DNA of 64,000 nucleotides. Source: an uncultured Acidobacteriota bacterium. Its GTDB lineage: Bacteria > Acidobacteriota > Terriglobia > Acidiferrales > UBA7541. The notes below the pieces were generated by a model that had not been told where the DNA came from, made no database searches, and saw only the letters and a program-made list of their open reading frames with translations. How positions within the stretch are numbered: the stretch's first letter is position 1; each line of letters opens with the position of its first letter. Positions 1 through 64,000 of this stretch are shown piece after piece. The stretch is taken from assembly GCA_963761555.1 (NCBI GenBank), contig CAVXHD010000002.1, forward strand, positions 51,622 through 115,621. Direction: 5' to 3'. The translations under genes were made by a program, and so were the position numbers.

Positions 1-330
1 GGACTTACAGAACGCAAGGTGCGACTCCATATTCTCCACCTCATAACACAGGTGGTGAAGCCCCCCTCCGCGCTCTATGAACCGCGAGACAGGCGAATCT
101 GGACCGCCAGGCTCGACCAATTCTATCAAGGGGTCGGTAGGGTTACGCCCCTGAAAAAATGCCACCCGGACCTTCTGGATTGGGTCAAAAACTATGTTCT
201 CATCCCAGGTTGCCCCAAGAGCGAGGACAAAGGACTGGCTGCTTTCCTGAATCGAAGAAACCACGAATCCGATATGATGAAGCTTAACGTGATCCCGTGG
301 AGGCAGATTCTCCAAGGGTTCACTGCTCAT
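1..330 (-). CDS. VOC/glyoxalase-fold protein, methylmalonyl-CoA epimerase-like (N-terminal 110 codons; gene continues past left edge)
   Basis: Absent from the ORF track because it runs off the window. My minus-strand translation from the ATG at 330 reads MSSEPLENLPPRDHVKLHHIGFVVSSIQESSQSFVLALGATWDENIVFDPIQKVRVAFFQGRNPTDPLIELVEPGGPDSPVSRFIERGGGLHHLCYEVENMESHL and stays open to nt 1. The HHIGxxV and HHLCYEV patterns are typical of VOC metal sites. The start overlaps the GNAT stop by 11 nt. Confidence 0.55.
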   Translation of the reverse strand, partial: MSSEPLENLPPRDHVKLHHIGFVVSSIQESSQSFVLALGATWDENIVFDPIQKVRVAFFQGRNPTDPLIELVEPGGPDSPVSRFIERGGGLHHLCYEVENMESHLAFCKS

Positions 331-1060
331 GCGGCCTCGCGTTTGTTGGAACTCTATCTGCCCCTTCCATCCTCTTGAGCGTTTGCTCTGCGGGTCCATT
401 TTTAGCCCAAGATGCAAAGGTCAGACCGAAAAGGCGAAACGACCTGGCAAGGCCCAAGCGGAGAAACGGACTATTTCTGAGCGAAGACAATTGCGCTTCG
501 TTCCATTCTGCTGCCTCGATGTAGGCGCGCCCGCCGCACTCTCCTGCCAGGGTGCGCAGGATGTGGGCGACTAAGAATGGATTCATTCTTCGCCCGCGAT
601 ATTGAGGAAATACATGGAAATCAAAGAGATGGACGTCATTTTGCCCAAGCGGGAAGTAATAAGGTTCCATGGTGGATGCCCGCAAAGTCCACCCGTAGCC
701 CACCAGCTTGTTTTCTGCTCGAACCAGCCACAGCGAGGCGCCCCTTGCAAACCGTTCCGTAATCCTTCGCAGTGCCAGTTTGGCATTCCAGAAACTGGTC
801 ATCTCTTGCAAGTCCTGCGCGCTGAGTTCGGCGTAGCTTCCGACACGCTCGAATTTTAGTGAACTTGGGACATTTACAGGAGCCGCGGATTGCTTGGCGA
901 GGTCACAATAAAAGACGACCATGCGGCCCGAAAACAGGGCGCGCTTGACGGCCACGCTGGCGCGCCGGATGGTTGCCCCGAAACCGTGTCGAGTGTAGTA
1001 CGTCGTGAGGCGCGAAATGGAATTAGCAACGCTCATGGTAACGGCTGCCCCAGTCTTCAA
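320..1060 (-). CDS. GNAT-family N-acetyltransferase (putative)
   Basis: 246-aa ORF with an acetyl-CoA-binding-like block, FHVFPQYRGRRMNPFLVAHILR. A 4-nt overlap with the upstream GT2 stop (1057-1060) suggests translational coupling. Confidence 0.55.
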   Translation of the reverse strand: MKTGAAVTMSVANSISRLTTYYTRHGFGATIRRASVAVKRALFSGRMVVFYCDLAKQSAAPVNVPSSLKFERVGSYAELSAQDLQEMTSFWNAKLALRRITERFARGASLWLVRAENKLVGYGWTLRASTMEPYYFPLGQNDVHLFDFHVFPQYRGRRMNPFLVAHILRTLAGECGGRAYIEAAEWNEAQLSSLRNSPFLRLGLARSFRLFGLTFASWAKNGPAEQTLKRMEGADRVPTNARPHEQ

Positions 1061-2022
1061 GCTTTCTTGGGAATGCTCCCAGTGATGAGTTCACGAATAC
1101 AGGCGCCGCTCACTTGCTTACGCACATCGTGCTGCGCAATTTCTCGGGAATGCGCCAAACCTGACAGCAGAGCGCTGGTATAACGCAGGATATGATGAAA
1201 AAACATTATGCTACGGATTCCCGAGACACCCCAAAAACCGTGATGTTTGATCCAATAGTGCAAGACAGAGCGCTGTTGTGCGACGGCAAAGCGGACCGGG
1301 AAGGGCGCGGTGATCTTGCCACGATCGTGAATTGCCTGCGCACCGGGGTAGAAGACCACCTGCCATCCTGCGTTTCGCGCACGCCGGCACCAGTCCACGT
1401 CATCGCCGTACATAAAAAGACCCTCATCGAGCAGGCCCACGGTGTCAAAGGCTTCCCGGCGAATCATCGTGAAACAACCCACGAGCACGTCCACGGGCAA
1501 GGTCCGGTCATGCGGAAAGTAGAACATATGTTCGCCCGCGAAGAATCGCGAATTCTTGAACCTAGCGGATAAGCCAGCGGCCGAGCAGAAGTTGTTCCAC
1601 AAAGTCGGAAATCGCCGGCAGGTACTCTGGAGCGACAAGTCTGGATTTAGCACACGCGGGCCCACGTTTCCCACTTTGGGGTTCTGATCCAGGAAGTCCG
1701 CGAGCGCGTCTAGACAGCCGGGAAACACGATCACGTCCGGATTCACAAGAGCGATATAACGCCCCTGGCACTGCCGGATGGCTACGTTGTTGCCCTTGGC
1801 AAAACCCAGGTTTTCACTGCTTTTGATCAACTTGACCCACGGAAACTTTGCTTCGACCATCTCCACGGAGTTATCTGTGGACGCATTGTCTACGAGCAAC
1901 ACCTCCATGCTACGCCGTGGCGGAGCCTTGGCCAAGCTTTCCAAGCACAGTTCCAAATAATGCTCGGCATTCCAGCCGACGATAACAACCGAGATCTCTA
2001 ATGAGTTAGATTGAGACGGCAT
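1057..2022 (-). CDS. glycosyltransferase family 2 (GT-A fold)
   Basis: 321 aa. GT-A signature ISVVIVGWNAEHYLELCLESL...LLVDNASTDNS, plus a DxD-like YGDDVDW. Confidence 0.8.
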   Translation of the reverse strand: MPSQSNSLEISVVIVGWNAEHYLELCLESLAKAPPRRSMEVLLVDNASTDNSVEMVEAKFPWVKLIKSSENLGFAKGNNVAIRQCQGRYIALVNPDVIVFPGCLDALADFLDQNPKVGNVGPRVLNPDLSLQSTCRRFPTLWNNFCSAAGLSARFKNSRFFAGEHMFYFPHDRTLPVDVLVGCFTMIRREAFDTVGLLDEGLFMYGDDVDWCRRARNAGWQVVFYPGAQAIHDRGKITAPFPVRFAVAQQRSVLHYWIKHHGFWGVSGIRSIMFFHHILRYTSALLSGLAHSREIAQHDVRKQVSGACIRELITGSIPKKA

Positions 2023-2031
2023 GGTCGAAGG

Positions 2032-3129
2032 TTAGTTCCTCGATGCTAACCTTTTAAAGGCGCGGGCAAGTTGCATGGTACGCCCTGTTCCTTGAATCGT
2101 ACGCTGCATCGCCAAACCTGCCTTTGCGATCGCGGAAGACATGGCGCTATTCGATGCGACCAATGGGGCCATCTGACAGACATCCAAACCCGACAAACCC
2201 CTCTTAAAATGGTAGACGCCTGGATTGCTATCGGGGTCGATGCCTCCGAGATCGTACCAGCGGATGCCATTTTCCTTTAGCCAACGAATCAAGGTCCATT
2301 GCAAAAGGTAAGCACCTTTCGAATTTAAGCCGCTATCGCTGGTCGCGCCCAGTAGATAAACAGCGCTATCGCCGATGGCCGATGCAACAAGTCCCGCCAC
2401 TGGGATGCCTCCGTCTTCGCAAATCAAAATGCGCATGCGGTGACATTCCGGCAAGGTTTCCTGAATGCGCCAGAACTCGTCAGCGTCCACAGTGGTCTCA
2501 AAGGTCTTGCGCTTTCGCATCTGGGAATAGATCTGGCAAAACGTTCTGTATTCCTCGATTCCGTGTCCAGCGACTACGCTCAGATTATTTTTTTCCGAGC
2601 GCGTAAGCTGATTTCGCCATTTCTTGTCGAGCCCGCTCCGCAATTCCTCGAGAGAGGGACGAAGATCGATGATAAGAGTTCGGTACGTGTTACGCGAATC
2701 GAGAGGCTCCGACGTGAATTTGCAAAACGCATTCTGCATTGTTGTGGCGCGCGACGATCCCGCAAAAGCATTAGGAAGGATGCGAAGGAAAAGCTTCCTC
2801 TTGGCCAAGTATTCGTCAGCGATGGCCTGAGCCATACGCACAGGAACCTCCGGATCGCAGGAAACATCCTTCCGTTCCCAGAGGGGACCCCAACGCAGAT
2901 GGGCCATGCCAAATTTGAGAGGTGTTGGACGAACGATCCTGAGCTGCGCTATGCCGAGAACTTCACCGTCCCGCTTTAGCACTAATCGGCTAAGTTCTTT
3001 TTCTCCCCAACGGACTTGACCATAGGCTGACGTTTGATAAATGTTCGCATCCTCGAACAGGTCAAGCATCTTCGACCATTCCTCCGACGTTGCGCGATCC
3101 ACTTCGACTTGCCAGCCAAGATTTTCCAT
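2032..3129 (-). CDS. FemAB-like (GNAT-fold) acyl/aminoacyl transferase, exosortase-locus type
   Basis: ORF 2032..3300 trimmed to the ATG at 3129 (MENLGWQVEV...), which removes the overlap with the upstream gene. About 365 aa. The FemAB-like call is pattern level only. FemAB-family genes are recognised companions of exosortase EPS loci. Confidence 0.55.
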   Translation of the reverse strand: MENLGWQVEVDRATSEEWSKMLDLFEDANIYQTSAYGQVRWGEKELSRLVLKRDGEVLGIAQLRIVRPTPLKFGMAHLRWGPLWERKDVSCDPEVPVRMAQAIADEYLAKRKLFLRILPNAFAGSSRATTMQNAFCKFTSEPLDSRNTYRTLIIDLRPSLEELRSGLDKKWRNQLTRSEKNNLSVVAGHGIEEYRTFCQIYSQMRKRKTFETTVDADEFWRIQETLPECHRMRILICEDGGIPVAGLVASAIGDSAVYLLGATSDSGLNSKGAYLLQWTLIRWLKENGIRWYDLGGIDPDSNPGVYHFKRGLSGLDVCQMAPLVASNSAMSSAIAKAGLAMQRTIQGTGRTMQLARAFKRLASRN

Positions 3130-3169
3130 GAACTTTAGTTCTTTCTCACGTGGTGACTCAAAACGAATA

Positions 3170-4198
3170 TTACGACCGCATTCCGGGTCCATCGACGTGA
3201 TGAACGTCCCGACGAGTGGCGCTAAAATGCCGATTCCGAATCGCGCGTAGGCGAGGAAGAATCTCGAGATCGAGGAAGAAAGTGTCCTCGTCTTGAACAC
3301 GAGGATTCACCCTATCGAGGTGGAAGAGGTCAGCGCCCCGAGGGTTGGCGACACTCTCGCTCAGGAACACTGCTTTGTGCCCAGAGCTTTCAAGGTGCTC
3401 TGCCAAACGGGGAGTAAGATCTTTCGAGGAGCCGTAGGGCAAGCTGAAAGATCGTACTTTCGTCCCTGAGAGCGCCTCCAATTCCGCTTTATTCTTGTCC
3501 ACCTCGACGCCAAACTCTTCCTCCGAAAGGGATCTGCCGTGCACATGGCTGTAGGTGTGATTTCCTATCTCGAAATCGAAAGATTTGAGATCCGAGAGTT
3601 GCTTGCTAGTCAAATAGAGGTGCGCTTCCTCTGCCATTCGGCGTTCGCTGATCCCTGCCAACTGCCTTAGCGCTTCGAGAAATGTTTCTCTCTCGGCATG
3701 TTTCATGCTGGGAAAGAAACTTGTGAAGACTTCGGTGAGACAATGCAATTCTGGGATCTCGGTGCCGCGTATGGCGCGGGCCGCAGCGTTTATTTTCTCC
3801 ATTCCAAACACATTGGCAACGTAGCACACGAGGTTGTCGGGTGCTAAACGCTGGTTATCAAGAAACGCTGAATTCACGAAAAAGACTGCTGGCACGCCGA
3901 ACTTCTGACAGAGTGGCGCTGCGATTTCAACAACTGAAGCATAGGCGTCATCGAATGTAACGAGCACCGCACGCGGAGGAAGGCTTCTGCCGTTAGAAAC
4001 TGCCAAGACTTCCTCTAGTGAAACGGGGGTATAGTATCTGGCAAGAAAGTTCAGTGCGCCCTCGAACTCTCGGGGGGTGGTACTCACATTGATCCCTTTC
4101 GTAAATGGCGACGGTCTAACCGCAATATCATGGAAGACCACACACCTAGGCGAGTACGAAGGGCCAAGAATACGTGCAATCCCGAAACGGAATGGCAT
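3170..4198 (-). CDS. polysaccharide deacetylase (NodB-type)
   Basis: ORF 3170..4336 trimmed to the ATG at 4198 (MPFRFGIARILG). NodB motifs VLVTFDDAY and HTYSHVH are present. Confidence 0.75.
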   Translation of the reverse strand: MPFRFGIARILGPSYSPRCVVFHDIAVRPSPFTKGINVSTTPREFEGALNFLARYYTPVSLEEVLAVSNGRSLPPRAVLVTFDDAYASVVEIAAPLCQKFGVPAVFFVNSAFLDNQRLAPDNLVCYVANVFGMEKINAAARAIRGTEIPELHCLTEVFTSFFPSMKHAERETFLEALRQLAGISERRMAEEAHLYLTSKQLSDLKSFDFEIGNHTYSHVHGRSLSEEEFGVEVDKNKAELEALSGTKVRSFSLPYGSSKDLTPRLAEHLESSGHKAVFLSESVANPRGADLFHLDRVNPRVQDEDTFFLDLEILPRLRAIRNRHFSATRRDVHHVDGPGMRS

Positions 4199-4244
4199 GC
4201 GCCAGAATGCCGTCTCGGCCAAATTAAGCGCGGCGCGACTAAAT

Positions 4245-6149
4245 CTACTGTGCTGTAGACTGTTCACGTTCCAAAAATGTTCGCTGCCACAGTTCGAGGC
4301 TGACGAGCGAAAATATCCCCTTAGAATAGTTGACACCGTTCGAGTTGGCTTTCAGTAAAGCTTCAATGGCGTCTCTACCGAAGTAACCTCGATTGATTGT
4401 CTTGCGGTCCAGCAACACGTCCGAGACGAAATCCTTTAGATCGTTCCGAAGCCACGACTCATAGGGCACTGGAAATCCGGTCTTCTTCCGGTCACGGATT
4501 TCTCTTGGAATTTTCGGCGACAAAGCCTTCTTTAGAATGTATTTTGTCTTAAAACCTTTCAACTTGTAGCTGGGGGGTAAGGACGCTGCAAACTCTAGGA
4601 CTTGATGATCCAACAGCGGTACGCGAAGTTCAACGGAGTTGGCCATAGTCATTTTGTCGGCCTTGATCAGTAGATCGTCGGGAAGCCACGTCTTCGTATC
4701 AATGTAGAGCATCGCGTTAAGAGTATCTTTGTCTCTGACGTGATTCTGGAACTGACGCACAGGTTCGAGGCTATGCTCGCGGTCAACGAATGCGGCAAAA
4801 TCCGTGGAGTACACTTTACCCAGTCCGTTCCCCGTATAAGATTGCGGGTTGGAAGTGCGGCTGTAATAGTAGTCGGGGAAGCAGTCGTGCATCAGGGGCA
4901 CGTACTTAGCCGCTCGAGGCAGGTGGAACATCGAGTTGGCAAGAGAAAAGCCGCGTCCGATGATACCCTTCAGTGAAGGAACCGCCCGTTTGATTCGCTC
5001 CAGCCAAACCAGATTGCGATAGTTGCTATACCCAGCGAACGCCTCATCCCCACCTTCTCCCGAAAGAAGCACCTTCACGAAATTCCTGGCTAATTTTGAG
5101 ACGTAATATAAGGCAATCGCAGGCGGCTCGCAAACGGGCTCTTCCATGTGCCACACGTATTGGGGCATGAAGTCCGCAAAATCTTTGGCCGAGATACTCA
5201 TCTCGTGGTGCTGGGTACCGAAGCTTTCCGCTGCTAATCTTGCGTATGGTCTTTCGTCAGCAACATCTCCCCCGGAGAATCCTACGGTGAAGCTACTGAC
5301 CTTCTTGTCCGTTGCATGTGTCGCGAAACTGAGCACACCGGTCGAATCGACCCCTCCGCTGAGAAGAACACCAACTGGCACGTCCGCGATCATGTGCAGT
5401 TCGACGGTTTCGGCCAACAGATTTATGAGTTCGCTTTCTGCATCATCAATGTTCTTGTTGCGAGACGGCTCTGTAAACTGAAGGTCCCAATACCGCTTTA
5501 ATTCTGACTTGCCATCCCGAATGAGCAAATAGTGTCCAGGGGCCAGCTTATGGACTCCCTTAAGCAATGTCTCCTCGCCAGGCAAATAACCGAAAGTCAA
5601 GAAACGGTCTATGACCTCGGGCAGAATCTGTTTATTAAGCCATGGGTCAACCAAAATTGCTTTGATTTCAGAAGCAAAAGCTATGGATGAGTCGCTCAGG
5701 GAATAGTAGAGCGGCTTTATTCCTACACGGTCTCTAGCGAGGAAGAGGGTATTTGCATTGCCATCCCAGATCGCGAAGGCGAACATCCCACGCAGCTTTT
5801 CCAAACAACCGGGACCGAATTCCTCGTACAAATGGACAATTACCTCCGTGTCCGTCCGCGTCTTGAACACGTGCCCTTTGCTTTGGAGAATCGCGCGCAG
5901 ATCCTGATAGTTGTAGATTTCCCCATTAAATACGATCCAGATCGAACCATCCTCGTTTGACAGCGGCTGGTGACCACTTTGAAGGTCGATAATCGAGAGT
6001 CGGCGAAAACCGAGGCCGATTTGACCTGCGACGTAATACCCCTCGTCATCTGGCCCGCGATGGCGAATCGTGTCGGCCATTGCCTTTACGAGCGCGTGCG
6101 AGACCGTCGCCTCTGGACTGAACATTAATTTTCCGCAAATTCCGCACAT
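4245..6149 (-). CDS. asparagine synthase (glutamine-hydrolysing) family amidotransferase, EPS-locus associated
   Basis: 634 aa. Starts MCGICG (Ntn Cys2 glutaminase). PP-loop LLSGGVDST. Confidence 0.9.
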   Translation of the reverse strand: MCGICGKLMFSPEATVSHALVKAMADTIRHRGPDDEGYYVAGQIGLGFRRLSIIDLQSGHQPLSNEDGSIWIVFNGEIYNYQDLRAILQSKGHVFKTRTDTEVIVHLYEEFGPGCLEKLRGMFAFAIWDGNANTLFLARDRVGIKPLYYSLSDSSIAFASEIKAILVDPWLNKQILPEVIDRFLTFGYLPGEETLLKGVHKLAPGHYLLIRDGKSELKRYWDLQFTEPSRNKNIDDAESELINLLAETVELHMIADVPVGVLLSGGVDSTGVLSFATHATDKKVSSFTVGFSGGDVADERPYARLAAESFGTQHHEMSISAKDFADFMPQYVWHMEEPVCEPPAIALYYVSKLARNFVKVLLSGEGGDEAFAGYSNYRNLVWLERIKRAVPSLKGIIGRGFSLANSMFHLPRAAKYVPLMHDCFPDYYYSRTSNPQSYTGNGLGKVYSTDFAAFVDREHSLEPVRQFQNHVRDKDTLNAMLYIDTKTWLPDDLLIKADKMTMANSVELRVPLLDHQVLEFAASLPPSYKLKGFKTKYILKKALSPKIPREIRDRKKTGFPVPYESWLRNDLKDFVSDVLLDRKTINRGYFGRDAIEALLKANSNGVNYSKGIFSLVSLELWQRTFLEREQSTAQ

Positions 6150-6179
6150 AATTGGGGGGTGATACTACCGAGCTGGAGG

Positions 6180-7046
6180 TCACCTCCAGATTGTTTGCAT
6201 GCCACAGAGACGCCTCAACTGCTGGCCGCGTATGTAGGCGATGTATGATCGGTCTTCCAAACGTGGGGGGCGGGTCACATGGGCTTTCAGGAATCCATAA
6301 AGTATCGCGACCGAACCAATGAGATAAGGCTTCTCTGCTATCCGATACAAGCACCTAGCCAGAACGAAGAGGGGATGGTACCCGGAAATGTAGCAAACCA
6401 TACCGTGCTTCACCCTTGTACGTAGCTGGCCGTCCTCAGTCCCAGTGAAACGATGATGAAGGAGATGCAGATCTTCAAAGGCGTACGTCTTCCAACCCAA
6501 CATGTTGGCTTTGACCTCATCGATCGTATCCCACCCAGGCGCGGGCCACAGTCCCCCAATAGCTTCCCAACAATTTCTCTTGTAAATCTTCGTAGCCCCT
6601 CGCACGTGGAACCGTGGATTCTTTTCGATTTCTAGCTTTCCCGCGATGTTGTGACGGATTTCTCCGCCGCCAATGCCGAGGTCGGGATCACTATGGAATT
6701 TCTCAAAGCATTTTTCAAAATAGTCTGGTGGAAAACTCAAATCTCCGTCGAGCTTGACGACAAAATCCCAGTCCTTGGACTGCAGGGAATTGTATCCGTC
6801 GTAGAAGGCCTCCATCACCCCGCCCCCGGACTTCCGAAAGCCTCTGTTCTCACGATGCACGACGCGAATCCAGGGATATTGAGCGGAGCATCGGTCGATG
6901 ATATCGCCCGTGCGGTCAGTGGAGCCGTCATTGACGATTACCCATTCAGTGGGCAATGCGGTTTGACTGCATACAGATTCGAGGGTGCTCTCTATATGCT
7001 CCTCCTCGTCGCGTACCGGAGTAATGATTACGTATTTTGGATTCAT
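6180..7046 (-). CDS. glycosyltransferase family 2
   Basis: 288 aa. VIITPVRDEEEHIESTLESVCSQT...VIVNDGSTDRT, plus KLDGDLSF (DxD). Confidence 0.8.
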   Translation of the reverse strand: MNPKYVIITPVRDEEEHIESTLESVCSQTALPTEWVIVNDGSTDRTGDIIDRCSAQYPWIRVVHRENRGFRKSGGGVMEAFYDGYNSLQSKDWDFVVKLDGDLSFPPDYFEKCFEKFHSDPDLGIGGGEIRHNIAGKLEIEKNPRFHVRGATKIYKRNCWEAIGGLWPAPGWDTIDEVKANMLGWKTYAFEDLHLLHHRFTGTEDGQLRTRVKHGMVCYISGYHPLFVLARCLYRIAEKPYLIGSVAILYGFLKAHVTRPPRLEDRSYIAYIRGQQLRRLCGMQTIWR

Positions 7047-7067
7047 ACCAGAGTTCTGCCGTGTGAA

Positions 7068-9119
7068 TTACACGTTGCTCGAGTGGGAGATAGAACGTCG
7101 CTTCTTGAGAAATATCCGCAGGCGGTAGGCCATATATATGCAAAGCGCTATCAAGACCAGCAAGAAACCAAGTACAGGCCCCGGTTTTAGCTCATGCTCG
7201 TCATAGAAATGAATAAATAAAAGTCCGCCCGGGAATTTGGATAAATAATCGTCGCGGAAATCCGAGCCCATTCGGAGAAGGTAAACAACTAGAGAACGAT
7301 GCGAAATATCTACCGAAGCCAATTCCAGGTCATTTTTGTATCGGATTGCAGTGCAGGCGCTTTTGTCCTTGGCAAGAGGGAACGTCAGATTTAAATAACC
7401 GTCTCGTACATCGTACTCAGAGGGTTGGCCATTCACAGAGACTGACTCTATGGGCTGTCCACCGATTTCCTGCTTTCGCAGATAAAAGACCGCATTCTGT
7501 CCAAAAGTGTTATCCACACAAACGTTGCTTGAAAATGCCATCACATCGTAGTGGGCACCGTCCCTTAGCTTTACCAAGTAGAGATGTCTAATGACATCTC
7601 CTAAACTCCGCCACTGCGTCTCCGTGTCGAGCTTGTTCACCGCGTCTGCGAGCCCATCGAAAGAATCTATACCTCCCGCAAAAAGATCAGAATGTCCGTA
7701 GAACAGCAAAGGATTGCCGAGGAATTCGTTTATAGCGATTAATCCCTCCGGGAGTGGAGCCGCCACGGAATAACGGATCAGGCTAGGAAAGCCACCAAAG
7801 GAAAGCGTAACAGGCCGCAAGTAGAATGAAAGAGCCGCTGGTGCAAGAGCACCCTGCGGAACATTCGAGGAGTTGACAGTAGCAAGATAGTTGTAAGTCT
7901 TGAGTGCCTCCAGCGTTTTTTCGGGTGCAATACTGTGAGGAAAGATCATCACTTTGTCGTACGGGATCCCTGTCAGTGTTCGGAATCTCTCCATCCTGGC
8001 CAAGGACTGTTTAAGATCGGCGATCTGAACATTGAGCGGCTTGCTCGAGTAAGCCGTAAACTCTTTATGATCATGGTTATCGCCATGAATAGTTATGGAG
8101 AATCTCTCAGGATGGTTTCGAAAAAGCAAGACAATTGCGGGCTCACTGCGAGCGAAATTCCAAGGTATGAAGGCAATAGTCGTGTGAAAGTTGTGCCGTT
8201 CCATCTCCCCGAAGAGACCTTCATAATCGACGTAGCCGTAAGGCTGCCGGAGCCAAGGATCATCAATGGTTAGATTCGCGTACTGATGAGGAGTGCGCCA
8301 AGCCCTCTCACCCCCGCAGTATCTGACAAACAACATTGCAGGAGCAATCTGAAGGAAGGCATCCACAACTCCCCCTCCATCCGCCGAAACTGCACTTGGG
8401 GGAAGTGGCACACGCGACGAACACTGAACCTGTTGAACGGTGGCCTCAATGTAAACAGGAAACACTTGGTCATCGTTCCGAACACCCATCACTGGTTGAG
8501 CTGCGCTATTTTCGCCCGGTACCAGGTAAGTTGCATTCTTGAAAGGCAGCGGAACTTCGAGGCCTGCTAGCTGCCAGGTAAGTCCGGTTATTCGCCCAAA
8601 TACATATTGCAGTCGACCTGGATTTTCTAGGCGCCTGCATCCAGAGGCGTTGCCTCCCGACCATTTTTTCAGCAGAGTGGGGTCAATTCCCGGGGTCACT
8701 CCCGAAACCAGAAGAGCTGCACCGCTGCCCCGCTTGCGTTGCAAGATACCCATCACCGCGCTCTGGTTAACGAAAGGCAGAGCGTCTGCAGCTATTGCAA
8801 CTCCGACAGTTTCTTCCCCTTGGATGGCCCTTGTAACCGCAGACTCGTCCTTGGCGGAGCTGACTGAAACAATCTTAAGGTTCAAGCCATAGAAGTTAGC
8901 TGCCGTTTCCAGTTGTTCTTGTTCGGTGGATGTGCGACCGGGCAGGCCAATGAATACGACGTCGGCCGCATCGCAGCACGAGCCCGACATTAGCATCAGG
9001 AATAAGACGGCCCAGGCGATGCCTATGGGACGATTTGCGATTGCGCTGAATCGCATCAATATCATGAGCTTTTCCGTGGGCCTTGTCAGAGCGACTGCAA
9101 AATTAGCTGTCGTTGTCAT
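7068..9119 (-). CDS. hypothetical membrane-anchored/exported protein of the EPS operon
   Basis: 683-aa ORF. Signal-like N-terminus (IGIAWAVLFLMLMSGSCC), C-terminal TM (VLGFLLVLIALCIYMAY) and a central HGDNHDH block. No family recognised. The start codon is uncertain. Confidence 0.5.
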   Translation of the reverse strand: MTTTANFAVALTRPTEKLMILMRFSAIANRPIGIAWAVLFLMLMSGSCCDAADVVFIGLPGRTSTEQEQLETAANFYGLNLKIVSVSSAKDESAVTRAIQGEETVGVAIAADALPFVNQSAVMGILQRKRGSGAALLVSGVTPGIDPTLLKKWSGGNASGCRRLENPGRLQYVFGRITGLTWQLAGLEVPLPFKNATYLVPGENSAAQPVMGVRNDDQVFPVYIEATVQQVQCSSRVPLPPSAVSADGGGVVDAFLQIAPAMLFVRYCGGERAWRTPHQYANLTIDDPWLRQPYGYVDYEGLFGEMERHNFHTTIAFIPWNFARSEPAIVLLFRNHPERFSITIHGDNHDHKEFTAYSSKPLNVQIADLKQSLARMERFRTLTGIPYDKVMIFPHSIAPEKTLEALKTYNYLATVNSSNVPQGALAPAALSFYLRPVTLSFGGFPSLIRYSVAAPLPEGLIAINEFLGNPLLFYGHSDLFAGGIDSFDGLADAVNKLDTETQWRSLGDVIRHLYLVKLRDGAHYDVMAFSSNVCVDNTFGQNAVFYLRKQEIGGQPIESVSVNGQPSEYDVRDGYLNLTFPLAKDKSACTAIRYKNDLELASVDISHRSLVVYLLRMGSDFRDDYLSKFPGGLLFIHFYDEHELKPGPVLGFLLVLIALCIYMAYRLRIFLKKRRSISHSSNV

Positions 9120-9330
9120 CTAAACCATTTGCAGTTTAATCGACGAAGAGGAGACGAGTTGGGTCACTCAATCGTTGTTTGCTGCGCAGTGTGACTACGC
9201 AACGGTGAAAACGCTATGGAACTGACGGGTTTCGTTCCTATTTCTCAAACTCTCTAACAGATCGCAACCTAGGTCTCGAAGAGCGTATTTTTCTTTCTTT
9301 CTCAACTCTGCCCGTCCACGCTCCTGCCGC

Positions 9331-10542
9331 CTAATTGGCCTGCAAGACAGCGCTATACGCTCGAAGCAGAGTCAATTTCTCGGACTCCCAATTCAAACCC
9401 TCTTCGATCCGCTTACGACCACATGCTCCCAGTTTCTGGCGCAACTCCTGGCTATCAAGCAATCGAATTACCTGCTGGGCGAAATCGATGGGGTCATTGG
9501 GAGAGGCGTACAAAGCCGCCGGCCCTGCGACATGGCGACCCTCCTTTAGGTCAAAAAGCACCACTGGCAATGCGAAGGCCATGTACTCGAAGATTTTAAT
9601 CATGGTTGAATTGTCGTTCATTGGTGTTTTCGGGTCAGGGGCAACTCCGACATCCGCATTCGAAAGATATTTAACTACTTCGTCGTGGGAAACTTGGCCA
9701 GTGAAGGTCACGACAGAGTCTAAGGCTTTTTTGGCTACAAGCTCGCGCAATTCAGGGAGCATCGTCCCTCCTCCGACAAGCACGAAATGCGTATCCCGCC
9801 TTGACTCGCGTTTCACAATGTGTTCGATGGATTCGATCAACAAATCCAGACCGTCCTGCTGCGCCATGAAGCCTACATAAACTACGAGGAGCGGCTTCCC
9901 GAACTTCAGATCGGGCCGCTGGGGCCCGCGGGGGAGGGTCGTCAAGTCAGGGCAGTTTCGCACTACAAATACTTGCTCCGGGCGCTTGCCCCCTCGCGTC
10001 ACTGCAACCTCCTTAAATGAGTCATTGGTGGCAATGGAAACATGGGCAACACGGAAAGAGCACTTCTCCGCAAACCGTGTCATTGCATAAAATATCCCGT
10101 GCATTCTTCCGAATTTGGCCTGAAAAACCTCGGGGGCCAAATCATGATGATCGAAGATGAATCGCACTCCGAAAGGCCTCAGCATTAATCCAATCAGGAA
10201 AATGTTGTCTGGGGGATTGCAACCCTGAAGAATACGGAATCTTCTCTGGGAAAACACTTTCAGTACCAGATAGAGCTCGGCAATCAGAGCGAACGCGTAT
10301 TCCATCAGATAGCCAAATGTAGTTGACGCCTCCCAATGGCGATGGCGATAGATGTGGATTCCGTCCAAGAGCTCGTAACTTGCAGTGCAAGACTTCTTCC
10401 CCTTGGGGCAAATGACGGAAACGATGTATCCCCCGTCCCGCAAGGCGCGGGCTTCGGACCATACACGCCTATCAACTGGAACAGGCAGGTTTTCAACGAC
10501 AATGCAAATTGAAGTTGGCTTGCTCTCGCTCACGGGTGGCAT
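9331..10542 (-). CDS. glycosyltransferase family 4 (GT-B fold)
   Basis: 403 aa. N-terminal ICIVVENLPVPVDRRVW and a C-terminal EX7E-like block KIFEYMAFALPVVLFDLKEG. Confidence 0.8.
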   Translation of the reverse strand: MPPVSESKPTSICIVVENLPVPVDRRVWSEARALRDGGYIVSVICPKGKKSCTASYELLDGIHIYRHRHWEASTTFGYLMEYAFALIAELYLVLKVFSQRRFRILQGCNPPDNIFLIGLMLRPFGVRFIFDHHDLAPEVFQAKFGRMHGIFYAMTRFAEKCSFRVAHVSIATNDSFKEVAVTRGGKRPEQVFVVRNCPDLTTLPRGPQRPDLKFGKPLLVVYVGFMAQQDGLDLLIESIEHIVKRESRRDTHFVLVGGGTMLPELRELVAKKALDSVVTFTGQVSHDEVVKYLSNADVGVAPDPKTPMNDNSTMIKIFEYMAFALPVVLFDLKEGRHVAGPAALYASPNDPIDFAQQVIRLLDSQELRQKLGACGRKRIEEGLNWESEKLTLLRAYSAVLQAN

Positions 10543-10729
10543 CTCAGATGGTTGCCCCGTGAACCAAACTTTCCGAGATTCGCCTCAACATTTAACTCCC
10601 GGCCCTGTGATCGCCCACGGCTCGATAAACAGAAACGACAACGATAGGCAACGAGGCTTCTTGGCGTGATAATAGGCATCTTGTCGTTTGTTTCAGCTCA
10701 AGGACATGTGCGCAGATGGAAGATTTGCC

Positions 10730-11911
10730 TTAACGGCACTGCGATAAAGCTTTTGCCTGTGTGTGCCTGGCAAAGGCGTACAGCAACCACCCGAATTCAT
10801 ATGGTCTTTGTTCGGGAAGTACCTTTAGTGCGCCGGCCTGAAGTTCCGCAGCTGATGGTCGAACGGCACTTAGCATCATTTCCCAATATTTGGCCCGCGG
10901 ATTTGTCGGAATAACGCCTCGCCAAATCAAGCTGTGCGCAACATCCGTCATGTCTGCGCGAAGCTCGTTTGCTCCATTGATCCAGAAGAGACCCTTTTCA
11001 ACGAACTCCTGGAAGCACTGTCCTGTGGCTTCCTCGATGGCAAAAAGTGCCATCGGCGCCAAACCATACTGGTGGACGGAATAGACGGGATAACGGCTTC
11101 TTACTCGACCGCTGTGCGTATCGTACAACCACCACCACTGTCCTAGTTCACCTTGCGCACCACAAACTGCAGTTGCGCACTCCAAAGCTGGTCCCAGCGG
11201 ATCCTCTACCTGAAACGTGCTGGCAAATTTTGATAGCGCGTAGATGGCATAGGCTTGATCCGCAAAACTACCAATCCGTCCACGCAGCCTCCCCGCGAGA
11301 GACTTCATAATACCCATGTGGCCGAAGAGCCCGTACTCATCCTGGTTTCCTTCAATCAGATGATATGACCTTATGCAAAGGTCCGTCAGGGAGTTGGCAA
11401 GTCTGGTAGAAGTTTCCGCCGCGTGGGCGAGCCCGGTTAGAAGCCAGGACAGTTCCATCGTGCGTGATTCCCGAGCATCGCAATAATTGTCTACGGCCGA
11501 TTCACAATCGAACTTATCGAAGAATTCGTCCAACTGCTCCGGTCGGAAAGCTGCTTCGAGCCAGATCTGTAAACCTAGGTCACCGACCCCCTGAATCCAC
11601 TTTGTGTTCCCAACCAACGACGCATAGATTGCTTGAAGATCGAAAGGTACTGCGATTCCCGTCAGTTCTAGTTTCCGGAGCCCTAAAAGGGCCATGATCG
11701 TATACCTGGGAGAAAGCCCTTCCCGCACTGGTCCTTGCTCAGTCCAGAGCAGCCGATGGCAAAACATTTGCTTCTCTTCGTCAAACATCGAGACCAAGCC
11801 CCTGACCGCGAGAGATGTGAGCTTCATAATCTCGCAGCGTGAAGTTGCTCGGGCCTTCGAGGAGGCAAACGCACTTGGCAAATGGGCTTCTAACGGAGCA
11901 GGGGCACGCAT
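10730..11911 (-). CDS. hypothetical protein (possible alpha/alpha-toroid fold)
   Basis: 393-aa ORF inside the operon with helical, Trp-rich repeats (GELGQWWWLYD). Function not recognised. The true start may be internal (MKLTSLAV). Confidence 0.45.
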   Translation of the reverse strand: MRAPAPLEAHLPSAFASSKARATSRCEIMKLTSLAVRGLVSMFDEEKQMFCHRLLWTEQGPVREGLSPRYTIMALLGLRKLELTGIAVPFDLQAIYASLVGNTKWIQGVGDLGLQIWLEAAFRPEQLDEFFDKFDCESAVDNYCDARESRTMELSWLLTGLAHAAETSTRLANSLTDLCIRSYHLIEGNQDEYGLFGHMGIMKSLAGRLRGRIGSFADQAYAIYALSKFASTFQVEDPLGPALECATAVCGAQGELGQWWWLYDTHSGRVRSRYPVYSVHQYGLAPMALFAIEEATGQCFQEFVEKGLFWINGANELRADMTDVAHSLIWRGVIPTNPRAKYWEMMLSAVRPSAAELQAGALKVLPEQRPYEFGWLLYAFARHTQAKALSQCR

Positions 11912-12122
11912 TTGGTTTTAGCGATTGGCCAAGCCACTTTTCCGGGACTTCCCGCAAAAGCGCCCTGGCTCTTCGACGAACAAGAAGCTGGCGTTTCCCT
12001 TCTTACCTTTGCACTTTCAGATGCTCCGAGCTTGTGGAAGGATAGAAGGCGCTATGGCCGTTCGATCTAGAATTAGATTGTTTCGCTGCGGATCGCTCGC
12101 CGAATTTGTCGGTCAGCTGCCA

Positions 12123-13355
12123 TCAAACCCTTGCTGGTTGGCCGACTGGTAAAGGAGTCTCAGTAACCTTTCCAAACCGCGCGATCTCCTCAACCACCCG
12201 CTCTTGCTGCGCTAGGCTCAAGCCCGGATACACTGGCAAGGACAGTATTTGTGCAGCTGCGTCCTCCGTTACAGGGAAATCTCCCTCCTTATATCCCATA
12301 GCGCGATAAGGCTTTTGGAGATGGACAGGAATCGGGTAGTGGATTCCCGTTCCGATGCCGGATTGAGTCAGATGATTTTGGAGTTCGTCTCGCTCCGAGG
12401 TGCGGACTACGTACAGGTGATAGACGGCACGGGACCAAGATGGCTCGAATGGCAGCGCTAGCCAAGTCGACATGTGGCTCAACAATTCGTTGTAACGTGC
12501 CGCGACTTCTCGGCGTTTTTGATTCCACTGAGCTAGATGATGGAGTTTGACCTGCAGTATCCCAGCTTGGATGGAGTCAAGCCGCCCGTTGTAACCTTCC
12601 ATCTCATGGTAGTATTTGCGCGACTGCCCGTGATCTCGAAGCATTCGAGTTATCTGCGCGAGTGCTTCGTTGTTTGTCGTGATGGCTCCAGCCTCTCCGC
12701 AGGCGCCAAGGTTTTTCCCTGGATAAAAACTGAAAGCCGCGGCATGACCCATCGAACCTGCCTTCCTCCAGCGGTTTTCCTTTTTTGAGAAGTACTCCGC
12801 GCCGTGTGCTTGGCAGGCGTCTTCGATTACGATCATTCCGTAGCGAGAAGCAATGTCCAGGATTGGATCCATGTCAGCCATTTGCCCGTATAGATGAACA
12901 GGGACCACGGCCGTCACTGGCCTCCCAAGCGTCCGGTGAATCATTCGGCCCGTTTCGGCGTCCTTCATACAATATCTCTCGAAATACTGAGCGAGTTTCT
13001 GTGGATCCATGGTGTACGTGCGTGCGTCCACGTCCACAAAGTCTGCTCTAGCGCCAGACTGCGAAATGGCTTCTGTGGTGGCAATAAACGTCAGAGGAGT
13101 GGTCAGAACAATGTCGCCTGGTCGAACCCCGGCAGCCATCAAAGCGAACCTGACGGCGTCTGTGCCGCTGGATACCCCAACACAATGCGTGGCTTCGCAG
13201 AAGGAAGCGAATTCAGTTTCGAAACCCTCGACCATAGGCCCACCGATGAAGCCCGCGGTCTGCAACGCCTTCCGAAATACGGGGATCAATTCCGGCTCGA
13301 GCTCCTGGTGAAGACTGGCCAAATCCAAAAATGGAACTTTCTGGTTGTCGGTCAT
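12123..13355 (-). CDS. DegT/DnrJ/EryC1/StrS-family PLP-dependent sugar aminotransferase
   Basis: 410 aa. FIGGPMVEGFETEFASF, VSSGTDAV and the PLP-Lys region FSFYPGKNLGA. Confidence 0.85.
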   Translation of the reverse strand: MTDNQKVPFLDLASLHQELEPELIPVFRKALQTAGFIGGPMVEGFETEFASFCEATHCVGVSSGTDAVRFALMAAGVRPGDIVLTTPLTFIATTEAISQSGARADFVDVDARTYTMDPQKLAQYFERYCMKDAETGRMIHRTLGRPVTAVVPVHLYGQMADMDPILDIASRYGMIVIEDACQAHGAEYFSKKENRWRKAGSMGHAAAFSFYPGKNLGACGEAGAITTNNEALAQITRMLRDHGQSRKYYHEMEGYNGRLDSIQAGILQVKLHHLAQWNQKRREVAARYNELLSHMSTWLALPFEPSWSRAVYHLYVVRTSERDELQNHLTQSGIGTGIHYPIPVHLQKPYRAMGYKEGDFPVTEDAAAQILSLPVYPGLSLAQQERVVEEIARFGKVTETPLPVGQPARV

Positions 13356-13423
13356 TAGGCGATCCTTATTTTGAAGTGGGAGTGCACTTAATTTTTGCGT
13401 CTACTGCGGGAAGCAAGCAGCCA

Positions 13424-14311
13424 CTAGCTAAAAACCTCGTGAGAAACTAGCCTGGTTCTCTCCTCTAAATACTTCTGAAGGCCTTCTTGCCATGGTGCGA
13501 ACAAATTCAAACCGCAGGCTTTCAAAGCACGGTTCTCGAGGACGGAGTACTTAGGCCTCGCCACCTTTGCGGGGAATTCCCCGGGGGCGGCGACTTTTAG
13601 CCGCACGGATGCGCCGGTCAGGGCAAAGATTTCGCGCGCGAATTCATACCACGAACAACTGCCTTCAGCGGTTGCGTGATAGAGCCCGTAACAATCCGAA
13701 TGACTCAACCGGACAATCTGCCGCGCAAGTTCCGCGGTGGGCGTCGGCGTAACTACCTCGCTGTCCACAACGCGCAGCTCTTCGCGTTCCTTCGCCAACT
13801 TCAACATGAGCTCAACGAAGTTCAGCCCGCCCTTGGCGCGGCAGGGACTTTTCCCGTAGAGGGCGGAGGTGCGAATCACAAAGTGCTTGTCCGTCGTCGA
13901 GCGGATAAAGTGTTCGCCAGCTAGCTTGCTGATGCCGTAGGAATTCAGCGGCCGTGGGGTGTCATCTTCAACGTAAGGACTCCCCTTGCCGCCGTCGAAC
14001 ACATAGTCGGTGCTGACGTGGACCAGGGCTGCACCCAAATCTCGTCCGACCACTGCTAGGTTCCTTGCGCCGAGTGCATTGACGGCGAACGCTTTCGCAG
14101 GGTCGCTTTCGCAATGGTCGACGTTGTGCATCGCGGAAGTGTTGACGATCAGCTGAGGCTGAATTTCCCCAAGAACTCGCTTGACCGAACCAAGCTCGGC
14201 CGTCTCAATATCCGAGTGCGTCAACGCGGAAACGGGATCACCGCTCTCCGAGAAAGCGATAACCACGTCGCTGCCTAGCTGCCCATTTGCTCCAATCACC
14301 GCAACCCTCAT
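13424..14311 (-). CDS. rmlD: dTDP-4-dehydrorhamnose reductase (RmlD family)
   Basis: 295 aa. MRVAVIGANGQLGSDV Rossmann motif, STDYVFDG, YGISKLAGE (YxxxK). Confidence 0.75.
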   Translation of the reverse strand: MRVAVIGANGQLGSDVVIAFSESGDPVSALTHSDIETAELGSVKRVLGEIQPQLIVNTSAMHNVDHCESDPAKAFAVNALGARNLAVVGRDLGAALVHVSTDYVFDGGKGSPYVEDDTPRPLNSYGISKLAGEHFIRSTTDKHFVIRTSALYGKSPCRAKGGLNFVELMLKLAKEREELRVVDSEVVTPTPTAELARQIVRLSHSDCYGLYHATAEGSCSWYEFAREIFALTGASVRLKVAAPGEFPAKVARPKYSVLENRALKACGLNLFAPWQEGLQKYLEERTRLVSHEVFS

Positions 14312-14313
14312 AA

Positions 14314-15303
14314 TTAGAGCGCCTTCGCCATGGAGTGAATTTCAACGCCGTTGTCAATCGATTTGAAAACGGAAATATTGGAATACGCTGGATTATCCCA
14401 ATCCTGAAACTTGTCCATGTTTTCGATCAAGTTCACTACGATGGATTTGAGATCGTCCGTAGGATGAAAGCTCAGAACATTTTTTGCCTTCTCGATGCTG
14501 ACTTTGTAATTTCGAAAATCCTGGATATGCTTGATGATGAGGCGAATTGAAATTCCCAACTTCTCCTCAATCGCGCCTTTAACCAGGTCGCCGACTTCTC
14601 CGACCGTGTAATTGCCGGAGGCGACGTTGAAAACTCCAGAAATTTTGTGATTCGCTTCGATCGCGCGAATGTAGGCTGTAGCTGCATCCTGGATGCTCAA
14701 AATGGGCCTCCAGATGGACGGGTTGTTGATCGTGATCGAGCGATCTCTCATGGCGCTCTTAAACATCGTGTTTATGATGAGATCGAATCGCATACGCGGG
14801 CTATAGCCAGAGATCGTCCCCTTGCGTAAGGAAATCACGGAAAAATTTTCGTCGATCAGCTGCAGAGCGGCTTGTTCACCTTGTAACTTGGAAATGCCGT
14901 ACGGGTAGCTGGAGCTCACCGGGCGGGTCTCGTCGTACAGCTCGTTCTCCGTATACCCGTATACGGAGCAAGAACTCGCGTATACGTAGCGTTTCACCTT
15001 TGCCTTTTTGGCTGTATAAGCCAGATAGGACGGCGCGGCGGCGTTGAATACGAAGTTTTTGCTCGGCGAGTATTCAGCCATAGGGTCGTTGGACAGTCCT
15101 GCCAAGAAGACGACCTGATCGTAGGGCTCCAGATCTTCCTCCGTGAGCTGGAAGATGTCCTTGTTCAGAATTCCCACTTGGCGAGGCAAGTGATTGCCGA
15201 ACCAGAAGAGGTCTACAACATCCACTTTGTAGCCGCGGTCGAGCAATTTGGGAATCAGCGTGCTCCCAACGTACCCTGCGCCGCCAGCAATGAGGAGTTT
15301 CAT
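14314..15303 (-). CDS. NAD-dependent epimerase/dehydratase (extended SDR)
   Basis: ORF trimmed to MKLLIAGGAGYVGS (ATG at 15303). Catalytic YGISKLQGE. Confidence 0.8.
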   Translation of the reverse strand: MKLLIAGGAGYVGSTLIPKLLDRGYKVDVVDLFWFGNHLPRQVGILNKDIFQLTEEDLEPYDQVVFLAGLSNDPMAEYSPSKNFVFNAAAPSYLAYTAKKAKVKRYVYASSCSVYGYTENELYDETRPVSSSYPYGISKLQGEQAALQLIDENFSVISLRKGTISGYSPRMRFDLIINTMFKSAMRDRSITINNPSIWRPILSIQDAATAYIRAIEANHKISGVFNVASGNYTVGEVGDLVKGAIEEKLGISIRLIIKHIQDFRNYKVSIEKAKNVLSFHPTDDLKSIVVNLIENMDKFQDWDNPAYSNISVFKSIDNGVEIHSMAKAL

Positions 15304-15333
15304 GGTTTCTCCCGTAAGCCTCAAGAGTTTCGA

Positions 15334-15900
15334 TCAGTAACTGAAATTTTCGGATTCTGGCCGCGACAGCCACTCTGCTAGGGTCTGCGCGTTTCGATCT
15401 TTGTCCGAGAGCAAGGGCTCTCGGATGGGCCACTCGATACCGATGGCAGGATCATCCCACCGAATCCCGGATTCCCCTTTGTTGCTGTAAATTCCTGTGC
15501 ACTTGTACTGGATTTCAGCGGCATCGGATAGCACGCAGAAACCACGTGCAAAGCCGGCCGGAGCCCAAACTTGACGACGGTTCTCAGCCGATGCCTCAAC
15601 TCCAACCCACTTTCCCAGCGTGGGTGATCCCCGGCGAACATCAACGGCAACCAGCAAAGCGGTCCCGTGAGTTACACGCATTAACTTGCCCATCGGGGGT
15701 TCCCATTGAAAGTGCAAACCGCGCACAACACCCTTCGAGGACCGCGAGTGGTTGTCCTGGACAAAATGGGTGGGCAATCCGAAGGCTTGAAATTGATCCT
15801 CGCGGAACGTCTCCATGAAGAAGCCGCGGTCGTCTTGAAAAATATTCGGGACCAGTACAACCACGTCCCGCAAGTATCTAGACTCGATTTTGATTTCCAT
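15334..15900 (-). CDS. rmlC: dTDP-4-dehydrorhamnose 3,5-epimerase (RmlC cupin)
   Basis: 188 aa. DDRGFFMETFRED and VRGLHFQ motifs. Confidence 0.85.
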   Translation of the reverse strand: MEIKIESRYLRDVVVLVPNIFQDDRGFFMETFREDQFQAFGLPTHFVQDNHSRSSKGVVRGLHFQWEPPMGKLMRVTHGTALLVAVDVRRGSPTLGKWVGVEASAENRRQVWAPAGFARGFCVLSDAAEIQYKCTGIYSNKGESGIRWDDPAIGIEWPIREPLLSDKDRNAQTLAEWLSRPESENFSY

Positions 15901-16018
15901 GGCTAATCAATCGCTAGCGACAACCCGAAGAGAGTTTTACTTCTCGCCTGTCCGGAAGGACCACCGCCGGCCTATCTCCCACATTCCGAGGTCGTGTACC
16001 CGGAGGATCTCATACGTT

Positions 16019-16528
16019 TCATTTCTGAACTTTTCCTACAATATTCGAGTCTAAAGGAATTTTGCGAAGCACCCTGGCCGGATTTCCGGCAACGATTGTC
16101 GCCGGCGGAACGTCGCGCGTTACCACCGAACCAGCTCCGACGATTGCGTTCTCGCCTATGATCAAGTTTGAGAGGATCGTGGCTCCCGAGCCGATGGATG
16201 CCCCTTTCCTCACTACTGTTTTTTCAACCTTCCAATCTTTCTCGGTCTGCAACTCTCCACCCGGATTCGTGGACCGAGGGTAGGTATCGTTGATGAAAGT
16301 AACGCCGTGTCCGACGAACACGTCGTCCTCAATGATTACACCTTCGCAAATGAAGGTATGTGAGGAAATCTTACAGTTACTACCGACTTCCGAGTTCTTC
16401 TGAATCTCGACGAAGGCGCCAATTTTCGTGTTATCGCCAATCTCGCAACCATAAAGATTGACGAACTTAGAAAGTCGAACACCTTCTCCCAACTTTACGT
16501 CTTGTGAGATGCAACAATATTCGTTCAC
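16019..16528 (-). CDS. sugar N-acetyltransferase, left-handed beta-helix (hexapeptide repeat)
   Basis: 169 aa. Hexapeptide repeats IGDNTKIGAFVEI and IGSGATILSNLIIGENAIVGAGSVV. 4-nt overlap with the upstream gene. Confidence 0.8.
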   Translation of the reverse strand: MNEYCCISQDVKLGEGVRLSKFVNLYGCEIGDNTKIGAFVEIQKNSEVGSNCKISSHTFICEGVIIEDDVFVGHGVTFINDTYPRSTNPGGELQTEKDWKVEKTVVRKGASIGSGATILSNLIIGENAIVGAGSVVTRDVPPATIVAGNPARVLRKIPLDSNIVGKVQK

Positions 16529-17526
16529 AGGCGCACGATCTCCCCTCTTTTCTTGATGGACTTCTCCGCCGCCTCAAGCATTTCTACGACGCGCAGTCCG
16601 GCGTGGCCGTCATTGACGGGTGTCTCGTTCTTGTTGATGCATTCCGCAAAATAGCTGAGTTCAGAGCGTAGCGCTTCCACTTGCTCGATCTGCGGGGACC
16701 ACATGTCTCCGGAGCGGTAATTTACGAGGAGCTGCCGAACACCGTCAGCGGAGGTGATATCAACTCCCTTGTCGTACACCTTAATCTTCTCGTCTGCTTC
16801 GAGATCATTCCAAACCAGCATCTTCTTCTGGCCGCCAATGAGTGTCGTGCGCACCTTGACGGGAGACAGCCAATTCACGTTGACGTGCGCTATCACATTC
16901 TGCGGGAAATACAGAGTGATATAAGCAATGTCCTCATGACCATTAAGATGGCACTGCCCTGTGGCTACTACAGCCTCCGCTCGTTGATCGATAATAAAAT
17001 CCATGATGGATAGGTCATGCGGAGCTAGATCCCAGATCACATTTACGTCGTGTTGGAACAAGCCAAGGTTTACGCGGACAGAATCGTAATAGTAGAGATC
17101 CCCGAGGACACCTTTTTTCATCAGCTCCTGAATTTTGCGAACCGCCCCGGTGAATAAAAACGTATGATCCACCATGATTTTCAATTTCTTGCGCTCGGCC
17201 AATTCAATCAGCTCTGAAGCTTGCGCGGAATTTGAAGTGAAGGGTTTCTCGACAAACACATGCTTCCCGTTTTCGAGCGCCTTCTTGGCAAGTTCGTAGT
17301 GCGTCCAAACCGGCGTTATCACGGCCACTGCATCCACGTTTGGCGATCGCAGAATCTCCTCTGGATCCTCGACTGTGGAGATTCCAGGATGAGCGCGCCT
17401 TAGACGCCCCAGGGCTGAGGCACTCTTGTCGCACACCGCTTCCACTTTCGTTCCTTCCAGGGAAGCAAAATTCCGCACGATATTTGGACCCCAATAACCG
17501 TACCCAAGCACACCAACTCGAATCAT
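16525..17526 (-). CDS. Gfo/Idh/MocA-family sugar-nucleotide oxidoreductase (WbpB/WlbA-like)
   Basis: 333 aa. MIRVGVLGYGYWGPN Rossmann motif and VFVEKPF. Confidence 0.85.
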   Translation of the reverse strand: MIRVGVLGYGYWGPNIVRNFASLEGTKVEAVCDKSASALGRLRRAHPGISTVEDPEEILRSPNVDAVAVITPVWTHYELAKKALENGKHVFVEKPFTSNSAQASELIELAERKKLKIMVDHTFLFTGAVRKIQELMKKGVLGDLYYYDSVRVNLGLFQHDVNVIWDLAPHDLSIMDFIIDQRAEAVVATGQCHLNGHEDIAYITLYFPQNVIAHVNVNWLSPVKVRTTLIGGQKKMLVWNDLEADEKIKVYDKGVDITSADGVRQLLVNYRSGDMWSPQIEQVEALRSELSYFAECINKNETPVNDGHAGLRVVEMLEAAEKSIKKRGEIVRL

Positions 17527-17731
17527 AATTCCTCTTTAAGGTTCGGCAACTTCTCTGGTGAAATCAAGATTGGCCCATCTGACGCTGACTTCTGACCGAA
17601 AGCATTTCAGGCTAATCCCAAGGGTTCATAGAAATGGCTAAGTGCAGTTTTCTGCGGAAAAACCTATCGTGAACTGATCTTGCGAGATTGCATCATCCAA
17701 ATCGGCGGAATGGCACACCTTCGCGCGAGGC

Positions 17732-18994
17732 TCAATATGCTCCTTCGCCGGTCAGCACTGCCCGCGGCGTGGCCATAAGAATCTTCACATCGAGCCAGAG
17801 AGACCAGGATTGGCTGTAGCGAAGATCGAGCCGAACCATATCATCGAAGCTCATGCGGCTTCGGCCGCTGACCTGCCAAAGACCGGTTACACCTGGCTTC
17901 ACTTCGAGAACCCGGCGACGATGCCAGATATTATAGATTTTGAATTCGTATGGCACTGGTGGTCTTGGTCCAACGAGGGACATTTCACCACGCAAAACGT
18001 TCCAGAACTGCGGCAGTTCATCGAGGCTTGTCTTGCGCAGAAATTTCCCGACCGACGTCACCCGAGGGTCGTTGGTAATCTTAAAGACAGTGGGCTTGCC
18101 TTCCGCGTTCGGAACGCTCTCCCCCTGTCCAGCAATAAACTTTGCGATGTAGTCTTGATGGATTTTCGGATTGTTGTCCACGTACATCGTTCGGAATTTG
18201 AAGCATTGAAAACGGGAACCGAATTGAGCCAGCCGCGCCTGCCTGAAGAATACAGGTCCTTTGGATGTGAGTTTTATCGCCAAGGCGATTAAACCGTAGA
18301 TTGGAGAAAGAGAAAGAAGCAGCAGTGCGCTACCTAATACGTCGATCGCTCTCTTCAACAAGTGAGGTATCCGTTTTCCCCGCTCCTTCTCTGACACGTC
18401 GGGATAAAGGCTGATATCGGCCAGGGGGTCGGAGCTGTTTTCATCCTTGTCCTCTGGGAACAGATGTATCGAGGTTCGAAGATGGGAAAGCAAATTCCGA
18501 TCCAATTCCTTCTGCAGAGCAGCGAGCACTTTGGAATGCAAGATCTCGGTGATCGAAGTCTCGCCCTCGCAGTTGATCTCGGTGAACAATACAGCAAGAA
18601 TCTGACCCTCTTTGTACCAGCCGACCAAATCCGTTTCCCTGGTGGAGCGGGAGAGCACCGAGACCACCCATTCCATAAATGGTCCTGCGTTGCCGTTCGC
18701 TGGAAGTGCTGCTGCATCCAAAAGTAGTAGAACGAATGGTTTACCGGATCGCTCTGCTCTCCTCCGCTCGAGCGTCAGGAGCGTCTGAAAGCTATCCTCT
18801 CGCAGGACCCCCTCGCGGCGAACAATCACATGTCCCAAGCGAAGGGGACGATGACGCTCTTCGGAACGTCTCGGTGTCTGACCATGTATTGCCAGGACAT
18901 TCTGTGTCGTCTTTTCCATGTGCGTTCTCAGCTCTTGGTCTTTCCTAAGCATCGAGTTCCTTCTAACCTTCGAAGCAGAACTTCCTCGGCCCAC
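17732..18994 (-). CDS. polyprenyl-phosphate sugar phosphotransferase (bacterial sugar transferase) with N-terminal degenerate GGDEF-like domain
   Basis: 420-aa ORF. The C-terminal half is a canonical Bac_transf domain ([40 protein letters not shown]). The N-terminal ~60-185 aa align by eye to the GGDEF fold, with KEGQI in place of GGDEF and RETD as the RxxD site. Start candidates are GTG 18994, ATG 18952 and ATG 18919. Confidence 0.85.
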
Positions 18995-19046
18995 GCAGAG
19001 GACTCAGCCGATCTGTATCGAACAATCGCTTGCCCCGAGGGTTTAC

Positions 19047-19619
19047 TCAGGCGACCACTCGCTTCAGCGACTGGGGAGCCACAAGAGAATTAAGAAAAGA
19101 TCCGCGCTCCGTACGTACGGGACAGATCATGGATCGATCTACTTCGAGGGCAACCGACCGACGCAGAAGGGACACAGAAAGTACTAGCCGCTGGCTGCCT
19201 TTGAAATTGATCAAAATTCCCTCTAGCCCTCCCCAAGCGGAGTCTTCTAGCCGAACTTTTTGGCCCACTTCTAGATATGGCCATGGCTCCACCGGTGCCC
19301 CAATCGAGATCGCATTTTGAATGGCCTCGATTTCGGAGTTCTCAACGGGGACAGGAACCCTCCCGGTCCCTACTACAGCCATCACTCCAGGCGTAACTAG
19401 AACGGGTAAACGATTTTGTGCGTCGAAATGGCAAAACACGTAGCCTGGGAAGAGCGGCGCACTGAAATCTTTATGCTTGCCCCTGAGAAGCCTTTTGGCC
19501 CTATACGTCGGGAGAAGAGTCTGATAGCCCTTTCCTGATAGGAGAGTCGAGGTGGAACTCTCCCACCGGGTCCTGACTTGAAGCGCAAACCAGCGTTCGT
19601 GACTGATTTCAGCGTTCAT
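19047..19619 (-). CDS. NusG-paralogue transcription antiterminator (RfaH/UpxY/LoaP-like)
   Basis: 190 aa. NGN-like RWFALQVRTRWE...PLFPGYVFCHFD and KOW-like GQKVRLEDSAWGGLEGILINFKG. It is the first gene of the EPS gene string. Confidence 0.8.
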   Translation of the reverse strand: MNAEISHERWFALQVRTRWESSTSTLLSGKGYQTLLPTYRAKRLLRGKHKDFSAPLFPGYVFCHFDAQNRLPVLVTPGVMAVVGTGRVPVPVENSEIEAIQNAISIGAPVEPWPYLEVGQKVRLEDSAWGGLEGILINFKGSQRLVLSVSLLRRSVALEVDRSMICPVRTERGSFLNSLVAPQSLKRVVA

Positions 19620-19674
19620 CTCTATTTCCGTCTCCCTGGCGGCTTCACGTGATAGGTCAATTTGATCTTGTGCC

Positions 19675-19686
19675 TAGGCTACCGCC
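19675..19686 (-). promoter_or_regulatory. ops-like element (GGCGGTAGCCTA) in the operon leader
   Basis: The minus strand reads aatGGCGGTAGCCTAggc, 56-67 nt upstream of the NusG-paralogue ATG. The 8-nt core is identical to the enterobacterial ops core. The same 8-mer also occurs elsewhere in the window, so a chance match is plausible. Confidence 0.2.
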
Positions 19687-19716
19687 ATTAAGCTGACCGG
19701 CCTGCGCTAGATACAG

Positions 19717-19732
19717 GGCAATCCTCCTGCCA
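19717..19732 (-). promoter_or_regulatory. sigma-54 type -24/-12 promoter candidate for the EPS operon
   Basis: The minus strand reads TGGCAGGAGGATTGCC, with GG-N10-GC spacing as in the consensus TGGCACG-N4-TTGCW. The predicted start is about 87 nt upstream of the NusG-paralogue ATG. Confidence 0.45.
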
Positions 19733-19816
19733 CGAGCATTCACTTGATACGTCGGCGACGCTTTCGGATTGATTCGGTAACTAGCTGAAAATTAAACACT
19801 TACTGGAAAATAGAAA

Positions 19817-19864
19817 ACCGACCTTGGTTCACTTCCTCTAGGGGTGGCACCGACTTTGGTCGGT
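19817..19864. promoter_or_regulatory. possible activator-binding (UAS) repeats
   Basis: ACCGACCTTGGT (19817-19828) and the perfect palindrome ACCGAC-TTTG-GTCGGT (19849-19864) lie 85-130 bp upstream of the -24 element. Confidence 0.2.
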
Positions 19865-20505
19865 ATGTGAAAACCATTTCCTCAGCTTACCTATCATGTT
19901 CCGAAACCAGGCTCGACCTCCATCGGCATGTCTTCTTCTTCGATATGAATAAGGCATTACATTTCATAGACTTACGCGTGAACATCACAGGCATGGCAGG
20001 GAAGGTCCCCTCATCAAATTCAAGTGTTTCAAGTCTGTCTGGGGAGGGAAGTGGCCCCCGGGGAGCTCATATGTGGCGTTAGCACCCGAAGAACCTGGAA
20101 TCAACACGACGAGTAGCCCGCATGGGAGATTCGGTCACCCAGGTGCTTATCTAATGGTCCCGGGGGCAAATTCTGACGTCTAACCAGCCACACGATTGGC
20201 CAGAATTTCGACTTGCATCGAGTCTACATCGCATATCAAATAAAGATGGCGGTCGAGGTACACCACGTAATATTAAAGGGATGTTTCAGCGTCGGGGTGC
20301 CCAGTGAGACGCTCCAGCGAGTGCGATCAGTTGAGGACGTTGGCTACTCCAATTGGCAATGCAGCGCTAGAAAACCCATGGAATCGCTCATGCGGACAAT
20401 GCAATCAAAGAATTAGTCGAACATTCGCTCCGGAAAGGCGGGCTTCTGCCAATTTTAGGGTTAGATAAGCCTGACAACACTTCGAGGGGCATCTCGTCAC
20501 CATGG

Positions 20506-21372
20506 GTGCTCTTTAGCGGATGGATCATATTCACTTCGCTCTTATTCGCACAACAGTTGCTCAGGCTGGTCCGGCTAGCCATGTCCAACCCGGACGCTTC
20601 CCATCTCATCCTGATCCCCTTTCTCGCCGCCGGCTTGTTCTATATCGAGCGGCGCTGCATTTTCCGCACCCTATCAACGAATGTGGGCTTTGGCACTCTG
20701 CTAGTAGCAATTGGAGTTGGACTGGTTGTCGGCACACGGCTGGCTGGCCAAGCCCTGACGCCCGATATTGAACTTACGGGCTATATTTCCGCGCTCGTCT
20801 TGTTTTGGACTGCTGGATTTTCCTTCTTCTTCGGAGGAGCGGCTTTGAAAGCGGCCCATTTCCCTTTGCTCTTTCTTTGGTTAATGGTTCCTCTGCCGGA
20901 CTTTCTCCTGCAGCGAATCATCTATCTGTTGCGGGTTGGCTCGGCCGATATCACGGGGGCTCTTTTTGACCTTCTTGGAGTTCCGGCGCTGAGGGAGGGC
21001 TTCGTTTTTCACCTTGCCCAGGTAAACATAGAAATAGCGAAGGAATGCAGCGGCATTCGGTCAAGCATGGCGCTTTTCGTCTTGGCGTTGCCGGTGGTGC
21101 ATTTCGGGCTGCGTCGTTTTTGGAAAAAAATTCTTTTCCTATTTTTCGCGCTCCTCATGATGATCCTGAAAAATGGCATCCGCATCGTCACCCTGACGGT
21201 GCTGGCGATCTACGTGGACCCGGCATTCCTTCACGGGAGCCTTCACCGCGATGGTGGTGTAGTTTTTTTCCTTTTAGGAATGCTGCTCTTGCTACCCGTT
21301 TATCTCTTATTGCAAGAGCAAACGCCTAAGTTGCCAGAAGCGGAGCTCGCTACCTCCACAAACCCGAGGTAA
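20506..21372 (+). CDS. exosortase (EpsH/Xrt family transpeptidase)
   Basis: 288 aa, GTG start, polytopic hydrophobic protein. Exosortase catalytic contexts IAKECSGIRS (Cys), LKNGIRIVT (Arg) and FLHGSLHRDGG (His). Confidence 0.85.
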   Translation: MLFSGWIIFTSLLFAQQLLRLVRLAMSNPDASHLILIPFLAAGLFYIERRCIFRTLSTNVGFGTLLVAIGVGLVVGTRLAGQALTPDIELTGYISALVLFWTAGFSFFFGGAALKAAHFPLLFLWLMVPLPDFLLQRIIYLLRVGSADITGALFDLLGVPALREGFVFHLAQVNIEIAKECSGIRSSMALFVLALPVVHFGLRRFWKKILFLFFALLMMILKNGIRIVTLTVLAIYVDPAFLHGSLHRDGGVVFFLLGMLLLLPVYLLLQEQTPKLPEAELATSTNPR

Positions 21373-21463
21373 CAAAAGCCAGTATCTGCTTTGGGGTGCC
21401 AAGGACAAACCAATCCTTCATTACTTTGCCGTCAAACTCTCAACATTGCGTGAAAACTTGTTC

Positions 21464-22378
21464 TTACCGGTCCGAATTCGCTCCATAGGAGTTCGCGTAA
21501 TATTGTCCGTACATGGCCTCAGGACCTACCCCGTTTAGCACCACTCCTATCAGATTTTTGCCCTCGAACTCGGCCGCTGCTCTTGAGACAACCTCGAACT
21601 CGCTGATTCCCGCCCTGACCACAAAGAGTGTCCCATCGCAAAAATCCGCTAATAAGCTGGGATCATGCACTGGAATCGCTGGCGGGGAGTCCAGAATCAC
21701 GTAATCAAACACTGGCGTCGCGAGGTCCAGTAGGCGCTTCATTCTCTCGCTCATAAGAAGTTCACTTGGATTTGCGACCTCGCCGCCGCCCGGGATCAAA
21801 CACAGATTTTCATCTGGCCCGCTCTGAATTACGGAGTACTCGTCGGCTTCCCCACGCAGGTATTCCGTCAATCCGGGCTTTCGCGGGGCGCCGAACGCCA
21901 AATGGAGCCGTGACGCCCGCAGATCCGCATCAATCAGGAGTACGCGCCGATCGGGCTGTCGAATAATGGACGAAGCCAGATTCGCGGCGACGAATGTCTT
22001 GCCCTCTGCGGGGACGCTACTGGTCACTAGGATGCGTTTCAACGGGCGCGTGCTGGCAATCTGATGCAATCGTGAACGTAGAGTGCGAAAACTCTCGGCT
22101 CCGCTTTTCTCTTTATCCGTGTCATTAAATATGCTCATGCGCGGGTCGGGTTTCCAACTGGGGTGAGAACAACGTTTAATCAGCTCCTTGAAGAGGAGTT
22201 GATGCTGGGTTTCCAGCCGTCGAACATCGCTCGGCGCAGTCTGTTGAGCCGTGTCGCTGAGTTCTGCAAGCCGAGGCAGATCTCCTTCGACATCCAAGAA
22301 ATCTTGGGCTGAACCGACGGCCCCTCGCGAAGTCTTTTCCTCCGCGGCCTTCTTCAAAGCGTCATGAATCCTGCTCAT
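21464..22378 (-). CDS. BY-kinase (CpsD/CapB/EpsG-like tyrosine autokinase)
   Basis: 304 aa. Walker A VPAEGKTFVAANLA, LLIDADLR, and a C-terminal Tyr cluster MYGQYYANSYG. Confidence 0.85.
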   Translation of the reverse strand: MSRIHDALKKAAEEKTSRGAVGSAQDFLDVEGDLPRLAELSDTAQQTAPSDVRRLETQHQLLFKELIKRCSHPSWKPDPRMSIFNDTDKEKSGAESFRTLRSRLHQIASTRPLKRILVTSSVPAEGKTFVAANLASSIIRQPDRRVLLIDADLRASRLHLAFGAPRKPGLTEYLRGEADEYSVIQSGPDENLCLIPGGGEVANPSELLMSERMKRLLDLATPVFDYVILDSPPAIPVHDPSLLADFCDGTLFVVRAGISEFEVVSRAAAEFEGKNLIGVVLNGVGPEAMYGQYYANSYGANSDR

Positions 22379-22412
22379 GGTCTCCCTTCAGCCCAGGACT
22401 AATCCCCGCGCA

Positions 22413-23966
22413 TCAAGCGCGGGTTCCTAAAGTACCCAAGCTGGGCTGGCCTTTCGATGTGTCCGGTGTCCCGTGCAAAGCAACCTCGAAGAGCGGCACC
22501 GAAGCGAGAACAGGGAGCTTCAGATATGTTTCCACATCACGCTCCGTATGCAAGGACTTGTCACTCACCGCCAGCAAGAAGAGAATCCCTAGGCCAAGCG
22601 CCAAGCCAGCCCCAGCCCCTCCCCCGAGAAACATAGGTTTCTTGGGGAAGGAAGGCGCGTCCGGAAGGCTGGCAGGATCAAGCACACGGAACTGCTCTCC
22701 TTCTTGTTGCTGCTCGAGATTGGTAGACATTGCAGCTTGCTCGCTGCTCTTCAGCAAGCTGTTATAAAAATCGAGAGCGGTCTGATAATTGCGCGTCAAT
22801 TCCTTGTACTGCTGTTCAACGACCGGACTCGACTGCACGCGGCCCTCAAGAACGCGAATCTGGTCCTGAATGTGCGCCTGCTGCTTCGTCAGGTCAGCAA
22901 TATTCAGATCGTCCTGGTGCAGCTTCGCGCGTAATTGCTGGATTTGCGGCGGTTCCACTAAAACCGGACGGTTTGCAGCCTCATTCTTTGGTTGTGGTTC
23001 TGCGGCCATCTGCTTTTTGAGGTCGCTGATGAGGGCTTTCAACTTCACCACGTCTGGATGTTCGTCCGTATACTTCGCGCGAAGCGCAGTCAGCTGATCT
23101 TGTAGCGATGCCAACTGCTGATCAACCGTCTCGGGGTTCTGTCCGGTCTGAGAGGCGTGCCAGTTGGCTTCTTGTTGCGCTAATAGTGTCTGATTGAATG
23201 CCTTATCTTGTTGCGCCCTACTGATTGCTTGGGTAGCCGCCTCAAGTTGGGTATTCATGCCTGTGAGCAGACTTAAATTGGTCTGCTCTTCATCCGGCAG
23301 CGAGCCGAGATAGCGCTGTTTAAACTGCGCGAGTTTAGCATCCTGAGCGTCGAGTTTGGATTTGGCGTCCTCTAGCTGCTGCGTCAAAAAGGTCGTCGCT
23401 TGCTCCCCTTGCTGCACGCCAGCCCTTGCACTCTCCGCCGTGAACATCGAAGTGATCTCGCCGCAGATTTGTTGAGCAAGAAATGCGTTGCCGAAGGTGA
23501 CCTTCACGGTGAATCCAGCGAGTTGGTTTGAAGTTCCCGCCATGGGTTCCATCGGCACCACTTCAATCGAGTTTCTGAGCCGAACCACCAGATCATCGAC
23601 GGAATTGCGAGCGCGTTCCTGCGGATAGAGACCGAACTTTTGAATAACCGGTTCCAAACGCGTACGGCTGAGGATTTGCTCTTGCATTGAAGCTAGACGG
23701 GGACCTATGTTCTCAGGCACCACAGGCTTGACGATGTCAGCCGATACGGCGGGCGGGTCCACGAGCACAACCGTTTGTGAAGTGTATTTCTTCGGCAGAA
23801 CTTTGATCGCCACGACCGCGAGCGCAGTGCAGCCCAGAACGGTAATAGGCAAGACCCACCAGTAACGCTTCAGGACGCGTCTCGCATCCGCCAAACTGAT
23901 TTCGCCGTTTCGAACCATTACGTCCTCACTGCAGCCCCAAGCTGCTCGTTGACTGAGGTAGCTCAC
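22413..23966 (-). CDS. polysaccharide chain-length determinant (Wzz/GumC/EpsF-like)
   Basis: 517 aa. N-terminal TM (WWVLPITVLGCTALAVVAI), a long coiled-coil and a C-terminal TM (GAGLALGLGILFLLAV). The start may be the internal MVRNGE at 23918. Confidence 0.8.
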   Translation of the reverse strand: MSYLSQRAAWGCSEDVMVRNGEISLADARRVLKRYWWVLPITVLGCTALAVVAIKVLPKKYTSQTVVLVDPPAVSADIVKPVVPENIGPRLASMQEQILSRTRLEPVIQKFGLYPQERARNSVDDLVVRLRNSIEVVPMEPMAGTSNQLAGFTVKVTFGNAFLAQQICGEITSMFTAESARAGVQQGEQATTFLTQQLEDAKSKLDAQDAKLAQFKQRYLGSLPDEEQTNLSLLTGMNTQLEAATQAISRAQQDKAFNQTLLAQQEANWHASQTGQNPETVDQQLASLQDQLTALRAKYTDEHPDVVKLKALISDLKKQMAAEPQPKNEAANRPVLVEPPQIQQLRAKLHQDDLNIADLTKQQAHIQDQIRVLEGRVQSSPVVEQQYKELTRNYQTALDFYNSLLKSSEQAAMSTNLEQQQEGEQFRVLDPASLPDAPSFPKKPMFLGGGAGAGLALGLGILFLLAVSDKSLHTERDVETYLKLPVLASVPLFEVALHGTPDTSKGQPSLGTLGTRA

Positions 23967-24368
23967 TCAGTGAAAGTATATCCTCTGGGAACAGAAACCC
24001 GCCCTCGATTACCATACTCTGCACGGTCGGTGCCAGCTTTATGCAACTTGCCGTTGACTTGCCTTATCCGCATGTTGAACACCTGTAAGGAGTTACCGAA
24101 ATTCGGTTAGAAATTTCGTCAGGTGCCCTGGGGGTTTCGCTCAGGAGTCCCCTCAAAGTGGAAGAAATATACCCACTGTGTCCTGTTCTCTCCTCCCACT
24201 TAACCTAGGAACCGGGGCCATCCAAGCTCCTACGCTTGTGCATCTCAACTAGAGACTGAATCTTGCAGCTTACAACAACCATCTATTTTTCAACATTTTA
24301 GACGATGCCATCTCTTAAAGCCACTTGGGCCGAACCTGGATTTGGAATTGCTGCAAACAAACCTAAAT

Positions 24369-24384
24369 TGGCCGTGCTGTTGCA
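24369..24384 (+). promoter_or_regulatory. sigma-54 type -24/-12 promoter candidate upstream of the TPR lipoprotein gene
   Basis: TGGCCGTGCTGTTGCA, i.e. TGGC-N7-TTGCA with correct spacing. It lies only 20 nt before the ATG at 24404. A weaker second match, TGGATTTGGAATTGCT, is at 24337-24352. Confidence 0.4.
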
Positions 24385-24403
24385 AGTATATGAGTCTTAC
24401 AAA

Positions 24404-26694
24404 ATGATGACTCGAACTGCTTCCCGCTTGTTCCTGGTAACACTTGCCATCGGCCTGACAGTTTTCGCCGGTGGTTGCAACCGTGATCCTAATAAACAAA
24501 AGCTGAAGTTCCTCGCTGCGGGAGACCGTGCCTTCCAGCAGGAGAAAATCTCAGAGGCCATTATCGACTACGGGCGTGCTCTGCAGATAGATCCTCACTT
24601 CGCGGAAGCTCACTACAAACTTGCTCAGTGCTTTTTGAAGCAAAGCCTCTGGGGGGAGCCTACCAGGAGCTGTTGCGGACAGTGGACCTGCAACCTGAAA
24701 ATTGGGCTGCACAATTGGATTTGGGTAAGCTGCTCCTGCGGGCTGGCAAAGGTCAGGAGGCAAAGGATCGCGCGCTTCTCATTTTGCGGAGCAATCCACA
24801 AGATGCGGACGCTCAGGTTTTGCTCTCAAGTGCGGATGCGCGGCTCGGAAATCCAATGCAAGCGCTTAAAGAAGCCCAGGATGCAGTTAAAATGGCACCC
24901 AGCCGCTCCGATGTATACCTGTATCTCGGAATCCTGCAAGCACAGCAAGGCGCCTACTCGGAATCGGAGAAAAACCTGCTGAAAGCGCAGGAGCTCGACC
25001 CGAAATCTCCTGGCCCGTTGATGACCCTGGGCGATTTTTACGAACACCAGCGCCGCTGGACAGATGCAGAAAGGCAATTTGAGGCTGCGATACAAGCCGC
25101 TCCTAAAGATCCACTTCCTCGAGCCGCTCTTGCTGGGCTTTACCACAGCCAAGGTAAAGAGGACCTTGCGGAAAAAGTCCTAACAGACGCCAAGGTACAG
25201 CTGAGCACGGATCCCGGCGCTTATCGCCTTTTGGGCGACTACTTCGTGAGTCAAGGTGATACCTCTCGCGCGCTTGCGGAGTTTGCCTCGTTGTCACAAG
25301 AACATCCGAAAGATCTGAATGTTCGCAAATCCTATGTTCAGTTGTTAATCCTCGCCGGACGCATACCAGACGCCTCAAAGGCCGTCGACGAAATCTTGGC
25401 GAACTCGCCGCAGGATCCCGAAGCCCGCATCCTGAAGGGCGAAATCCTTTTGCGCCAGAAAAATAATGTGGAAGCCCTGTCCACCCTACAGCAAGCCGTA
25501 AAGGACGCTCCAGACAATCCCGGCGGCCACTATCAATTGGGTTTGGCTCTCCAGGCCAATGGCAACGAAAGTCAGGCGTTAGACCAATGGAAGAAAGCCG
25601 TACAGTTGCGTCCCACTCTGGCTGAAGCGTGGATCGCGCTTGGCTCCGCTGCGACGCAACGCGGTGACTGGCAGGGACTCGAAGGGGACGGCAATCAGCT
25701 TCAAAAAATCGCGCCTCGATCTCCAGAAGGCTATCTCTTCCACGCTAGCGCGCGCTTCAATCAAGGCGACGCCGCAAGCGCCGAAGCCGATTTGAATCGT
25801 CTGATTCAAATCGCTCCGCAGAGCCCGCTCGGTTATGCAAAATTGGGGCAGCTCCGCGCGGCCCAGAAGCGCTGGAAGGAAGCAGAGAACTACTACCAGG
25901 AGGCATTGAAGCGCACTCCAGATTTTCCTGACGCGATCCAAGGTTTAGCGGAATTGAACATGGAACAAGGCAAACCCGACCAGGCGCTCCTCTTCCTTCA
26001 AACTCAGCTCGACCACAATCCAAATAATGCAGTGCTCTATCTTCTTCAAGGCAAAGCATTGTTGCAGGAGAAAAAGTTCAGCGACGCCGAAAAGGCATTC
26101 TCGCATTGCGCGACATTGGACCAACAAAACCTCGCGGCCTTTGCCCTCCTAGGGCAGGTACAGTTGGCTCTCGGCAAGCCCGCGGATGCGATTTCAAGTT
26201 ACCAGCGAGCGATCGCCATATCGCCCAACAACGTGGTTCTCTACACAGCCCTGGGAGGCGCCTATGAAGCCGATGGAAATTGGCAGCAGGCCGAAGCCAC
26301 GTATCAGAAAGGCGTGGCGATTCAACCCGACAACGCTCTGCTCGCCAACAACCTCGCCTATCTGATGCTGGAGCATGGCGGCAGCGTTAATGTGGCGCTG
26401 ACTCTGGCCCAAACCGCCCGCAAAGGACTCCCCAAGCTTCCCAATACCGCCGACACTCTGGGTTGGGCCTATTATTACAATGGAGCTTTCTCCGTGGCGG
26501 CCCCATTGTTTGAAAATGCAGTCGAGCAAGCCCCTGCAAATTTGGCTTATCGTTATCATCTCGGCCTGGCATATCAGAAATTGAATGAGACCACACAGGC
26601 GCGTGCGCAGTTCGACAAAATTATTGCGCTGAATCCGGCATCTCCTCTGGCGGAGCAAGCACGCCAAGCCCTAAGCCAGATCTCCAGCCAATGA
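24404..26694 (+). pseudogene. PEP-CTERM-system TPR-repeat lipoprotein (PrsT-like), reading frame broken at a G6 tract
   Basis: ORF 24305..24982 supplies MMTRTASRLFLVTLAIGLTVFAGGC (lipobox) and the first TPR. ORF 24628..26694 continues the TPRs in another frame. One extra G in GGGGGG (24651-24656) would give ...FLKQSLWGGAYQELLRTVDLQPENW. Confidence 0.75.
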
Positions 26695-27081
26695 GATTGC
26701 TTCGCCACGGCCATCAACACAACGCCACTTCAATAACGGGGGGCCGCGGATAAATTCGTGTTTTTGTATCTCGGCCGCGAGGCCTCTTTGAACCGGCCGT
26801 GTGCATTATTCATGAGAGGCAACGTGTGAACTATTTTTCGCTGCGCCGAAAAGCTCCCGCGAAGATATTTGCTTCATCCACTTAGTCCTGTTGAGCTGGA
26901 ACTCTCGATATCTTCACTCGACGTTTATCTCCAACCATGTTTATCTTGAAGAGCTTCGCGCACTTGGGGATTTCGTTTGAGACGGCAGCACGATCTCCAA
27001 AGTCGCGAGCTTCCATTTGGCGCGCCTGACCACGGAACACAAGTCAGTTCACGCGGCGCTGAGGTATTTAGGCAAAAACTC

Positions 27082-27573
27082 ATGAATCAGCAAGTCCTAG
27101 ATTGGCGGCGCTTCCTCTATTGGGTCCCTGCGATCCTCCTCGCCATAGTTATCTCTCTCTTTTCCACTCACTATTTCAGCGGTGAAGAGACCGCCAGGGT
27201 CATCATCCCAGCGCTCCATTGGCTGCTCCCCGGCGCCTCACCACACATGCTGCGCCTAATGCATATGGGAATTCGCAAACTGGCCCATGTCACCGAATTT
27301 GGCCTGTTTAGTATTGCCGTTTTCCGTGGAATCCGCGGAGGGCGTTTCGGCTGGCGCTTCAGTTGGGCTCTGGCCACTCTAGCGATTGCGGTTGCCTACG
27401 CTGGGCTGGACGAGTGGCACCAATCCTTCGTGCCGTTGCGGGAAGCTCGGGTACGTGACGTGGCGATTGATGCTTTTGGTGCAGTACTGGCTCAGGTTCT
27501 CGTCTGGTTTTATGCCAAATTCAGAACAAACCGTGCCGCTCCACCCCAGTTTTCGGGAGATACTGCGGACTGA
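27082..27573 (+). CDS. VanZ-like family membrane protein
   Basis: ORF trimmed to the ATG at 27082 (MNQQVLDW). Four hydrophobic segments, plus GLDEWHQSFVPLREARVRDVAIDAFGAVL typical of VanZ-like proteins. Confidence 0.65.
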   Translation: MNQQVLDWRRFLYWVPAILLAIVISLFSTHYFSGEETARVIIPALHWLLPGASPHMLRLMHMGIRKLAHVTEFGLFSIAVFRGIRGGRFGWRFSWALATLAIAVAYAGLDEWHQSFVPLREARVRDVAIDAFGAVLAQVLVWFYAKFRTNRAAPPQFSGDTAD

Positions 27574-27594
27574 TCAGAGCTTCGGCAGCCGAAA

Positions 27595-29022
27595 TCAGGG
27601 TACGTTTGCCGTAGCCGGTACAGAATAGACGCTCTCGTTCCCGCTAGAATCCACCGCCGTAGCCACGTAGGAATAGGTTGTGGCCGGTTGCACATTCGTA
27701 TCGGTGTAGGCCAACGTGGTGACGAGTGAAGGGTTGATCTTCGTGTACACCGTCCCAGTCCCGCTGAGGCGGTAGACGTTGTACCCGGCCACGGTCGACG
27801 TACTCGCGGTCCAAGTCAGCGCCACAGAGTACGATTGTGCCGCCGTCGCCGTAAAGTTCACACCCGTCAGGTTTGCTGCATTCACCGTGACGCTCTGGCT
27901 CACCGGGCTGAACGTATATCCCGAATTGTTCGGCGTGACCGTGTAAGCGCCATTCGACAATCCAGTAAAAGTGTAGCTACCCGCAGTGTTCGCACTCGTG
28001 GTCGCGCCGGCCGCTCCGCTCAATATCACGGTCGCGCCGCTGCCACCCGCCGTCGGACTGATTGTCCCTGAGATGCTGTAAGTTGAGCCAACCTGTGCAG
28101 TCGCCGTGAAGTTGATTCCCGTGACGTTCGCCCCATTGACCGTTGCAGCCTGACTCGTGGGGCTGAACGTGTAACCCGAGTGGCTCGGCGTAACCGCGTA
28201 CGTTCCGTTCGCCAATCCAGTAAAACTGTAGGCTCCGGAGCTATTAGCGGTCGTAGTGGCGGTTTTTGCTCCGCTCAAGGTCAGTGTCGCCCCGTTTCCC
28301 CCGGCCGTCGGACTAATCGTTCCCGAAATGCTGTAGGTCACAACCGTAGCCGTAGCAGTGAAGTTCGTCCCGGACGTAACATTCGCCCCGTTAATCGTTA
28401 TAGCAGCGCTACTCGGGCTGAAGGTGTAGCCAGCGTGCGTGGGGGTAACCGTATAATTCCCGTTCGCCAATCCCGTAAAGGTGTAGGCACCCGACGCATT
28501 GGCCGTCGTCGTGGCGGTCTTTGCGCCGCTCAAGGTTACCGTCGCCCCGCTTCCCCCTGCCGTGGGACTGATCGTCCCTGAGATGCTATAGGTCTCAGCC
28601 GTAGCAGTGAAGTTCGTTCCCGAAGTGACATCGGCACCATTAATTGTCACGCTTGCACTGCTAGGGCTGAACGTGAAACCCGCGTGGCTTGGCGTAAGTG
28701 TGTAGGTCCCGTCGGCCAATCCGGTGATTGTGAAGCTACCTGAGCTATTCGCTGTGGCCGTTGTGCTCGCTGCTCCGCTAAGGGTGACCGTCGCGCCATT
28801 ACCCCCCGCCGTCGGGGTGATTGCGCCCGTTATGCTGTAGGTAGAAGTGGCTGGTTGCGAAGCCGGCTGGCTGTTCTTCCCGCTCACAACTCCCGCGCAT
28901 CCCGAAGTCATCACCATCGGCAGTAGCGCAACGCCGACCAACAGCGCTTGCTTCAACCGCAGAGAAACAAATTTGGAGTGAACGGGCCCGCCTGCTGGAT
29001 CTCCCAGTTGTGAAAATCTCAT
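27595..29022 (-). CDS. repeat lipoprotein: 4 x ~84-aa beta-sandwich repeats (carboxypeptidase-regulatory-like) + C-terminal fibronectin type III domain
   Basis: 475 aa. Lipobox VMTSGCAG. Four repeats of YSISGTISPTAGGSGATVTLSG...GYTFSP...NFTAT. Fn3-like tail LTWTASTSTVAGYNVYR...YSYVATAVDSSGNES. No PEP-CTERM tail. Confidence 0.75.
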   Translation of the reverse strand: MRFSQLGDPAGGPVHSKFVSLRLKQALLVGVALLPMVMTSGCAGVVSGKNSQPASQPATSTYSITGAITPTAGGNGATVTLSGAASTTATANSSGSFTITGLADGTYTLTPSHAGFTFSPSSASVTINGADVTSGTNFTATAETYSISGTISPTAGGSGATVTLSGAKTATTTANASGAYTFTGLANGNYTVTPTHAGYTFSPSSAAITINGANVTSGTNFTATATVVTYSISGTISPTAGGNGATLTLSGAKTATTTANSSGAYSFTGLANGTYAVTPSHSGYTFSPTSQAATVNGANVTGINFTATAQVGSTYSISGTISPTAGGSGATVILSGAAGATTSANTAGSYTFTGLSNGAYTVTPNNSGYTFSPVSQSVTVNAANLTGVNFTATAAQSYSVALTWTASTSTVAGYNVYRLSGTGTVYTKINPSLVTTLAYTDTNVQPATTYSYVATAVDSSGNESVYSVPATANVP

Positions 29023-29390
29023 CGTCCAGTCCCTCAGAGCTTCGCCCCACTGGACGTAAGAGTACTTCTACAAGAGTTCCTCAGATACTGATTGGAGGTC
29101 CAATTTAAGTACAGGTGGGTATCCTGACCATAGGGACCATGAAAAGCACAGGTTCCCCAACCCCGCGCCAGATTTGCGTTTTCTCATCCGCTTGACTCGC
29201 CTAAAGGATAAGTCCGACCCTGCAAACCGCGCGTCAAAGTCTCCTTAAGTTCGCCCTCTCTGAGGCGATACTGTTATTCCTTTTTCATGCGCGAGGGTTC
29301 ACCTCCTATACTCCCAACCTGGAGTCGCCTGTTCGCCCGCATGGCTTGAAACGTCCTTGCTGGGTGTATATTCGCTCCCCAATCTTGCGC

Positions 29391-32300
29391 CTACGGTTTG
29401 GCAGACGCTTCGTTCGAGTTCACACTCTGGTTCCCACTCGAATCGACTGCTGTGGCTACGTAGTAGTAGGTCGTCCCACTCACCACGGTCGAATCCGTGT
29501 AGCTCAAAGTTGTTATCAACGATGGGTTGATCTGCGTATAGGGCCCGCCGCTTACCGTGCCGCGGTAGACGTTATACCCAGAAACCGTCGATGTGCTCGC
29601 AGTCCAGCTGAGCAAGACCGAGGGTGGACTTGCCGCCGTCCCTGTTCCGGTGAGAGTCACGGTCGCAGGCGATCCCGTAGCATTGCTCACAATCGAGATA
29701 CTGCCGCCAAGCGCTCCGGTTGTCGTCGGACTGAAAACCAGAGTCAGCGTTAGGTTCTGGTTGGGGGAAAGAGTCACAGGAGCGCTTCCGCCCGTCATCG
29801 AATAGCTCCCGCCGGTGAGCGTGATCTGCGAAATTGTAACGTTGGAATTGCCCGTATTTGTAATGGTCACGGTCTGCGGAGCAGAAGACGTTGCCGTTGT
29901 CACATTCCCAAAGGCCAGTGTGGTCGGACTGATGTTCAGCGTTAATGTCGCAGCGATCCCCGTCCCGCTCAGACTGACCGCTGTGGGTGAGGTCGGAGCG
30001 TTACTCACGATGGAGATGCTGCCGGACGCTGCTCCCGTCGAAGTCGGAAGGAATGCGCACCGTAATCGTGGTTTGTTTTCCTGCGTTTACACTTATAGGC
30101 AACGAATAGCCACTGATGCTGAATGCCGAACCAGTTTCCGTCACTTGAGTAATGGTCAATGTGGCCGTGCCTGTGTTGGTGACAATCAAGTGTTTGCGTC
30201 GAATTACTTCCCACCACCTCACTTCCGAAAGCTCATAGGCGATGGACTAACCTGGATCGCCGGAGCAGGAGCAGGGTTCACCGTTAGCGTCGCGCTCGTG
30301 CTTGTGATCGTCCCTGCCGTGTTCGTTACCACCACCCGGAACGTCGATCCACTATCCGTCATCGCGGTGGCTGGCGTCGTATAACTCGTCCCCGTCGCTC
30401 CCGCGATGTTCGCCCCGTTCTTCTGCCACTGGTAGCTCAGCGGCGCTGTTCCTCCCGCCACCACCGTGAACGTCGCCGTCTGTCCTGCTGTCACCGTCTC
30501 GTTCGCCGGCTGCGTCGTGATCGTCGGCGCTACCGCCGCCGCGTTCACCGTCAGCGTCGCCGCTGAGCTCGTGATCGTCCCTGCCGTGTTCGTGACCACC
30601 ACCCGGAACGTCGATCCACTGTCGGTCGTCGCTGTCGCTGGCGTCGTATAGCTTGTCCCTGTTGCTCCCGCGATGTTCGCTCCGTTCTTCTGCCATTGGT
30701 AGCTCAGCGGCGCTGTTCCTCCCGCCACCACCGTGAACGTCGCCGTCTGTCCTGCTGTCACTGTCTCATTCACTGGCTGCGTCGTGATCGTCGGCGCCAC
30801 CGCTGCCGCATTCACCGTCAGCGTCGCTGCGTTGCTCGTGATCGTCCCTGCCGTGTTCGTCACCACCACCCGGAACGTCGATCCGCTATCTGTCGTCGCC
30901 GTGGCTGGTGTCGTATAACTTGTCCCTGTTGCTCCCGCGATGTTCGCTCCGTTCTTCTGCCACTGGTAGCTCAGCGGCGCTGTTCCTCCCGCCACCACCG
31001 TAAACGTCGCCGTCTGTCCTGCTGTCACCGTCTCATTTACCGGTTGCGTCGTGATCGTCGGCGCCACCGCTGCCGCATTCACCGTCAGCGTCGCTGCATT
31101 ACTCGTGATCGTCCCTGCCGTGTTCGTCACCACCACCCGGAACGTCGATCCACTATCTGTCGTCGCCGTGGCTGGTGTCGTATAACTTGTCCCTGTTGCT
31201 CCCGCGATGTTCGCTCCGTTCTTCTGCCATTGGTAGCTCAGCGGCGCTGTTCCTCCCGCTACCACCGTAAACGTCGCCGTCTGTCCTGCTGTCACCGTCT
31301 CGTTTACCGGTTGCGTCGTGATCGTCGGCGCCACCGCTGCCGCATTCACCGTCAACGTCGCTGCATTGCTCGTGATCGTCCCTGCCGTGTTCGTCACCAC
31401 CACTCGGAACGTCGATCCACTATCCGTCGTCGCCGTTGCTGGCGTCGTGTAGCTCGCTGGCCTGTCGCTCCCGCGATGTTCGCTCCGTTCTTCTGCCACT
31501 GGTAGCTCAACGGCGCTGTTCCCGCCGCCACCACCGTGAACGTCGCCGTCTGTCCCGCTGTCACTGTCTCATTCACCGGCTGCGTCGTGATCGTCGGGGC
31601 TACCGCCGCCGCATTCACCGTCAACGTCGCTGCATTACTCGTGATCGTCCCTGCCGTGTTCGTCACCACCACTCGGAACGTCGATCCGCTATCCGTCGTC
31701 GCCGTTGCCGGCGTCGTGTAGCTCGTCCCCGTCGCTCCCGCGATGTTCGCTCCGTTCTTCTGCCACTGATAGCTCAGCGGCGCTGTTCCTGCCTGCCACT
31801 ACCGTGAACGTCGCCGTCTGTCCTGCTGTCACTGTCTCATTCGCCGGCTGCGTCGTGATCGTCGGCGCTACCGCCGCCGCATTCACCGTCAGCGTCGCCG
31901 CTGCGCTCGTGATCGTCCCTGCCGTGTTCGTGACCACCACCCGGAACGTCGATCCACTGTCGGTCGTCGCTGTCGCTGGCGTCGTATAGCTTGTCCCTGT
32001 CCTCCCGCGATGTTCGCTCCGTTCTTCTGCCATTGGTAGCTCAGCGGCGCTGTTCCCCTGCTACTACCGTAAACGTCGCCGTCTGTCCCGCTGTCACTGT
32101 CTCATTCGCTGGCTGCGTCGTGATCGTCGGCGCCACCGCTGCCGCATTCACCGTCAGCGTCGCCGCGTTGCTCGTGATCGTTCCCGCCGTATTTGTCACC
32201 ACGACATCGAACGTCGATCCGCTATCCGTCGTCGCCGTTGCCGGCGTCGTGTAGCTCGTCCCTGTCGCTCCCGCGATGTTCGCTCCGTTCTTCTGCCACT

Positions 32301-33303
32301 GGTAGCTCAACGGCGCCGTTCCCGCCGCCACTACCGTGAACGTCGCCGTCTGTCCCGCCGTCACTGTCTCGTTCACCGGCTGCGTCGTAATCGTCGGCGC
32401 TGCAGTTGCGGCCGTACCAGTTCCAGTGAGCGTAACCACAGACGATGGAGTCTGCGGATCGTTACTAGTGATCGTGAGACTTCCGGAATCGATTCCGATC
32501 GCCGTCGGCGTAAAGGACACGTTCAAAGTGGCGCTCCCAGCAGGCGCGATAGTGGCCGGCGTCGTTACCCCGGAAACTCCGAATGGCGCTCCCGTCAGGG
32601 AAATCAGCGAAATGACCAGGCTCGTCCCGCCCGCATTGTTGATAATCAACGTGCCCTTGGCCGTGGAACCCACCGCGGCGTTTCCCAGGCTCAAACTCGT
32701 AGTGCTCAAACTGATCTGCTGTGGCGCAGCGGTAGCCGCTCCCGTGATCGGGACTTGCTCTGAGGAAACTCCGCTGTCGGTTTGCACCGTGAGCGTTGCT
32801 GAAGCATTGCCCGGTGCCGTTGGATCAAACCACACTTGAAACACGCTGGATTGCCCAGCGGGCAAAGACATGGGCATAGTCAGGCCCGAAATTGTAAATT
32901 GAGCGCTCGAAACACTGGCTTGGGTGATGTCGAGTGAGACGGTCCCCGTATTCACGACCGTAGCATTCTGCGAGACCTTCTTACCGACGGTCGTGCTGGC
33001 AAACGTGAGGCTCGTCGGGTTGACTTGAATGGCTCCTTGCGATGGCTTCTCGCTCGATCCGCCGGCGCTCACTACTCCGGCGCAGCCCACGAGCGCAAGA
33101 ATCGGCGCCATCGCCACGACTGCCAACAACGGGCGTACTTGTGAGGAACTCCAGAGTTGCTGAAATACGCTCCGCGCCTCCGACGAGGCCGTTAAGTTCT
33201 TTGGCTTGCGGCTATTTTCTGTAAGATTTTTTCCTATACTCGCCGTGACGGCGCGTTGCCACAATGAAATCTGCGGAAAACTCACACCCGTCCTTAGTCT
33301 CAT
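29391..33303 (-). pseudogene. giant Ig-repeat surface lipoprotein, fragmented by multiple frameshifts
   Basis: Fragments 32041..33303 (lipobox LALVGCAG, ASH/PapD-like modules), 31689..32033, 31394..31672, 30219..31499, 30001..30222 and 29391..30008 (Fn3 tail) all read as one domain series. Indels lie near 32057, 32000, 31797, 31455, 30227, 30187 and 30054. Confidence 0.7.
30250..32400. repeat. tandem array, 8 x 267 bp (89-aa Ig-like unit)
   Basis: The marker TTCTGCCA(C/T)TG recurs at 30421, 30688, 30955, 31222, 31491, 31758, 32025 and 32291, giving spacings of 267,267,267,269,267,267,266. The unit encodes APTITTQPVNETVTAGQTATFTVVAGGTAPLSYQWQKNGANIAGATGTSYTTPATATTDSGSTFRVVVTNTAGTITSNAATLTVNAAAV. 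Confidence 0.9.
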
Positions 33304-33833
33304 CGTTTCCCCTGGGCCAAAGTTGTCACGTAGCCGGGAACGGGGGTGGGTCCGCTGAAGGCTCTGGTCTGGCTTGCCCTAACTTCATGCGAATGATAAA
33401 GAGCCGAATGGTCTGCAAACTACTGGATGGGAGAACAGTTTTGGAGCAGGCCCTCAAAATGGACCGAAGAGTTCACGGGGTTGTCCTGCGGACAGTTGGT
33501 GCTTGCCCCAATGGGCTAGCCGATTTATGAGGCAGTGCGCGAAATTTTCCAAGATGCGTTTTCCCAGCGGACTAAATTTATTTTTCGTCCGCTCCGGCGC
33601 ATGACAATGTTTTTAAACGGTGATTACGAATGCTGCCGGGGTGCGGAATCTGATTTCGTGAGCCATAAAACGGATTTCTGCTGCAGTTTTTTCTCGAACC
33701 TTTATCTGCGCGGATTTGCCTACGCGACAAGAAATCAAGCGCGCGGTGAGTCGTCCAGATAGCTGGTGTTCAAATCGGGCAGACAGTGCACAGGACAAGT
33801 ATATGCAGGGAGAAACTTCGAGGGCTCGCGTTG

Positions 33834-34859
33834 TCAATCCGCGGAAGGGTGAGAAGAGCTCGCTTGTGGAGCAGCCGCGTACCTCGAGCGTCTGGTAATA
33901 AAGCCGGCGTCACGAATCTTATAGATGAGTGTGCGATAGCTGATCTTCAGCGTCTCGGCAGTCTTGCGACGGTTCCATTGATTCGCCTGCAGCGCCTCGA
34001 GTATCAAATTCCTCTCCCGCTCGCGCACGGCATCCTTCGCAATCTGTTTGAGCGAGGCGCTTCCCTCGCCATTTGCGTTCGTCCGCGACGGGGGCGGACG
34101 TCTGGGAAATGTTCCGTCAAGAATTTTGGCGTCCGCGCCGATCAACACATGCCGCGCGATGCCGTTGGCCAGCTCGCGGATATTTCCCGGCCATTCCAGG
34201 TTTTGCAAATATTGCAGCGTCTCCTTGCTCAACGGTTCCGCTCGCTTTTCGTACTTCTCCTCGTAAAGTGCGCGGAAGTATTCCGCCAGCGAAGGTATGT
34301 CCTCTCTCCGTTCGCTCAGACGTGGCAGCTTCATGCGCACTACGTGTATCCGGTAATACAAATCGGCGCGAAACGTTCCCGCTTCGATTTCTTTCTGCAA
34401 GTCCTTGTTGGTGGCGCAAATAAGGCGCGTTTCAACTAGCTTTTCTTCGCCGCCGCCGATTCGCGAGAAGCGCCCATCCTGCAGGAAATGGAGGAGCTTG
34501 CTTTGCAGTCCCCCATCCAAATCCGCGATCTCATCGAGAAACAGAGTTCCGTTGTGCGCCAGCTCGACCCTTCCGGGCTTCGATGCGTGCGCCCCGGTAA
34601 ACGCGCCCTTCTCATAACCGAAAAGCTCGCTCTCCAGCAAAGTTCCCGGGATCGCCGCGCAGTTCACCTTCACGAACTGCCCGTTGCAGTTCGACGACTG
34701 CCTGTGGATCCATCGCGCCAGAACCTCTTTGCCGGTTCCGCCATCGCCCTGTAGAAGCACAGGGACATTTGTAGCGCAAACCTTCAAGGCGCGTTGCCGC
34801 ACCTCGGCCATGACTGCGGATCGCCCGAATAGCAGGTCATCCGGTGGCAGCAAATCCAC
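33834..34859 (-). CDS. sigma-54-dependent transcriptional activator lacking a receiver domain (AAA+ plus Fis-type HTH)
   Basis: 341 aa. Begins directly at the AAA+ module (LLFGRSAVMAEV, GDGGTGKEV Walker A). GAFTGA loop (EKGAFTGA). C-terminal HTH RKTAETLKISYRTLIYKI. Confidence 0.85.
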   Translation of the reverse strand: MDLLPPDDLLFGRSAVMAEVRQRALKVCATNVPVLLQGDGGTGKEVLARWIHRQSSNCNGQFVKVNCAAIPGTLLESELFGYEKGAFTGAHASKPGRVELAHNGTLFLDEIADLDGGLQSKLLHFLQDGRFSRIGGGEEKLVETRLICATNKDLQKEIEAGTFRADLYYRIHVVRMKLPRLSERREDIPSLAEYFRALYEEKYEKRAEPLSKETLQYLQNLEWPGNIRELANGIARHVLIGADAKILDGTFPRRPPPSRTNANGEGSASLKQIAKDAVRERERNLILEALQANQWNRRKTAETLKISYRTLIYKIRDAGFITRRSRYAAAPQASSSHPSAD

Positions 34860-34934
34860 CGGTTCGGTCCCCGCGCCTTTTCGAGATCTTTCCAGAATCC
34901 CTCTCCTGTCCCATTACTAGCTCCAAGGAAGGAT

Positions 34935-34950
34935 TGCATTCGGCAGGCCA
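34935..34950 (-). promoter_or_regulatory. sigma-54 type -24/-12 promoter candidate upstream of the receiver-less activator
   Basis: The minus strand reads TGGCCTGCCGAATGCA, with correct GG-N10-GC spacing. It lies about 75-90 nt upstream of the start at 34859. Confidence 0.35.
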
Positions 34951-35226
34951 CCGCCATCTCCAGGCAGAGATCCCATCAAACTCCCTGACCCTAAGTTAAA
35001 GTGTTTGTTTATCGACGTTTACGTAGAATCTACGAGGTTCGGTCATAGTACTGCATCTATAAGGAGGCCTTGCCCGAGAGGGTCCAAAGTGACAAAAGGT
35101 ATCCCGACTTTGATAACGATTTTCTCTATTTGCCTTGGTGGGGAAAAGTGATTAAGACCCGATTTCAAGCGAACAACAGTGGTCCTTAGAGCTTGGCGAA
35201 CAAGAATCGGCGCCGCAAGCCGACCT

Positions 35227-35565
35227 TTACGCTCTCGCACCTTCAGCTCGGATGATGTCATAGCGTTCTATCACGGCTGCGACTCCCATCCGCTCTGTGC
35301 CGTCCTCTGTGCGGTGCTCCACCCGCACGACCTTTCCGAACGCGCGAACAAATACTCCGCTCCCGCGCGTTATTTCTGCGGGCAAAGTCAATGTGATATC
35401 CAATTCCGAACCCGCCTCCATATCTTGATCGATCACGAAATACAACCCTCGCGTCGAGATGTCTCTCGTTTTTCCCTCTTGTGAATCGTCCTGGTGTTCG
35501 GCGGGTACTCGAATGATGACTGGCAAGGACAAATCATAACGACGAGCCGTTCGGCGTTCCGTCAT
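35227..35565 (-). CDS. PilZ-domain protein
   Basis: 112 aa. RRTARR (RxxxR) and DISTRG (DxSxxG) motifs at canonical spacing. Confidence 0.75.
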   Translation of the reverse strand: MTERRTARRYDLSLPVIIRVPAEHQDDSQEGKTRDISTRGLYFVIDQDMEAGSELDITLTLPAEITRGSGVFVRAFGKVVRVEHRTEDGTERMGVAAVIERYDIIRAEGARA

Positions 35566-35722
35566 TCCCCCGACCTCCCAAGTTTGCGGCGATGACGTGC
35601 TTTGAACCGCGCTGCCGGTCTGTGAACTTACTAGAAATCAATCAACTTTGCCAGTCCCGCACCCATCGCGTCCAGAAATAACGGGAAGCTCCGAAAGCCC
35701 CAGTTCCAAACTGCTGAAACTC

Positions 35723-37162
35723 CTATTCAGTCCGCGTTCCGACCGTCGCCGGCGCTTCCGCCGCTGCCGGAGCGGCCGCCGTACGCCGCGTACGTGGGGT
35801 ATCCAGGTTAAACTGCCGCATCTTATAGAGCAGCGCCTTGTAGCTGATTCCCAGCATCTTCGCGGCGTCCTTGCGGCACCACCGCGTTTTCTCCAAGGCG
35901 TCCGCGATCGCTTCCATTTCTGCCTCATCCTTCAATCCGCGGACGAGCGCCTTCAGTCCCTGCTCTCGCGGCGGCGCAGGCTCTTCACGCGGCGAAGTCC
36001 GCTGCCTTGCGGAAGACATCTCCACCAGTTCCCGCAAGCTGCCTTCGTCATCTTCCAGAATGACGTAGCGTTTCACGAAGTTTTCCAGCTCGCGCAAATT
36101 GCCAGGCCACGGATAATTTACCGCTGCATCCAACAAATACTTCGATGGCCCTGCCGGCGTCTTCCCGAATTTCTCGCTGTACTCCTCGAGAAAGTGCCGG
36201 AACAACAGCGGAATCTCCACCAGCCGCTCGCGCAGTGGCGGCACCAAAATCGAAAGCACATTCAGCCGGTAATACAAATCCTCGCGAAACCGTCCCGTCT
36301 TCATTGCCTCTTGCACGTCCACGTTGGTCGCCGCGAGCACCCGCACATCCGTATCGATCAGGTGCCTTCCTCCCAGCCTCGAATATTGGTGATCCTGCAG
36401 CACGTGAAGCAATTTGGCCTGCAACGGCGTGGTCATCTCCGCGATTTCATCCAGGAAAATCGTCCCTTTGTTCGCCATTTCAAATTTGCCTGGCTTGCTC
36501 CGGATCGCGCCCGTGAACGCTCCCTGTTCAAACCCGAACAGCTCCGACTCCAGCAGCTCCCCGGGCAACGCCGCGCAATTCACTTTCACGAATGGCTGAT
36601 TCCGCCGCTTCGAGCGCAGGTGAATCATCCGCGCCACGACTTCTTTTCCCACTCCGCTCTCCCCGCAAATAAAAACGGGCACATCCACTGGGGCAATCTG
36701 CAAAATCTGCTGGCGGATACGCACCATTTGCGGGCTGGCCGCCAAAAAACTCAGGTCTTCCGTCACTTGGTCGCAGTAATCGCGCAGCGCTTTGTTTTCC
36801 GTCGTGAGCTGCTTCTTCTGCCGCGACTTCAGCATCGCCGCATCCAGCTCCGTCTTTTCGAAGGGCTTCGTCAGGTAGTCGTGCGCTCCGATCCGGATCG
36901 CCTCCACCACTGTGCCCACTTCATTCGAACACGACAGCATGATTACGTTCAGGCTGCGGTCCACCTGCATCAGCTCCTTCAACGTCTCGATCCCGTTTAG
37001 CTCGGGCATCAAAACATCCAGAATGATGAAGTCCGGCCGCTCTCCACCGTTCACTTTGGCGATGGCTTCCCGTCCGGAGCTGACCGTCTCCACCTCGAAT
37101 CCATCCACCTCGAGCAACGTTTGCAAATACTTTCGAATGCTCGGCTCATCATCTACAACCAA
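35723..37162 (-). CDS. NtrC-family sigma-54-dependent response regulator (PrsR-like)
   Basis: 479 aa, TTG start. Receiver VVDDEPSIR...DFIILDVLMP. AAA+ module GESGVGKEV with the GAFTGA loop (EQGAFTGA). C-terminal HTH AAKMLGISYKALLYKM. Confidence 0.9.
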   Translation of the reverse strand: MVVDDEPSIRKYLQTLLEVDGFEVETVSSGREAIAKVNGGERPDFIILDVLMPELNGIETLKELMQVDRSLNVIMLSCSNEVGTVVEAIRIGAHDYLTKPFEKTELDAAMLKSRQKKQLTTENKALRDYCDQVTEDLSFLAASPQMVRIRQQILQIAPVDVPVFICGESGVGKEVVARMIHLRSKRRNQPFVKVNCAALPGELLESELFGFEQGAFTGAIRSKPGKFEMANKGTIFLDEIAEMTTPLQAKLLHVLQDHQYSRLGGRHLIDTDVRVLAATNVDVQEAMKTGRFREDLYYRLNVLSILVPPLRERLVEIPLLFRHFLEEYSEKFGKTPAGPSKYLLDAAVNYPWPGNLRELENFVKRYVILEDDEGSLRELVEMSSARQRTSPREEPAPPREQGLKALVRGLKDEAEMEAIADALEKTRWCRKDAAKMLGISYKALLYKMRQFNLDTPRTRRTAAAPAAAEAPATVGTRTE

Positions 37163-37234
37163 GTATTCTTTCTTTAGCGACCATCGATTTCTCCCTTTGC
37201 CCTTACCAAATTCCTCAAAATCTAAGGGTACAAG

Positions 37235-38465
37235 CTATCCTTGATCCATCGGCAGCAAGAAAGTGAACTTGCTTCCCGTCTTCGGCTCGCTCTCCACCCA
37301 AATCTTTCCGCGATGCGCTTGAATCAGGCGCTTCGCAATCGCCAGCCCCAGTCCCATTCCGGAAGTGTTGCGGTCAACGCGCACAAAATCCTCGAAGATT
37401 TCCTGATGATGCTCCGCCGGTATCCCTCCGCCGGAGTCCGCCACGGAAACCTCGACGCTATTGGGCCGCGGCAGCCGGAATCGCCGCCGCTCTTCCACTG
37501 GCGCAACCGCCGCGACGCGACGCTCCCAGAAATGGGGAGCCGCTTTAAATGTCACTGTTCCTCCCGCAGGCGTATGTTTCAGCGAGTTATCCAAAAGATT
37601 CGCGGCTGCTTGTTGCACCTTTTGGTAATCGAACCGGAATGTCGCTATGGACGGATCGAAGCTCGCCTCCAGCTTTACACCCTTTCGCTGGAAAGCTTCC
37701 GACCAGCGTTTCGCCAGTTCTTCCAGGCAATCGCGAAGATCATTCTCTCGAAGCTGTAATACAAGTTTGCCGCTTTCCAGCGCGGAATAATTCAGGAACA
37801 TCGACACCAAGCGCACCAGCCGCTCACAGCTTTCCTTCGATTCCTCTAGAATGTCCCGCTGTTTGTCCGTCAAACGCCCTAGCGACCCCGTGAGCATCAA
37901 ATCGTAGTAACCCTTAATCACGGCAAGAGGCGTTTTCAATTCGTGCGCCGCAGACGCCAGAAACACCGTCTTCTGCCGGTTCACTTCCTGCAATTTCAGA
38001 TATGCTGCAAGCAAATTCCGGTACGTGATTTCTCGTTCCTGTAGCAGTTCCTGCACCGTGAGCTGCGTCGCTACCTCGGCGGCCGTCTCCCCCGTAGATA
38101 CCGTCTTCAAGCTGCACCAGCAAGCACCCCGGCTCTGGAATCCATTGAATTCGGGCGCGCGTCTTCTTCTCGCCCCGCGCCACGTCTACTTCCAGCTCGC
38201 GCTCGCCAGCGTCGATCTTTTGCGCTATCTCGCTGGGCTCAACCTTCAACAAGTCGTTGAAGAGATTCACTTGCTCGGAATCGCTCGGAGCATCCGCACC
38301 AAGAAACTGGCGCGCGGTGGCGTTCGACATCAGTAGCCGCCCGTCCCTTTCCGTGATCCAGATTGCTGTTTTTGCGGCGCTCAGGAGCGCACTCACGAGT
38401 CCCGCGGGCAAGGCGAGGACCTTCCGATGCTCAGGAGCTGTAAGGGGAGCAAGTATCCCACTCAT
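37235..38465 (-). pseudogene. cytoplasmic PAS sensor histidine kinase, frame broken between PAS and HisKA
   Basis: ORF 37914..38465 carries the PAS-like part (AIWITERDGRLLMSNATARQFLG ... CLLVQLED). ORF 37235..38110 carries the HisKA H-box SAAHELKTPL plus HATPase_c (DSGGGIP, GMGLGLAIAK). Removing one nt near 38101-38102 gives LLVQLEDVSTGETAAEV. Confidence 0.7.
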
Positions 38466-38695
38466 TTAGTGTGTTCGCCTCCCCAGGGTAACAGGAAAAC
38501 TTTTTCCCTAGCGGACTGCTCATGCTGGCAGAGGTGTCCAGGACTGTCAATGGCAAAAGCGTTCCATTTGCACATTTACGGAACCCAAGTGGCTAGACCG
38601 TGCACAAGACTAGGTGCGTCAAAAAATGTCGCTCTGAACTTGTCCATAATTCATTGAAAACAAAACTTGTTATTGCGTTCTTCGCACCCCAAATA

Positions 38696-38711
38696 TGGCA
38701 CTCGATATGCT
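38696..38711 (+). promoter_or_regulatory. sigma-54 type -24/-12 promoter candidate upstream of PilZ gene
   Basis: TGGCACTCGATATGCT, i.e. a perfect TGGCAC -24 box with GC at the correct -12 position. It ends 36 nt before the ATG at 38747. Confidence 0.45.
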
Positions 38712-38746
38712 CGTTCCCGTACTAGATCTCGGGTACTAAACCAACC

Positions 38747-39100
38747 ATGGCACACAGTGGTCTTCTGAAGGACGGTCAGCGCGTGGAGCCCTCTAACCTC
38801 AGACGGTCCCCTCGCATTCGTTTGCAAATGCCGGTCTTCTTGCGCGCTACGGACACCTCCGGTGTCGAATTCATCGAGCTCACCAAAACTCTCAATATTA
38901 GTGCCACGGGCACCTGCGTAGCATCTGCGCACATTCTCCGGCCCGAACAAATCGTCCACCTGACGATTCCCGCACCTTCCTCGGCAGCTTCAGGGGTCGT
39001 TCCCAGCGAGACCCCTCCCATTACCGCCAGGGTCCTCCGTCAGGATTCTGCGGGGGATATGCGGCTTTTTGGGCTGGAATTCCTCAAGCCACTTGAGTAA
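38747..39100 (+). CDS. PilZ-domain protein
   Basis: 117 aa. RRSPRIR (RxxxR) and NISATG (NxSxxG). Confidence 0.75.
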   Translation: MAHSGLLKDGQRVEPSNLRRSPRIRLQMPVFLRATDTSGVEFIELTKTLNISATGTCVASAHILRPEQIVHLTIPAPSSAASGVVPSETPPITARVLRQDSAGDMRLFGLEFLKPLE

Positions 39101-39277
39101 AGTGTTGCCTCTTTGAGAGACGGCTCGTCCCGGACCGGGTAAAAAGGTTACGTCGACTCGGACTGTTGTCGCGCCCATCTTTCAAGAAGTTGTTCTATAC
39201 TCAGCTTTTTCAAGGAGATAGTCAGGAACCAAGGTCACCCAGATGCGCCCCGGAGCCGGTCGACGCCCTTCTTTAAT

Positions 39278-39293
39278 TGGTCTTAGGCTTGCT
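39278..39293 (+). promoter_or_regulatory. sigma-54 type -24/-12 promoter candidate upstream of the GGDEF-PilZ gene
   Basis: TGGTCTTAGGCTTGCT, i.e. TGG-N8-TTGCT with correct spacing. It lies about 77 nt before the ATG at 39370. Confidence 0.35.
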
Positions 39294-39369
39294 CCTTATA
39301 GAAAGAGAAAGCAGTATGTGCTTTCCCCAAACCCCGCGGGGATAGGCTAGATTCAGGTGTAAACCGGAT

Positions 39370-40662
39370 ATGCCCAGCCCCGGCGCCCCTGCGCCCCCGC
39401 GCTTGCCGATTGAGGACTCTTATCTCGAGCTGCTCGCTGACACGCTCGAAAGCTTGGATATTCCTGCGCGCGGCCAGTTTCTGCAACGCTATTTCCGCAC
39501 CATCACCCATCTTGAACTTCGAGAAGCGCAGTGCGTGCAGCTTTGGGATGAGATGCTCACCCGCAGGCGCGAACTCAGCGAACACATGGAGCGGCAAATC
39601 TCCTTGAAAACGGCCCTTATGGATGTGCTTACTTCCGCTGGACTTTTCCGCGTTCCCATCCTCATCGAGTACGACGAACTCAAAAAACTCCAGTTGAACG
39701 CCGTCACGGATGCGCTCACCGGCCTCTACAACCGCCGTCTCTTTAGCGAATCCTTCGAAAAAGAGCTAAATCGTGCGCGCCGTTATGGCCAGCCTCTCGG
39801 CCTCGTCATTCTCGATTTGCACCGCTTCAAGGAAGTCAATGACAAGCACGGACATCCGCGTGGCGATGAAGTCTTGCGCGCTGCCGCCGCAACGCTGAAA
39901 AAAGCTCTCCGCACTTCGGACTCCGCCTTCCGCATCGGCGGCGACGAATTCGCTCTCCTGCTCCCCCAAACGGATGCCGCACAGGCCGTTGCGCTCAGTC
40001 GCCGCATCGGCACGGTCTTCAGCGAATCCATCACCCACTTCCAGATGGGCGTTAGCGTCAGCATGGATCACGGCGTCGCCACTTTTCCGCAGGACGGCGA
40101 ACAAGCCGATCAATTGATTCGTGTTGCGGATGAGCGCCTCTACCGGTTGAAACACGCAAATCACGGCAAAACTCCCGCCGCTGGTCCCCGCACGGAACTT
40201 GCCTCTAGTTCCGCTCCCGAGCCATCCTCTGCCTCCTCCGAGCACCAGCCCTCCGCTCCTCGACCTATCCCCTTCGAATCGAAGCGTCCGCCCGAAAAAT
40301 CCGAAGCCCATCTCGCTGCCGCCGCTTCCGCAACGGCTTCTGAAATCTCCGGCAACCAGGCTCTCGCCGTTCCAACGCCTGCCCATGTCTATCCCGTGGC
40401 ACGCAAAGCCGAGCGCGTCTCCATGACCGGCACAAATGCGTACGCCGTTCTCGGCGAACAGGGCGTTCGTCGCGCCCGCGTTTTGGATCTCGGTTTTGGT
40501 GGAGTTGCTCTCGAACTGGAATCGCACGAAGAAATTCCGGAAAGCATTCTCGCCGTTTTGCACGTGCCCATTCTTCCGCCAGTACGCGTCAATCTTAAGC
40601 CCGTGTGGACCCAGCGCAGCCAGCAAGGCATCTATCGCGTCGGCTGCGCCTTTGTCTCGTGA
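39370..40662 (+). CDS. diguanylate cyclase (GGDEF with I-site) fused to a C-terminal PilZ-like domain
   Basis: 430 aa. DALTGLYNRR, LDLHRFKEVNDKHGHPRGDEVL, and RTSD (RxxD) five residues before GGDEF (RTSDSAFRIGGDEFALLL). Low-complexity linker. The C-terminus carries RKAER and DLGFGG, a PilZ-like pair. Confidence 0.85.
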   Translation: MPSPGAPAPPRLPIEDSYLELLADTLESLDIPARGQFLQRYFRTITHLELREAQCVQLWDEMLTRRRELSEHMERQISLKTALMDVLTSAGLFRVPILIEYDELKKLQLNAVTDALTGLYNRRLFSESFEKELNRARRYGQPLGLVILDLHRFKEVNDKHGHPRGDEVLRAAAATLKKALRTSDSAFRIGGDEFALLLPQTDAAQAVALSRRIGTVFSESITHFQMGVSVSMDHGVATFPQDGEQADQLIRVADERLYRLKHANHGKTPAAGPRTELASSSAPEPSSASSEHQPSAPRPIPFESKRPPEKSEAHLAAAASATASEISGNQALAVPTPAHVYPVARKAERVSMTGTNAYAVLGEQGVRRARVLDLGFGGVALELESHEEIPESILAVLHVPILPPVRVNLKPVWTQRSQQGIYRVGCAFVS

Positions 40663-40705
40663 AAGCCCGCATCTTTTTCTGAAGCCCTTCCGTCGACATT
40701 CTGCT

Positions 40706-41239
40706 TCAACTGCCAGCATGTGCCAAATGGAGCCGCAAATGGCGTGAAGTGAACAGCAATGCTTGTTGGATGTGCGCGAGTCCCAAGCCCCAGCGCAGCA
40801 GCGCCTGCTCCGGCGAATCTCCCTTCGCGGTGAGCCTCACCCACAGCGCGAGCCCCTTCTGCTTCCGCTGATCCTCGACATCGGAACCGCCGACCGAAAT
40901 GCTTGCCGCCGTCAAACACAATATCGTTTCGAGCGAGTCCCTGGACCCAGCTTCGCTCAAAAGCTCAACGAGTTTCTCCACCAGCATGAAATGCAGGCCC
41001 TTCTGTCGGCTGTACTCGGCCTGCCGAAACTCCAGAACAATATCCTCTGAGCAAACAACCCCGACCGCCGAGGCGGTCTCCCCAGGTCCCGCCAAAGGCT
41101 GGGCGATACAAAACAGTGAATCGTCACTCTCAATCGCTGCCAGAAAATTCTTGACCGCCAGGTTTTGCCCCGCCTCTCCATTGCCTCTGCGGGTCTCTTT
41201 CATGCCTTTTTCTATCTTCTCAATCACTTCGACGCGCAT
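40706..41239 (-). CDS. hypothetical protein
   Basis: ORF 40706..41281 trimmed to MRVEVIEKIEKG (ATG at 41239). No recognisable motif. Confidence 0.4.
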   Translation of the reverse strand: MRVEVIEKIEKGMKETRRGNGEAGQNLAVKNFLAAIESDDSLFCIAQPLAGPGETASAVGVVCSEDIVLEFRQAEYSRQKGLHFMLVEKLVELLSEAGSRDSLETILCLTAASISVGGSDVEDQRKQKGLALWVRLTAKGDSPEQALLRWGLGLAHIQQALLFTSRHLRLHLAHAGS

Positions 41240-41380
41240 GCCTGCGAAGCTACGCGAACGGAATTCGCCCCGCAAGAGCAATCGCGTTTAGGCTCCTCTT
41301 CTCGTTCCCTCGCTTCTCTGATTTCAGCCGCATCTCTCTCCTGCTAGAATCTCCCCGCCTTTCCATCGCGCGGAGGCAGC

Positions 41381-41890
41381 ATGAATGAACCCACCGCAAG
41401 CCGTCCTCACTGGCCAGACTACGGAGCAATGCCCACGGACCCCGAAAAGGGACTGAAACCTTGGAGCTGGGCCCTCGAGCGTCTCGAAAAATCCCATAAC
41501 TATTGGATTGCTACGACGCGTCCCGGCGGCCGTCCTCACCTCATGTTGGTCTGGGGCGTCTGGTGGGAAGATGCTTTCTGGTTCAGCACGGGCCCGAACA
41601 CTCGCAAGGCAAAAAACATCGCCGCGCACGCACACTGTTGCATCGGCACGGAACACGCCGACGAAGCCGTCCTCCTCGAAGGTAGTCCTCAGGAAATCAA
41701 AGACCGCGCCGTCTGGAAGCGTCTTGCCGCCGTCTACAACGCAAAATATGGCGGCGATGTCGAACCCATGCTCACCGCCTCCGGCGGCAACGTCTACCGC
41801 GTCGAGCCGCAAACCGCCTTCGCCCAGGACGAGCACACCCCCAACTTCGCCGAGTCCGTCACCCGCTGGCGCTTCGCTCAAAAGAAGTAA
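41381..41890 (+). CDS. pyridoxamine 5'-phosphate oxidase-family (split-barrel flavin/F420-binding) protein
   Basis: 169 aa. YWIATTRPGGRPHLMLVWGVWWEDAFWFSTGPNTRKAKNI is typical of the PPOX-like family. Confidence 0.65.
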   Translation: MNEPTASRPHWPDYGAMPTDPEKGLKPWSWALERLEKSHNYWIATTRPGGRPHLMLVWGVWWEDAFWFSTGPNTRKAKNIAAHAHCCIGTEHADEAVLLEGSPQEIKDRAVWKRLAAVYNAKYGGDVEPMLTASGGNVYRVEPQTAFAQDEHTPNFAESVTRWRFAQKK

Positions 41891-41914
41891 GCCCAAGCGA
41901 TCCTGTCCCGCCCC

Positions 41915-41943
41915 TTGACGCGCCCTTCCATACCGTCTAATAT
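41915..41943 (+). promoter_or_regulatory. sigma-70 type promoter candidate
   Basis: TTGACG-N17-TAATAT, ending 22 nt before the ATG at 41965. Confidence 0.4.
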
Positions 41944-41964
41944 TTAGACATCAATTGGATTCTT

Positions 41965-42513
41965 ATGACCAAATACCCACTCAAGCTTAAACAGGCAAGC
42001 GCCGTCCTCGAGGTTCAGCCTAAGGAATTGCAAAACCTGGTCCAATTCGGCGTCGTAAGGCCTCGGCGTTCGCAAGGCGTCTATCTCTTCGACGCCAATA
42101 CGCTCCTCGTCGCAAAGATCGCTTCTTGCCTGAAGGAATATCTCGGAACCCGCACGAATGTACTTTCCAGACTTATGGAAGCCTTCTTATCGGCCGGCGA
42201 AAAAATGAAGTCTGAGAATCCAGAATACGTTGTTTTTAACTGCCGCCTCTCTAAGAAAGAGTGCCCGGTGAAGCTCGCCGTGCCGTTTCGCGCGTTGGGA
42301 CAGCAAATCGAAGAACGCCTCAGCCGCGCCGCGCTCCATCGGGATTTGCCGCGAGGGCGGAAGCGACGCGGATGGAAGCAGGAATTTCTACGCTCGTTGG
42401 CAGACGCCGCAAAAGACATCGGCGAAGTTTCCGAACAAGAAATCCTTCGGACCATTCGCGCCTATCGCAAGCAAAAACGGGTGCCGGAGATCACCGTTGT
42501 CGCCGAACCCTAA
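41965..42513 (+). CDS. putative antitoxin / HTH protein paired with PIN toxin
   Basis: 182 aa. N-terminal HTH-like LKQASAVLEVQPKELQNLVQFGVV. 17-nt overlap with the downstream PIN gene. The family is not firmly recognised. Confidence 0.4.
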   Translation: MTKYPLKLKQASAVLEVQPKELQNLVQFGVVRPRRSQGVYLFDANTLLVAKIASCLKEYLGTRTNVLSRLMEAFLSAGEKMKSENPEYVVFNCRLSKKECPVKLAVPFRALGQQIEERLSRAALHRDLPRGRKRRGWKQEFLRSLADAAKDIGEVSEQEILRTIRAYRKQKRVPEITVVAEP

Positions 42514-42931
42514 GAGGCGAAGGCCGCGTTTCGTCATCGACACGAGTGTCTTGGTCGCCGGCATATCCGGCTTCAGAGATCAATACGTGACTGGCACGAA
42601 TCCAAGCGCGGATCTACTCTTCCGGTGGGCGCAGAAGAACAACTTTATTTGGTTGGTTTCTGAGGATATTTTGGAAGAATACAAGGCCGTTCTAAAACGG
42701 CTTCGCGTCCATCCGAATCATATCGGCAGTGTCGTCAATCTGATTCGGGAACGCGCCCAATTTTTCAAACTTCGTTCCGCACCTGGGATTTCTCCCGATC
42801 CCAAAGATGACCCATTTTGTTTTTGTGCCAATCAAGGCAAAGCGCACTTCCTTGTCACGTTGGATCTCAAGCACTTTCCGCAACACCTCCTAAAGGCTTC
42901 CGTCGTCTCGCCCGCACGATTTCAGACTTAG
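42497..42931 (+). CDS. PIN-domain toxin (TIGR00305-like family)
   Basis: 144 aa. FVIDTSVLVAG, SEDILEEYKAVLKRL, PKDDPFCFCANQGKAHFLVTLDLKHF. Confidence 0.75.
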   Translation: MSPNPKRRRPRFVIDTSVLVAGISGFRDQYVTGTNPSADLLFRWAQKNNFIWLVSEDILEEYKAVLKRLRVHPNHIGSVVNLIRERAQFFKLRSAPGISPDPKDDPFCFCANQGKAHFLVTLDLKHFPQHLLKASVVSPARFQT

Positions 42932-43422
42932 CTCTGCCCGCGCGCACCAGTCCCTTTCGGCGCCGCGTTCCACATCTCTTGTTTCACCTTCCACTCCCCG
43001 TTAGCCTCGCGGTGCAGCACCAATGCCATCTTCCCGCGCGACTCGATTAACTTTTCCTTCCCAGGCGGTTGCACCACCTGATGCTCCGTCGCCCATTCCG
43101 AAGCCCAATCTCCCGAAATATGAATGTCGTAAAACTCCACTTCCTCTGTTACCACTTTGTAGCCCTGCATTTGCGACACAATCTTCTCCACCCAGGCGAC
43201 GATCGCCTTCTTCCCGATCATTGGGGCCTCTCCGGGCATCAAGTCCACGCCATCTTCTGCCCAGGTTGCCAAAATCGCCTCAGTGTCCATTTTCAGGTGC
43301 ATCTCGATATACCGCTTGTTGAACAGCTCAATTTCCTCCCGCGAGCCCACTCCGCCGCCGAACGTCCCCATCGCCACTCCGCCCGCCACAATAGCCGTAG
43401 CCATCACGCGCATCCACTTCAT
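42928..43422 (-). CDS. SnoaL/DUF4440-like (NTF2 fold) exported protein
   Basis: 164 aa. Signal-like MKWMRVMATAIVAGGVAMG. NTF2-like core with a terminal GEWKVKQEMWN. Confidence 0.55.
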   Translation of the reverse strand: MKWMRVMATAIVAGGVAMGTFGGGVGSREEIELFNKRYIEMHLKMDTEAILATWAEDGVDLMPGEAPMIGKKAIVAWVEKIVSQMQGYKVVTEEVEFYDIHISGDWASEWATEHQVVQPPGKEKLIESRGKMALVLHREANGEWKVKQEMWNAAPKGTGARGQS

Positions 43423-43579
43423 ACATCACCCCCTTCGTTCTTGCGTCCCCGTCCGCAGTGTTCCCCGAGTGGTTCTAGGCCCGAAAACATAACCTAACAT
43501 CGCCCCAAATTCCATGTACGCGAGAACGCCAAACTCGGCACTCCCATTTTTCCTTTTTAGCCCACATTCTGCCGCGAAT

Positions 43580-43608
43580 TTGGAAATATCACCCTCTTCC
43601 CGTATAAT
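43580..43608 (+). promoter_or_regulatory. sigma-70 type promoter candidate for rpmE
   Basis: TTGGAA-N17-TATAAT. It would give a leader of about 105-110 nt before the rpmE ATG. Confidence 0.5.
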
Positions 43609-43722
43609 TAGTGTTTGCCTCGCGACCTAGCGACGCGGTTGTAGCTCACCTTTTCACCGGTGACGCTCTTCTCCCCGAATTCCGGGAGGCCGTGCAGACC
43701 GGACGCGACAGAATGGAGCCTC

Positions 43723-43971
43723 ATGAAACCCGGTATTCACCCCGATTATCACGCCGTAACCGTGCACTGCGCCTGTGGCCACAATTTCCAGACTCGCTCC
43801 ACCATCAAGGGCGACCGCCTGAACGTCGAAATCTGCTCCAATTGCCATCCTTTCTTCACCGGCAAACAAAAGCTGATTGACACCGCCGGCCGCGTCGAAC
43901 GCTTCACCAAGAAATACGCCGACGCCGCCGCCAAAGTCGAAGCCTCAAAGGCCACCGCCGCCAAAAAGTAG
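43723..43971 (+). CDS. rpmE: 50S ribosomal protein L31
   Basis: ORF trimmed to [27 protein letters not shown]...[10 protein letters not shown] (Zn-ribbon C-x-C...C-x-x-C form). Confidence 0.9.
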
Positions 43972-44008
43972 CGCCCGCGCGCGACTCGTGACTTCTAGAT
44001 AAATCAAA

Positions 44009-44043
44009 GGGAGACAGACTGGGAGTCTGTCTCCCTTTTGTTT
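44009..44043 (+). terminator. rho-independent terminator after rpmE
   Basis: GGGAGACAGAC-TGGGA-GTCTGTCTCCC (11-bp perfect stem) followed by TTTTGTTT. Confidence 0.7.
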
Positions 44044-44065
44044 CGCTTGTGTATTCTCGGAACCA

Positions 44066-44482
44066 TCACACGAAGGGATTTTCCACGGGAATCTGGAAGT
44101 AACTCTGTCCCGTGTTCAAGTCTTCAGAAAGAATTCTTCCGCACCCTCCGCGCTCCGCCGCAGCCACAATCATTCCATCGTAGAAGTGAATTCCGTAGGC
44201 CGCTCGTGCCTCGACCGCTCGGCGCACCATTCCATGGTCCGGAGAAACTACACTCAAAAGCCAGAGCGCGTCCAACGCGATGAGCACGACTTCCGGTCGC
44301 ATCGGCGGCGCCGCCTTGTGTAGAAGGGTCGCTGCGAATTCCGCCAGCACTTGGCTAGACACAACGCCTTCTCCGCTCAGCGCTCTCTCTACTATCCCTT
44401 GCGCTATCTTCTGTTTTCGCGCATCGCCAGGCACGTACGCGTACACCAAAATGTTCGTGTCCAGAAAATCAGGACCGCTCAT
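44066..44482 (-). CDS. vapC: PIN-domain toxin VapC
   Basis: 138 aa. FLDTNILVYAY and the acidic-residue pattern of PIN domains. 14-nt overlap with the upstream antitoxin. Confidence 0.8.
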   Translation of the reverse strand: MSGPDFLDTNILVYAYVPGDARKQKIAQGIVERALSGEGVVSSQVLAEFAATLLHKAAPPMRPEVVLIALDALWLLSVVSPDHGMVRRAVEARAAYGIHFYDGMIVAAAERGGCGRILSEDLNTGQSYFQIPVENPFV

Positions 44483-44708
44483 GTAGGTCCTCTCGCCTCC
44501 AATTCCGCTTCCCTAGCCGAACCTTCACCAGTTCAAAGCTCCTTTGCAGCGCCTGCAACTCCCGCTTCTTTCGCCCCGATTTCGCGTTTTCCGCAGCAAC
44601 TTGCTCGAGGTACGCCCGCACCAATCCCGTCAGCGTCGTTTCTCGATCCGACGCGATCTTCCGCACTTCCTTCACCAGGTCATCGTCCAGCGTCAGCGTA
44701 ATATTCAT
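44469..44708 (-). CDS. vapB: ribbon-helix-helix antitoxin (VapB-type)
   Basis: 79 aa. MNITLTLDDDLVKEVRKIASDRETTLTGLVRAYLEQV has the RHH pattern. Confidence 0.7.
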   Translation of the reverse strand: MNITLTLDDDLVKEVRKIASDRETTLTGLVRAYLEQVAAENAKSGRKKRELQALQRSFELVKVRLGKRNWRREDLHERS

Positions 44709-44712
44709 GTCT

Positions 44713-44767
44713 CACCCACAATAAGGGAAGCTCTACCCATAATAAGGGAAGCTTGCCTTCCCTGCAA
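44713..44767 (-). promoter_or_regulatory. vapBC promoter with tandem 21-bp operator-like direct repeats
   Basis: Minus strand: TTGCAG (44767-44762)-N17-TATTAT (44744-44739). Plus-strand repeats are cacccacaataagggaagctc (44713-44733) and tacccataataagggaagctt (44734-44754), 18/21 identical, and they overlap the -10 box and the leader. Confidence 0.45.
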
Positions 44768-44789
44768 TCCCCTCGGTTCTCCGTCTCCA

Positions 44790-44915
44790 TTCTCTGTGAA
44801 TCTCCGCGCTCTCTGCGCCTCCGCGTTATCCTTCCTTTTCTTTCTCTTTTCTCCTCCTTCCAATTTCGATCTCTCGATTCTCGACCTTCGCATTTTGCAT
44901 TTCGAATTTCGGCTT
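44790..44915. repeat. dispersed short repeat, composite copy (CTCTGCGCCTCYGCGTTATC module + TTCGAT/TTTCG module)
   Basis: 44790-44835 is 37/46 identical (hand count) to 53490-53535. The downstream TTCGAT/TTTCG-rich part resembles 52751-52797. Confidence 0.55.
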
Positions 44916-44952
44916 TCCGCGCCACCACACCCGTGTAAAATGAACCACCAAC

Positions 44953-46542
44953 GTGGCCACCCAATCTCGCATGTTCGATTCCGGCCGTCCCGGCGAACTC
45001 GTCGAAACCGCTCCTCCCCGCGTCACTCTCCGCAACGCCTTCGCGCATCCTTACGATTCCGCCATCGCTGCCGCCCGCACCTGCTACGCTCCGCGCCTCA
45101 TCACTGCCGAGGAAATTACGGACAAACAGCGTCTCAACATCGGCGCCGCTACCTTCTACAGCGGCCATCACACCGTCTACCAGCACGCCCATTTCGAATT
45201 CGGCCTCGAAAACGTCAGCCGCCATTTCGTCTGGTCTTTCCTCCACGCACATCCTTTCTACAATTCCGAGCAGCAAAGCCAGCGCTACGTCCGTCTCGAT
45301 CGCGCGCAAGCCTACATCCCTCCCTCATCACTTTTCTTCAACGACGCTCATCGCGCCATCTACGAACAAGCCATCGCCCGCGCCTGGAACTCCTACCGCG
45401 AACTTTCCCAAATCCTCGTCAACGACGCCCGCTCCATTCTCAGCGACATCTGGCACATCGGCCCCATGTCTCATCCCAAGCGCCTCCAGAAAATCGAGCG
45501 CGCCGCCGAAAAGCGTGCCATTGAAATCGCGCGCTACGTTCTCCCCGTCGCCGCGTTCACCACCATGGTTCACACCGTCTCCGGCATCGTCCTTCACCGC
45601 CTCTGGCGCATGAGCGCCGCCTCCGACACCCCGAGCGAATCCCGCGCCGTCATCGGCGCCATGGTCGACGAAGTAAAAAAAATCGATCCCCAATTTTTCG
45701 ATCGCTTTGGAACGGAACCCCTCGAAGAACGCCCCGAATGGAGCGCCGACGCCCCAAACACGCAAGCCGGCGACTCCTTCGCTCACGAATTCGACGTCAA
45801 GCTCGGCGGAAAAACGTCCAAACTCCTCGACTACTCCCCCAACGCTCCCCGCGTCATTGCCGATTCCTATCGCGCCGTTGTCGGCCTAACCGAATCTCAA
45901 TGCTCCGACTCCGAAGCCATCGACCGCCTTCTCAATCCCGCCCGCAATCTCTACCGCCTCGAAACTCTCGACGTCGGCGTCCACGCCCCCATGATGCGCG
46001 CTCTCCAGCACGCCAATTACACCTTCGCCAAAAAAATCAGCCATACTGCCGACTCCCAGGACCAGCGCCATCGCATGGTCCCCGGCTCTCGCCCGCTGCT
46101 CACTCTCGCCGACACGCGCGAGCCCGACTACATCACTCCCGCCCTTCTCACGCAAAATCCCCGGGCGAAAGATCTCTACGACCGCGCCATGCAAGACGCG
46201 TGGTCCGCCAAAAACGCTCTCCTCGATCGCGGCGTCCCTCTCGAAATCGCTCTCTATCTCCTCCCCAACGCCAAGTCCATCCGCCTCGTCGAGTCCGGCT
46301 CTCTCCTCCATCTCCTCCACAAATGGACCATGCGCACTTGCTTCAACGCGCAGGAAGAAATCTACGCCGCCAGCATGGACGAAGTCGCCCAGCTCCGCCA
46401 AGTCCATCCCCAGCTCGCCAAATACATCGGCCCCCCCTGCCATCTCCGCGCCAACATCACCACCCCCATCTGCACCGAAGGCTCCCACTTCTGCGGCGTA
46501 AAAGTCTGGCTCGACTTCCCCAACATCCCCCGCCGCATCTAA
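44953..46542 (+). CDS. ThyX-family (flavin-dependent thymidylate synthase-like) protein, long ~530-aa form
   Basis: 529 aa, GTG start. ThyX-like block FYSGHHTVYQHAHFEF...VSRHFVWSFLHAHPFYNSEQQSQRYV, where SQRY is kept but the RHR position reads HAH. A second block, ADSQDQRHRMV, lies in the C-terminal half. Confidence 0.65.
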   Translation: MATQSRMFDSGRPGELVETAPPRVTLRNAFAHPYDSAIAAARTCYAPRLITAEEITDKQRLNIGAATFYSGHHTVYQHAHFEFGLENVSRHFVWSFLHAHPFYNSEQQSQRYVRLDRAQAYIPPSSLFFNDAHRAIYEQAIARAWNSYRELSQILVNDARSILSDIWHIGPMSHPKRLQKIERAAEKRAIEIARYVLPVAAFTTMVHTVSGIVLHRLWRMSAASDTPSESRAVIGAMVDEVKKIDPQFFDRFGTEPLEERPEWSADAPNTQAGDSFAHEFDVKLGGKTSKLLDYSPNAPRVIADSYRAVVGLTESQCSDSEAIDRLLNPARNLYRLETLDVGVHAPMMRALQHANYTFAKKISHTADSQDQRHRMVPGSRPLLTLADTREPDYITPALLTQNPRAKDLYDRAMQDAWSAKNALLDRGVPLEIALYLLPNAKSIRLVESGSLLHLLHKWTMRTCFNAQEEIYAASMDEVAQLRQVHPQLAKYIGPPCHLRANITTPICTEGSHFCGVKVWLDFPNIPRRI

Positions 46543-46572
46543 TTTTTTTGCGCAGCGATGGCTGTTTCTTGT

Positions 46573-46596
46573 AGGGGCACAGCATGTTGTGCCCCT
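46573..46596. repeat. REP-like palindrome AGGGGCAC-N8-GTGCCCCT
   Basis: AGGGGCACAGCATGTTGTGCCCCT sits 30 nt after the thyX-like stop. It is the same family as the perfect 24-nt palindrome at 57025-57048. Confidence 0.7.
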
Positions 46597-46685
46597 CCTC
46601 GAAAAGACTTACGCAGACCACGACTATCCGGTTTGTCCGGCGCAATTGAGACAACGGTCGCGTTTACGTTATCGTGGAGGTTGCA

Positions 46686-47597
46686 ATGACTTCCCCACAA
46701 AACAACGCGGTACCCTGGCTGCATCGCGCGCTTTATGCGACGAATTCTCCAGAGAAAATTACGCAAGAACCCTTTGAAGGCAATGACAGACATCTACGTC
46801 GACTGATCCGGCTGAAACCCGGCGATCGCGCCGAATCAGAAGATTTGTGGAATTATGCGAAAGATCTGCTTTATACAAACATCCAAACTTCTTTGCTCGT
46901 TTATCTACTACCCTTCTGCCTGGAAGCGTGGCGCGATGATCTAAGAGGAAATTACGGTTACGGTGGCTTCGTCGAATATCTCTACCCTGCCCTCGCCAAT
47001 CGCAAAATATTCGACGAACACCTCAATCCAAAACAGGCTGCAGTAGTTTCAGACTACATGCAGCAAACCATTCTTGAAGAGATCGACGATCAGCGCGGCC
47101 TCGCCTATCAAGGCTCGAACGCAAAACCCTACCGTTGGATTCGGGCGCTCACAACGTACGGAGTCCTGCGACCGGACATCGGTTCGCTTTGGACGGCATG
47201 GTGGTCTCTCAAGTCCGTCGGCCGTGCTGTCGCCGGAGTGCAGTACATTTCGTGTCTAATGTACCCAGAAAATGAAAATCCGGTCTTCGCTCCTTGGACT
47301 CCGGAATCCGGAGGCGGTCCTCCTTGCCTTTGGGACTTCGAAGGACATTTGTACGAGCATCGTTGGCAAGCACCAAATGTCAAATTCCTGAGGGAGGTTC
47401 TGAACAGAACCAAAGTCAGCGATGTGCTCGACCAGTCTGTAGATCGGCTAGCCGGCCAACCAGAGCATGAGGTCGCAACGCAGATACAAGCTGACTTCCC
47501 GCTCCTCACCGAGATATTGGAAGCACGCTGTGTTGAACTCCCGCGGCTCCTTGAAACTATCGACTCGCCGGGCCGGCCACTTCAGTGGTCAACATAA
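46686..47597 (+). CDS. hypothetical protein (orphan)
   Basis: ORF trimmed to the ATG at 46686, preceded by GGAGG at 46677-46681. 303 aa. No motif recognised. The local sequence looks less GC-rich than its surroundings. Confidence 0.5.
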   Translation: MTSPQNNAVPWLHRALYATNSPEKITQEPFEGNDRHLRRLIRLKPGDRAESEDLWNYAKDLLYTNIQTSLLVYLLPFCLEAWRDDLRGNYGYGGFVEYLYPALANRKIFDEHLNPKQAAVVSDYMQQTILEEIDDQRGLAYQGSNAKPYRWIRALTTYGVLRPDIGSLWTAWWSLKSVGRAVAGVQYISCLMYPENENPVFAPWTPESGGGPPCLWDFEGHLYEHRWQAPNVKFLREVLNRTKVSDVLDQSVDRLAGQPEHEVATQIQADFPLLTEILEARCVELPRLLETIDSPGRPLQWST

Positions 47598-47642
47598 TCT
47601 CGAAAAAGTGGTCGGTCACGCTGCATCGCTTGTTTGTCAAAA

Positions 47643-47855
47643 TTACAAATCTTCAGGCATCAATCCAGTGCGCTTCGCGATCCGCGCCAGCATCTTCGGC
47701 CCAATTTCAACTCCGTCGTGAAACGCCCACACGTAATCGCCTCGCTCTGGATGCGTCAGAATGGCGTGAGAACCTCGTTGCGATTTTACGGAATATCCTA
47801 TGCGGAGAAGCGCTCGAAATACCTTTGCCGCTTTGCTACTCGGGCACCGGCCCAT
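47643..47855 (-). CDS. hicA: HicA-family mRNA interferase toxin
   Basis: 70 aa. KVFRALLRIGYSVKSQRGSHAILTHP...IAKRTGLMPEDL (the GSH motif of HicA). Confidence 0.8.
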   Translation of the reverse strand: MGRCPSSKAAKVFRALLRIGYSVKSQRGSHAILTHPERGDYVWAFHDGVEIGPKMLARIAKRTGLMPEDL

Positions 47856-47857
47856 TG

Positions 47858-48073
47858 TCAGGCAGCTTCAATAGAGACGGTTACTGTTTCTGTGGGTTCT
47901 TTCTGCGCTTCGATGCGATCGGCAAGCACGCGAAGCGCGAGAGCTTGTGCAGACGCAACAGCTTCTTTTTCAGTTGCCCCATAAGCCATTACCCCGGGCA
48001 AATCCACAACCTCGGCAATCCACCGTCCGTCGTCCTCAATTTCCGTTTCCACTTTGTACACGATATGTGACAT
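47858..48073 (-). CDS. hicB: HicB-family antitoxin
   Basis: 71 aa. VETEIEDDGRWIAEVVDLPGVMAYGATEKEAVASAQALA matches the HicB N-terminal fold pattern. It lies 2 nt upstream of hicA. Confidence 0.75.
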   Translation of the reverse strand: MSHIVYKVETEIEDDGRWIAEVVDLPGVMAYGATEKEAVASAQALALRVLADRIEAQKEPTETVTVSIEAA

Positions 48074-48082
48074 AACCCAATT

Positions 48083-48295
48083 CTAGCACGCTGCTCCTTT
48101 TCGAATGCGCCCGCCTCCCCGATTCGTAACTGGAAAGGCCTCCCGATACAGCTCCGGAAAAGTCTTTTGCATAAAACGTCCATCTTCCCGGGAAGCTGAC
48201 GCAAGTTCGCGAATCTTAGCAATTCGCTCTCTTCGATTCAGCGCGCGGAACCGTTGATCAATCGCCGCTACGAGCTGCTTTTGTGACATAGCCAA
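48083..48295 (-). CDS. small hypothetical protein
   Basis: 70-aa ORF directly upstream of hicB on the same strand. Basic and helical. No motif recognised. Confidence 0.3.
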   Translation of the reverse strand: MAMSQKQLVAAIDQRFRALNRRERIAKIRELASASREDGRFMQKTFPELYREAFPVTNRGGGRIRKGAAC

Positions 48296-48313
48296 ATTTT
48301 ACCCCGTCTGCGG

Positions 48314-51211
48314 CTACTGCACCCTCCCCAAATACTTATCCAGCCACCCCAGCACCGCGCTCACCAGCTCCGTCTTCTGCCCCGTCACGTCGTGCGGCGT
48401 ATCCAGCACCACTCGCTTCTTGTCCGCCTCCGGCGTGCCCAGCATTCGAAACAGCGGAATCTGCGCTCTCTCTGGCGAAAACGAAAAATCGTATTTTCCA
48501 TTCACCATCAAGACCGGCGCCTTCAGCCTCGGCGCGAAGTCCACTTGATCCCGCCCGGGAGCCGGCGGATTCATAAAAAATCCTCCATCCAACAAAACCA
48601 CCACCTTCAACCGGTCTCCAGCCAGCGCCGCGTAAATCACTCCTTCCGCCGATCCCATGCTGACTCCCATATACCCCAGCTTGCTGCCATCAATATCCTT
48701 CCGCGTCTCCAGATAATCTAGCGATCTACCCACATCCTGGTAACGTTGGATCACAATCTCTCTTCCTTCCGATTCTCCCGGCAGAGAATGCTTCATGCGC
48801 CGTTCATACGTGTCCTGGTACACGGGGTAGAGCACCGCTCTCCCGCTTTTCACTACGTAATCGAAAAAGTTCAAATCTCCCAGCGTCCTGCTGTCCGCGA
48901 TGCTCAGCACTCTCGCGCTCGGGAAAAACAGAATGGTCTGGTATGGCGGCTTCACATTTTTCGGCAAGAAGAGATACGCTGCCATTCGCTCGTTTCCGTA
49001 CGCCGCGTCGTAAGTTATTTTCTCCTGCGTCCAGTCGCTCGTGTCCTGCACCACCCCTTCCACTTTCGCGTTCAAAGGCGTTTTTTCGTAGTCGTACATC
49101 GTCCGGTAGGCGCGAAATACCGCATCCGACACCGGCTTCGCCTTCGAAAAATCCCGCGCCATGACCTTTACCGGACCCGCAGCCGCCGCCGGCAGCGGCT
49201 CGACATTCCGCACGCACCGGAATCCATTCATTTCCGAACGATCGAATGGCGAGAGCGCCTCCGGATCCGTATACAAATACGTTTGCGATTTCCACCCGCC
49301 TCCCAGGATGAACCGCAGATTGTCTCCAACGGTGTTCTCCGCCCACTCCTTCACATTTCCCGCCATATCGTACGTCCCATACGGTCCCACTCCCTGGAAC
49401 GCTCCCACGCGCGCAAGGCTCGCATGGCCGCCTATGTTGCTCTCCTGCACCGTATACCTTGCCATTTCCGCGGGCGCCGCCTTTGACCGTTGCGCCAGCA
49501 CCGGCAAGCTTTCCCCCCGAAACGCCGCATAAGCCGCCGCCTCGTACCAACTCACTCCCCCCACCGGATAATCCCCTTGCCCATCCGGATAATGCCCGCC
49601 TTCCCAAGTCGACGGCCCCGCCCGCCCCGTGCCGTCCCGAAACAGATTCATCGCTTCATCTCGGCTCAGTTCATGGCCATCCTTGATGAACTTTTCTTTC
49701 CAATACTCCTGCTTCTCATATCCTCCGCCATCCACGAACTCTTGATACTCCCGGTTCGTCACTTCGAATCGATCCATATAAAACGCTGGCAGCTTGTACG
49801 GTCCGATCCATCCCACAAAATCGACGAAATCCTCGAACGTCTGCCCGCCCACCCAAACCATTCCCTCCGGCGCCTTCTCCGCCAGGTCCAGCGGAAACGT
49901 CATCTCGCCCTCCGTCAAAGGCGCCGTCACATAATCCTTGAGCCCCTTCTTCGACACCTTCCAGCGGAAATATCCATCTGGGATCCGTTTGCTCTCCAGC
50001 GGCGTCGTGCCCAGGTCGTACCACGCGCTGTCCGGCGCCAAATAATCCTGTATCTCCACCTTCGCACCGCTTGGCGACGACTTCACCGTTACCTTCACCG
50101 TCGTCTCTTCCTCCGCCTTCTTCAGCCCCGCATCTCCCGGCAAGTTTTTCTCGGCTCGTTCCAGCAATTCGTACGCCGCCAAACTTTTGTCCTCATCTCT
50201 CAGCTTCGCCGCCTCCGCTGGCGCTTCATCCTTCGCCCACTGCCGTTTCTTCATCCCTTCGTACATCCACGCCCCGCCCGCCGCCATCCCGGCAATCACC
50301 ACCAGCGCCCCCACGAGATACATCCTCGCCGGTCTCGTTCCCATCCTCTCGATTCCCAGCTCCGTCGAACTCAGCTTCAGCAGCAGGCTTTCCAAGTCTC
50401 GCGACATCTCCTCCGCGCTCTGGTAGCGCCTCGTAACGTCCTTCTCCAGCGCCCGGTTTACGATCTTCTCCGCCTCCTCCGGCGTCTCCGCTCGAATCTC
50501 CTTCAGCGGCTTCGGCGTCTCCTCCGTAATCGCGCGAAACAGCTTCAGCGCGCTCGTTCCCTCAAAAGGAGCCCTTCCCGCCTGCATCTCGTAGAGCACC
50601 GCTCCCAAACTCCATAAATCCGTCCGCCCATCCAGCGCCTTTCCCTCTGCCTGCTCCGGCGACATATACAACAGTGTTCCCACCACTCCCTTCGTCTCGG
50701 CCATCGATACCGTCGCTTCCGCCTCTCCCGCGGGCGCCAGCAACTTCGCCAATCCGAAGTCCAGCACCTTCGCGTGCCCCCTCGGCGTCACCATGATGTT
50801 TCCCGGTTTCAAATCCCGGTGCACCACTCCGCGTTCGTGCGCTTCCACCAATGCCGACGCAATCTGTGCTCCTAGTGCCGCCGCTTCCTTCACGCCCAAT
50901 GGCCCGGCTTTCAGTTTCTCTGCCAACGTCGCGCCCGCAACGCACTCCATCACAATGTAATCCGCGCCGTCCTGTTCCCCGACGTCGTACACCGCCGCTA
51001 TGTTTGGATGGCTCAGCTTGGCCAGCGCCCGCGCTTCGCTGCGGAATCGCTTTCGCGCCTGCTCGTCCATCAGCAATCCTGGGGGAAGAACCTTGATAGC
51101 CACGTCGCGGTCGAGCCTCTCGTCCCGCGCTCGATACACCACACCCATTCCGCCCGCGCCGAGGCGCGCCACGATTTCATAAGGTCCCAGTTTTGATCCT
51201 GAATCCAGCAT
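48314..51211 (-). CDS. Ser/Thr protein kinase - TM - PEGA - FGE/SUMF1-like - alpha/beta-hydrolase fusion protein
   Basis: ORF trimmed to MLDSGSKLGPYEI (ATG at 51211). Kinase motifs GAGGMGVVYRA, AIKVL, HRDLKPGNIM, DFGLAK. TM LVGALVVIAGMAAGGAWMY. PEGA-like VKSSPSGAKVEIQD. FGE-like FYMDRFEVTNREYQEFV, GGVSWYEAAAYA, YDMAGNVKEW. Hydrolase nucleophile elbow GVSMG. Confidence 0.85.
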   Translation of the reverse strand: MLDSGSKLGPYEIVARLGAGGMGVVYRARDERLDRDVAIKVLPPGLLMDEQARKRFRSEARALAKLSHPNIAAVYDVGEQDGADYIVMECVAGATLAEKLKAGPLGVKEAAALGAQIASALVEAHERGVVHRDLKPGNIMVTPRGHAKVLDFGLAKLLAPAGEAEATVSMAETKGVVGTLLYMSPEQAEGKALDGRTDLWSLGAVLYEMQAGRAPFEGTSALKLFRAITEETPKPLKEIRAETPEEAEKIVNRALEKDVTRRYQSAEEMSRDLESLLLKLSSTELGIERMGTRPARMYLVGALVVIAGMAAGGAWMYEGMKKRQWAKDEAPAEAAKLRDEDKSLAAYELLERAEKNLPGDAGLKKAEEETTVKVTVKSSPSGAKVEIQDYLAPDSAWYDLGTTPLESKRIPDGYFRWKVSKKGLKDYVTAPLTEGEMTFPLDLAEKAPEGMVWVGGQTFEDFVDFVGWIGPYKLPAFYMDRFEVTNREYQEFVDGGGYEKQEYWKEKFIKDGHELSRDEAMNLFRDGTGRAGPSTWEGGHYPDGQGDYPVGGVSWYEAAAYAAFRGESLPVLAQRSKAAPAEMARYTVQESNIGGHASLARVGAFQGVGPYGTYDMAGNVKEWAENTVGDNLRFILGGGWKSQTYLYTDPEALSPFDRSEMNGFRCVRNVEPLPAAAAGPVKVMARDFSKAKPVSDAVFRAYRTMYDYEKTPLNAKVEGVVQDTSDWTQEKITYDAAYGNERMAAYLFLPKNVKPPYQTILFFPSARVLSIADSRTLGDLNFFDYVVKSGRAVLYPVYQDTYERRMKHSLPGESEGREIVIQRYQDVGRSLDYLETRKDIDGSKLGYMGVSMGSAEGVIYAALAGDRLKVVVLLDGGFFMNPPAPGRDQVDFAPRLKAPVLMVNGKYDFSFSPERAQIPLFRMLGTPEADKKRVVLDTPHDVTGQKTELVSAVLGWLDKYLGRVQ

Positions 51212-51308
51212 GGCCCCTTTTCGTGGCCAGATTATAAGCCACTGCGAGGCGGCTGGCGGCAATCTGTCGCAGACTCAGTTCAATTTGCTGCAACAGAGCT
51301 TCCTTGTT

Positions 51309-51551
51309 CTAAATCTGCTCATTCCCATCGCTGACTAAATGGGAGGGTCCCAAATCTTCAGGACACAAGCCAGTTCGCTCCGCGACCCGCGACGGGGTTC
51401 CGGAATAGCCCGCGAACCTCCCATCTTTCCCACACGACGTGGGACCCCAGAGGCCGTTGCATCGTATTCGCTGCAACGTCTGAAACCTCGGCCCGATCCC
51501 TCTACGTCTAACGATCAGGAATCTCGCATCATGCGCTTCTTCGCAACCCAA
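51309..51551 (-). pseudogene. possible hicA-like remnant
   Basis: The ORF tail SRVAERTGLCPEDL matches ARIAKRTGLMPEDL of hicA at 47643-47855. At DNA level, 33/41 positions match by hand alignment (51351-51391 versus 47646-47686). The upstream part is not HicA-like, there is no hicB, and the ORF overlaps the divergent start at 51531. Confidence 0.25.
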
Positions 51552-52193
51552 TCCTGCGCCTTGGCCCTATCTCTGCTGCTTATCCCTCCCGCCTTCGCCT
51601 TCCAAACTCCCCTCTCCGACGAAGCCGTCCGCGACGCCTATTTTCTCGGCCAGCGTCACGAAGAAGACTTTGTAGATTTAATGGCCAAGTACACCAAGAC
51701 GCTTCCGGCTCCCGAATCCGGCCCCGACATCTCTTCGATCACCTTCTTCACGCCTTTCGCCCTCGTCGCCCAGTCATCCAGCCAGCGCACCATGAACTAC
51801 AGCGCACAACAAGCCGAGCAAGACCATCGCAACCAACATGAGATCGTCCGCGTCATCATTCAAATCCAGCTCACCCCAACCTACGGTGCCCTCATTCCCA
51901 CTCCCACCGGCTCCAATTCTGACTCTCCTACAGGCTTCGTCCAGCGCCCCTCCGATTTTTGGAAAGACTTCCAAGTCGCGGTCCTCGTTAAGGACAAAAG
52001 CCTTCCGCCCCTCAGTTCTTCCGGAGAGCCCATCCTCAATTGTCAAAGCGACGCCGGCTGTGAGCTCTATGGAGCCACTCTCCAATTCGACTACCCCGCC
52101 GATGCCTTCACTTCTGACTCCGCCACCATCCAAATTTTCCCACCCGAGGGTGCCCCCGTCTCCGTCGACTTCGATCTCGACACCCTCCGCTGA
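51531..52193 (+). CDS. hypothetical secreted protein
   Basis: ORF trimmed to MRFFATQSCALALSLLLIPPAFAFQ (signal peptide). 220 aa. No motif recognised. Confidence 0.5.
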   Translation: MRFFATQSCALALSLLLIPPAFAFQTPLSDEAVRDAYFLGQRHEEDFVDLMAKYTKTLPAPESGPDISSITFFTPFALVAQSSSQRTMNYSAQQAEQDHRNQHEIVRVIIQIQLTPTYGALIPTPTGSNSDSPTGFVQRPSDFWKDFQVAVLVKDKSLPPLSSSGEPILNCQSDAGCELYGATLQFDYPADAFTSDSATIQIFPPEGAPVSVDFDLDTLR

Positions 52194-52801
52194 ATCAGGT
52201 CTCGAAATACTTTCCAAACTTGCCACTATAAGGTCCCGTCTTCTCAACCACTTCCGCGTCAATTCGAATGGTAACTAGATTTTTACTTAACATCCGCTGT
52301 ATCTTTCTGCTAAAGTCTCGCATGTTCGCCGTAAGACCACGCCTCACGCGCCTCCCTCTACTCTGTGCGCTCTGTGTTAAGAAAAACCTTTCGCAGCGCC
52401 TGACCACGAAACTCGGCCGGATGCAGCCCCCAACCCTGCATCGCCCAAACGTGTTGCTCTCTGCGAGCAAAACCGCGCAAAAATAAACCTCGTCTCCTCA
52501 TTATCTTGCGCACTCCTAGAGCAAGCGTTTTCCCGCAACTACATCAATTTCAATCGTTTGCGCACTGCACAGCAAAAACAGGGGGTGGTGTGCCCGCATC
52601 ACTTCCGATCGCCCACTCGCTTCCCATCTTTTCCACAACGAGTAACGATCGGGCGCACACAAACGCCCGCAACTCTGTCTCTTTCATGGGTTTACTCACG
52701 ATTCCCTGGATACCCACGGGGGGTGGGCCCTGCAACAACTCGCCTTCTTGTTCTTTCTCGATTTTCGCGTTTCGATTTTCGGTTTTCGATCTTCGACGTT
52801 C

Positions 52802-54013
52802 TCACGACCGCCAATGCAGTGTCACCGGACCGTTCATCGGATGCACCATTGCCGCGCCCGTCCGCCGCGACTCAATCAAATTCGCCTTCAATCCGAAATA
52901 CCACTTCGCCGGCCGGTCCGCGTCGTCGATCAGCATCAGCCGCGGATTGTGTTTCAATCCTTCCGCCTGTAGGATCATCGTCTCCTGGTCCTGCCGCAAA
53001 AATTTCTTCGCAAAGATCCGAAATAGCGAAACCGGCAGCAACAAATTCCAAGCCGCCACGAAATCAATCCGGCAAAGGTCTCGCCGCACCGGCGTCACCG
53101 TCGCCCGGCTCGAAAACCACAGTTTCCCGCTGCGAATTTCTTCCGTCCGGATATTCGGCAGCACGAAATCGATGGTCGTCGTCACCGGCTCGCCTGTATA
53201 TTTCTGCAGCATCCGGTACGGCGCGCTGTTCGAGCTCGGCGTGTGCGGACTCATCCGGAATCCATTCGGAATCGGCTCGAACTTTTTTCCCTTTTCGTGA
53301 ATGCTATGCCGGCTCCGCCAGTACCACGATTGATGCACAAACGGCCCGTGCGCCGGGTCCATCAATCCAATGATTCCCTGGTCCACATGCGAAGGTAGCT
53401 CGCAAGCCAAATGCGTAATCCGAAATTTCTCGCTGAACGTCGCCAATATCGGAGCCCCGGGAGTTCCGCTCGCCGATTCAGCGCCGCTCTTCTCTGCGAG
53501 TCTCTGAGCACTCTGCGCCTCTGCGTTATCTTTTTCTTCTCCTCGACTCTCACCGCCACGCGTCGGCGCTGCAGCGATCCGCGCTCCCGAATTCATGTAC
53601 ACCCAAAAATATCCGTCGCGCTCTTTGCACGGATAATGTCCCGCAAAAATCCGCTCCACTTTTAATTTGTCCTGGCTCGTCAGCGAGGGAATCTCCACGC
53701 ACTGTCCGCTGCACGCCTCGAATCGCCAGCCGTGATAGCTGCACTCCACTGTCTTTCCGTCGAATCTCCCGTAAGAAAGCGGTATGCCGCGGTGCGGGCA
53801 AGAATCCCGAATTGCAAACGCTCTTCCATCGCTCGTGCGTCCCAAGACCAACGGCACTTCGAGCAGCATCGCTGTCGCCAGCTTCTTGCCCGTGACTTCC
53901 GTGCTCCGGAGCGCCGGATACCAGAAATCCCAAAGAAATCCCGCGTCGCTTTCCGGCGCCGTTTCCCTCTCTTGGGAAGTAGCTCGCAAAATCGGTCGTA
54001 CCGCTTCGCTCAT
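52802..54013 (-). CDS. Rieske [2Fe-2S] non-haem iron oxygenase (PaO/ring-hydroxylating-like)
   Basis: ORF trimmed to MSEAVRPIL (ATG at 54013). Rieske motif CPHRGIPL...CSYHGWRF. Catalytic-domain block DPAHGPFVH. Contains a repeat-derived low-complexity insert at 53450-53587. Confidence 0.8.
53490..53535. repeat. dispersed short repeat copy inside the Rieske CDS
   Basis: ttctctgcgagtctctgagcactctgcgcctctgcgttatcttttt is 37/46 identical to the intergenic copy at 44790-44835. Confidence 0.55.
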
Positions 54014-54177
54014 CGCCTCTTCCGTTCTGTCTATCGCGCAGCCCAAAATCTCTGGTGGACCGCCCCTCGCCGCCTCGCAGTATATCTCGCAACTATGCTG
54101 CTATCGCGCGATTCTGGCTTGCGGCCATTCATGCGCGCTAACGCAACGCAAGTTGCATCTGCAGTCCACGATCTGCG

Positions 54178-54549
54178 TCAACGCCGCAAAAAGCAAACTC
54201 GGTCGCTCCAATCCCATCGTGCTGTGACTCTGGCGAGTTCGCCGAGCGCTCGCACGATACCGCCCGTAACCGCCGGCGAAATTGTTTTCTCATCCACAAA
54301 AATTACGCCGCCGTGTTTTCGTCCCTCTTCTGCCCAAATTTTGAGCAATGGCGGAATCGTTCTTCGATCATACGTAACTAACGTTAATCCTTGCACCGCG
54401 GTTTGCTGCAAACAGACGGAATCCTGCTGCCCGAGGAACTCGCCCTTCTCCCAATCCGCCATACACACGGCCACTAGCCGCCGGTTGCGTCGCCGAAGGC
54501 CTTCCGCTACAGCTGGCGAGATATGCTCGTCCAGAAGCAGCTTGAACAT
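54178..54549 (-). CDS. DUF5615-like (PIN-like/Mut7-C-like) putative toxin
   Basis: ORF trimmed to [21 protein letters not shown] (ATG at 54549). The stop of the upstream gene and this ATG are arranged as TGAtATG. Confidence 0.55.
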
Positions 54550-54550
54550 A

Positions 54551-54994
54551 TCAGCTCTTGGTTTTTCGGTTCGAGGCGAATTCCGCGCCTTGCGGCAACA
54601 TGCGCTGCAACGCTTCAAAGCTCATTGCCTCGTTTTCGGCGAGCGCCCCGTCGATCTCTTCGGGAAAAGCCCTTGCGTAATTTACGGCCGCTTGAATCTT
54701 TGCTTCCGGCCATCCAAGATGTTTCGCGGCGGCGGCCACATCGGCTTTGTAGCTCTGCACGATCAACAGTACCTCCCACACAGCGAGCGAGCTGCTTTGC
54801 AGGTACGCTTGCCGTCCCGCTCCGGAATCTCGGAAATCCACAAACGCGAATTCCGAACGCCGGAGCCCCTCTTCCACAAGCCGGGCGCTGGCGTCGCTGG
54901 CGGTCCAGCCATGCCGGTTCGCCATCCGCTTCAGCCGGTTTCCGCTTTCCGCCGGCAGCCTCATGCTGACCACCGTCGAACGATTGGATTTCAT
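54551..54994 (-). CDS. DUF433-like putative antitoxin with RHH-like N-terminus
   Basis: ORF trimmed to [25 protein letters not shown] (ATG at 54994). The C-terminal block [13 protein letters not shown]...[18 protein letters not shown] resembles DUF433. Confidence 0.5.
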
Positions 54995-55162
54995 GACGCT
55001 CTCCCTGACAATGTCACTGTTGTAAGTATTGTAGCACTGCCCCTGTCGGGCCGTCACACGATTTGCGCCTTGCGCCTTTCAGCGTTATCCTTACCCTGTG
55101 TACGCTGCGTTCTATTAGCTGATCCTGCCAAGCTCGCCCATGTCGCGAGCCCGCCGCTGTTT

Positions 55163-55196
55163 TCACCAATCACCAGTCACGAACCACCAGTCACTT
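55163..55196. repeat. dispersed short repeat (CACCAGTCAC module)
   Basis: tcaccaatcaccagtcacgaaccaccagtcactt lies upstream of prfA. A closely related copy is at 57082-57108 inside prmC. Confidence 0.5.
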
Positions 55197-55213
55197 CCTT
55201 ACGAGGTTTTTCC

Positions 55214-56305
55214 ATGAGCGTAATGACGTTGTCCGACAAATTGGATCAGCTCGGCACCCGCTACGACGAGCTCACGCAGCAGCTTTCGACGGCCGAAGTC
55301 GCCTCCGATTCTTCGCGTTTCCAGAAGATTGCCAAGCAGCACGCCGAACTCGAGGAGATCGTCGCCAAGCACCGCGAGTTCAAACAAATCGAAAAAGATC
55401 TCGCCGGCGCGCACCAGATGGTCGTCGAAGCCGAAGACCCCGAGATGAAGCAGATGGCCGTGGACGAGGAAAAGCAGCTCACCGTGCGAAAGGAAATCGT
55501 CGAACGCGAATTGAAGCTGCTCCTTCTGCCCAAGGATCCCAACGACGAAAAGAGCGTCATCGTCGAAATTCGCGCGGGAACCGGCGGCGACGAAGCCGCT
55601 CTCTTCGCCGCGGAACTTTTCCGCATGTATTCGCGTTACGCGGAGACGCTTGGCTGGAAAGTGGAAGTCCTTGAAAGCTCGCCATCCTCGCTTGGCGGCC
55701 TCAAGGAAATCGTCGCCGCTATTCAAGGGCACAAAGTCTATTCGAAGCTCAAATACGAAAGCGGCGTCCATCGCGTCCAGCGCGTGCCCGCCACGGAGAC
55801 GCAAGGGCGCATTCACACTTCCGCTGCAACAGTGGCCGTCCTTCCTGAAGCAGACGATATTGACATCAAAATCGAAGCAAAAGACTTGCGCATCGATACG
55901 TTCTGCTCCTCCGGCCCCGGCGGGCAGTCCGTCAATACCACGTATTCCGCTGTCCGCATCACGCACATTCCCAGCGGCCTTGTCGTCTCGCAGCAGGACG
56001 AGAAATCGCAGATCAAAAACCGCGCAAAAGCCATGCGCGTTTTGCGTACCCGCTTGTACGAAATGGAACTCGAAAAACAGCAAGCCGCCATCGGCGCCGA
56101 GCGCCGCGGCCAAATCGGTACCGGAGACCGCTCCGAGAAAATCCGCACCTACAATTTCCCGCAGAATCGCGTGACGGATCACCGCATCGGCATGACGCTC
56201 CACCAATTGACCGAAGTTATGGACGGCAAGCTCGCGCCGCTCGTCGATGGCCTCGTAAGCCACTACGAAGCTGAGCGCCTCGAGAGAGAACTCGGAGCCG
56301 CCTGA
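55214..56305 (+). CDS. prfA: peptide chain release factor 1
   Basis: In-frame ATG at 55214 within ORF 53732..56305 ([13 protein letters not shown]). GGQ motif [10 protein letters not shown] and the PxT-region [16 protein letters not shown]. Confidence 0.95.
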
Positions 56306-56324
56306 TTTCCATGCGTGCCGCTGG

Positions 56325-56372
56325 CTCTCTGCCAACCTCCGCGCTCTGTGCGCCTCTGCATTGGATCTTTTT
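56325..56372. repeat. dispersed short repeat copy in the prfA-prmC spacer
   Basis: ctctctgccaacctccgcgctctgtgcgcctctgcattggatcttttt belongs to the same family as 44790-44835 and 53490-53535. Confidence 0.45.
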
Positions 56373-56392
56373 CTGAGCCTTATGAATTGATC

Positions 56393-57418
56393 ATGCCGAA
56401 CGCCGAACAAACTAAACCGCGGATGATCGACCTTCGCACCGCGTTCAAACAAGGCATTTCGCAATTGCGCGATGCCGGTGTGTCGTCCTTCACGTTGGCT
56501 GCAGAGATCCTGCTTCTTCACACGCTAGGCCGCGATCGCACCTGGCTCTATGCGCATCCCGAGGAATTGATCTCTGAATCCGACACGCAACGTTTTCATA
56601 AATTGCTTTCGCGCCGCGCCGCCGGCGAGCCAACGCAACATCTCACCGGCGAACAAGAATTTTGGGGATTGGAATTTGAAGTCACGCCGGATGTGCTGAT
56701 CCCTCGCCCCGAAACCGAACACGTCATCGAAGTGGCGCTCGATCGCCTGGCCGTTCGAGAAATTCGCGCCGGTCGAAAGCAAACAGTTACTGGCGAAGGA
56801 CTCGAAATCGCCGACATCGGAACCGGCTCCGGCTGCATCGCGATCGCCATAGCGAAAGAACTTCCCGGCGCGCGAATCTTCGCGACCGACATTTCCGCCG
56901 CGGCTCTCGCCGTTGCCCGTCGCAACGCTGCGCGCCACAACTTCAGCGATCAAATTCAGTTCCTTGAATCCAATTTGCTCGATGGCGCGATCGTGGGGGC
57001 ACGATTTCTCGATGGTGCCAGCGCAGGGGCACGATATATCGTGCCCCTACAACGAGACCCTGCGGCAAACACTCAGGGCGAGTCACCAGTCACGAGTCAC
57101 CAGCCACTTTCTTTCGATCTGGTTGTGAGCAACCCGCCGTACATCGGCCGCCGCGAATCCGTATCGCTGATGCGCGAAGTCCGCGATCACGAACCGGAGG
57201 TCGCTCTGTACGGCGGCGAAGAAGGCTACGAATTCTACGCCGACTTAATCGCCCAAGCCGCCGCGCACTTAAAGCCCGGCGGTCTGCTTGTGCTTGAACT
57301 GGGCCACAACAGCTTCCCCGCCGTGCAGCCGCTTCTCGACGCTCCGAATTGGACGAATGTCGGCATAACCAAAGATCTCGCCGGAATCGACCGCGTCATC
57401 GCCTCCGAAAGAACTTGA
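56393..57418 (+). CDS. prmC: release factor glutamine N5-methyltransferase (PrmC/HemK) with repeat-derived loop insertion
   Basis: ATG at 56393 (MPNAEQTKPRMIDL). SAM motif IADIGTGSGCIAI and catalytic VVSNPPYI. An extra ~42 codons lie between LESNLLDG and FDLVVSNPPY. Confidence 0.85.
   Translation: MPNAEQTKPRMIDLRTAFKQGISQLRDAGVSSFTLAAEILLLHTLGRDRTWLYAHPEELISESDTQRFHKLLSRRAAGEPTQHLTGEQEFWGLEFEVTPDVLIPRPETEHVIEVALDRLAVREIRAGRKQTVTGEGLEIADIGTGSGCIAIAIAKELPGARIFATDISAAALAVARRNAARHNFSDQIQFLESNLLDGAIVGARFLDGASAGARYIVPLQRDPAANTQGESPVTSHQPLSFDLVVSNPPYIGRRESVSLMREVRDHEPEVALYGGEEGYEFYADLIAQAAAHLKPGGLLVLELGHNSFPAVQPLLDAPNWTNVGITKDLAGIDRVIASERT
56987..57112. repeat. cluster of REP-like modules inside prmC
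   Basis: Degenerate hairpin GGCAC-N12-GTGCC (56998-57019). Perfect 24-nt palindrome AGGGGCACGATATATCGTGCCCCT (57025-57048). CACCAGTCAC module (57082-57108). Confidence 0.65.
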
Positions 57419-57490
57419 GTATGGGGTACTTCGACGTTAGAATTGACCACGAACTAATTAATTAGTTCGACGCACAAATGAGAGAACCGA

Positions 57491-57808
57491 ATGGCTAAAG
57501 CACATACAAAGACCGCGAGGCCGGCGGACCGAATCGTTACGGCGTTGACGGCGCGAACGCAATTCGGTCAAATCCTCAGGCGTGTCCACAAGAACAAGGA
57601 GAAGTTTGTGGTGCAAAGACGCGGAGAGTCGCAAGCTGTGATCCTGAATGTCGAGGAATACGTGCGTTTGTTTGCGAAGCCGCACCCTTCGGTGGAAGCG
57701 ATTCGCAGGGAAGCCAAAGCCAAAGGGCTCGATCGCCTGACCATGCGAGAAATAAATCGTGAGATTAAACTGGCCCGGCGCGAGTTGAGAAAAAAGAAGA
57801 ACGGATGA
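57491..57808 (+). CDS. Phd/YefM-family antitoxin
   Basis: 105 aa. TALTARTQFGQILRRVHKNKEKFVVQRRGESQAVILNVEEYVRL. 4-nt overlap with the downstream PIN gene. Confidence 0.7.
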   Translation: MAKAHTKTARPADRIVTALTARTQFGQILRRVHKNKEKFVVQRRGESQAVILNVEEYVRLFAKPHPSVEAIRREAKAKGLDRLTMREINREIKLARRELRKKKNG

Positions 57809-58218
57809 GAAAGGCAGTCCCGGACACCAACGTCGTTGTTTCCGGCCTGTTGAGGCCTGCTGGGGCGCCAGCCAGTATCATGGACTTGGGATTTTCCGGA
57901 CAATTTAGATGGTACGCATCGGAAGCAATTATCGAGGAATACGAGGTGGTCCTGGCTAGAAAAAGGCTCGGCATCCCAGCGCGCAGGGCGGCGGACTTTT
58001 TTGCGGACTTGCATAACACAGCAGTCGTGGTGGTCCCAACCAGAAAACTTCGTGAGTGCGCCGACCCGAGCGATGACAAGTTCCTGGGGTGTGCGCTCGA
58101 AGCGAGGGCAGACCACGTAGTGACAGGAAACGTAAGGGATTTTCCGGAAAGATTTCAAGACATTCGCGTTGTTGCCCCTCGCCAATTCCTTACTCTGCTC
58201 ACGGCAGATCCGCACTGA
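57805..58218 (+). CDS. PIN-domain toxin (TIGR00305-like family)
   Basis: 137 aa. VPDTNVVVSGLL, SEAIIEEYEVVLARKRL, DPSDDKFLGCALEARADHVVTGNVRDF. Paralogous in pattern to 42497..42931. Confidence 0.75.
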   Translation: MRKAVPDTNVVVSGLLRPAGAPASIMDLGFSGQFRWYASEAIIEEYEVVLARKRLGIPARRAADFFADLHNTAVVVVPTRKLRECADPSDDKFLGCALEARADHVVTGNVRDFPERFQDIRVVAPRQFLTLLTADPH

Positions 58219-58275
58219 ACGGCCAATCGGGCATAGAAATTGAAAGCGACGATGAAACGGGCGTAGGCTAGCGGC

Positions 58276-59523
58276 ATGCCAGAAATGGCGCGATTTCGGG
58301 CGAAGCATGGGGCGCTGGAGGCGCGCGGTGCGGACGCGAGCGCGTCTATTTTGCATGTCGACATGGATGCGTTTTTTGTGTCAGTGGAATTGCTGGAGCG
58401 GCCGGAGCTCCGCGGAAAGGCGGTGATTGTCGGCGGAGGGCCGAACCAGCGTGGCGTGGTTACATCGGCGAGCTACGAGGCGCGGAAATTCGGCGTGCAT
58501 TCGGCGATGCCGCTGCGGACGGCAGGGCGGCTCTGTCCGCATGGCATTTTTCTCGACGGGCATCATGAGAAATATGGCGAGTGGAGCGATTGCGTCGCAA
58601 CCATTCTCGGAAAATTCTCGCCGGTCGTCGAAATGGTTTCGATCGACGAAGCTTATCTGGACCTTGCGGGAACAGAGCGGCTGCACGGTCCGCCTCTCGC
58701 GGCGGCGGACACTCTGCTTCGGACGATCACCAAGTCGACCGGGCTTCCCTGTTCCGGCGGACTTGCGGCAACGCGGCTCGTCGCGAAAGTAGCTTCGGAG
58801 CAAGCCAAACCTCGCGGGTTGGTATGGGTTGCGCCGGGCCAGGAAGCGCAGTTTCTTGCGCCGCTGTCGGTACGGAAGATTCCGGGGATCGGCGAAGTGA
58901 CGGAACGCGCGTTGCGGGCGCTGGGGATCGAAACCGTGCAGCAACTGGCGGCGGTCCCGCAGGAAAAACTCGAAAAAGTTTTCGGCCAATGGGGCGATGC
59001 ACTCTATCGCAAAGCGCGGGGGGGCGATTCGTACGAATTTGTGATCGATGCCGAACCGAAATCCATTTCGCACAATCACACGTTTGGCGAAGACACCAAC
59101 GATACGGATGCGCTCCACGCCATGCTCAGCCACCTCTCGCAAAAAGCGTGCAAGCGATTGCGCGAAGCCGGACTGGCGACACGGACTCTGACGCTGACCA
59201 TCCGGTACACGGGGTTCGATACGCACACACGCGCAAAAACCCTTTCGGAGCCAACGCGGCTGGATACCGATATTTTCCGCGTGTTTCAATCGCTGTTTGC
59301 CGAGCATCGCGACAGGAAGAGAAAAATCCGGCTGCTCGGGGTCGCGTTGAGCGGGCTGACGCACGGGGCGGAACAATTGGATCTCCTCGATACGGAGCGC
59401 CGCGAGAAACTCGAAAAATTGACACGGGCAGCGGACAAGCTGCGCGACCGTTATGGATTTGGAAAAGTGCAATTCGGCGGCTCGCTGCGCGCGGACGGTT
59501 CGAACAACGAGCGCGAGGAGTAG
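58276..59523 (+). CDS. dinB: DNA polymerase IV
   Basis: 415 aa. ILHVDMDAFFVSVE, SIDEAYLD, and the HhH region VRKIPGIGEVT. Confidence 0.9.
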   Translation: MPEMARFRAKHGALEARGADASASILHVDMDAFFVSVELLERPELRGKAVIVGGGPNQRGVVTSASYEARKFGVHSAMPLRTAGRLCPHGIFLDGHHEKYGEWSDCVATILGKFSPVVEMVSIDEAYLDLAGTERLHGPPLAAADTLLRTITKSTGLPCSGGLAATRLVAKVASEQAKPRGLVWVAPGQEAQFLAPLSVRKIPGIGEVTERALRALGIETVQQLAAVPQEKLEKVFGQWGDALYRKARGGDSYEFVIDAEPKSISHNHTFGEDTNDTDALHAMLSHLSQKACKRLREAGLATRTLTLTIRYTGFDTHTRAKTLSEPTRLDTDIFRVFQSLFAEHRDRKRKIRLLGVALSGLTHGAEQLDLLDTERREKLEKLTRAADKLRDRYGFGKVQFGGSLRADGSNNEREE

Positions 59524-59658
59524 CGGCGGGACGGTCCTTCCGGGCGATTGCGGTTAGGCAGTCTCTCCCGAAGGCGAGCTTTGAGCGGTCCTTCTCGCTG
59601 ACGCTGTGGTCATTTCGGAAGCGTGACCCCACGGAAGCGGATACCCTATACTTCTCGA

Positions 59659-60816
59659 ATGAGTCGCGTCACCCCTCCATCCGCTACGGCCACGCATCAA
59701 CGTCCGGGCGGCAGGCTCCACAATTTTTGGCAGCGCATCAGCGAAGGCCGACAGCTCGATGAGCTGTGGTCGCAATTCAGCGCCGACGCCCGCGCGAGCT
59801 ACGGCTTCTACATGAAAGAAGCCGATTCGGACGAGATGGTGAACCGGCGAGGTCGGCCGCGATTCGGACGAATCGTGAAGGCGCTGTTCTGGTCGCTGGT
59901 GATGAAGCTGACGCCGGTGCGGCGCGTGATTCTGGTGATCGCCATCGTTCTGTTTTTCGTGCCGAACATTAATGTCCAAGGCCACAACCAGGTAACTTTC
60001 GATTTCAATCTCGGCGTCATTTCGGCAGTCCTGTTTTTGATTCTGCTGGCGCTGGAACTCGCGGACAAGGTGACAATGAAGCGCGACCTGGAAATCGCGC
60101 GGGAAATCCAGACGTGGCTGGTTCCATCGCAACCGCCGGAAGTCGCCGGGGGAGACATCGCGTTCGCGTCGAGGCCCCAGAATTCGGTTGCGGGGGATTA
60201 TTACGACGCGTTCTATCCCACGGCGACCGCGGAAGAAAAAGGAAAGCTGATGCTGGTGATCGCGGACGTGGCGGGAAAGAGCATACCCGCGGCGCTGCTG
60301 ATGGCCACGCTGCAAGCGAGCCTGCACACCATCGCAGGCGAGGGCGCTCCGCTGGCCGATCTGGTGACGCGGCTCAACCGCTATGCCTGCGCGCACAGTC
60401 TCGATGGCCGCCGATTCACGACCGCGGTTCTGGGCGAATATGATCCCGCTGACCGGCGCCTTTTCTATGTGAACGCCGGCCACAATCCTCCTATACTGCG
60501 GCACGCGAATGGAGGCACCGAAAAGTTGGAGGCGGGCGGCCTGCCTTTGGGGATAGAAGTGGACGGCGCATACACCACGGCGACGATCGACCTAGCAGTT
60601 GGCGACGCTTTGATTTTGTATACGGACGGGGTGGTTGAGGCATTTGACGAAAAAGGACAGGAATTTGGGAACGATCGGTGGATGGAGGCGATCCGCGCGC
60701 TGCCGGACATGAGTGCCGCGGAATCGCTGCAATTTTTGATGAAGCGCGTGGATGATTTCGTGGGCCTGACGCGGCAGTCGGACGACATTACCTGCCTCGT
60801 TTTCCGCTGCAAGTAA
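59659..60816 (+). CDS. PP2C/SpoIIE-family Ser/Thr phosphatase with N-terminal TM segments
   Basis: ORF trimmed to the ATG at 59659. TMs VILVIAIVLFFV and VISAVLFLILLALEL. SpoIIE blocks SVAGDYYDAF, LVIADVAGKSIPAALLMA, LYTDGVVEA. Confidence 0.8.
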   Translation: MSRVTPPSATATHQRPGGRLHNFWQRISEGRQLDELWSQFSADARASYGFYMKEADSDEMVNRRGRPRFGRIVKALFWSLVMKLTPVRRVILVIAIVLFFVPNINVQGHNQVTFDFNLGVISAVLFLILLALELADKVTMKRDLEIAREIQTWLVPSQPPEVAGGDIAFASRPQNSVAGDYYDAFYPTATAEEKGKLMLVIADVAGKSIPAALLMATLQASLHTIAGEGAPLADLVTRLNRYACAHSLDGRRFTTAVLGEYDPADRRLFYVNAGHNPPILRHANGGTEKLEAGGLPLGIEVDGAYTTATIDLAVGDALILYTDGVVEAFDEKGQEFGNDRWMEAIRALPDMSAAESLQFLMKRVDDFVGLTRQSDDITCLVFRCK

Positions 60817-60878
60817 TTTGGTGCCGCAACCCTTCGCAGAAACCTTGCTTTACACATCTCTCCCCATTAGCGCCGCAG

Positions 60879-62234
60879 GTGTCGCATAATCGCAGCGTGA
60901 CGGCGCGGGAACTTGCCAATTCGATTTGCGATGTGTTGCAGCGCAACGGGCATCAGGCGCTGCTGGTGGGCGGATGTGTGCGCGATTTGCTGCTGGGACG
61001 CGAGCCAGCGGATTACGACGTGACGACCGACGCAACGCCGCAGCAAGTGATGGAATTGTTTCCAGAGAGCATCGCGGTGGGGGCGCAATTCGGTGTGGTG
61101 CTGGTGCCGCGCGATGAGCTGAAGGTGGAAGTTGCGACATTTCGCTCGGACGTGGGTTATTCGGATGGGCGGCATCCCGACCGGGTGGTTTATTCCAAGG
61201 CGCCAGAAGAAGATGTGCGGCGGCGCGACTTCACAATCAACGGGCTGCTGATGCGGCACGACACCGGCGAAATTCTGGATTTTGTGGGCGGGCAGGAAGA
61301 TTTGAGGGCCGGAGTGGTTCGCGCAATCGGCGAAGCGGACCGGCGTTTTGCGGAAGACAAACTACGAATGATGCGCGCGGTGCGGTTCGCGGCGCGATTC
61401 GGATTCGAGATCGAGCACAAGACCTTTGCGGCGATACGGCGGCATGCGGGAGCCATCACCGACGTTTCGGCGGAGCGGCTTCGCGAGGAACTCACGAAAC
61501 TCCTGACGGAAGGCGCCGCGCGGCACGGTTTCGAACTGCTGGAAAAGGCCTGGCTGCTTTCGATTGTGCTGCCGGAAATCGCGGCAATGAAGGGCATCCC
61601 GCAGCCTCCGCAGTTTCATCCGGAAGGCGACGTGTGGATTCACACGATGCTGATGATCGAGGGATTGCCGGCAGGAATTTCGCCAACGCTGGCGTGGGGC
61701 GTGCTGCTGCATGACGTGGGCAAGCCACCTACGTACAAGCCGGCTTCACAAACCGGCGACCGCATTCGATTCGATCACCACGTCGACGTAGGCGTGCGCA
61801 TGGCCGAGACGATATGCCGGCGATTCCGCTTTTCGAATGAAGAAACGGAGCAGATCATTGCGCTGGTGGCGAACCACATGCGGTTCAAGGATGTGGACCG
61901 GATGCGAAAATCGACGCTGAAGCGATTCGTGCGCTTGCCGCGGTTCGAAGAGCATTTGGAACTGCACAGGCTGGATTGCCTTTCGAGCCATCGCAATCTG
62001 GATTCGTACACGGAGGTGCAGAGATTTTTGTCTGAGACGCCTGCGGAAGAGGTCCGTCCACAGCGTGTCCTAACCGGCAACGATTTAAACCAAATGGGCT
62101 ATACCCCTGGACCGCTTTTTAGCGAAATATTGAGGGCAGTGGAAGACGCCCAACTCGACGGCCAGGTTTCCACCAAAGAACAGGCTGAGGAACTCGTCAG
62201 GAAGCGGTTCGGACTGAAAAAAGGGGAGGCCTGA
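60879..62234 (+). CDS. cca: CCA-adding tRNA nucleotidyltransferase with HD domain
   Basis: 451 aa, GTG start. LLVGGCVRDLLLGREPADYDVTTDA, RRDFTINGL, HD motif LLHDVGKP. Confidence 0.85.
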   Translation: MSHNRSVTARELANSICDVLQRNGHQALLVGGCVRDLLLGREPADYDVTTDATPQQVMELFPESIAVGAQFGVVLVPRDELKVEVATFRSDVGYSDGRHPDRVVYSKAPEEDVRRRDFTINGLLMRHDTGEILDFVGGQEDLRAGVVRAIGEADRRFAEDKLRMMRAVRFAARFGFEIEHKTFAAIRRHAGAITDVSAERLREELTKLLTEGAARHGFELLEKAWLLSIVLPEIAAMKGIPQPPQFHPEGDVWIHTMLMIEGLPAGISPTLAWGVLLHDVGKPPTYKPASQTGDRIRFDHHVDVGVRMAETICRRFRFSNEETEQIIALVANHMRFKDVDRMRKSTLKRFVRLPRFEEHLELHRLDCLSSHRNLDSYTEVQRFLSETPAEEVRPQRVLTGNDLNQMGYTPGPLFSEILRAVEDAQLDGQVSTKEQAEELVRKRFGLKKGEA

Positions 62235-62504
62235 GATCTGGAGCGATGCTGCTTTCGGGCCGATGGTTTGGGTAACCCCAGAGGCACCAAGGAACAGCGA
62301 TAGTGCTGGCAAGTATTTGATAACAAAGGGTGAAAAGGACGAATTGCGAGCGGCGTGAATAAGTGCTAGAATGTGAGTTTGGGAGGCTTAGATTTCTTGC
62401 TTACATGACTTGCATCTATCTGCATCATTTCGGCCTAGCCTGCATCTAAGTTGTTGAGGCGCAGAAGATTCTTCCCTGCGCTTGGAATCTAGGGGACATT
62501 CAAA

Positions 62505-64000
62505 ATGGCTGAGAAAAAGTATGTGGTGCCAGAAGTTCTTGCGATCCTGCCAGTGCGGGACACGGTGCTGTTTCCAGGGGCGGTTCTTCCCCTGACGGTA
62601 GGCCGGGAGAGCTCGCTGGCGCTGGTCAACTCCTTGGAAGGCGAGGAGAAACTGTTGGGGGTTGTGGCGCAACTCGATCCCCGGGTCGAAGACCCTGCCG
62701 CCGCGGACCTGCACAAGGTGGGAACGCTGGCGAAAGTTCATAAGACCGTCAAGATGCCCAACGGAAACGTAGTGATTTTCCTGGAAGGGCTGCAGCGCGT
62801 TAACGTGGTGGAGCTGATTGGCTTGCGCCCGTTTCTGCGCGCCCGCGTGGAAGCGCAACCTGAAATTACGGGCGATGTGGATGCGGAACTCGAGGCGCTG
62901 CAGCGCAACGCGCAGGACCTCTTCCGCGACGTGGTAAGCCACTCGCCGCAACTCTCCGACGACCTGCAATCCGTGGCCATGAACATCGAAGACCCGGGCC
63001 GTTTGTCGGACTTCATCGCCGGAACGCTGCCGTCGCTTTCGACGTTGCTGCGTCAAGAGCTGATCGAAACGCCGAGCGTGCGGAAGCGGCTGGAGATGCT
63101 AATCCGCGAACTCTCGAAAGAGCTGGAAGTGCTGGAACTGCGCTCGAAGATTCACGAGCAAGTGCAAGAGCAGGTGGGCCAGAACCAGCGCGAGTACTTG
63201 CTGCGCGAGCAGATGAAAGCGATCCAGAAGGAACTCGGCGAGAGCGACGACACAGGCCAGGAGATCGACGAGCTGCGCAAGAAAGTGGACGAAGCCGGAA
63301 TGACGGCGGAAGCCAAGAAAGAGTGCGACCGCGAACTGAAGCGGCTGGCAAAAATGACGCCGGCTTCGGCGGAGTACATGGTTTCGCGGACGTATCTCGA
63401 ATGGATGACGTCGCTGCCGTGGTCGAAATCCTCCGGTGTGAGCGAGATCGACATCGCCAAGGGGAAGCAGATTCTTGACGAAGACCATTACGATTTGGCG
63501 AAAGTGAAGGAACGGATTCTCGACTATCTGGCGGTGAAGAAACTGCAGCCGGGGATGAAGGGGCCGATCCTGTGCTTTGTCGGGCCTCCAGGCGTGGGCA
63601 AAACTTCGCTTGGAAAATCGATTGCGCGGTCGCTGGGCCGCAAGTTCGTGCGCATCGCCTTGGGCGGCATGCACGATGAAGCGGAAATCCGCGGCCACCG
63701 GCGCACGTATATCGGTGCGTTGCCGGGACAGATCATTCAAGGCCTGAAGCGAGCGGAATCGAACGATCCGGTGATGATGCTGGATGAAGTCGACAAACTG
63801 GGGCGCGACTTCCGAGGCGATCCGTCTTCGGCGTTGATGGAAGTGCTCGATCCGGAACAGAACAACGCATTCCGCGATCACTACCTGGATGTGCCGTTCG
63901 ATCTATCGAAAGTGCTGTTCATCGCCACGGCGAACTGGATGGATCCCATCCCGGAACCGCTGCGAGACCGCATGGAGATTATCGAATTGCCTGGGTACAC
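62505..64000 (+). CDS. lon: ATP-dependent Lon protease (N-terminal ~498 codons; continues past right edge)
   Basis: Absent from the ORF track because no stop lies in the window. My translation from the ATG at 62505 reads [37 protein letters not shown]. Later come the Walker [19 protein letters not shown] and MMLDEVDKL. Confidence 0.95.

Follow-up and report, generated by a model that had tools for sequence, protein, structure and literature searches.

Organization of the locus

The analysed window, a stretch of 64,000 nucleotides from an uncultured Acidobacteriota bacterium, carries on its minus strand a gene in which a degenerate GGDEF domain is fused to a phosphoglycosyl transferase (PGT). 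The gene lies in an exopolysaccharide (EPS) operon, and a group of c-di-GMP signalling genes is found elsewhere in the same window. The relevant genes are:

17732..18994, minus strand, stop codon included: whole ORF of the degenerate-GGDEF and monotopic phosphoglycosyl transferase fusion, 420 aa when read from GTG
19047..19619, minus strand: NusG paralogue (PF02357, E=7.8e-17), conserved first gene of the unit, directly upstream of the PGT gene
12123..17526, minus strand: sugar-nucleotide genes that follow downstream in the operon (GFO/IDH/MocA oxidoreductase, hexapeptide acetyltransferase, dTDP-sugar genes, DegT aminotransferase)
33834..40662, about 15-20 kb away: c-di-GMP signalling genes (sigma-54 activators, histidine kinase, PilZ, GGDEF cyclase)
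35230-35637, minus strand, and 38726-39097, plus strand: two PilZ proteins
39370-40662, plus strand: intact GGDEF cyclase (E=8e-44)

Within the fusion gene we distinguish the following features, all on the minus strand:

18815..18994: N-terminal extension, residues 1-60, predicted to be disordered (AF2 pLDDT 30-60)
18401..18805: degenerate GGDEF-fold domain, residues ~64-198 (profile against PDB, AF2, Foldseek, hhalign)
18746..18769: E76-RRRAERS83, arginine-rich end of helix alpha1 (invariant in 76/76 sequences; GcbC alignment)
18710..18730: L89-LLLDAA95, strand beta1, in which D93, the first Asp of the DxD metal site, is kept and the second is lost (alignments)
18629..18640: R119-E-T-D122, RxxD in I-site register, in the loop from helix alpha2 to strand beta2 (conservation, alignments, secondary structure)
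18599..18613: K128-EGQI132, beta2-beta3 hairpin turn in place of GG(D/E)EF (alignment, AF2, family survey)
18380..18445: flexible linker between sensor domain and membrane helix, residues ~184-205 (AF2 pLDDT <50 at 159-180, 395-aa numbering)
18266..18394: re-entrant membrane helix-break-helix, residues ~201-243 (AF2 helices 176-203 and 205-218, 395-aa numbering)
17753..18355: Bac_transf catalytic domain, residues 214-414 (PF02397, E=2.8e-66)

A first-pass annotation of this DNA had placed a GGDEF-like region at nt 18440-18811 and an RxxD motif at nt 18629-18640, which indeed correspond to residues 62-185 and to R119-E-T-D122. The strings that it quoted are all present in the translation (ERRRAERS at 76-83, LLLLDAA at 89-95, RETD at 119-122 and KEGQI at 128-132). 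The frame and coordinates of its 420-aa ORF hold as well; its start codon probably does not, the true start more likely being ATG 18952 or ATG 18919. The former has AGGA 7 nt upstream and would give a product of 406 aa, the latter is in line with the N-termini of homologues in the alignment and would give 395 aa. Homologues start with MGNxYSRI within the region aligned to residues 1-60. Public names for the protein family are limited to 'sugar transferase' or 'hypothetical protein', and the GGDEF-fold domain is absent from them.

The phosphoglycosyl transferase half

The standard bacterial sugar transferase domain expected from the first reading was recovered by Pfam and by sequence searches, which matched WbaP (E~7e-46) and PglC (6e-30). 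PglC was also returned by Foldseek with the full-length model (E=2.8e-12). The Asp-Glu dyad is found as D325-E326 in SLDELPQ (nt 18017-18022). The segment first described as one TM helix is instead the re-entrant helix-break-helix typical of monotopic PGTs, with a Ser-Pro break (LSLSPI at 229-232) and two AF2 helices separated at this point. Given the membrane topology of PglC-type PGTs (PMC10942596), the re-entrant helix places the N-terminal GGDEF-fold domain on the cytoplasmic side.

Features of large PGTs were looked for with Pfam, NCBIfam and AF2, and neither a PF13727 match nor N-terminal TM segments were found. The NCBIfam models for WbaP, WcaJ and EpsZ match by their C-terminal ~200 positions only and far under their cutoffs, and TIGR03025 scores 294 against a cutoff of 295.55 over positions 248-445 only. 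The protein is assigned to the small monotopic phosphoglycosyl transferases of the PglC type. The full-length AF2 model has a pTM of 0.57 and shows no confident contact between the two modules. Since the inter-domain geometry is not confident, as the low pLDDT of the linker also indicates, no allosteric interface can be proposed from the model.

The GGDEF-fold domain

With the single sequence, PF00990 gave 12.5 bits (E=0.13) against a gathering cutoff of 23.8, and the PDB search gave 5euh (GcbC) at E=0.096. Both matches are sub-threshold and insufficient alone, so that a family profile and structure prediction were required. The profile of homologues retrieved from the PDB the c-di-GMP-bound GGDEF domain of GcbC (5euh, E=2.8e-5) and that of DosC (4zve, E=9.7e-4), the DosC alignment spanning nearly the whole domain. 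Of 51 members scanned with PF00990 at E<=1, 29 gave weak matches, the best at 2.3e-5, and no rival Pfam family was recurrent in the N-terminal part of these 51.

The AF2 model predicts helices at 52-69, 89-103 and 134-149 and strands at 73-79, 109-114, 118-123 and 159-165, with a core pLDDT >90. The domain topology is alpha-beta-alpha-beta-beta-alpha-beta, followed by AD..LYP as a remnant of the last helix. When this model was compared with the PDB by Foldseek, the top 50 matches were exclusively GGDEF domains (best E=1.6e-6), and with the full-length model PelD was among the matches, both as apo form (4dmz, E=7.2e-3) and as c-di-GMP complex (4dn0, E=2.1e-2). Alignment with the window's own cyclase by hhalign covered 124 columns (P=0.005); its probability is just 7% with a single-sequence template, and we therefore used it for residue register only.

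Residues ~64-198 are a true, divergent GGDEF-fold domain, and the resemblance originally noticed by eye is borne out by family profile, AF2 and Foldseek. GGDEF HMM and structural matches, the absence of which from residues 60-190 would have spoken against the first reading, were obtained, though the Pfam E-value of the single sequence stays at 0.13. This E-value, together with the fact that a bare RxxD is expected by chance, is what could be said for an unrelated or disordered N-terminal region with a merely coincidental likeness to GGDEF. The agreement of profile, hhalign, AF2 and Foldseek refutes such a coincidence, and we consider its probability close to negligible.

Loss of the catalytic site and retention of the RxxD motif

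The catalytic site is degenerate as claimed (KEGQI, DAA), and it is so throughout the family according to alignments and family survey. The DxD metal site reads D93-A-A. The position of 'GGDEF' is variable and never reads GGDEF in 260 sequences, and the FKxxND/GHxxGD substrate-binding loop has lost about 6 residues compared with GcbC, DosC and the window's own diguanylate cyclase (DGC). Since the substrate loop is gone together with GG(D/E)EF and the second Asp of the metal site, cyclase activity is not expected. The N-terminal domain is without everything needed for c-di-GMP synthesis and is predicted to be catalytically dead.

By contrast, the RxxD motif is kept. RETD stands exactly five residues (LVGWY) before K128, as the first-pass annotation had noted, in the I-site register and essentially invariant; this spacing is that of degenerate-GGDEF c-di-GMP receptors of the PelD, PopA, PssE and YdaK type. 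A bare RxxD would be unremarkable in this protein, as ~1.8 are expected by chance and 2 are seen; what is notable is its position and conservation. In the family profile RETD aligns with RPAD of GcbC and RSSD of DosC, and in the hhalign alignment with RTSD of the window's own cyclase. The pattern RxxDxxGW[Y/H] occurs in 260/262 family sequences and the R and D of RxxD are invariant in 76/76 aligned sequences, counts that are partly biased because the genome-scan patterns contained RETD and RRAxRS and because inspection of the profile hits covered the best 150 of 3215. Members with tandem domains retain RxxD in both copies. In the family alignments, conservation within the entire N-terminal half is highest at ERRRAERS and R..D..GW, and the aromatic residues W126, Y127 and Y197 are nearly invariant. 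Judged from the alignments, an invariant RxxD in I-site register has been kept while the catalytic site was lost.

R79-A80 of the arginine-rich helix align with the 'RA' of GcbC FRAQRSGKP and presumably correspond to the secondary I-site R313 of PleD. Ordinary GGDEF domains typically have an RAxRS.KP helix as well, so that its conservation does not point specifically to ligand binding. In the alignments the column of the third primary I-site Arg, which we take to be PleD R390 and PelD R402 on helix alpha3, is occupied by I151 here and by I, T or V family-wide, with no Arg; the conserved basic positions of this helix are instead R/H153 and K155. GcbC has His at this column and was crystallised with c-di-GMP nevertheless, so the third Arg is not obligatory.

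Distribution of the fusion

The family profile matches 3215 clusters at 50% identity, of which the best 150 were inspected, and almost all are from Acidobacteriota MAGs. A split gene or artefact was suspected from the many N-terminal homologues of 165-220 aa without PGT. Most of these are contig-end fragments, and the fusion is present in at least 74/80 genomic loci. In nearly all fused loci RxxD lies 300-304 residues from the C-terminus, with one outlier at 317. One locus (L027) lies in a frameshift-ridden assembly, and in another (L047) a separate PGT-domain match is located ~600 nt downstream of a 254-aa ORF. There is also a small genuine stand-alone clade (P0048; L077, L081 and L083), and L083 has relic PGT fragments beyond its stop codon. 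The GGDEF-PGT fusion is real and old, and it represents a large unannotated family rather than a singleton.

No description of such a fusion was found in the literature on GGDEF or c-di-GMP together with PGTs, sugar transferases or Acidobacteria, a search whose scope did not extend to the catalogue of PGT fusions reportedly given by O'Toole et al. (2021, PNAS). A 2024 PNAS paper on monoPGT annotation mentions neither GGDEF nor c-di-GMP.

Genomic setting

The locus is conserved and comprises Wzz, tyrosine kinase, NusG paralogue, GGDEF-PGT gene and sugar-nucleotide genes. Among the 80 related loci the NusG paralogue lies upstream in 58, Wzz is present in 51 and a tyrosine-kinase-like ATPase in 50, and downstream sugar-nucleotide genes are conserved in 42, 39 and 26. 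The GGDEF cyclase reported elsewhere in the window was confirmed. Of the three PilZ domains reported with it only two could be verified, and motif search, phmmer and Pfam yielded no third in the window. That the organism uses c-di-GMP is indicated by the intact DGC and the two PilZ proteins encoded in the window.

Proposed c-di-GMP receptor function and alternatives

The following model starts from what the analysis has shown, namely fold and homology, dead active site, register and conservation of the motif, fusion, cytoplasmic placement and EPS context, and adds the ligand, the direction of the effect and the allosteric route by inference. The C-terminal 200 residues transfer a sugar-1-phosphate to undecaprenyl phosphate and so catalyse the first, committed reaction of an exosortase-associated exopolysaccharide pathway of the Wzx/Wzy type. 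The cytoplasmic GGDEF-fold domain is tethered to the re-entrant helix of the PGT by the flexible linker of ~20 residues and would act as a c-di-GMP receptor of the PelD, PssE or YdaK type. Its candidate binding site consists of R119 and D122 of the retained RxxD and of R77-R79 and R82 of the arginine-rich helix, which in real cyclases contributes the secondary I-site. c-di-GMP, probably as intercalated dimer, would link two domains by bridging the RxxD of the first and the Arg helix of the second. Binding may dimerise or reposition the sensor and thereby alter PGT activity, which would most probably be switched on at high c-di-GMP.

Regulation of a PGT by an accessory domain has a precedent in the DUF of WbaP, which senses UMP (PMC10942596). 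Furthermore, EpsW~P activates EpsZ and small PGTs can bear fused regulatory domains (PMC12802240). For small PGTs a monomeric active form has been reported (PMC12802240), so that switching by dimerisation would not be an obvious mechanism. Binding of c-di-GMP by the N-terminal domain is predicted with about even confidence. We likewise see the chances as balanced that the domain is a built-in I-site receptor by which initiation of EPS synthesis through a Wzx/Wzy-type pathway is gated. The general proposal falls just short of an even chance: c-di-GMP would gate the committed, lipid-carrier-consuming step of Wzx/Wzy-type EPS directly via a receptor domain built into the initiating PGT, and this control would be common to a large clade of soil Acidobacteriota that also has tandem-domain and stand-alone derivatives.

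The dead GGDEF domain might also be a ligand-free scaffold, that is a dimerisation or docking module bringing the PGT to the Wzz/BY-kinase pair, to glycosyltransferases, to the flippase or to a cognate cyclase. In that case the invariant R, D and W residues would serve as a protein-protein interface or make a structural salt bridge. The frequency of Wzz and the tyrosine-kinase-like ATPase among the loci is in agreement with docking, and the near-invariant W126, Y127 and Y197 could be interface or phospho-acceptor residues. Regulation of PGTs by partner proteins and phosphorylation is known (PMC12802240, PMC10942596), the accessory domain of WbaP makes the dimer (PMC10942596), and the third I-site Arg is missing here. 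On the other hand, no partner is fused or predicted, and the absolute retention of RxxD while the catalytic hairpin drifts is the signature of proven degenerate-GGDEF receptors. The GGDEF fold does not depend on RxxD, a motif absent from many GGDEF domains, which also counts against the scaffold. We consider the scaffold somewhat unlikely.

Still less probable, in our estimate, is that the domain senses another small molecule, such as GTP, (p)ppGpp, another cyclic dinucleotide or uridine nucleotides and UDP-sugars, in which case metabolic feedback would take the place of second-messenger control. The incomplete I-site, compared with PleD and PelD, would leave room for such a ligand. PleD is found with both c-di-GMP and ppGpp in PDB 9g85, and the WbaP DUF binds UMP, UDP and UTP, UMP inhibiting the enzyme (PMC10942596). 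However, the GTP-binding half-site is destroyed by the deleted loop and the loss of the GGDEF hairpin and the second Asp, and the motif that survives is the one contacting c-di-GMP in known structures. Both points speak against a different ligand.

Comparison with known systems

Allosteric control by c-di-GMP is well documented in synthase-dependent systems such as those for cellulose, alginate, Pel, PNAG and Pss. How Wzx/Wzy-dependent pathways are controlled at the post-translational level is described as poorly understood (PMC12802240). PelD of the Pseudomonas aeruginosa Pel system resembles the protein described here in its membrane-anchored, cytoplasmic degenerate GGDEF domain, which the full-length model also matches structurally. 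In PelD, c-di-GMP at the RxxD I-site switches on polysaccharide synthesis. PelD is, however, a separate non-catalytic subunit with TM, GAF and GGDEF parts in a synthase-type system, whereas here the sensor is fused to the enzyme and lacks a GAF domain, the pathway is of the Wzx/Wzy type, and the equivalent of PelD R402 is absent. PssE of Listeria and YdaK of Bacillus subtilis have a dead A-site and an intact RxxD, are encoded in EPS operons and are needed for c-di-GMP-dependent EPS. The dead A-site, the intact RxxD and the EPS operon are shared with our protein. PssE and YdaK differ as separate proteins of Firmicutes acting on processive glycosyltransferase synthases, not PGT fusions.

Cyclases with I-site feedback of the GcbC, DosC, PleD and WspR type agree with our protein in fold, RxxD register and RAxRS helix and provide the best sequence and structure matches, but they possess the GG(D/E)EF motif, second metal Asp and substrate loop that are lost here. 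Large PGTs of the WbaP type (PF13727) have the same catalytic domain (E~7e-46) and likewise a cytoplasmic N-terminal accessory domain, which is nucleotide-sensing and regulates the enzyme (PMC10942596). Our protein has no four-helix TM bundle; its accessory domain adopts a GGDEF fold where WbaP has a Rossmann-like DUF, and would sense a second messenger instead of the product UMP. Post-translational action of a signalling module on the PGT that initiates Wzx/Wzy-type EPS synthesis is also known from Myxococcus EpsW-EpsZ and from small PGTs fused to REC domains (PMC12802240). Their signal is phosphorylation of a receiver domain, in trans or fused, and not a cyclic dinucleotide.

The proposed direct control of a polysaccharide enzyme by c-di-GMP would be shared with the BcsE GIL domain, PgaCD, BgsA and HfsJ. 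The GIL domain of BcsE is GGDEF I-site-like with an RxGD motif. These cases concern synthases or ordinary glycosyltransferases, and none is a polyprenyl-phosphate PGT. If the proposed function is true, it would make this PGT the first with a demonstrated role as second-messenger effector, and c-di-GMP would act where scarce undecaprenyl phosphate is committed, which offers a simple model of how Wzx/Wzy pathways are throttled. Acidobacteriota are abundant in soil, produce EPS that matters for soil aggregation and are genetically hard to study; an effector class would be added in this phylum, and over 3000 sequence clusters would be annotated with a domain that escapes standard Pfam scans.

A divergent GGDEF domain on a small phosphoglycosyl transferase

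The sensor-PGT, a degenerate GGDEF domain joined to an EPS-initiating phosphoglycosyl transferase (PGT), is encoded by the following ORF, whose numbering from the GTG is used throughout:

17732..18994, minus strand, 420 aa counted from the first GTG

The first-pass annotation had placed a GGDEF-like domain at nt 18440-18811 and RETD at nt 18629-18640; these correspond exactly to residues 62-185 and R119-E-T-D122. All of the strings it quoted were found (ERRRAERS 76-83, LLLLDAA 89-95, RETD 119-122, KEGQI 128-132), and LVGWY between D122 and K128 gives exactly the claimed spacing of five residues. The true start is probably downstream of the GTG at either of two ATGs: 18952, with AGGA 7 nt upstream, would give 406 aa, and 18919, level with the N-termini of homologues in the alignment, 395 aa. 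Most family members (P0006, P0011, P0015, P0048, P0054 and others) carry a conserved N-terminal peptide MGN(S/T)YSRI (residues 1-10) followed by about 40 disordered residues; at this point the sequence of the window protein is different and reads MEKTTQNV (18919-18994).

As a single sequence the protein showed only sub-threshold similarity to PF00990 (E=0.13) and to 5euh, the GGDEF domain of GcbC (E=0.096). Searching with residues 15-208 yielded 125 homologues, and a profile of 51 of them matched the c-di-GMP-bound GGDEF domain of GcbC (E=2.8e-5) and, spanning nearly the whole domain, DosC (E=9.7e-4). When the 51 members were scanned singly, 29 matched PF00990 (best 2.3e-5) and no other family recurred in their N-terminal part. 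AlphaFold2 (AF2) on this alignment yielded a core pLDDT >90 with alpha-beta-alpha-beta-beta-alpha-beta topology. All of the top 50 Foldseek matches of the N-terminal model in the PDB were GGDEF domains (best E=1.6e-6), and PelD, both apo and c-di-GMP-bound, was among those to the full-length model. Judged by profiles and models, the GGDEF fold is genuine, though divergent, and the resemblance first noticed in the sequence is borne out by both approaches.

The sugar transferase domain was likewise recovered, Pfam placing Bac_transf (PF02397) over residues 214-414 (E=2.8e-66). WbaP (E~7e-46) and PglC come closest among solved proteins, and Foldseek matched the full-length model to PglC (E=2.8e-12) and also WbaP. 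The hydrophobic segment, previously taken for one TM helix, contains a Ser-Pro break (LSLSPI) and is predicted by AF2 as helix-break-helix; it is the re-entrant helix with which monotopic PGTs enter the membrane, not a spanning one. The topology of these enzymes has been described (PMC10942596), and everything N-terminal to the helix is therefore cytoplasmic. NCBIfam models of WbaP/WcaJ/EpsZ aligned via their last 200 positions only, and Pfam and NCBIfam scans of the protein detected neither PF13727 nor a four-helix bundle, identifying the sensor-PGT as a small PGT with an N-terminal extension.

Loss of the active site and conservation of the I-site

The catalytic motif is degenerate as had been claimed: profile alignments place KEGQI at the GG(D/E)EF hairpin and show a deletion of about 6 residues in the substrate-binding loop after strand beta1; of the DxD metal site, the first Asp alone is left. 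RETD lines up with RPAD in GcbC, RSSD in DosC and RTSD in the cyclase encoded in the window. In the AF2 model it lies in the loop before beta2, with KEGQI on the beta2-beta3 turn, which is the canonical geometry.

A bare RxxD is expected 1.8 times by chance in this protein and was observed twice, so the I-site argument rests on register and conservation. RxxDxxGW[Y/H] occurs in 260 of 262 family sequences, in which the "GGDEF" position is variable and never reads GGDEF. Among 76 aligned sequences (the window protein and 75 loci with an ORF of >=280 residues beyond RxxD), E76-RRRAERS83, R119, D122, G125, W126, L152, H177 and P180 of the N-terminal half are invariant and several further residues nearly so, an invariance that is partly circular since the underlying genome scan used RETD- and RRAxRS-containing patterns. 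The profile-search set, of which the best 150 of 3215 matches were inspected, is less biased. The column of the third primary I-site arginine (PleD R390 / PelD R402) holds I/T/V across the family and the arginine is absent; the same helix instead has conserved R/H153 and K155. GcbC has His in this column, yet was crystallised with c-di-GMP.

Distribution and architecture of the family

A full HMM search with the family profile, run against 1.84 billion representatives, returned 3215 clusters at E<=1e-3, of which 1826 reached E<=1e-10. When one genome was scanned for each species, the family was found in 191 genomes. The best 80 of these are Acidobacteriota MAGs (Terriglobia, Ca. Acidiferrales/Acidoferrum, gp2) and two bins labelled otherwise; one protein (L004, OY970275.1) is 98% identical to that of the window. 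Sensor and PGT are fused in at least 74 of the 80 loci, and in nearly all of these 300-304 residues, mostly 302, separate the RxxD arginine from the C-terminus. Six loci are not clearly intact fusions (L027, L016, L047, L077, L081, L083). In L016 the gene is interrupted by the contig end, and in L047 the PGT-domain match is separate, about 600 nt downstream. The apparent stand-alone sensor ORF of L027 (CAVVZY010000002.1) was rejected as an assembly error, the long-read MAG being frameshifted and its NusG paralogue, PGT, GFO and DegT genes also broken up. A stand-alone clade of 187-192 aa (P0048 and L077, L081, L083) is real and located in other polysaccharide loci:

6001-6564 in L001-L003, stand-alone sensor domain, P0048 cluster
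L077, L081 and L083, stand-alone sensor domains, same cluster

Epimerase, SIS, RmlC/D and Wzz genes were seen in its neighbourhood. In L083, short PGT-like relic fragments after the sensor stop (4532-4749) suggest that this sensor arose by loss of the enzyme half. A few homologues (P0121, 628 aa; P0132, P0137, P0221) carry tandem degenerate GGDEF domains before the PGT, both copies retaining RxxD..GW. In ten members of 392-905 aa, longer or full-length, Pfam found Bac_transf only, bar one unrelated N-terminal fusion. In public databases the proteins go by "LPS/colanic/teichoic acid glycosyltransferase", "EPS polyprenyl glycosylphosphotransferase" or "hypothetical protein"; JGI labels two fragments "GGDEF domain-containing".

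Genomic context

The gene is, as annotated, the second of a minus-strand EPS operon headed by a NusG paralogue; genes of the operon and of its surroundings are:

7068-9119 and 10730-11911, minus strand, ORFs of 683 and 393 aa
12123-17526, minus strand, GFO/IDH/MocA oxidoreductase, hexapeptide N-acetyltransferase and DegT aminotransferase, downstream of the PGT
19047-19619, minus strand, NusG paralogue, directly upstream of the sensor-PGT
20506-21372, plus strand, exosortase, EpsH family (E=1.8e-43), divergent
21464-23966, minus strand, Wzz/GNVR co-polymerase and tyrosine-kinase-like ATPase, upstream

In 58 of 80 related loci (L004-L083, around 3300-3950) the sensor-PGT gene is directly preceded by a NusG paralogue, suggesting a dedicated UpxY/RfaH-like antiterminator for the long EPS operon. 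Conserved downstream are GFO/IDH/MocA (42/80), hexapeptide acetyltransferase (39/80) and DegT (26/80), a WbpB/WbpD/WbpE-like trio which suggests that the polymer contains a 2,3-diacetamido sugar. Beyond the trio lie glycosyltransferases, an AsnB-like amidotransferase and a deacetylase. The exosortase adjoining Wzz/GNVR and the ATPase marks the locus as the exosortase/PEP-CTERM-associated kind. The ORFs of 683 and 393 aa had no match in a Pfam scan and are possibly polymerase, flippase or novel components. Elsewhere in the window (53732-56305, plus strand), release-factor domains (PCRF, RF-1) in an 857-aa ORF are confined to residues 509-818; this is probably an ORF called too long in GC-rich sequence, or else an RF2 gene regulated by frameshifting.

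About 15-20 kb from the sensor-PGT gene lies a signalling cluster:

33834-40662, cluster including a sigma-54 activator, a receiver-sigma-54 activator and a histidine kinase
35230-35637, first PilZ protein, between the two activators
38726-39097, second PilZ protein, after the histidine kinase
39370-40662, plus strand, intact GGDEF cyclase, I-site RTSD

The cyclase reported earlier is thus present, and two of the supposed three PilZ domains were found. Together they indicate that the organism makes and reads c-di-GMP.

A possible mechanism

PleD and WspR bind c-di-GMP as intercalated dimers that link RxxD on one domain to a helix alpha1 arginine on another. Both elements are invariant in the sensor-PGT family and some chains carry two domains, which makes ligand-driven dimerisation or re-docking the most economical model. 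The cytoplasmic sensor would hang near the PGT active site on a flexible linker of some 20 residues, where c-di-GMP binding might cause it to dimerise or re-dock, although the full-length AF2 model contains no confident contact between sensor and PGT; by analogy with other EPS systems, high c-di-GMP would likely activate the PGT.

The best-supported reading, to which we give about even chances as regards the ligand, is that the enzyme has a receptor for c-di-GMP built into it, one of the degenerate-GGDEF I-site type. A docking or dimerisation module working free of ligand is less likely. Still less probable is a sensor for a different nucleotide. Coincidental resemblance to GGDEF domains is already refuted by the profile and Foldseek matches, and its probability is negligible.

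Comparison with known systems

No GGDEF-PGT fusion or c-di-GMP-binding PGT was reported in the literature searched, the PGT-fusion catalogue of O'Toole 2021 lying outside that search; Pfam-based catalogues would probably miss such a fusion because Pfam misses the domain. The c-di-GMP receptor prediction is well founded and cheap to check by experiment. The sensor shares its motif logic with PelD, PssE and YdaK and is predicted to work alike. In contrast to these, it is fused to the enzyme, its target is a PGT instead of a synthase, the pathway is Wzx/Wzy-type and the third I-site arginine is absent. Parallels among PGTs are the accessory domain with which WbaP senses UMP (PMC10942596), comparable to the N-terminal domain described here, and the EpsW-EpsZ phospho-switch, reported together with the possibility of regulatory fusions, e.g. 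receiver domains, on small PGTs (PMC12802240).

Follow-up and report, generated by a model that had tools for sequence, protein, structure and literature searches.

How is c-di-GMP signalling connected to sigma-54-dependent transcription in an island that brings together a c-di-GMP cyclase and three c-di-GMP receptor domains with a two-component sensor and a further sigma-54 activator? The first-pass annotation of the 64,000-nt stretch of DNA analysed here (the window) had proposed that the two are coupled, that PilZ adaptors might act on the activators and that the circuit is tied to nearby exopolysaccharide and adhesin genes. Reading the sequence, we found every open reading frame (ORF) that it listed at its coordinates, with domains recognisable by both Pfam and motif reading; the gene set is therefore real.

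Gene content of the island

The NtrC-type response regulator (35723..37162, minus strand) has, as annotated, a receiver, an AAA+ domain and an HTH (Pfam REC, Sigma54_activat and HTH_8), with the receiver Asp in the motif ILDVLMP. EBP1 (33834..34859, minus) consists of an AAA+ domain with GAFTGA and a Fis-type HTH (Pfam Sigma54_activat, 1.2e-64, AAA_lid and HTH_8). Its maximal ORF of 341 aa leaves at most ~9 residues before the AAA+ domain and hence no room for a receiver, bearing out its description as a receiver-less activator; more than 100 EBP1 homologues (~324-410 aa) likewise lack an N-terminal domain. GAFTGA and Walker A were read in both activators. While rpoN was not found in the window or in any retrieved locus, we infer its presence from these two GAFTGA proteins.

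The histidine kinase (37235..38465, minus) is split in the window into two overlapping ORFs in different frames (37235-38110 and 37914-38465, minus) because of one spurious extra base, a 1-nt insertion at 38106. This base is missing from three orthologues, and otherwise identical contigs in the public assemblies of four independent soil-metagenome runs also lack it; the real gene is therefore intact and encodes 409 aa. With this correction the annotated PAS histidine kinase holds as a soluble kinase with HisKA and HATPase_c matches (Pfam) and the H-box AAHELKTP, but the match of its PAS-like N-terminus to PAS is weak (E 9e-4) and below the Pfam cut-off.

Two stand-alone PilZ receptors had been claimed, and Pfam and the PilZ motifs agree on both: PilZ1 (35227..35565, minus; 2.4e-10) carries canonical RxxxR and DxSxxG motifs (RRTAR...DISTRG), and PilZ2 (38747..39100, plus; 1e-8) reads RRSPR...NISATG. 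The predicted diguanylate cyclase (39370..40662, plus) comprises a helical N-domain that has no Pfam match, a GGDEF domain (Pfam 8e-44) with an I-site, a disordered linker and a divergent PilZ-fold tail at ~residues 345-430. RTSD-N5-GGDEF provides the I-site and active site that the annotation had called. Its other call, a PilZ-like tail, stands as to the modelled fold and an invariant RKAER, but the Pfam PilZ score is sub-threshold (E 0.001, 19.8 bits against a cut-off of 22.5) and the second motif is divergent (DLGFGG instead of D/NxSxxG); none of 120 cyclase homologues carries a precomputed PilZ annotation. In two AlphaFold models of the tail the top matches are solved PilZ domains, the tail-only model reaching a TM of up to 0.69 (query-normalised) at an rmsd of 2-3 A versus BcsA, MrkH, YcgR and PA0012. 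The tail is thus modelled to fold as a PilZ barrel, although it falls under the Pfam cut-off.

The island is a conserved syntenic module

For comparison we retrieved genomes of Candidatus Acidiferrales, an order of Acidobacteria that is uncultured and lives in soil; 80 of them, at species level, were obtained. The core block (cyclase <- PilZ2 | kinase -> NtrC-type regulator -> PilZ1, usually with EBP1 next after PilZ1) was found at the regulator loci of all 80, and since gene order is kept across so many species, the clustering is not due to chance. The synteny in relatives on which the first-pass annotation had staked its proposal is therefore present. Kinase, regulator and PilZ1 genes stand in tandem on one strand, PilZ1 being downstream of the regulator in 77/80 loci; at several long loci EBP1 is absent within 8 kb of the regulator. 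Across this set the regulator is 87-99% identical with a 100% invariant HTH, and the kinase core is 84-98% identical; the kinase sensor part is mostly 29-67% identical, reaching 88% only in the sister genome. PilZ2 is 62-97% identical in 76 loci, and EBP1 orthologues share 49-76% identity.

Sigma-54 promoters precede pilZ2, the cyclase gene and ebp1

We searched orthologous loci for the canonical sigma-54 -24/-12 element TGG-N9-TGC within 200 nt upstream of genes. It was present upstream of PilZ2 in 66/67 loci, the cyclase in 75/75 and EBP1 in 66/67, compared with 2-8% of loci for control genes (PilZ1 2/75, kinase 4/50, regulator 4/79, hyp191 1/26, PNPOx 1/47). No sigma-54 promoter precedes the kinase, regulator or PilZ1 genes, which are among these controls. 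A stricter pattern has 13 matches in the window; three of these fall in the ~1.1 kb of island intergenic DNA, all correctly oriented. AT-rich spacers and conserved upstream blocks accompany the three island promoters. No RNA runs carrying the window sequence were found.

The ebp1 promoter (TGGCCTGCCGAATGCA; 34935..34950, minus) lies 76 nt before the start codon, downstream of a block that is conserved in the alignments (35089..35126, minus), an inverted repeat of the type GGAAAT...TTTTTCC and a candidate enhancer. The pilZ2 promoter (TGGCACTCGATATGCT; 38696..38711, plus) lies 36 nt before the ATG. Some 115-150 bp upstream of it, alignments of orthologous loci reveal a near-invariant 40-bp block (38544..38583, unstranded) with the dyad AATGG-N10-CCATT and, on the minus strand, TTGACA; we infer that it may be an enhancer for the regulator and/or the promoter of the kinase operon. 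The invariance of this block parallels that of the regulator HTH. Just upstream of the kinase start there is also a palindrome, GGAAAAnnTTTTCCC (38494..38508, unstranded), at least 90% conserved in 67 loci. The cyclase promoter (TGGTCTTAGGCTTGCT; 39278..39293, plus) lies 77 nt before the ATG. Upstream of it, alignments show conserved blocks (39137..39242, plus), namely GGGTA-N5-GTTAC, the AT-rich TTTTGTAA and GGTTACCC, which are candidates for an enhancer and a bending site. Downstream of it, the leader contains a block, CCCCAAACCCCGCGGGGATAGGC, with the core palindrome CCCCGCGGGG (39325..39347, plus), highly conserved in the orthologue alignment; its GC core pairs are retained in 35-37 of 37 diverse orthologues, among which there is no covariation.

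We found no motif common to the conserved upstream blocks of the various promoters. It is not possible to credit a single activator with all the promoters, and activators encoded elsewhere could be at work.

The neighbouring exopolysaccharide locus

The exopolysaccharide locus is XrtA/PEP-CTERM-like. Of 10 species in which one contig carries both, 9 have the locus at a distance of 3-28 kb from the island, on the side of EBP1 and with the same strand; in one species the distance is 58 kb. The XrtA-type polysaccharide chain-length determinant (Wzz/GNVR, Pfam; 22413..23966, minus) scores 264.5 against the TIGR03007 cut-off of 278.85. Its operon has a sigma-54 promoter (TGGCACCGACCGTGCA; 24020..24035, minus), which 28/33 Acidiferrales orthologues have no more than ~75 nt from the start and which none of 24 Terriglobales-type orthologues from the neighbouring order has at that position. 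A conserved dyad, GTGG-N11-CCAC (24157..24177, minus), ~125 bp upstream of this promoter and unique within the window, is a candidate enhancer. A further sigma-54 promoter (TGGCAGGAGGATTGCC; 19717..19732, minus; 13/16 orthologous loci) precedes the gene for an UpxY/RfaH-like transcription antiterminator (19047..19619, minus; profile matches), the first of a sugar-transferase operon. Upstream of the exosortase gene (EpsH family; 20506..21372, plus; Pfam 1.8e-43, NCBIfam) and the tyrosine-kinase gene the motif occurs at the background rate (2/20 and 6/32). Divergent from the wzz-like gene is that of a PrsT-like TPR protein (24305..26694, plus; TIGR02917 307.3 vs 312.2), in which the window misses one G after 24650 (an indel). 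No PEP-CTERM protein genes are encoded in the window.

The proposed tie to both exopolysaccharide and adhesin genes is thus borne out in its first half, by linkage and by promoters at two operons, but is weak in its second: in 32 loci the stretch from EBP1 to the adhesin-like gene contains no sigma-54 promoter, and an adhesin-like match is present in only 39/80 loci. Likewise, coupling of sigma-54 to c-di-GMP is supported by the -24/-12 promoters conserved before PilZ2, the cyclase, EBP1 and the polysaccharide operons, at least in one direction: the direction read from the DNA runs from activator to c-di-GMP and polysaccharide genes, and not from c-di-GMP to activator. This promoter conservation is new evidence in support of a predicted wiring between the c-di-GMP genes and the neighbouring exopolysaccharide locus.

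A proposed sigma-54-dependent cascade and its alternatives

We propose, with a probability of roughly 60%, that a sigma-54-dependent cascade, with the island as its regulatory core, turns on c-di-GMP signalling and exopolysaccharide production together. The fast-evolving N-terminal domain of the kinase would sense a cytoplasmic cue, and the kinase would phosphorylate the regulator. The phosphorylated regulator would bind the near-invariant 40-bp block in the kinase-pilZ2 intergenic region and activate the pilZ2 promoter, probably along with those of the cyclase gene and ebp1. The cyclase would raise c-di-GMP, with the rise limited by the I-site and possibly also by its own PilZ tail, while PilZ1 and PilZ2 would read the c-di-GMP level and relay it to further partners. 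EBP1 may form a second tier driving the polysaccharide promoters; as it has no regulatory domain, it would be controlled mainly by the amount made. The class of XrtA/PEP-CTERM systems is known to be sigma-54 regulated (PMC1569441; PMC9850573). The whole is a coherent, testable circuit of components that are already known.

What the PilZ proteins do can be read differently. They and the cyclase tail may act post-translationally on the polysaccharide synthesis/export machinery, following the logic of Alg44/BcsA in trans; the island would then combine sigma-54 induction with allosteric c-di-GMP licensing, and the PilZ proteins would leave the activators alone. We regard this as possible, though only tentatively so. 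Linkage to the XrtA-like locus in 9/10 shared contigs argues for it, as does the cyclase tail, among whose best structural matches are PilZ domains from BcsA and Alg44. So do the neighbours of two out of five distant PilZ1 relatives: one adjoins an exosortase-associated EpsI gene (L223) and another GT2 glycosyltransferase and methyltransferase genes (L226). The others adjoin another PilZ or an HTH gene, or have no informative neighbour. However, only these two contexts were informative, each from a short contig, neither PilZ1 nor PilZ2 is encoded within the polysaccharide operons in the window, and no partner was identified. More doubtful is a role for PilZ1 and/or PilZ2 as adaptors that, depending on c-di-GMP, bind the regulator or EBP1 and alter ATPase or oligomeric state. 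Sigma-54 transcription would then receive feedback from c-di-GMP, an extra layer that the cascade could accommodate. Adjacency is the sole support for this conjecture in the locus, PilZ1 lying between the two activator genes in 77/80 loci. Like PspF, on which PspA acts in trans, EBP1 carries no cis-regulatory domain. Precedents for small c-di-GMP proteins or enzymes acting on signalling proteins are HapZ-SagS (PMC12564702) and RpfR-BerB, where a c-di-GMP enzyme binds a sigma-54 activator (PMC9684580). Against this stand the lack of activator fusions among the best 150 representatives of the PilZ1 subfamily (all but two are proteins of 54-192 aa), the five distant relatives, which on their short contigs adjoin no activator or kinase gene, and the absence of a PilZ-activator precedent from the literature searched.

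Direct c-di-GMP sensing by the activators, as in FleQ, FlrA, VpsR and EpsI/Nla24, with PilZ proteins serving unrelated outputs, seems improbable to us. Both activators align over the full AAA+ domain with the structures of FleQ (E ~1e-60) and VpsR (2e-40), a similarity at the family level only. However, part of the FleQ c-di-GMP binding site lies in the segment preceding the AAA+ domain, and EBP1, starting only ~9 residues before the AAA+ core, lacks this segment; with three dedicated PilZ domains nearby, a further receptor is also unnecessary. It is equally hard to believe that the polysaccharide and adhesin genes lie nearby only incidentally, with the module having another output and activators elsewhere serving the polysaccharide promoters. 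The upstream blocks that differ from promoter to promoter, the patchy adhesin-like match, the adhesin gene with no sigma-54 promoter and the one locus at 58 kb would fit this, but same-side, same-strand linkage in 9/10 shared contigs argues against it, as does a wzz-like promoter present in the island-carrying order and missing from that position in the neighbouring one.

Comparison with known systems

In the FleQ -> fleSR and FlrA -> flrBC flagellar cascades, as proposed here, an activator drives the sigma-54 promoter of a second activator gene and c-di-GMP is part of the circuit. There, c-di-GMP is bound directly by the activator at the top, and a two-component system forms the second tier; in the island this order appears reversed, with the two-component system on top and the receiver-less activator below. 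Synthesis of c-di-GMP and the receptors for it would themselves be outputs here, and the final output would be polysaccharide rather than flagella. EpsI/Nla24 (Myxococcus) and VpsR (Vibrio) likewise belong to the NtrC family, regulate polysaccharide loci and are linked to c-di-GMP, but they bind it themselves, whereas the island encodes separate predicted PilZ receptors. As to EBP1, its minimal AAA+ and HTH architecture without a regulatory domain resembles that in PspF/PspA and HrpR/S-HrpV. No PspA-like or HrpV-like partner was identified; since EBP1, unlike PspF and HrpR/S, has its own conserved sigma-54 promoter, control by synthesis would suffice.

A possible model for PilZ1 is HapZ-SagS of Pseudomonas aeruginosa, in which a stand-alone PilZ adaptor modulates the pathway of a histidine kinase. 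Both PilZ proteins are small, consist of a single domain with canonical motifs and are associated with a two-component system, PilZ1 by gene order; in P. aeruginosa, however, the partner is the receiver domain of a hybrid kinase and not an NtrC-type system. Joint control of a polysaccharide locus by sigma-54, an activator and c-di-GMP proteins is found with BerA/BerB/RpfR, which control the Bep polysaccharide in Burkholderia cenocepacia (PMC9684580), and with RpoN, which controls vps and c-di-GMP genes in Vibrio alginolyticus (PMC11722192). The likeness lies in RpfR binding the activator BerB and in sigma-54 controlling cyclase genes; the Ber/RpfR sensors differ, being the CRP-like BerA and the PAS-GGDEF-EAL protein RpfR, with no PilZ proteins.

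Finally, the XrtA/PEP-CTERM exosortase system is regulated by PrsK/PrsR/PrsT (Haft et al. 2006, PMC1569441), with RpoN dependence shown in Aquincola (PMC9850573). As in our island, a sigma-54-dependent NtrC-type two-component system adjoins an exosortase polysaccharide locus, motifs upstream of the sigma-54 promoters are conserved and a PrsT-like TPR gene is present. The proteins themselves are distinct: the regulator was rejected as PrsR (370.6 bits vs the NCBIfam cut-off of 502.6), and the kinase, soluble and PAS-like where PrsK is transmembrane, fails the NCBIfam cut-off for PrsK. The promoters of the island and its locus precede polysaccharide-biosynthesis and c-di-GMP genes and not PEP-CTERM protein genes, and beyond the Prs system the island adds a cyclase, three PilZ domains and a second, receiver-less activator.

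Results

A regulatory block retained in order across Candidatus Acidiferrales

The proteins encoded in the window are 96–99% identical to those of a MAG of Candidatus Acidiferrales (Acidobacteriota, Terriglobia), a lineage for which we found no literature on regulation among the papers searched. All of the ORFs singled out in a first-pass annotation were recovered in place and with the described domains (ORF check and Pfam). A scan with the NtrC-type regulator (35723–37162, minus strand) as the query returned 80 species-representative genomes of the order. The regulator is present in all 80 loci, the kinase core in 79, PilZ1 in 77, PilZ2 in 76 and the cyclase in 75, and the gene order is retained wherever the contig is long enough, with PilZ2 and the cyclase running in one direction and the kinase, regulator and PilZ1 in the other. 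An orthologue of the receiver-less activator EBP1 lies 3' of PilZ1, at a variable distance, in 66 loci. The synteny and co-occurrence that the annotation had named as a check thus hold across 80 species-level genomes. Across species the regulator is 87–99% identical, with a 100% invariant HTH; the kinase core is 84–98% identical and its N-terminal sensor part mostly 29–67%; EBP1 orthologues share 49–76%. Two features flank the cyclase gene side of the block: a 191-aa protein without a Pfam or NCBIfam match, encoded convergently with the cyclase gene (40706–41281, minus strand) and kept in only 29/80 loci at 39–87% identity, and a MerR-like HTH gene (182 aa) overlapping a PIN-domain gene (144 aa; 41965–42931, plus strand), a layout typical of a toxin–antitoxin pair that is found in the sister genome and missing from several other loci.

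Two enhancer-binding proteins and an intact soluble kinase

EBP1 (33834–34859, minus strand) and the regulator both carry the GAFTGA, Walker A/B and HTH signatures of NtrC-family enhancer-binding proteins (PF00158 at 1e-64 and 2e-67, respectively; HTH_8; GAFTGA at residues 85 and 214). While the regulator has the REC-AAA+-HTH architecture, EBP1 consists of an AAA+ domain, lid and Fis-type HTH, with at most about 9 residues preceding the AAA+ core. This receiver-less architecture is genuine, since more than 100 EBP1 homologues of about 324–410 aa likewise lack an N-terminal domain; among the 120 sequences listed, the EBP1 search returned receiver-less orthologues only. No rpoN gene was found within the window or the fetched loci.

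The kinase (37235–38465, minus strand) reads in the window as two overlapping ORFs in different frames. Orthologue alignment shows that the gene carries one extra base, and because base 38106 is missing from otherwise identical contigs of four independent soil-metagenome runs, we attribute it to an assembly error. The intact kinase has 409 aa and is soluble; no 19-residue segment of its N-terminus exceeds a mean Kyte–Doolittle hydropathy of 1.59. At a second place, one G is missing after position 24650, splitting the gene for a PrsT-like TPR protein (ORFs 24305–24982 and 24628–26694). Intact forms of both genes are seen in contigs of three to four independent soil-metagenome runs, and the two lesions are single-base assembly errors that break genes.

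Conserved predicted sigma-54 promoters upstream of pilZ2, the cyclase gene and ebp1

A weighted consensus promoter score returned too many matches and was dropped in favour of a stricter pattern combined with conservation. A sigma-54 promoter was taken to be a −24 GG/−12 GC pair at exact spacing, correctly oriented upstream of a gene and conserved. Canonical −24/−12 sigma-54 promoters emerged from alignments of the intergenic regions, and loci were counted by the presence of TGG-N9-TGC within 200 nt upstream of the gene. Predicted promoters precede pilZ2 (38696–38711, plus strand, 36 nt to the start; 66/67 loci), the cyclase gene (39278–39293, plus strand, 77 nt; 75/75 loci) and ebp1 (34935–34950, minus strand, 76 nt; 66/67 loci). 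In the control genes the same pattern occurs in 2/75 loci for PilZ1, 4/50 for the kinase, 4/79 for the regulator, 1/26 for the 191-aa protein and 1/47 for PNPOx. Together with two in the polysaccharide locus, this makes five predicted sigma-54 promoters with the −24/−12 elements, orientation and conservation described.

Sigma-54 promoters are usually laid out as enhancer, bending site and promoter, and every island promoter is preceded by conserved blocks and an AT-rich stretch. Most striking is a near-invariant 40-bp block between the kinase gene and pilZ2 (38544–38583) with the dyad AATGG-N10-CCATT. Its invariance parallels that of the regulator HTH, which suggests, without proving it, that the regulator binds this candidate enhancer. 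Two dyads of the upstream regions are each unique within the window, and a single enhancer motif common to all promoters was rejected: only a GGAAAA/TTTTCC k-mer recurs, at two promoters. With no motif present in the upstream blocks of all five, more than one activator probably serves these promoters.

Several smaller elements accompany these blocks. Just before the kinase start codon (38494–38508) is a conserved palindrome, GGAAAAnnTTTTCCC, and upstream of ebp1 is a related pair, GGAAAT...TTTTTCC, whose halves are about 22 nt apart; pairs of this type are the only k-mer common to two of the upstream regions. The motif GTACTA occurs twice at conserved positions in the short pilZ2 leader (CCGTACTAG-N6-GGTACTAA; 38717–38739, plus strand) and once, also at a conserved position, some 100 nt before the ebp1 promoter (35041–35051, minus strand); another regulator may bind there. 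Conservation is also high in a block of the cyclase leader, CCCCAAACCCCGCGGGGATAGGC (39325–39347, plus strand), whose core is the palindrome CCCCGCGGGG. Its GC core pairs are retained in 35–37 of 37 diverse cyclase orthologues, among which no covariation was seen; the block may act as an operator or fold into an RNA hairpin. Separately, the interval 33000–42000 yielded, as a riboswitch or known RNA, a sub-threshold malK-III match alone (Rfam, E 0.094), which we rejected.

The cyclase carries a divergent PilZ fold

The cyclase (39370–40662, plus strand) has a GGDEF domain (PF00990, 8e-44; RTSDSAFRIGGDEF at residue 181) in which the motif RTSD-N5-GGDEF combines a GG[DE]EF active site with an RxxD I-site five residues upstream, and it is predicted to be an active diguanylate cyclase. 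Its N-terminal domain (residues 12–90; 39370–39690, plus strand) matches no family. The prediction of a four-helix unit there is confident (pLDDT up to 90), in a model whose GGDEF part is poor.

The first-pass annotation had assigned a PilZ-like tail to this protein. Sequence comparison gives the tail 19.8 bits against the 22.5 Pfam cut-off (E 0.001, model positions 3–86 of 102), no match in a profile search against PDB, and no precomputed PilZ annotation in any of 120 cyclase homologues; the alignments used to compare it with PilZ1 and PilZ2 profiles by hhalign were too low in diversity to be informative. We accept the tail as a divergent PilZ fold, modelled as a six-stranded beta-barrel, because solved PilZ domains rank first in Foldseek for both of its AlphaFold models (tail pLDDT about 59–85). 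With the full-length model the 27 best matches are all PilZ domains, and with the tail-only model PilZ domains take most top ranks (query-normalised TM 0.55–0.69, rmsd 2–3 Å), at modest E-values of 2e-3 and weaker. The assignment thus stands for the fold and fails on the Pfam score. Of the binding motifs, the first is kept as an invariant RKAER at the RxxxR position, and the second is altered to an equally invariant DLGFGG, with Gly replacing the Ser of D/NxSxxG.

Predicted sigma-54 promoters in the neighbouring polysaccharide locus

An XrtA/PEP-CTERM-like locus occupies the upstream part of the window, with genes for an exosortase, XrtA-type chain-length determinant, tyrosine kinase, priming sugar transferase, amidotransferase, PrsT-like TPR protein and UpxY-like antiterminator. 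XrtA-system families are the best matches of these proteins, yet the scores fall slightly under curated cut-offs (EpsH 105.1 versus 105.55, TIGR03007 264.5 versus 278.85, PrsT 307.3 versus 312.2), and no PEP-CTERM proteins are encoded within the window. Two ORFs of 683 and 393 aa in the locus (7068–9119 and 10730–11911, both minus strand) have no Pfam or NCBIfam match.

A predicted promoter precedes the chain-length-determinant gene (24020–24035, minus strand) in 28/33 Acidiferrales orthologues, within about 75 nt of the start, and is missing at that position in 24 orthologues of a neighbouring order. Another, upstream of the UpxY-like gene (19717–19732, minus strand), is kept in 13/16 loci. 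For the exosortase (2/20) and tyrosine-kinase (6/32) genes the motif is at background only. In 9/10 species with both on one contig, the locus and the island are 3–28 kb apart on the same strand, the locus being at the EBP1 side.

The proposed tie between the island and EPS genes is supported by the two conserved promoters and this linkage; its extension to the adhesin is not, as no sigma-54 promoter precedes the Ig-repeat adhesin-like gene, which lies downstream of EBP1, in 32 loci, and only 39/80 loci have an adhesin-like match. In the window this choice-of-anchor-D gene (29391–33303, minus strand) is broken into several ORFs over tandem repeats of about 267 bp (30219–32033), probably through further indel or collapse errors; in the sister genome the matches are continuous over about 4.2 kb.

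Targets of the PilZ proteins

The single-domain proteins PilZ1 (35227–35565, minus strand) and PilZ2 (38747–39100, plus strand) score 41.1 and 35.8 bits against the 22.5 gathering score of PF07238. Both have the c-di-GMP-binding motifs RxxxR and D/NxSxxG (RRTAR...DISTRG and RRSPR...NISATG), kept across 72–73 aligned orthologues, and are predicted c-di-GMP receptors. The annotation had further suggested that PilZ adaptors act on the activators. This is possible, and attractive for an activator that has no receiver; HapZ–SagS, RpfR–BerB and PspA–PspF are partial precedents. In one possible version, PilZ1 would restrain EBP1 or the regulator until the sigma-54-induced cyclase raises c-di-GMP.

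However, we found nothing in its favour. A fusion ('Rosetta stone') search of PilZ1 against 1.84 billion representatives, in which the subfamily comprises 333 clusters at E below 1e-10, found no activator fusion among the best 150, all but two of which are 54–192 aa. The informative neighbours of distant PilZ1 relatives (few contexts, mostly on short contigs) are polysaccharide genes, another PilZ or an HTH gene: in one fetched locus (L223:847–1918) the relative adjoins an exosortase-associated EpsI gene, and in another (L226:1138–3375) a GT2 glycosyltransferase and a methyltransferase gene, these relatives being 38–48% identical to PilZ1. Such neighbours hint that in other lineages the subfamily goes with polysaccharide systems. 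Post-translational licensing of the polysaccharide machinery by the PilZ proteins is at least as likely as an action on the activators, and we consider it unlikely that the stand-alone PilZ proteins, gated by c-di-GMP, regulate sigma-54 activators in trans.

Discussion

A sigma-54 cascade is the best-supported reading of the island. The promoters, synteny and domain content are observed, and the promoter-to-activator assignments and PilZ targets are inferred. The kinase–regulator pair, whose genes stand in tandem with PilZ1 and have no sigma-54 promoters, would answer a cytoplasmic signal and switch on the promoters of pilZ2, the cyclase gene and ebp1. EBP1, lacking a regulatory domain and itself predicted to be sigma-54-dependent, would form a second tier, plausibly acting on the polysaccharide promoters. 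The induced cyclase would produce c-di-GMP, to be read by PilZ1, PilZ2 and the cyclase's own tail. The coupling of sigma-54 and c-di-GMP proposed in the first-pass annotation thus survives in part, through the conserved synteny and the promoters at pilZ2, the cyclase gene and ebp1, and without the adhesin gene.

Candidatus Acidiferrales, an order of soil Acidobacteria, is abundant and uncultured. Our results define a compact regulon next to an exosortase polysaccharide locus. It contains five conserved predicted sigma-54 promoters, three PilZ domains, two activators and one cyclase, and its genes for c-di-GMP synthesis and reception appear to be direct sigma-54 targets. The results carry the idea of sigma-54 controlling the cell exterior into this order. 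The regulon is testable without culturing, its promoters, candidate enhancers and proteins being suited to reconstitution in a heterologous host. Should the PilZ proteins act on the activators, c-di-GMP effectors would gain a new class of target; PilZ gating would join the second messenger and enhancer-dependent transcription in a feed-forward or feedback loop, and would be the first adaptor mechanism to link a PilZ protein with an activator, similar in logic to PspA/PspF and with c-di-GMP as the switch.

Elsewhere, sigma-54 is known to control cyclase genes and polysaccharide loci (PMC11722192, PMC9684580, PMC3162934). The island circuit would function as PrsK/PrsR/PrsT do in the PEP-CTERM system (PMC1569441), but its members fall outside those families: against PrsR (TIGR02915, cut-off 502.6 bits) the regulator scores 370.6 and EBP1 289.6, and the soluble kinase is unlike PrsK (TIGR02916), which is absent among the best 25 of the 79 family matches listed for the kinase. 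The FleQ/FlrA two-tier flagellar cascades likewise place one activator upstream of another, although in the island the order appears reversed. The circuit is real, conserved and uncharacterised, and it is built of known parts.
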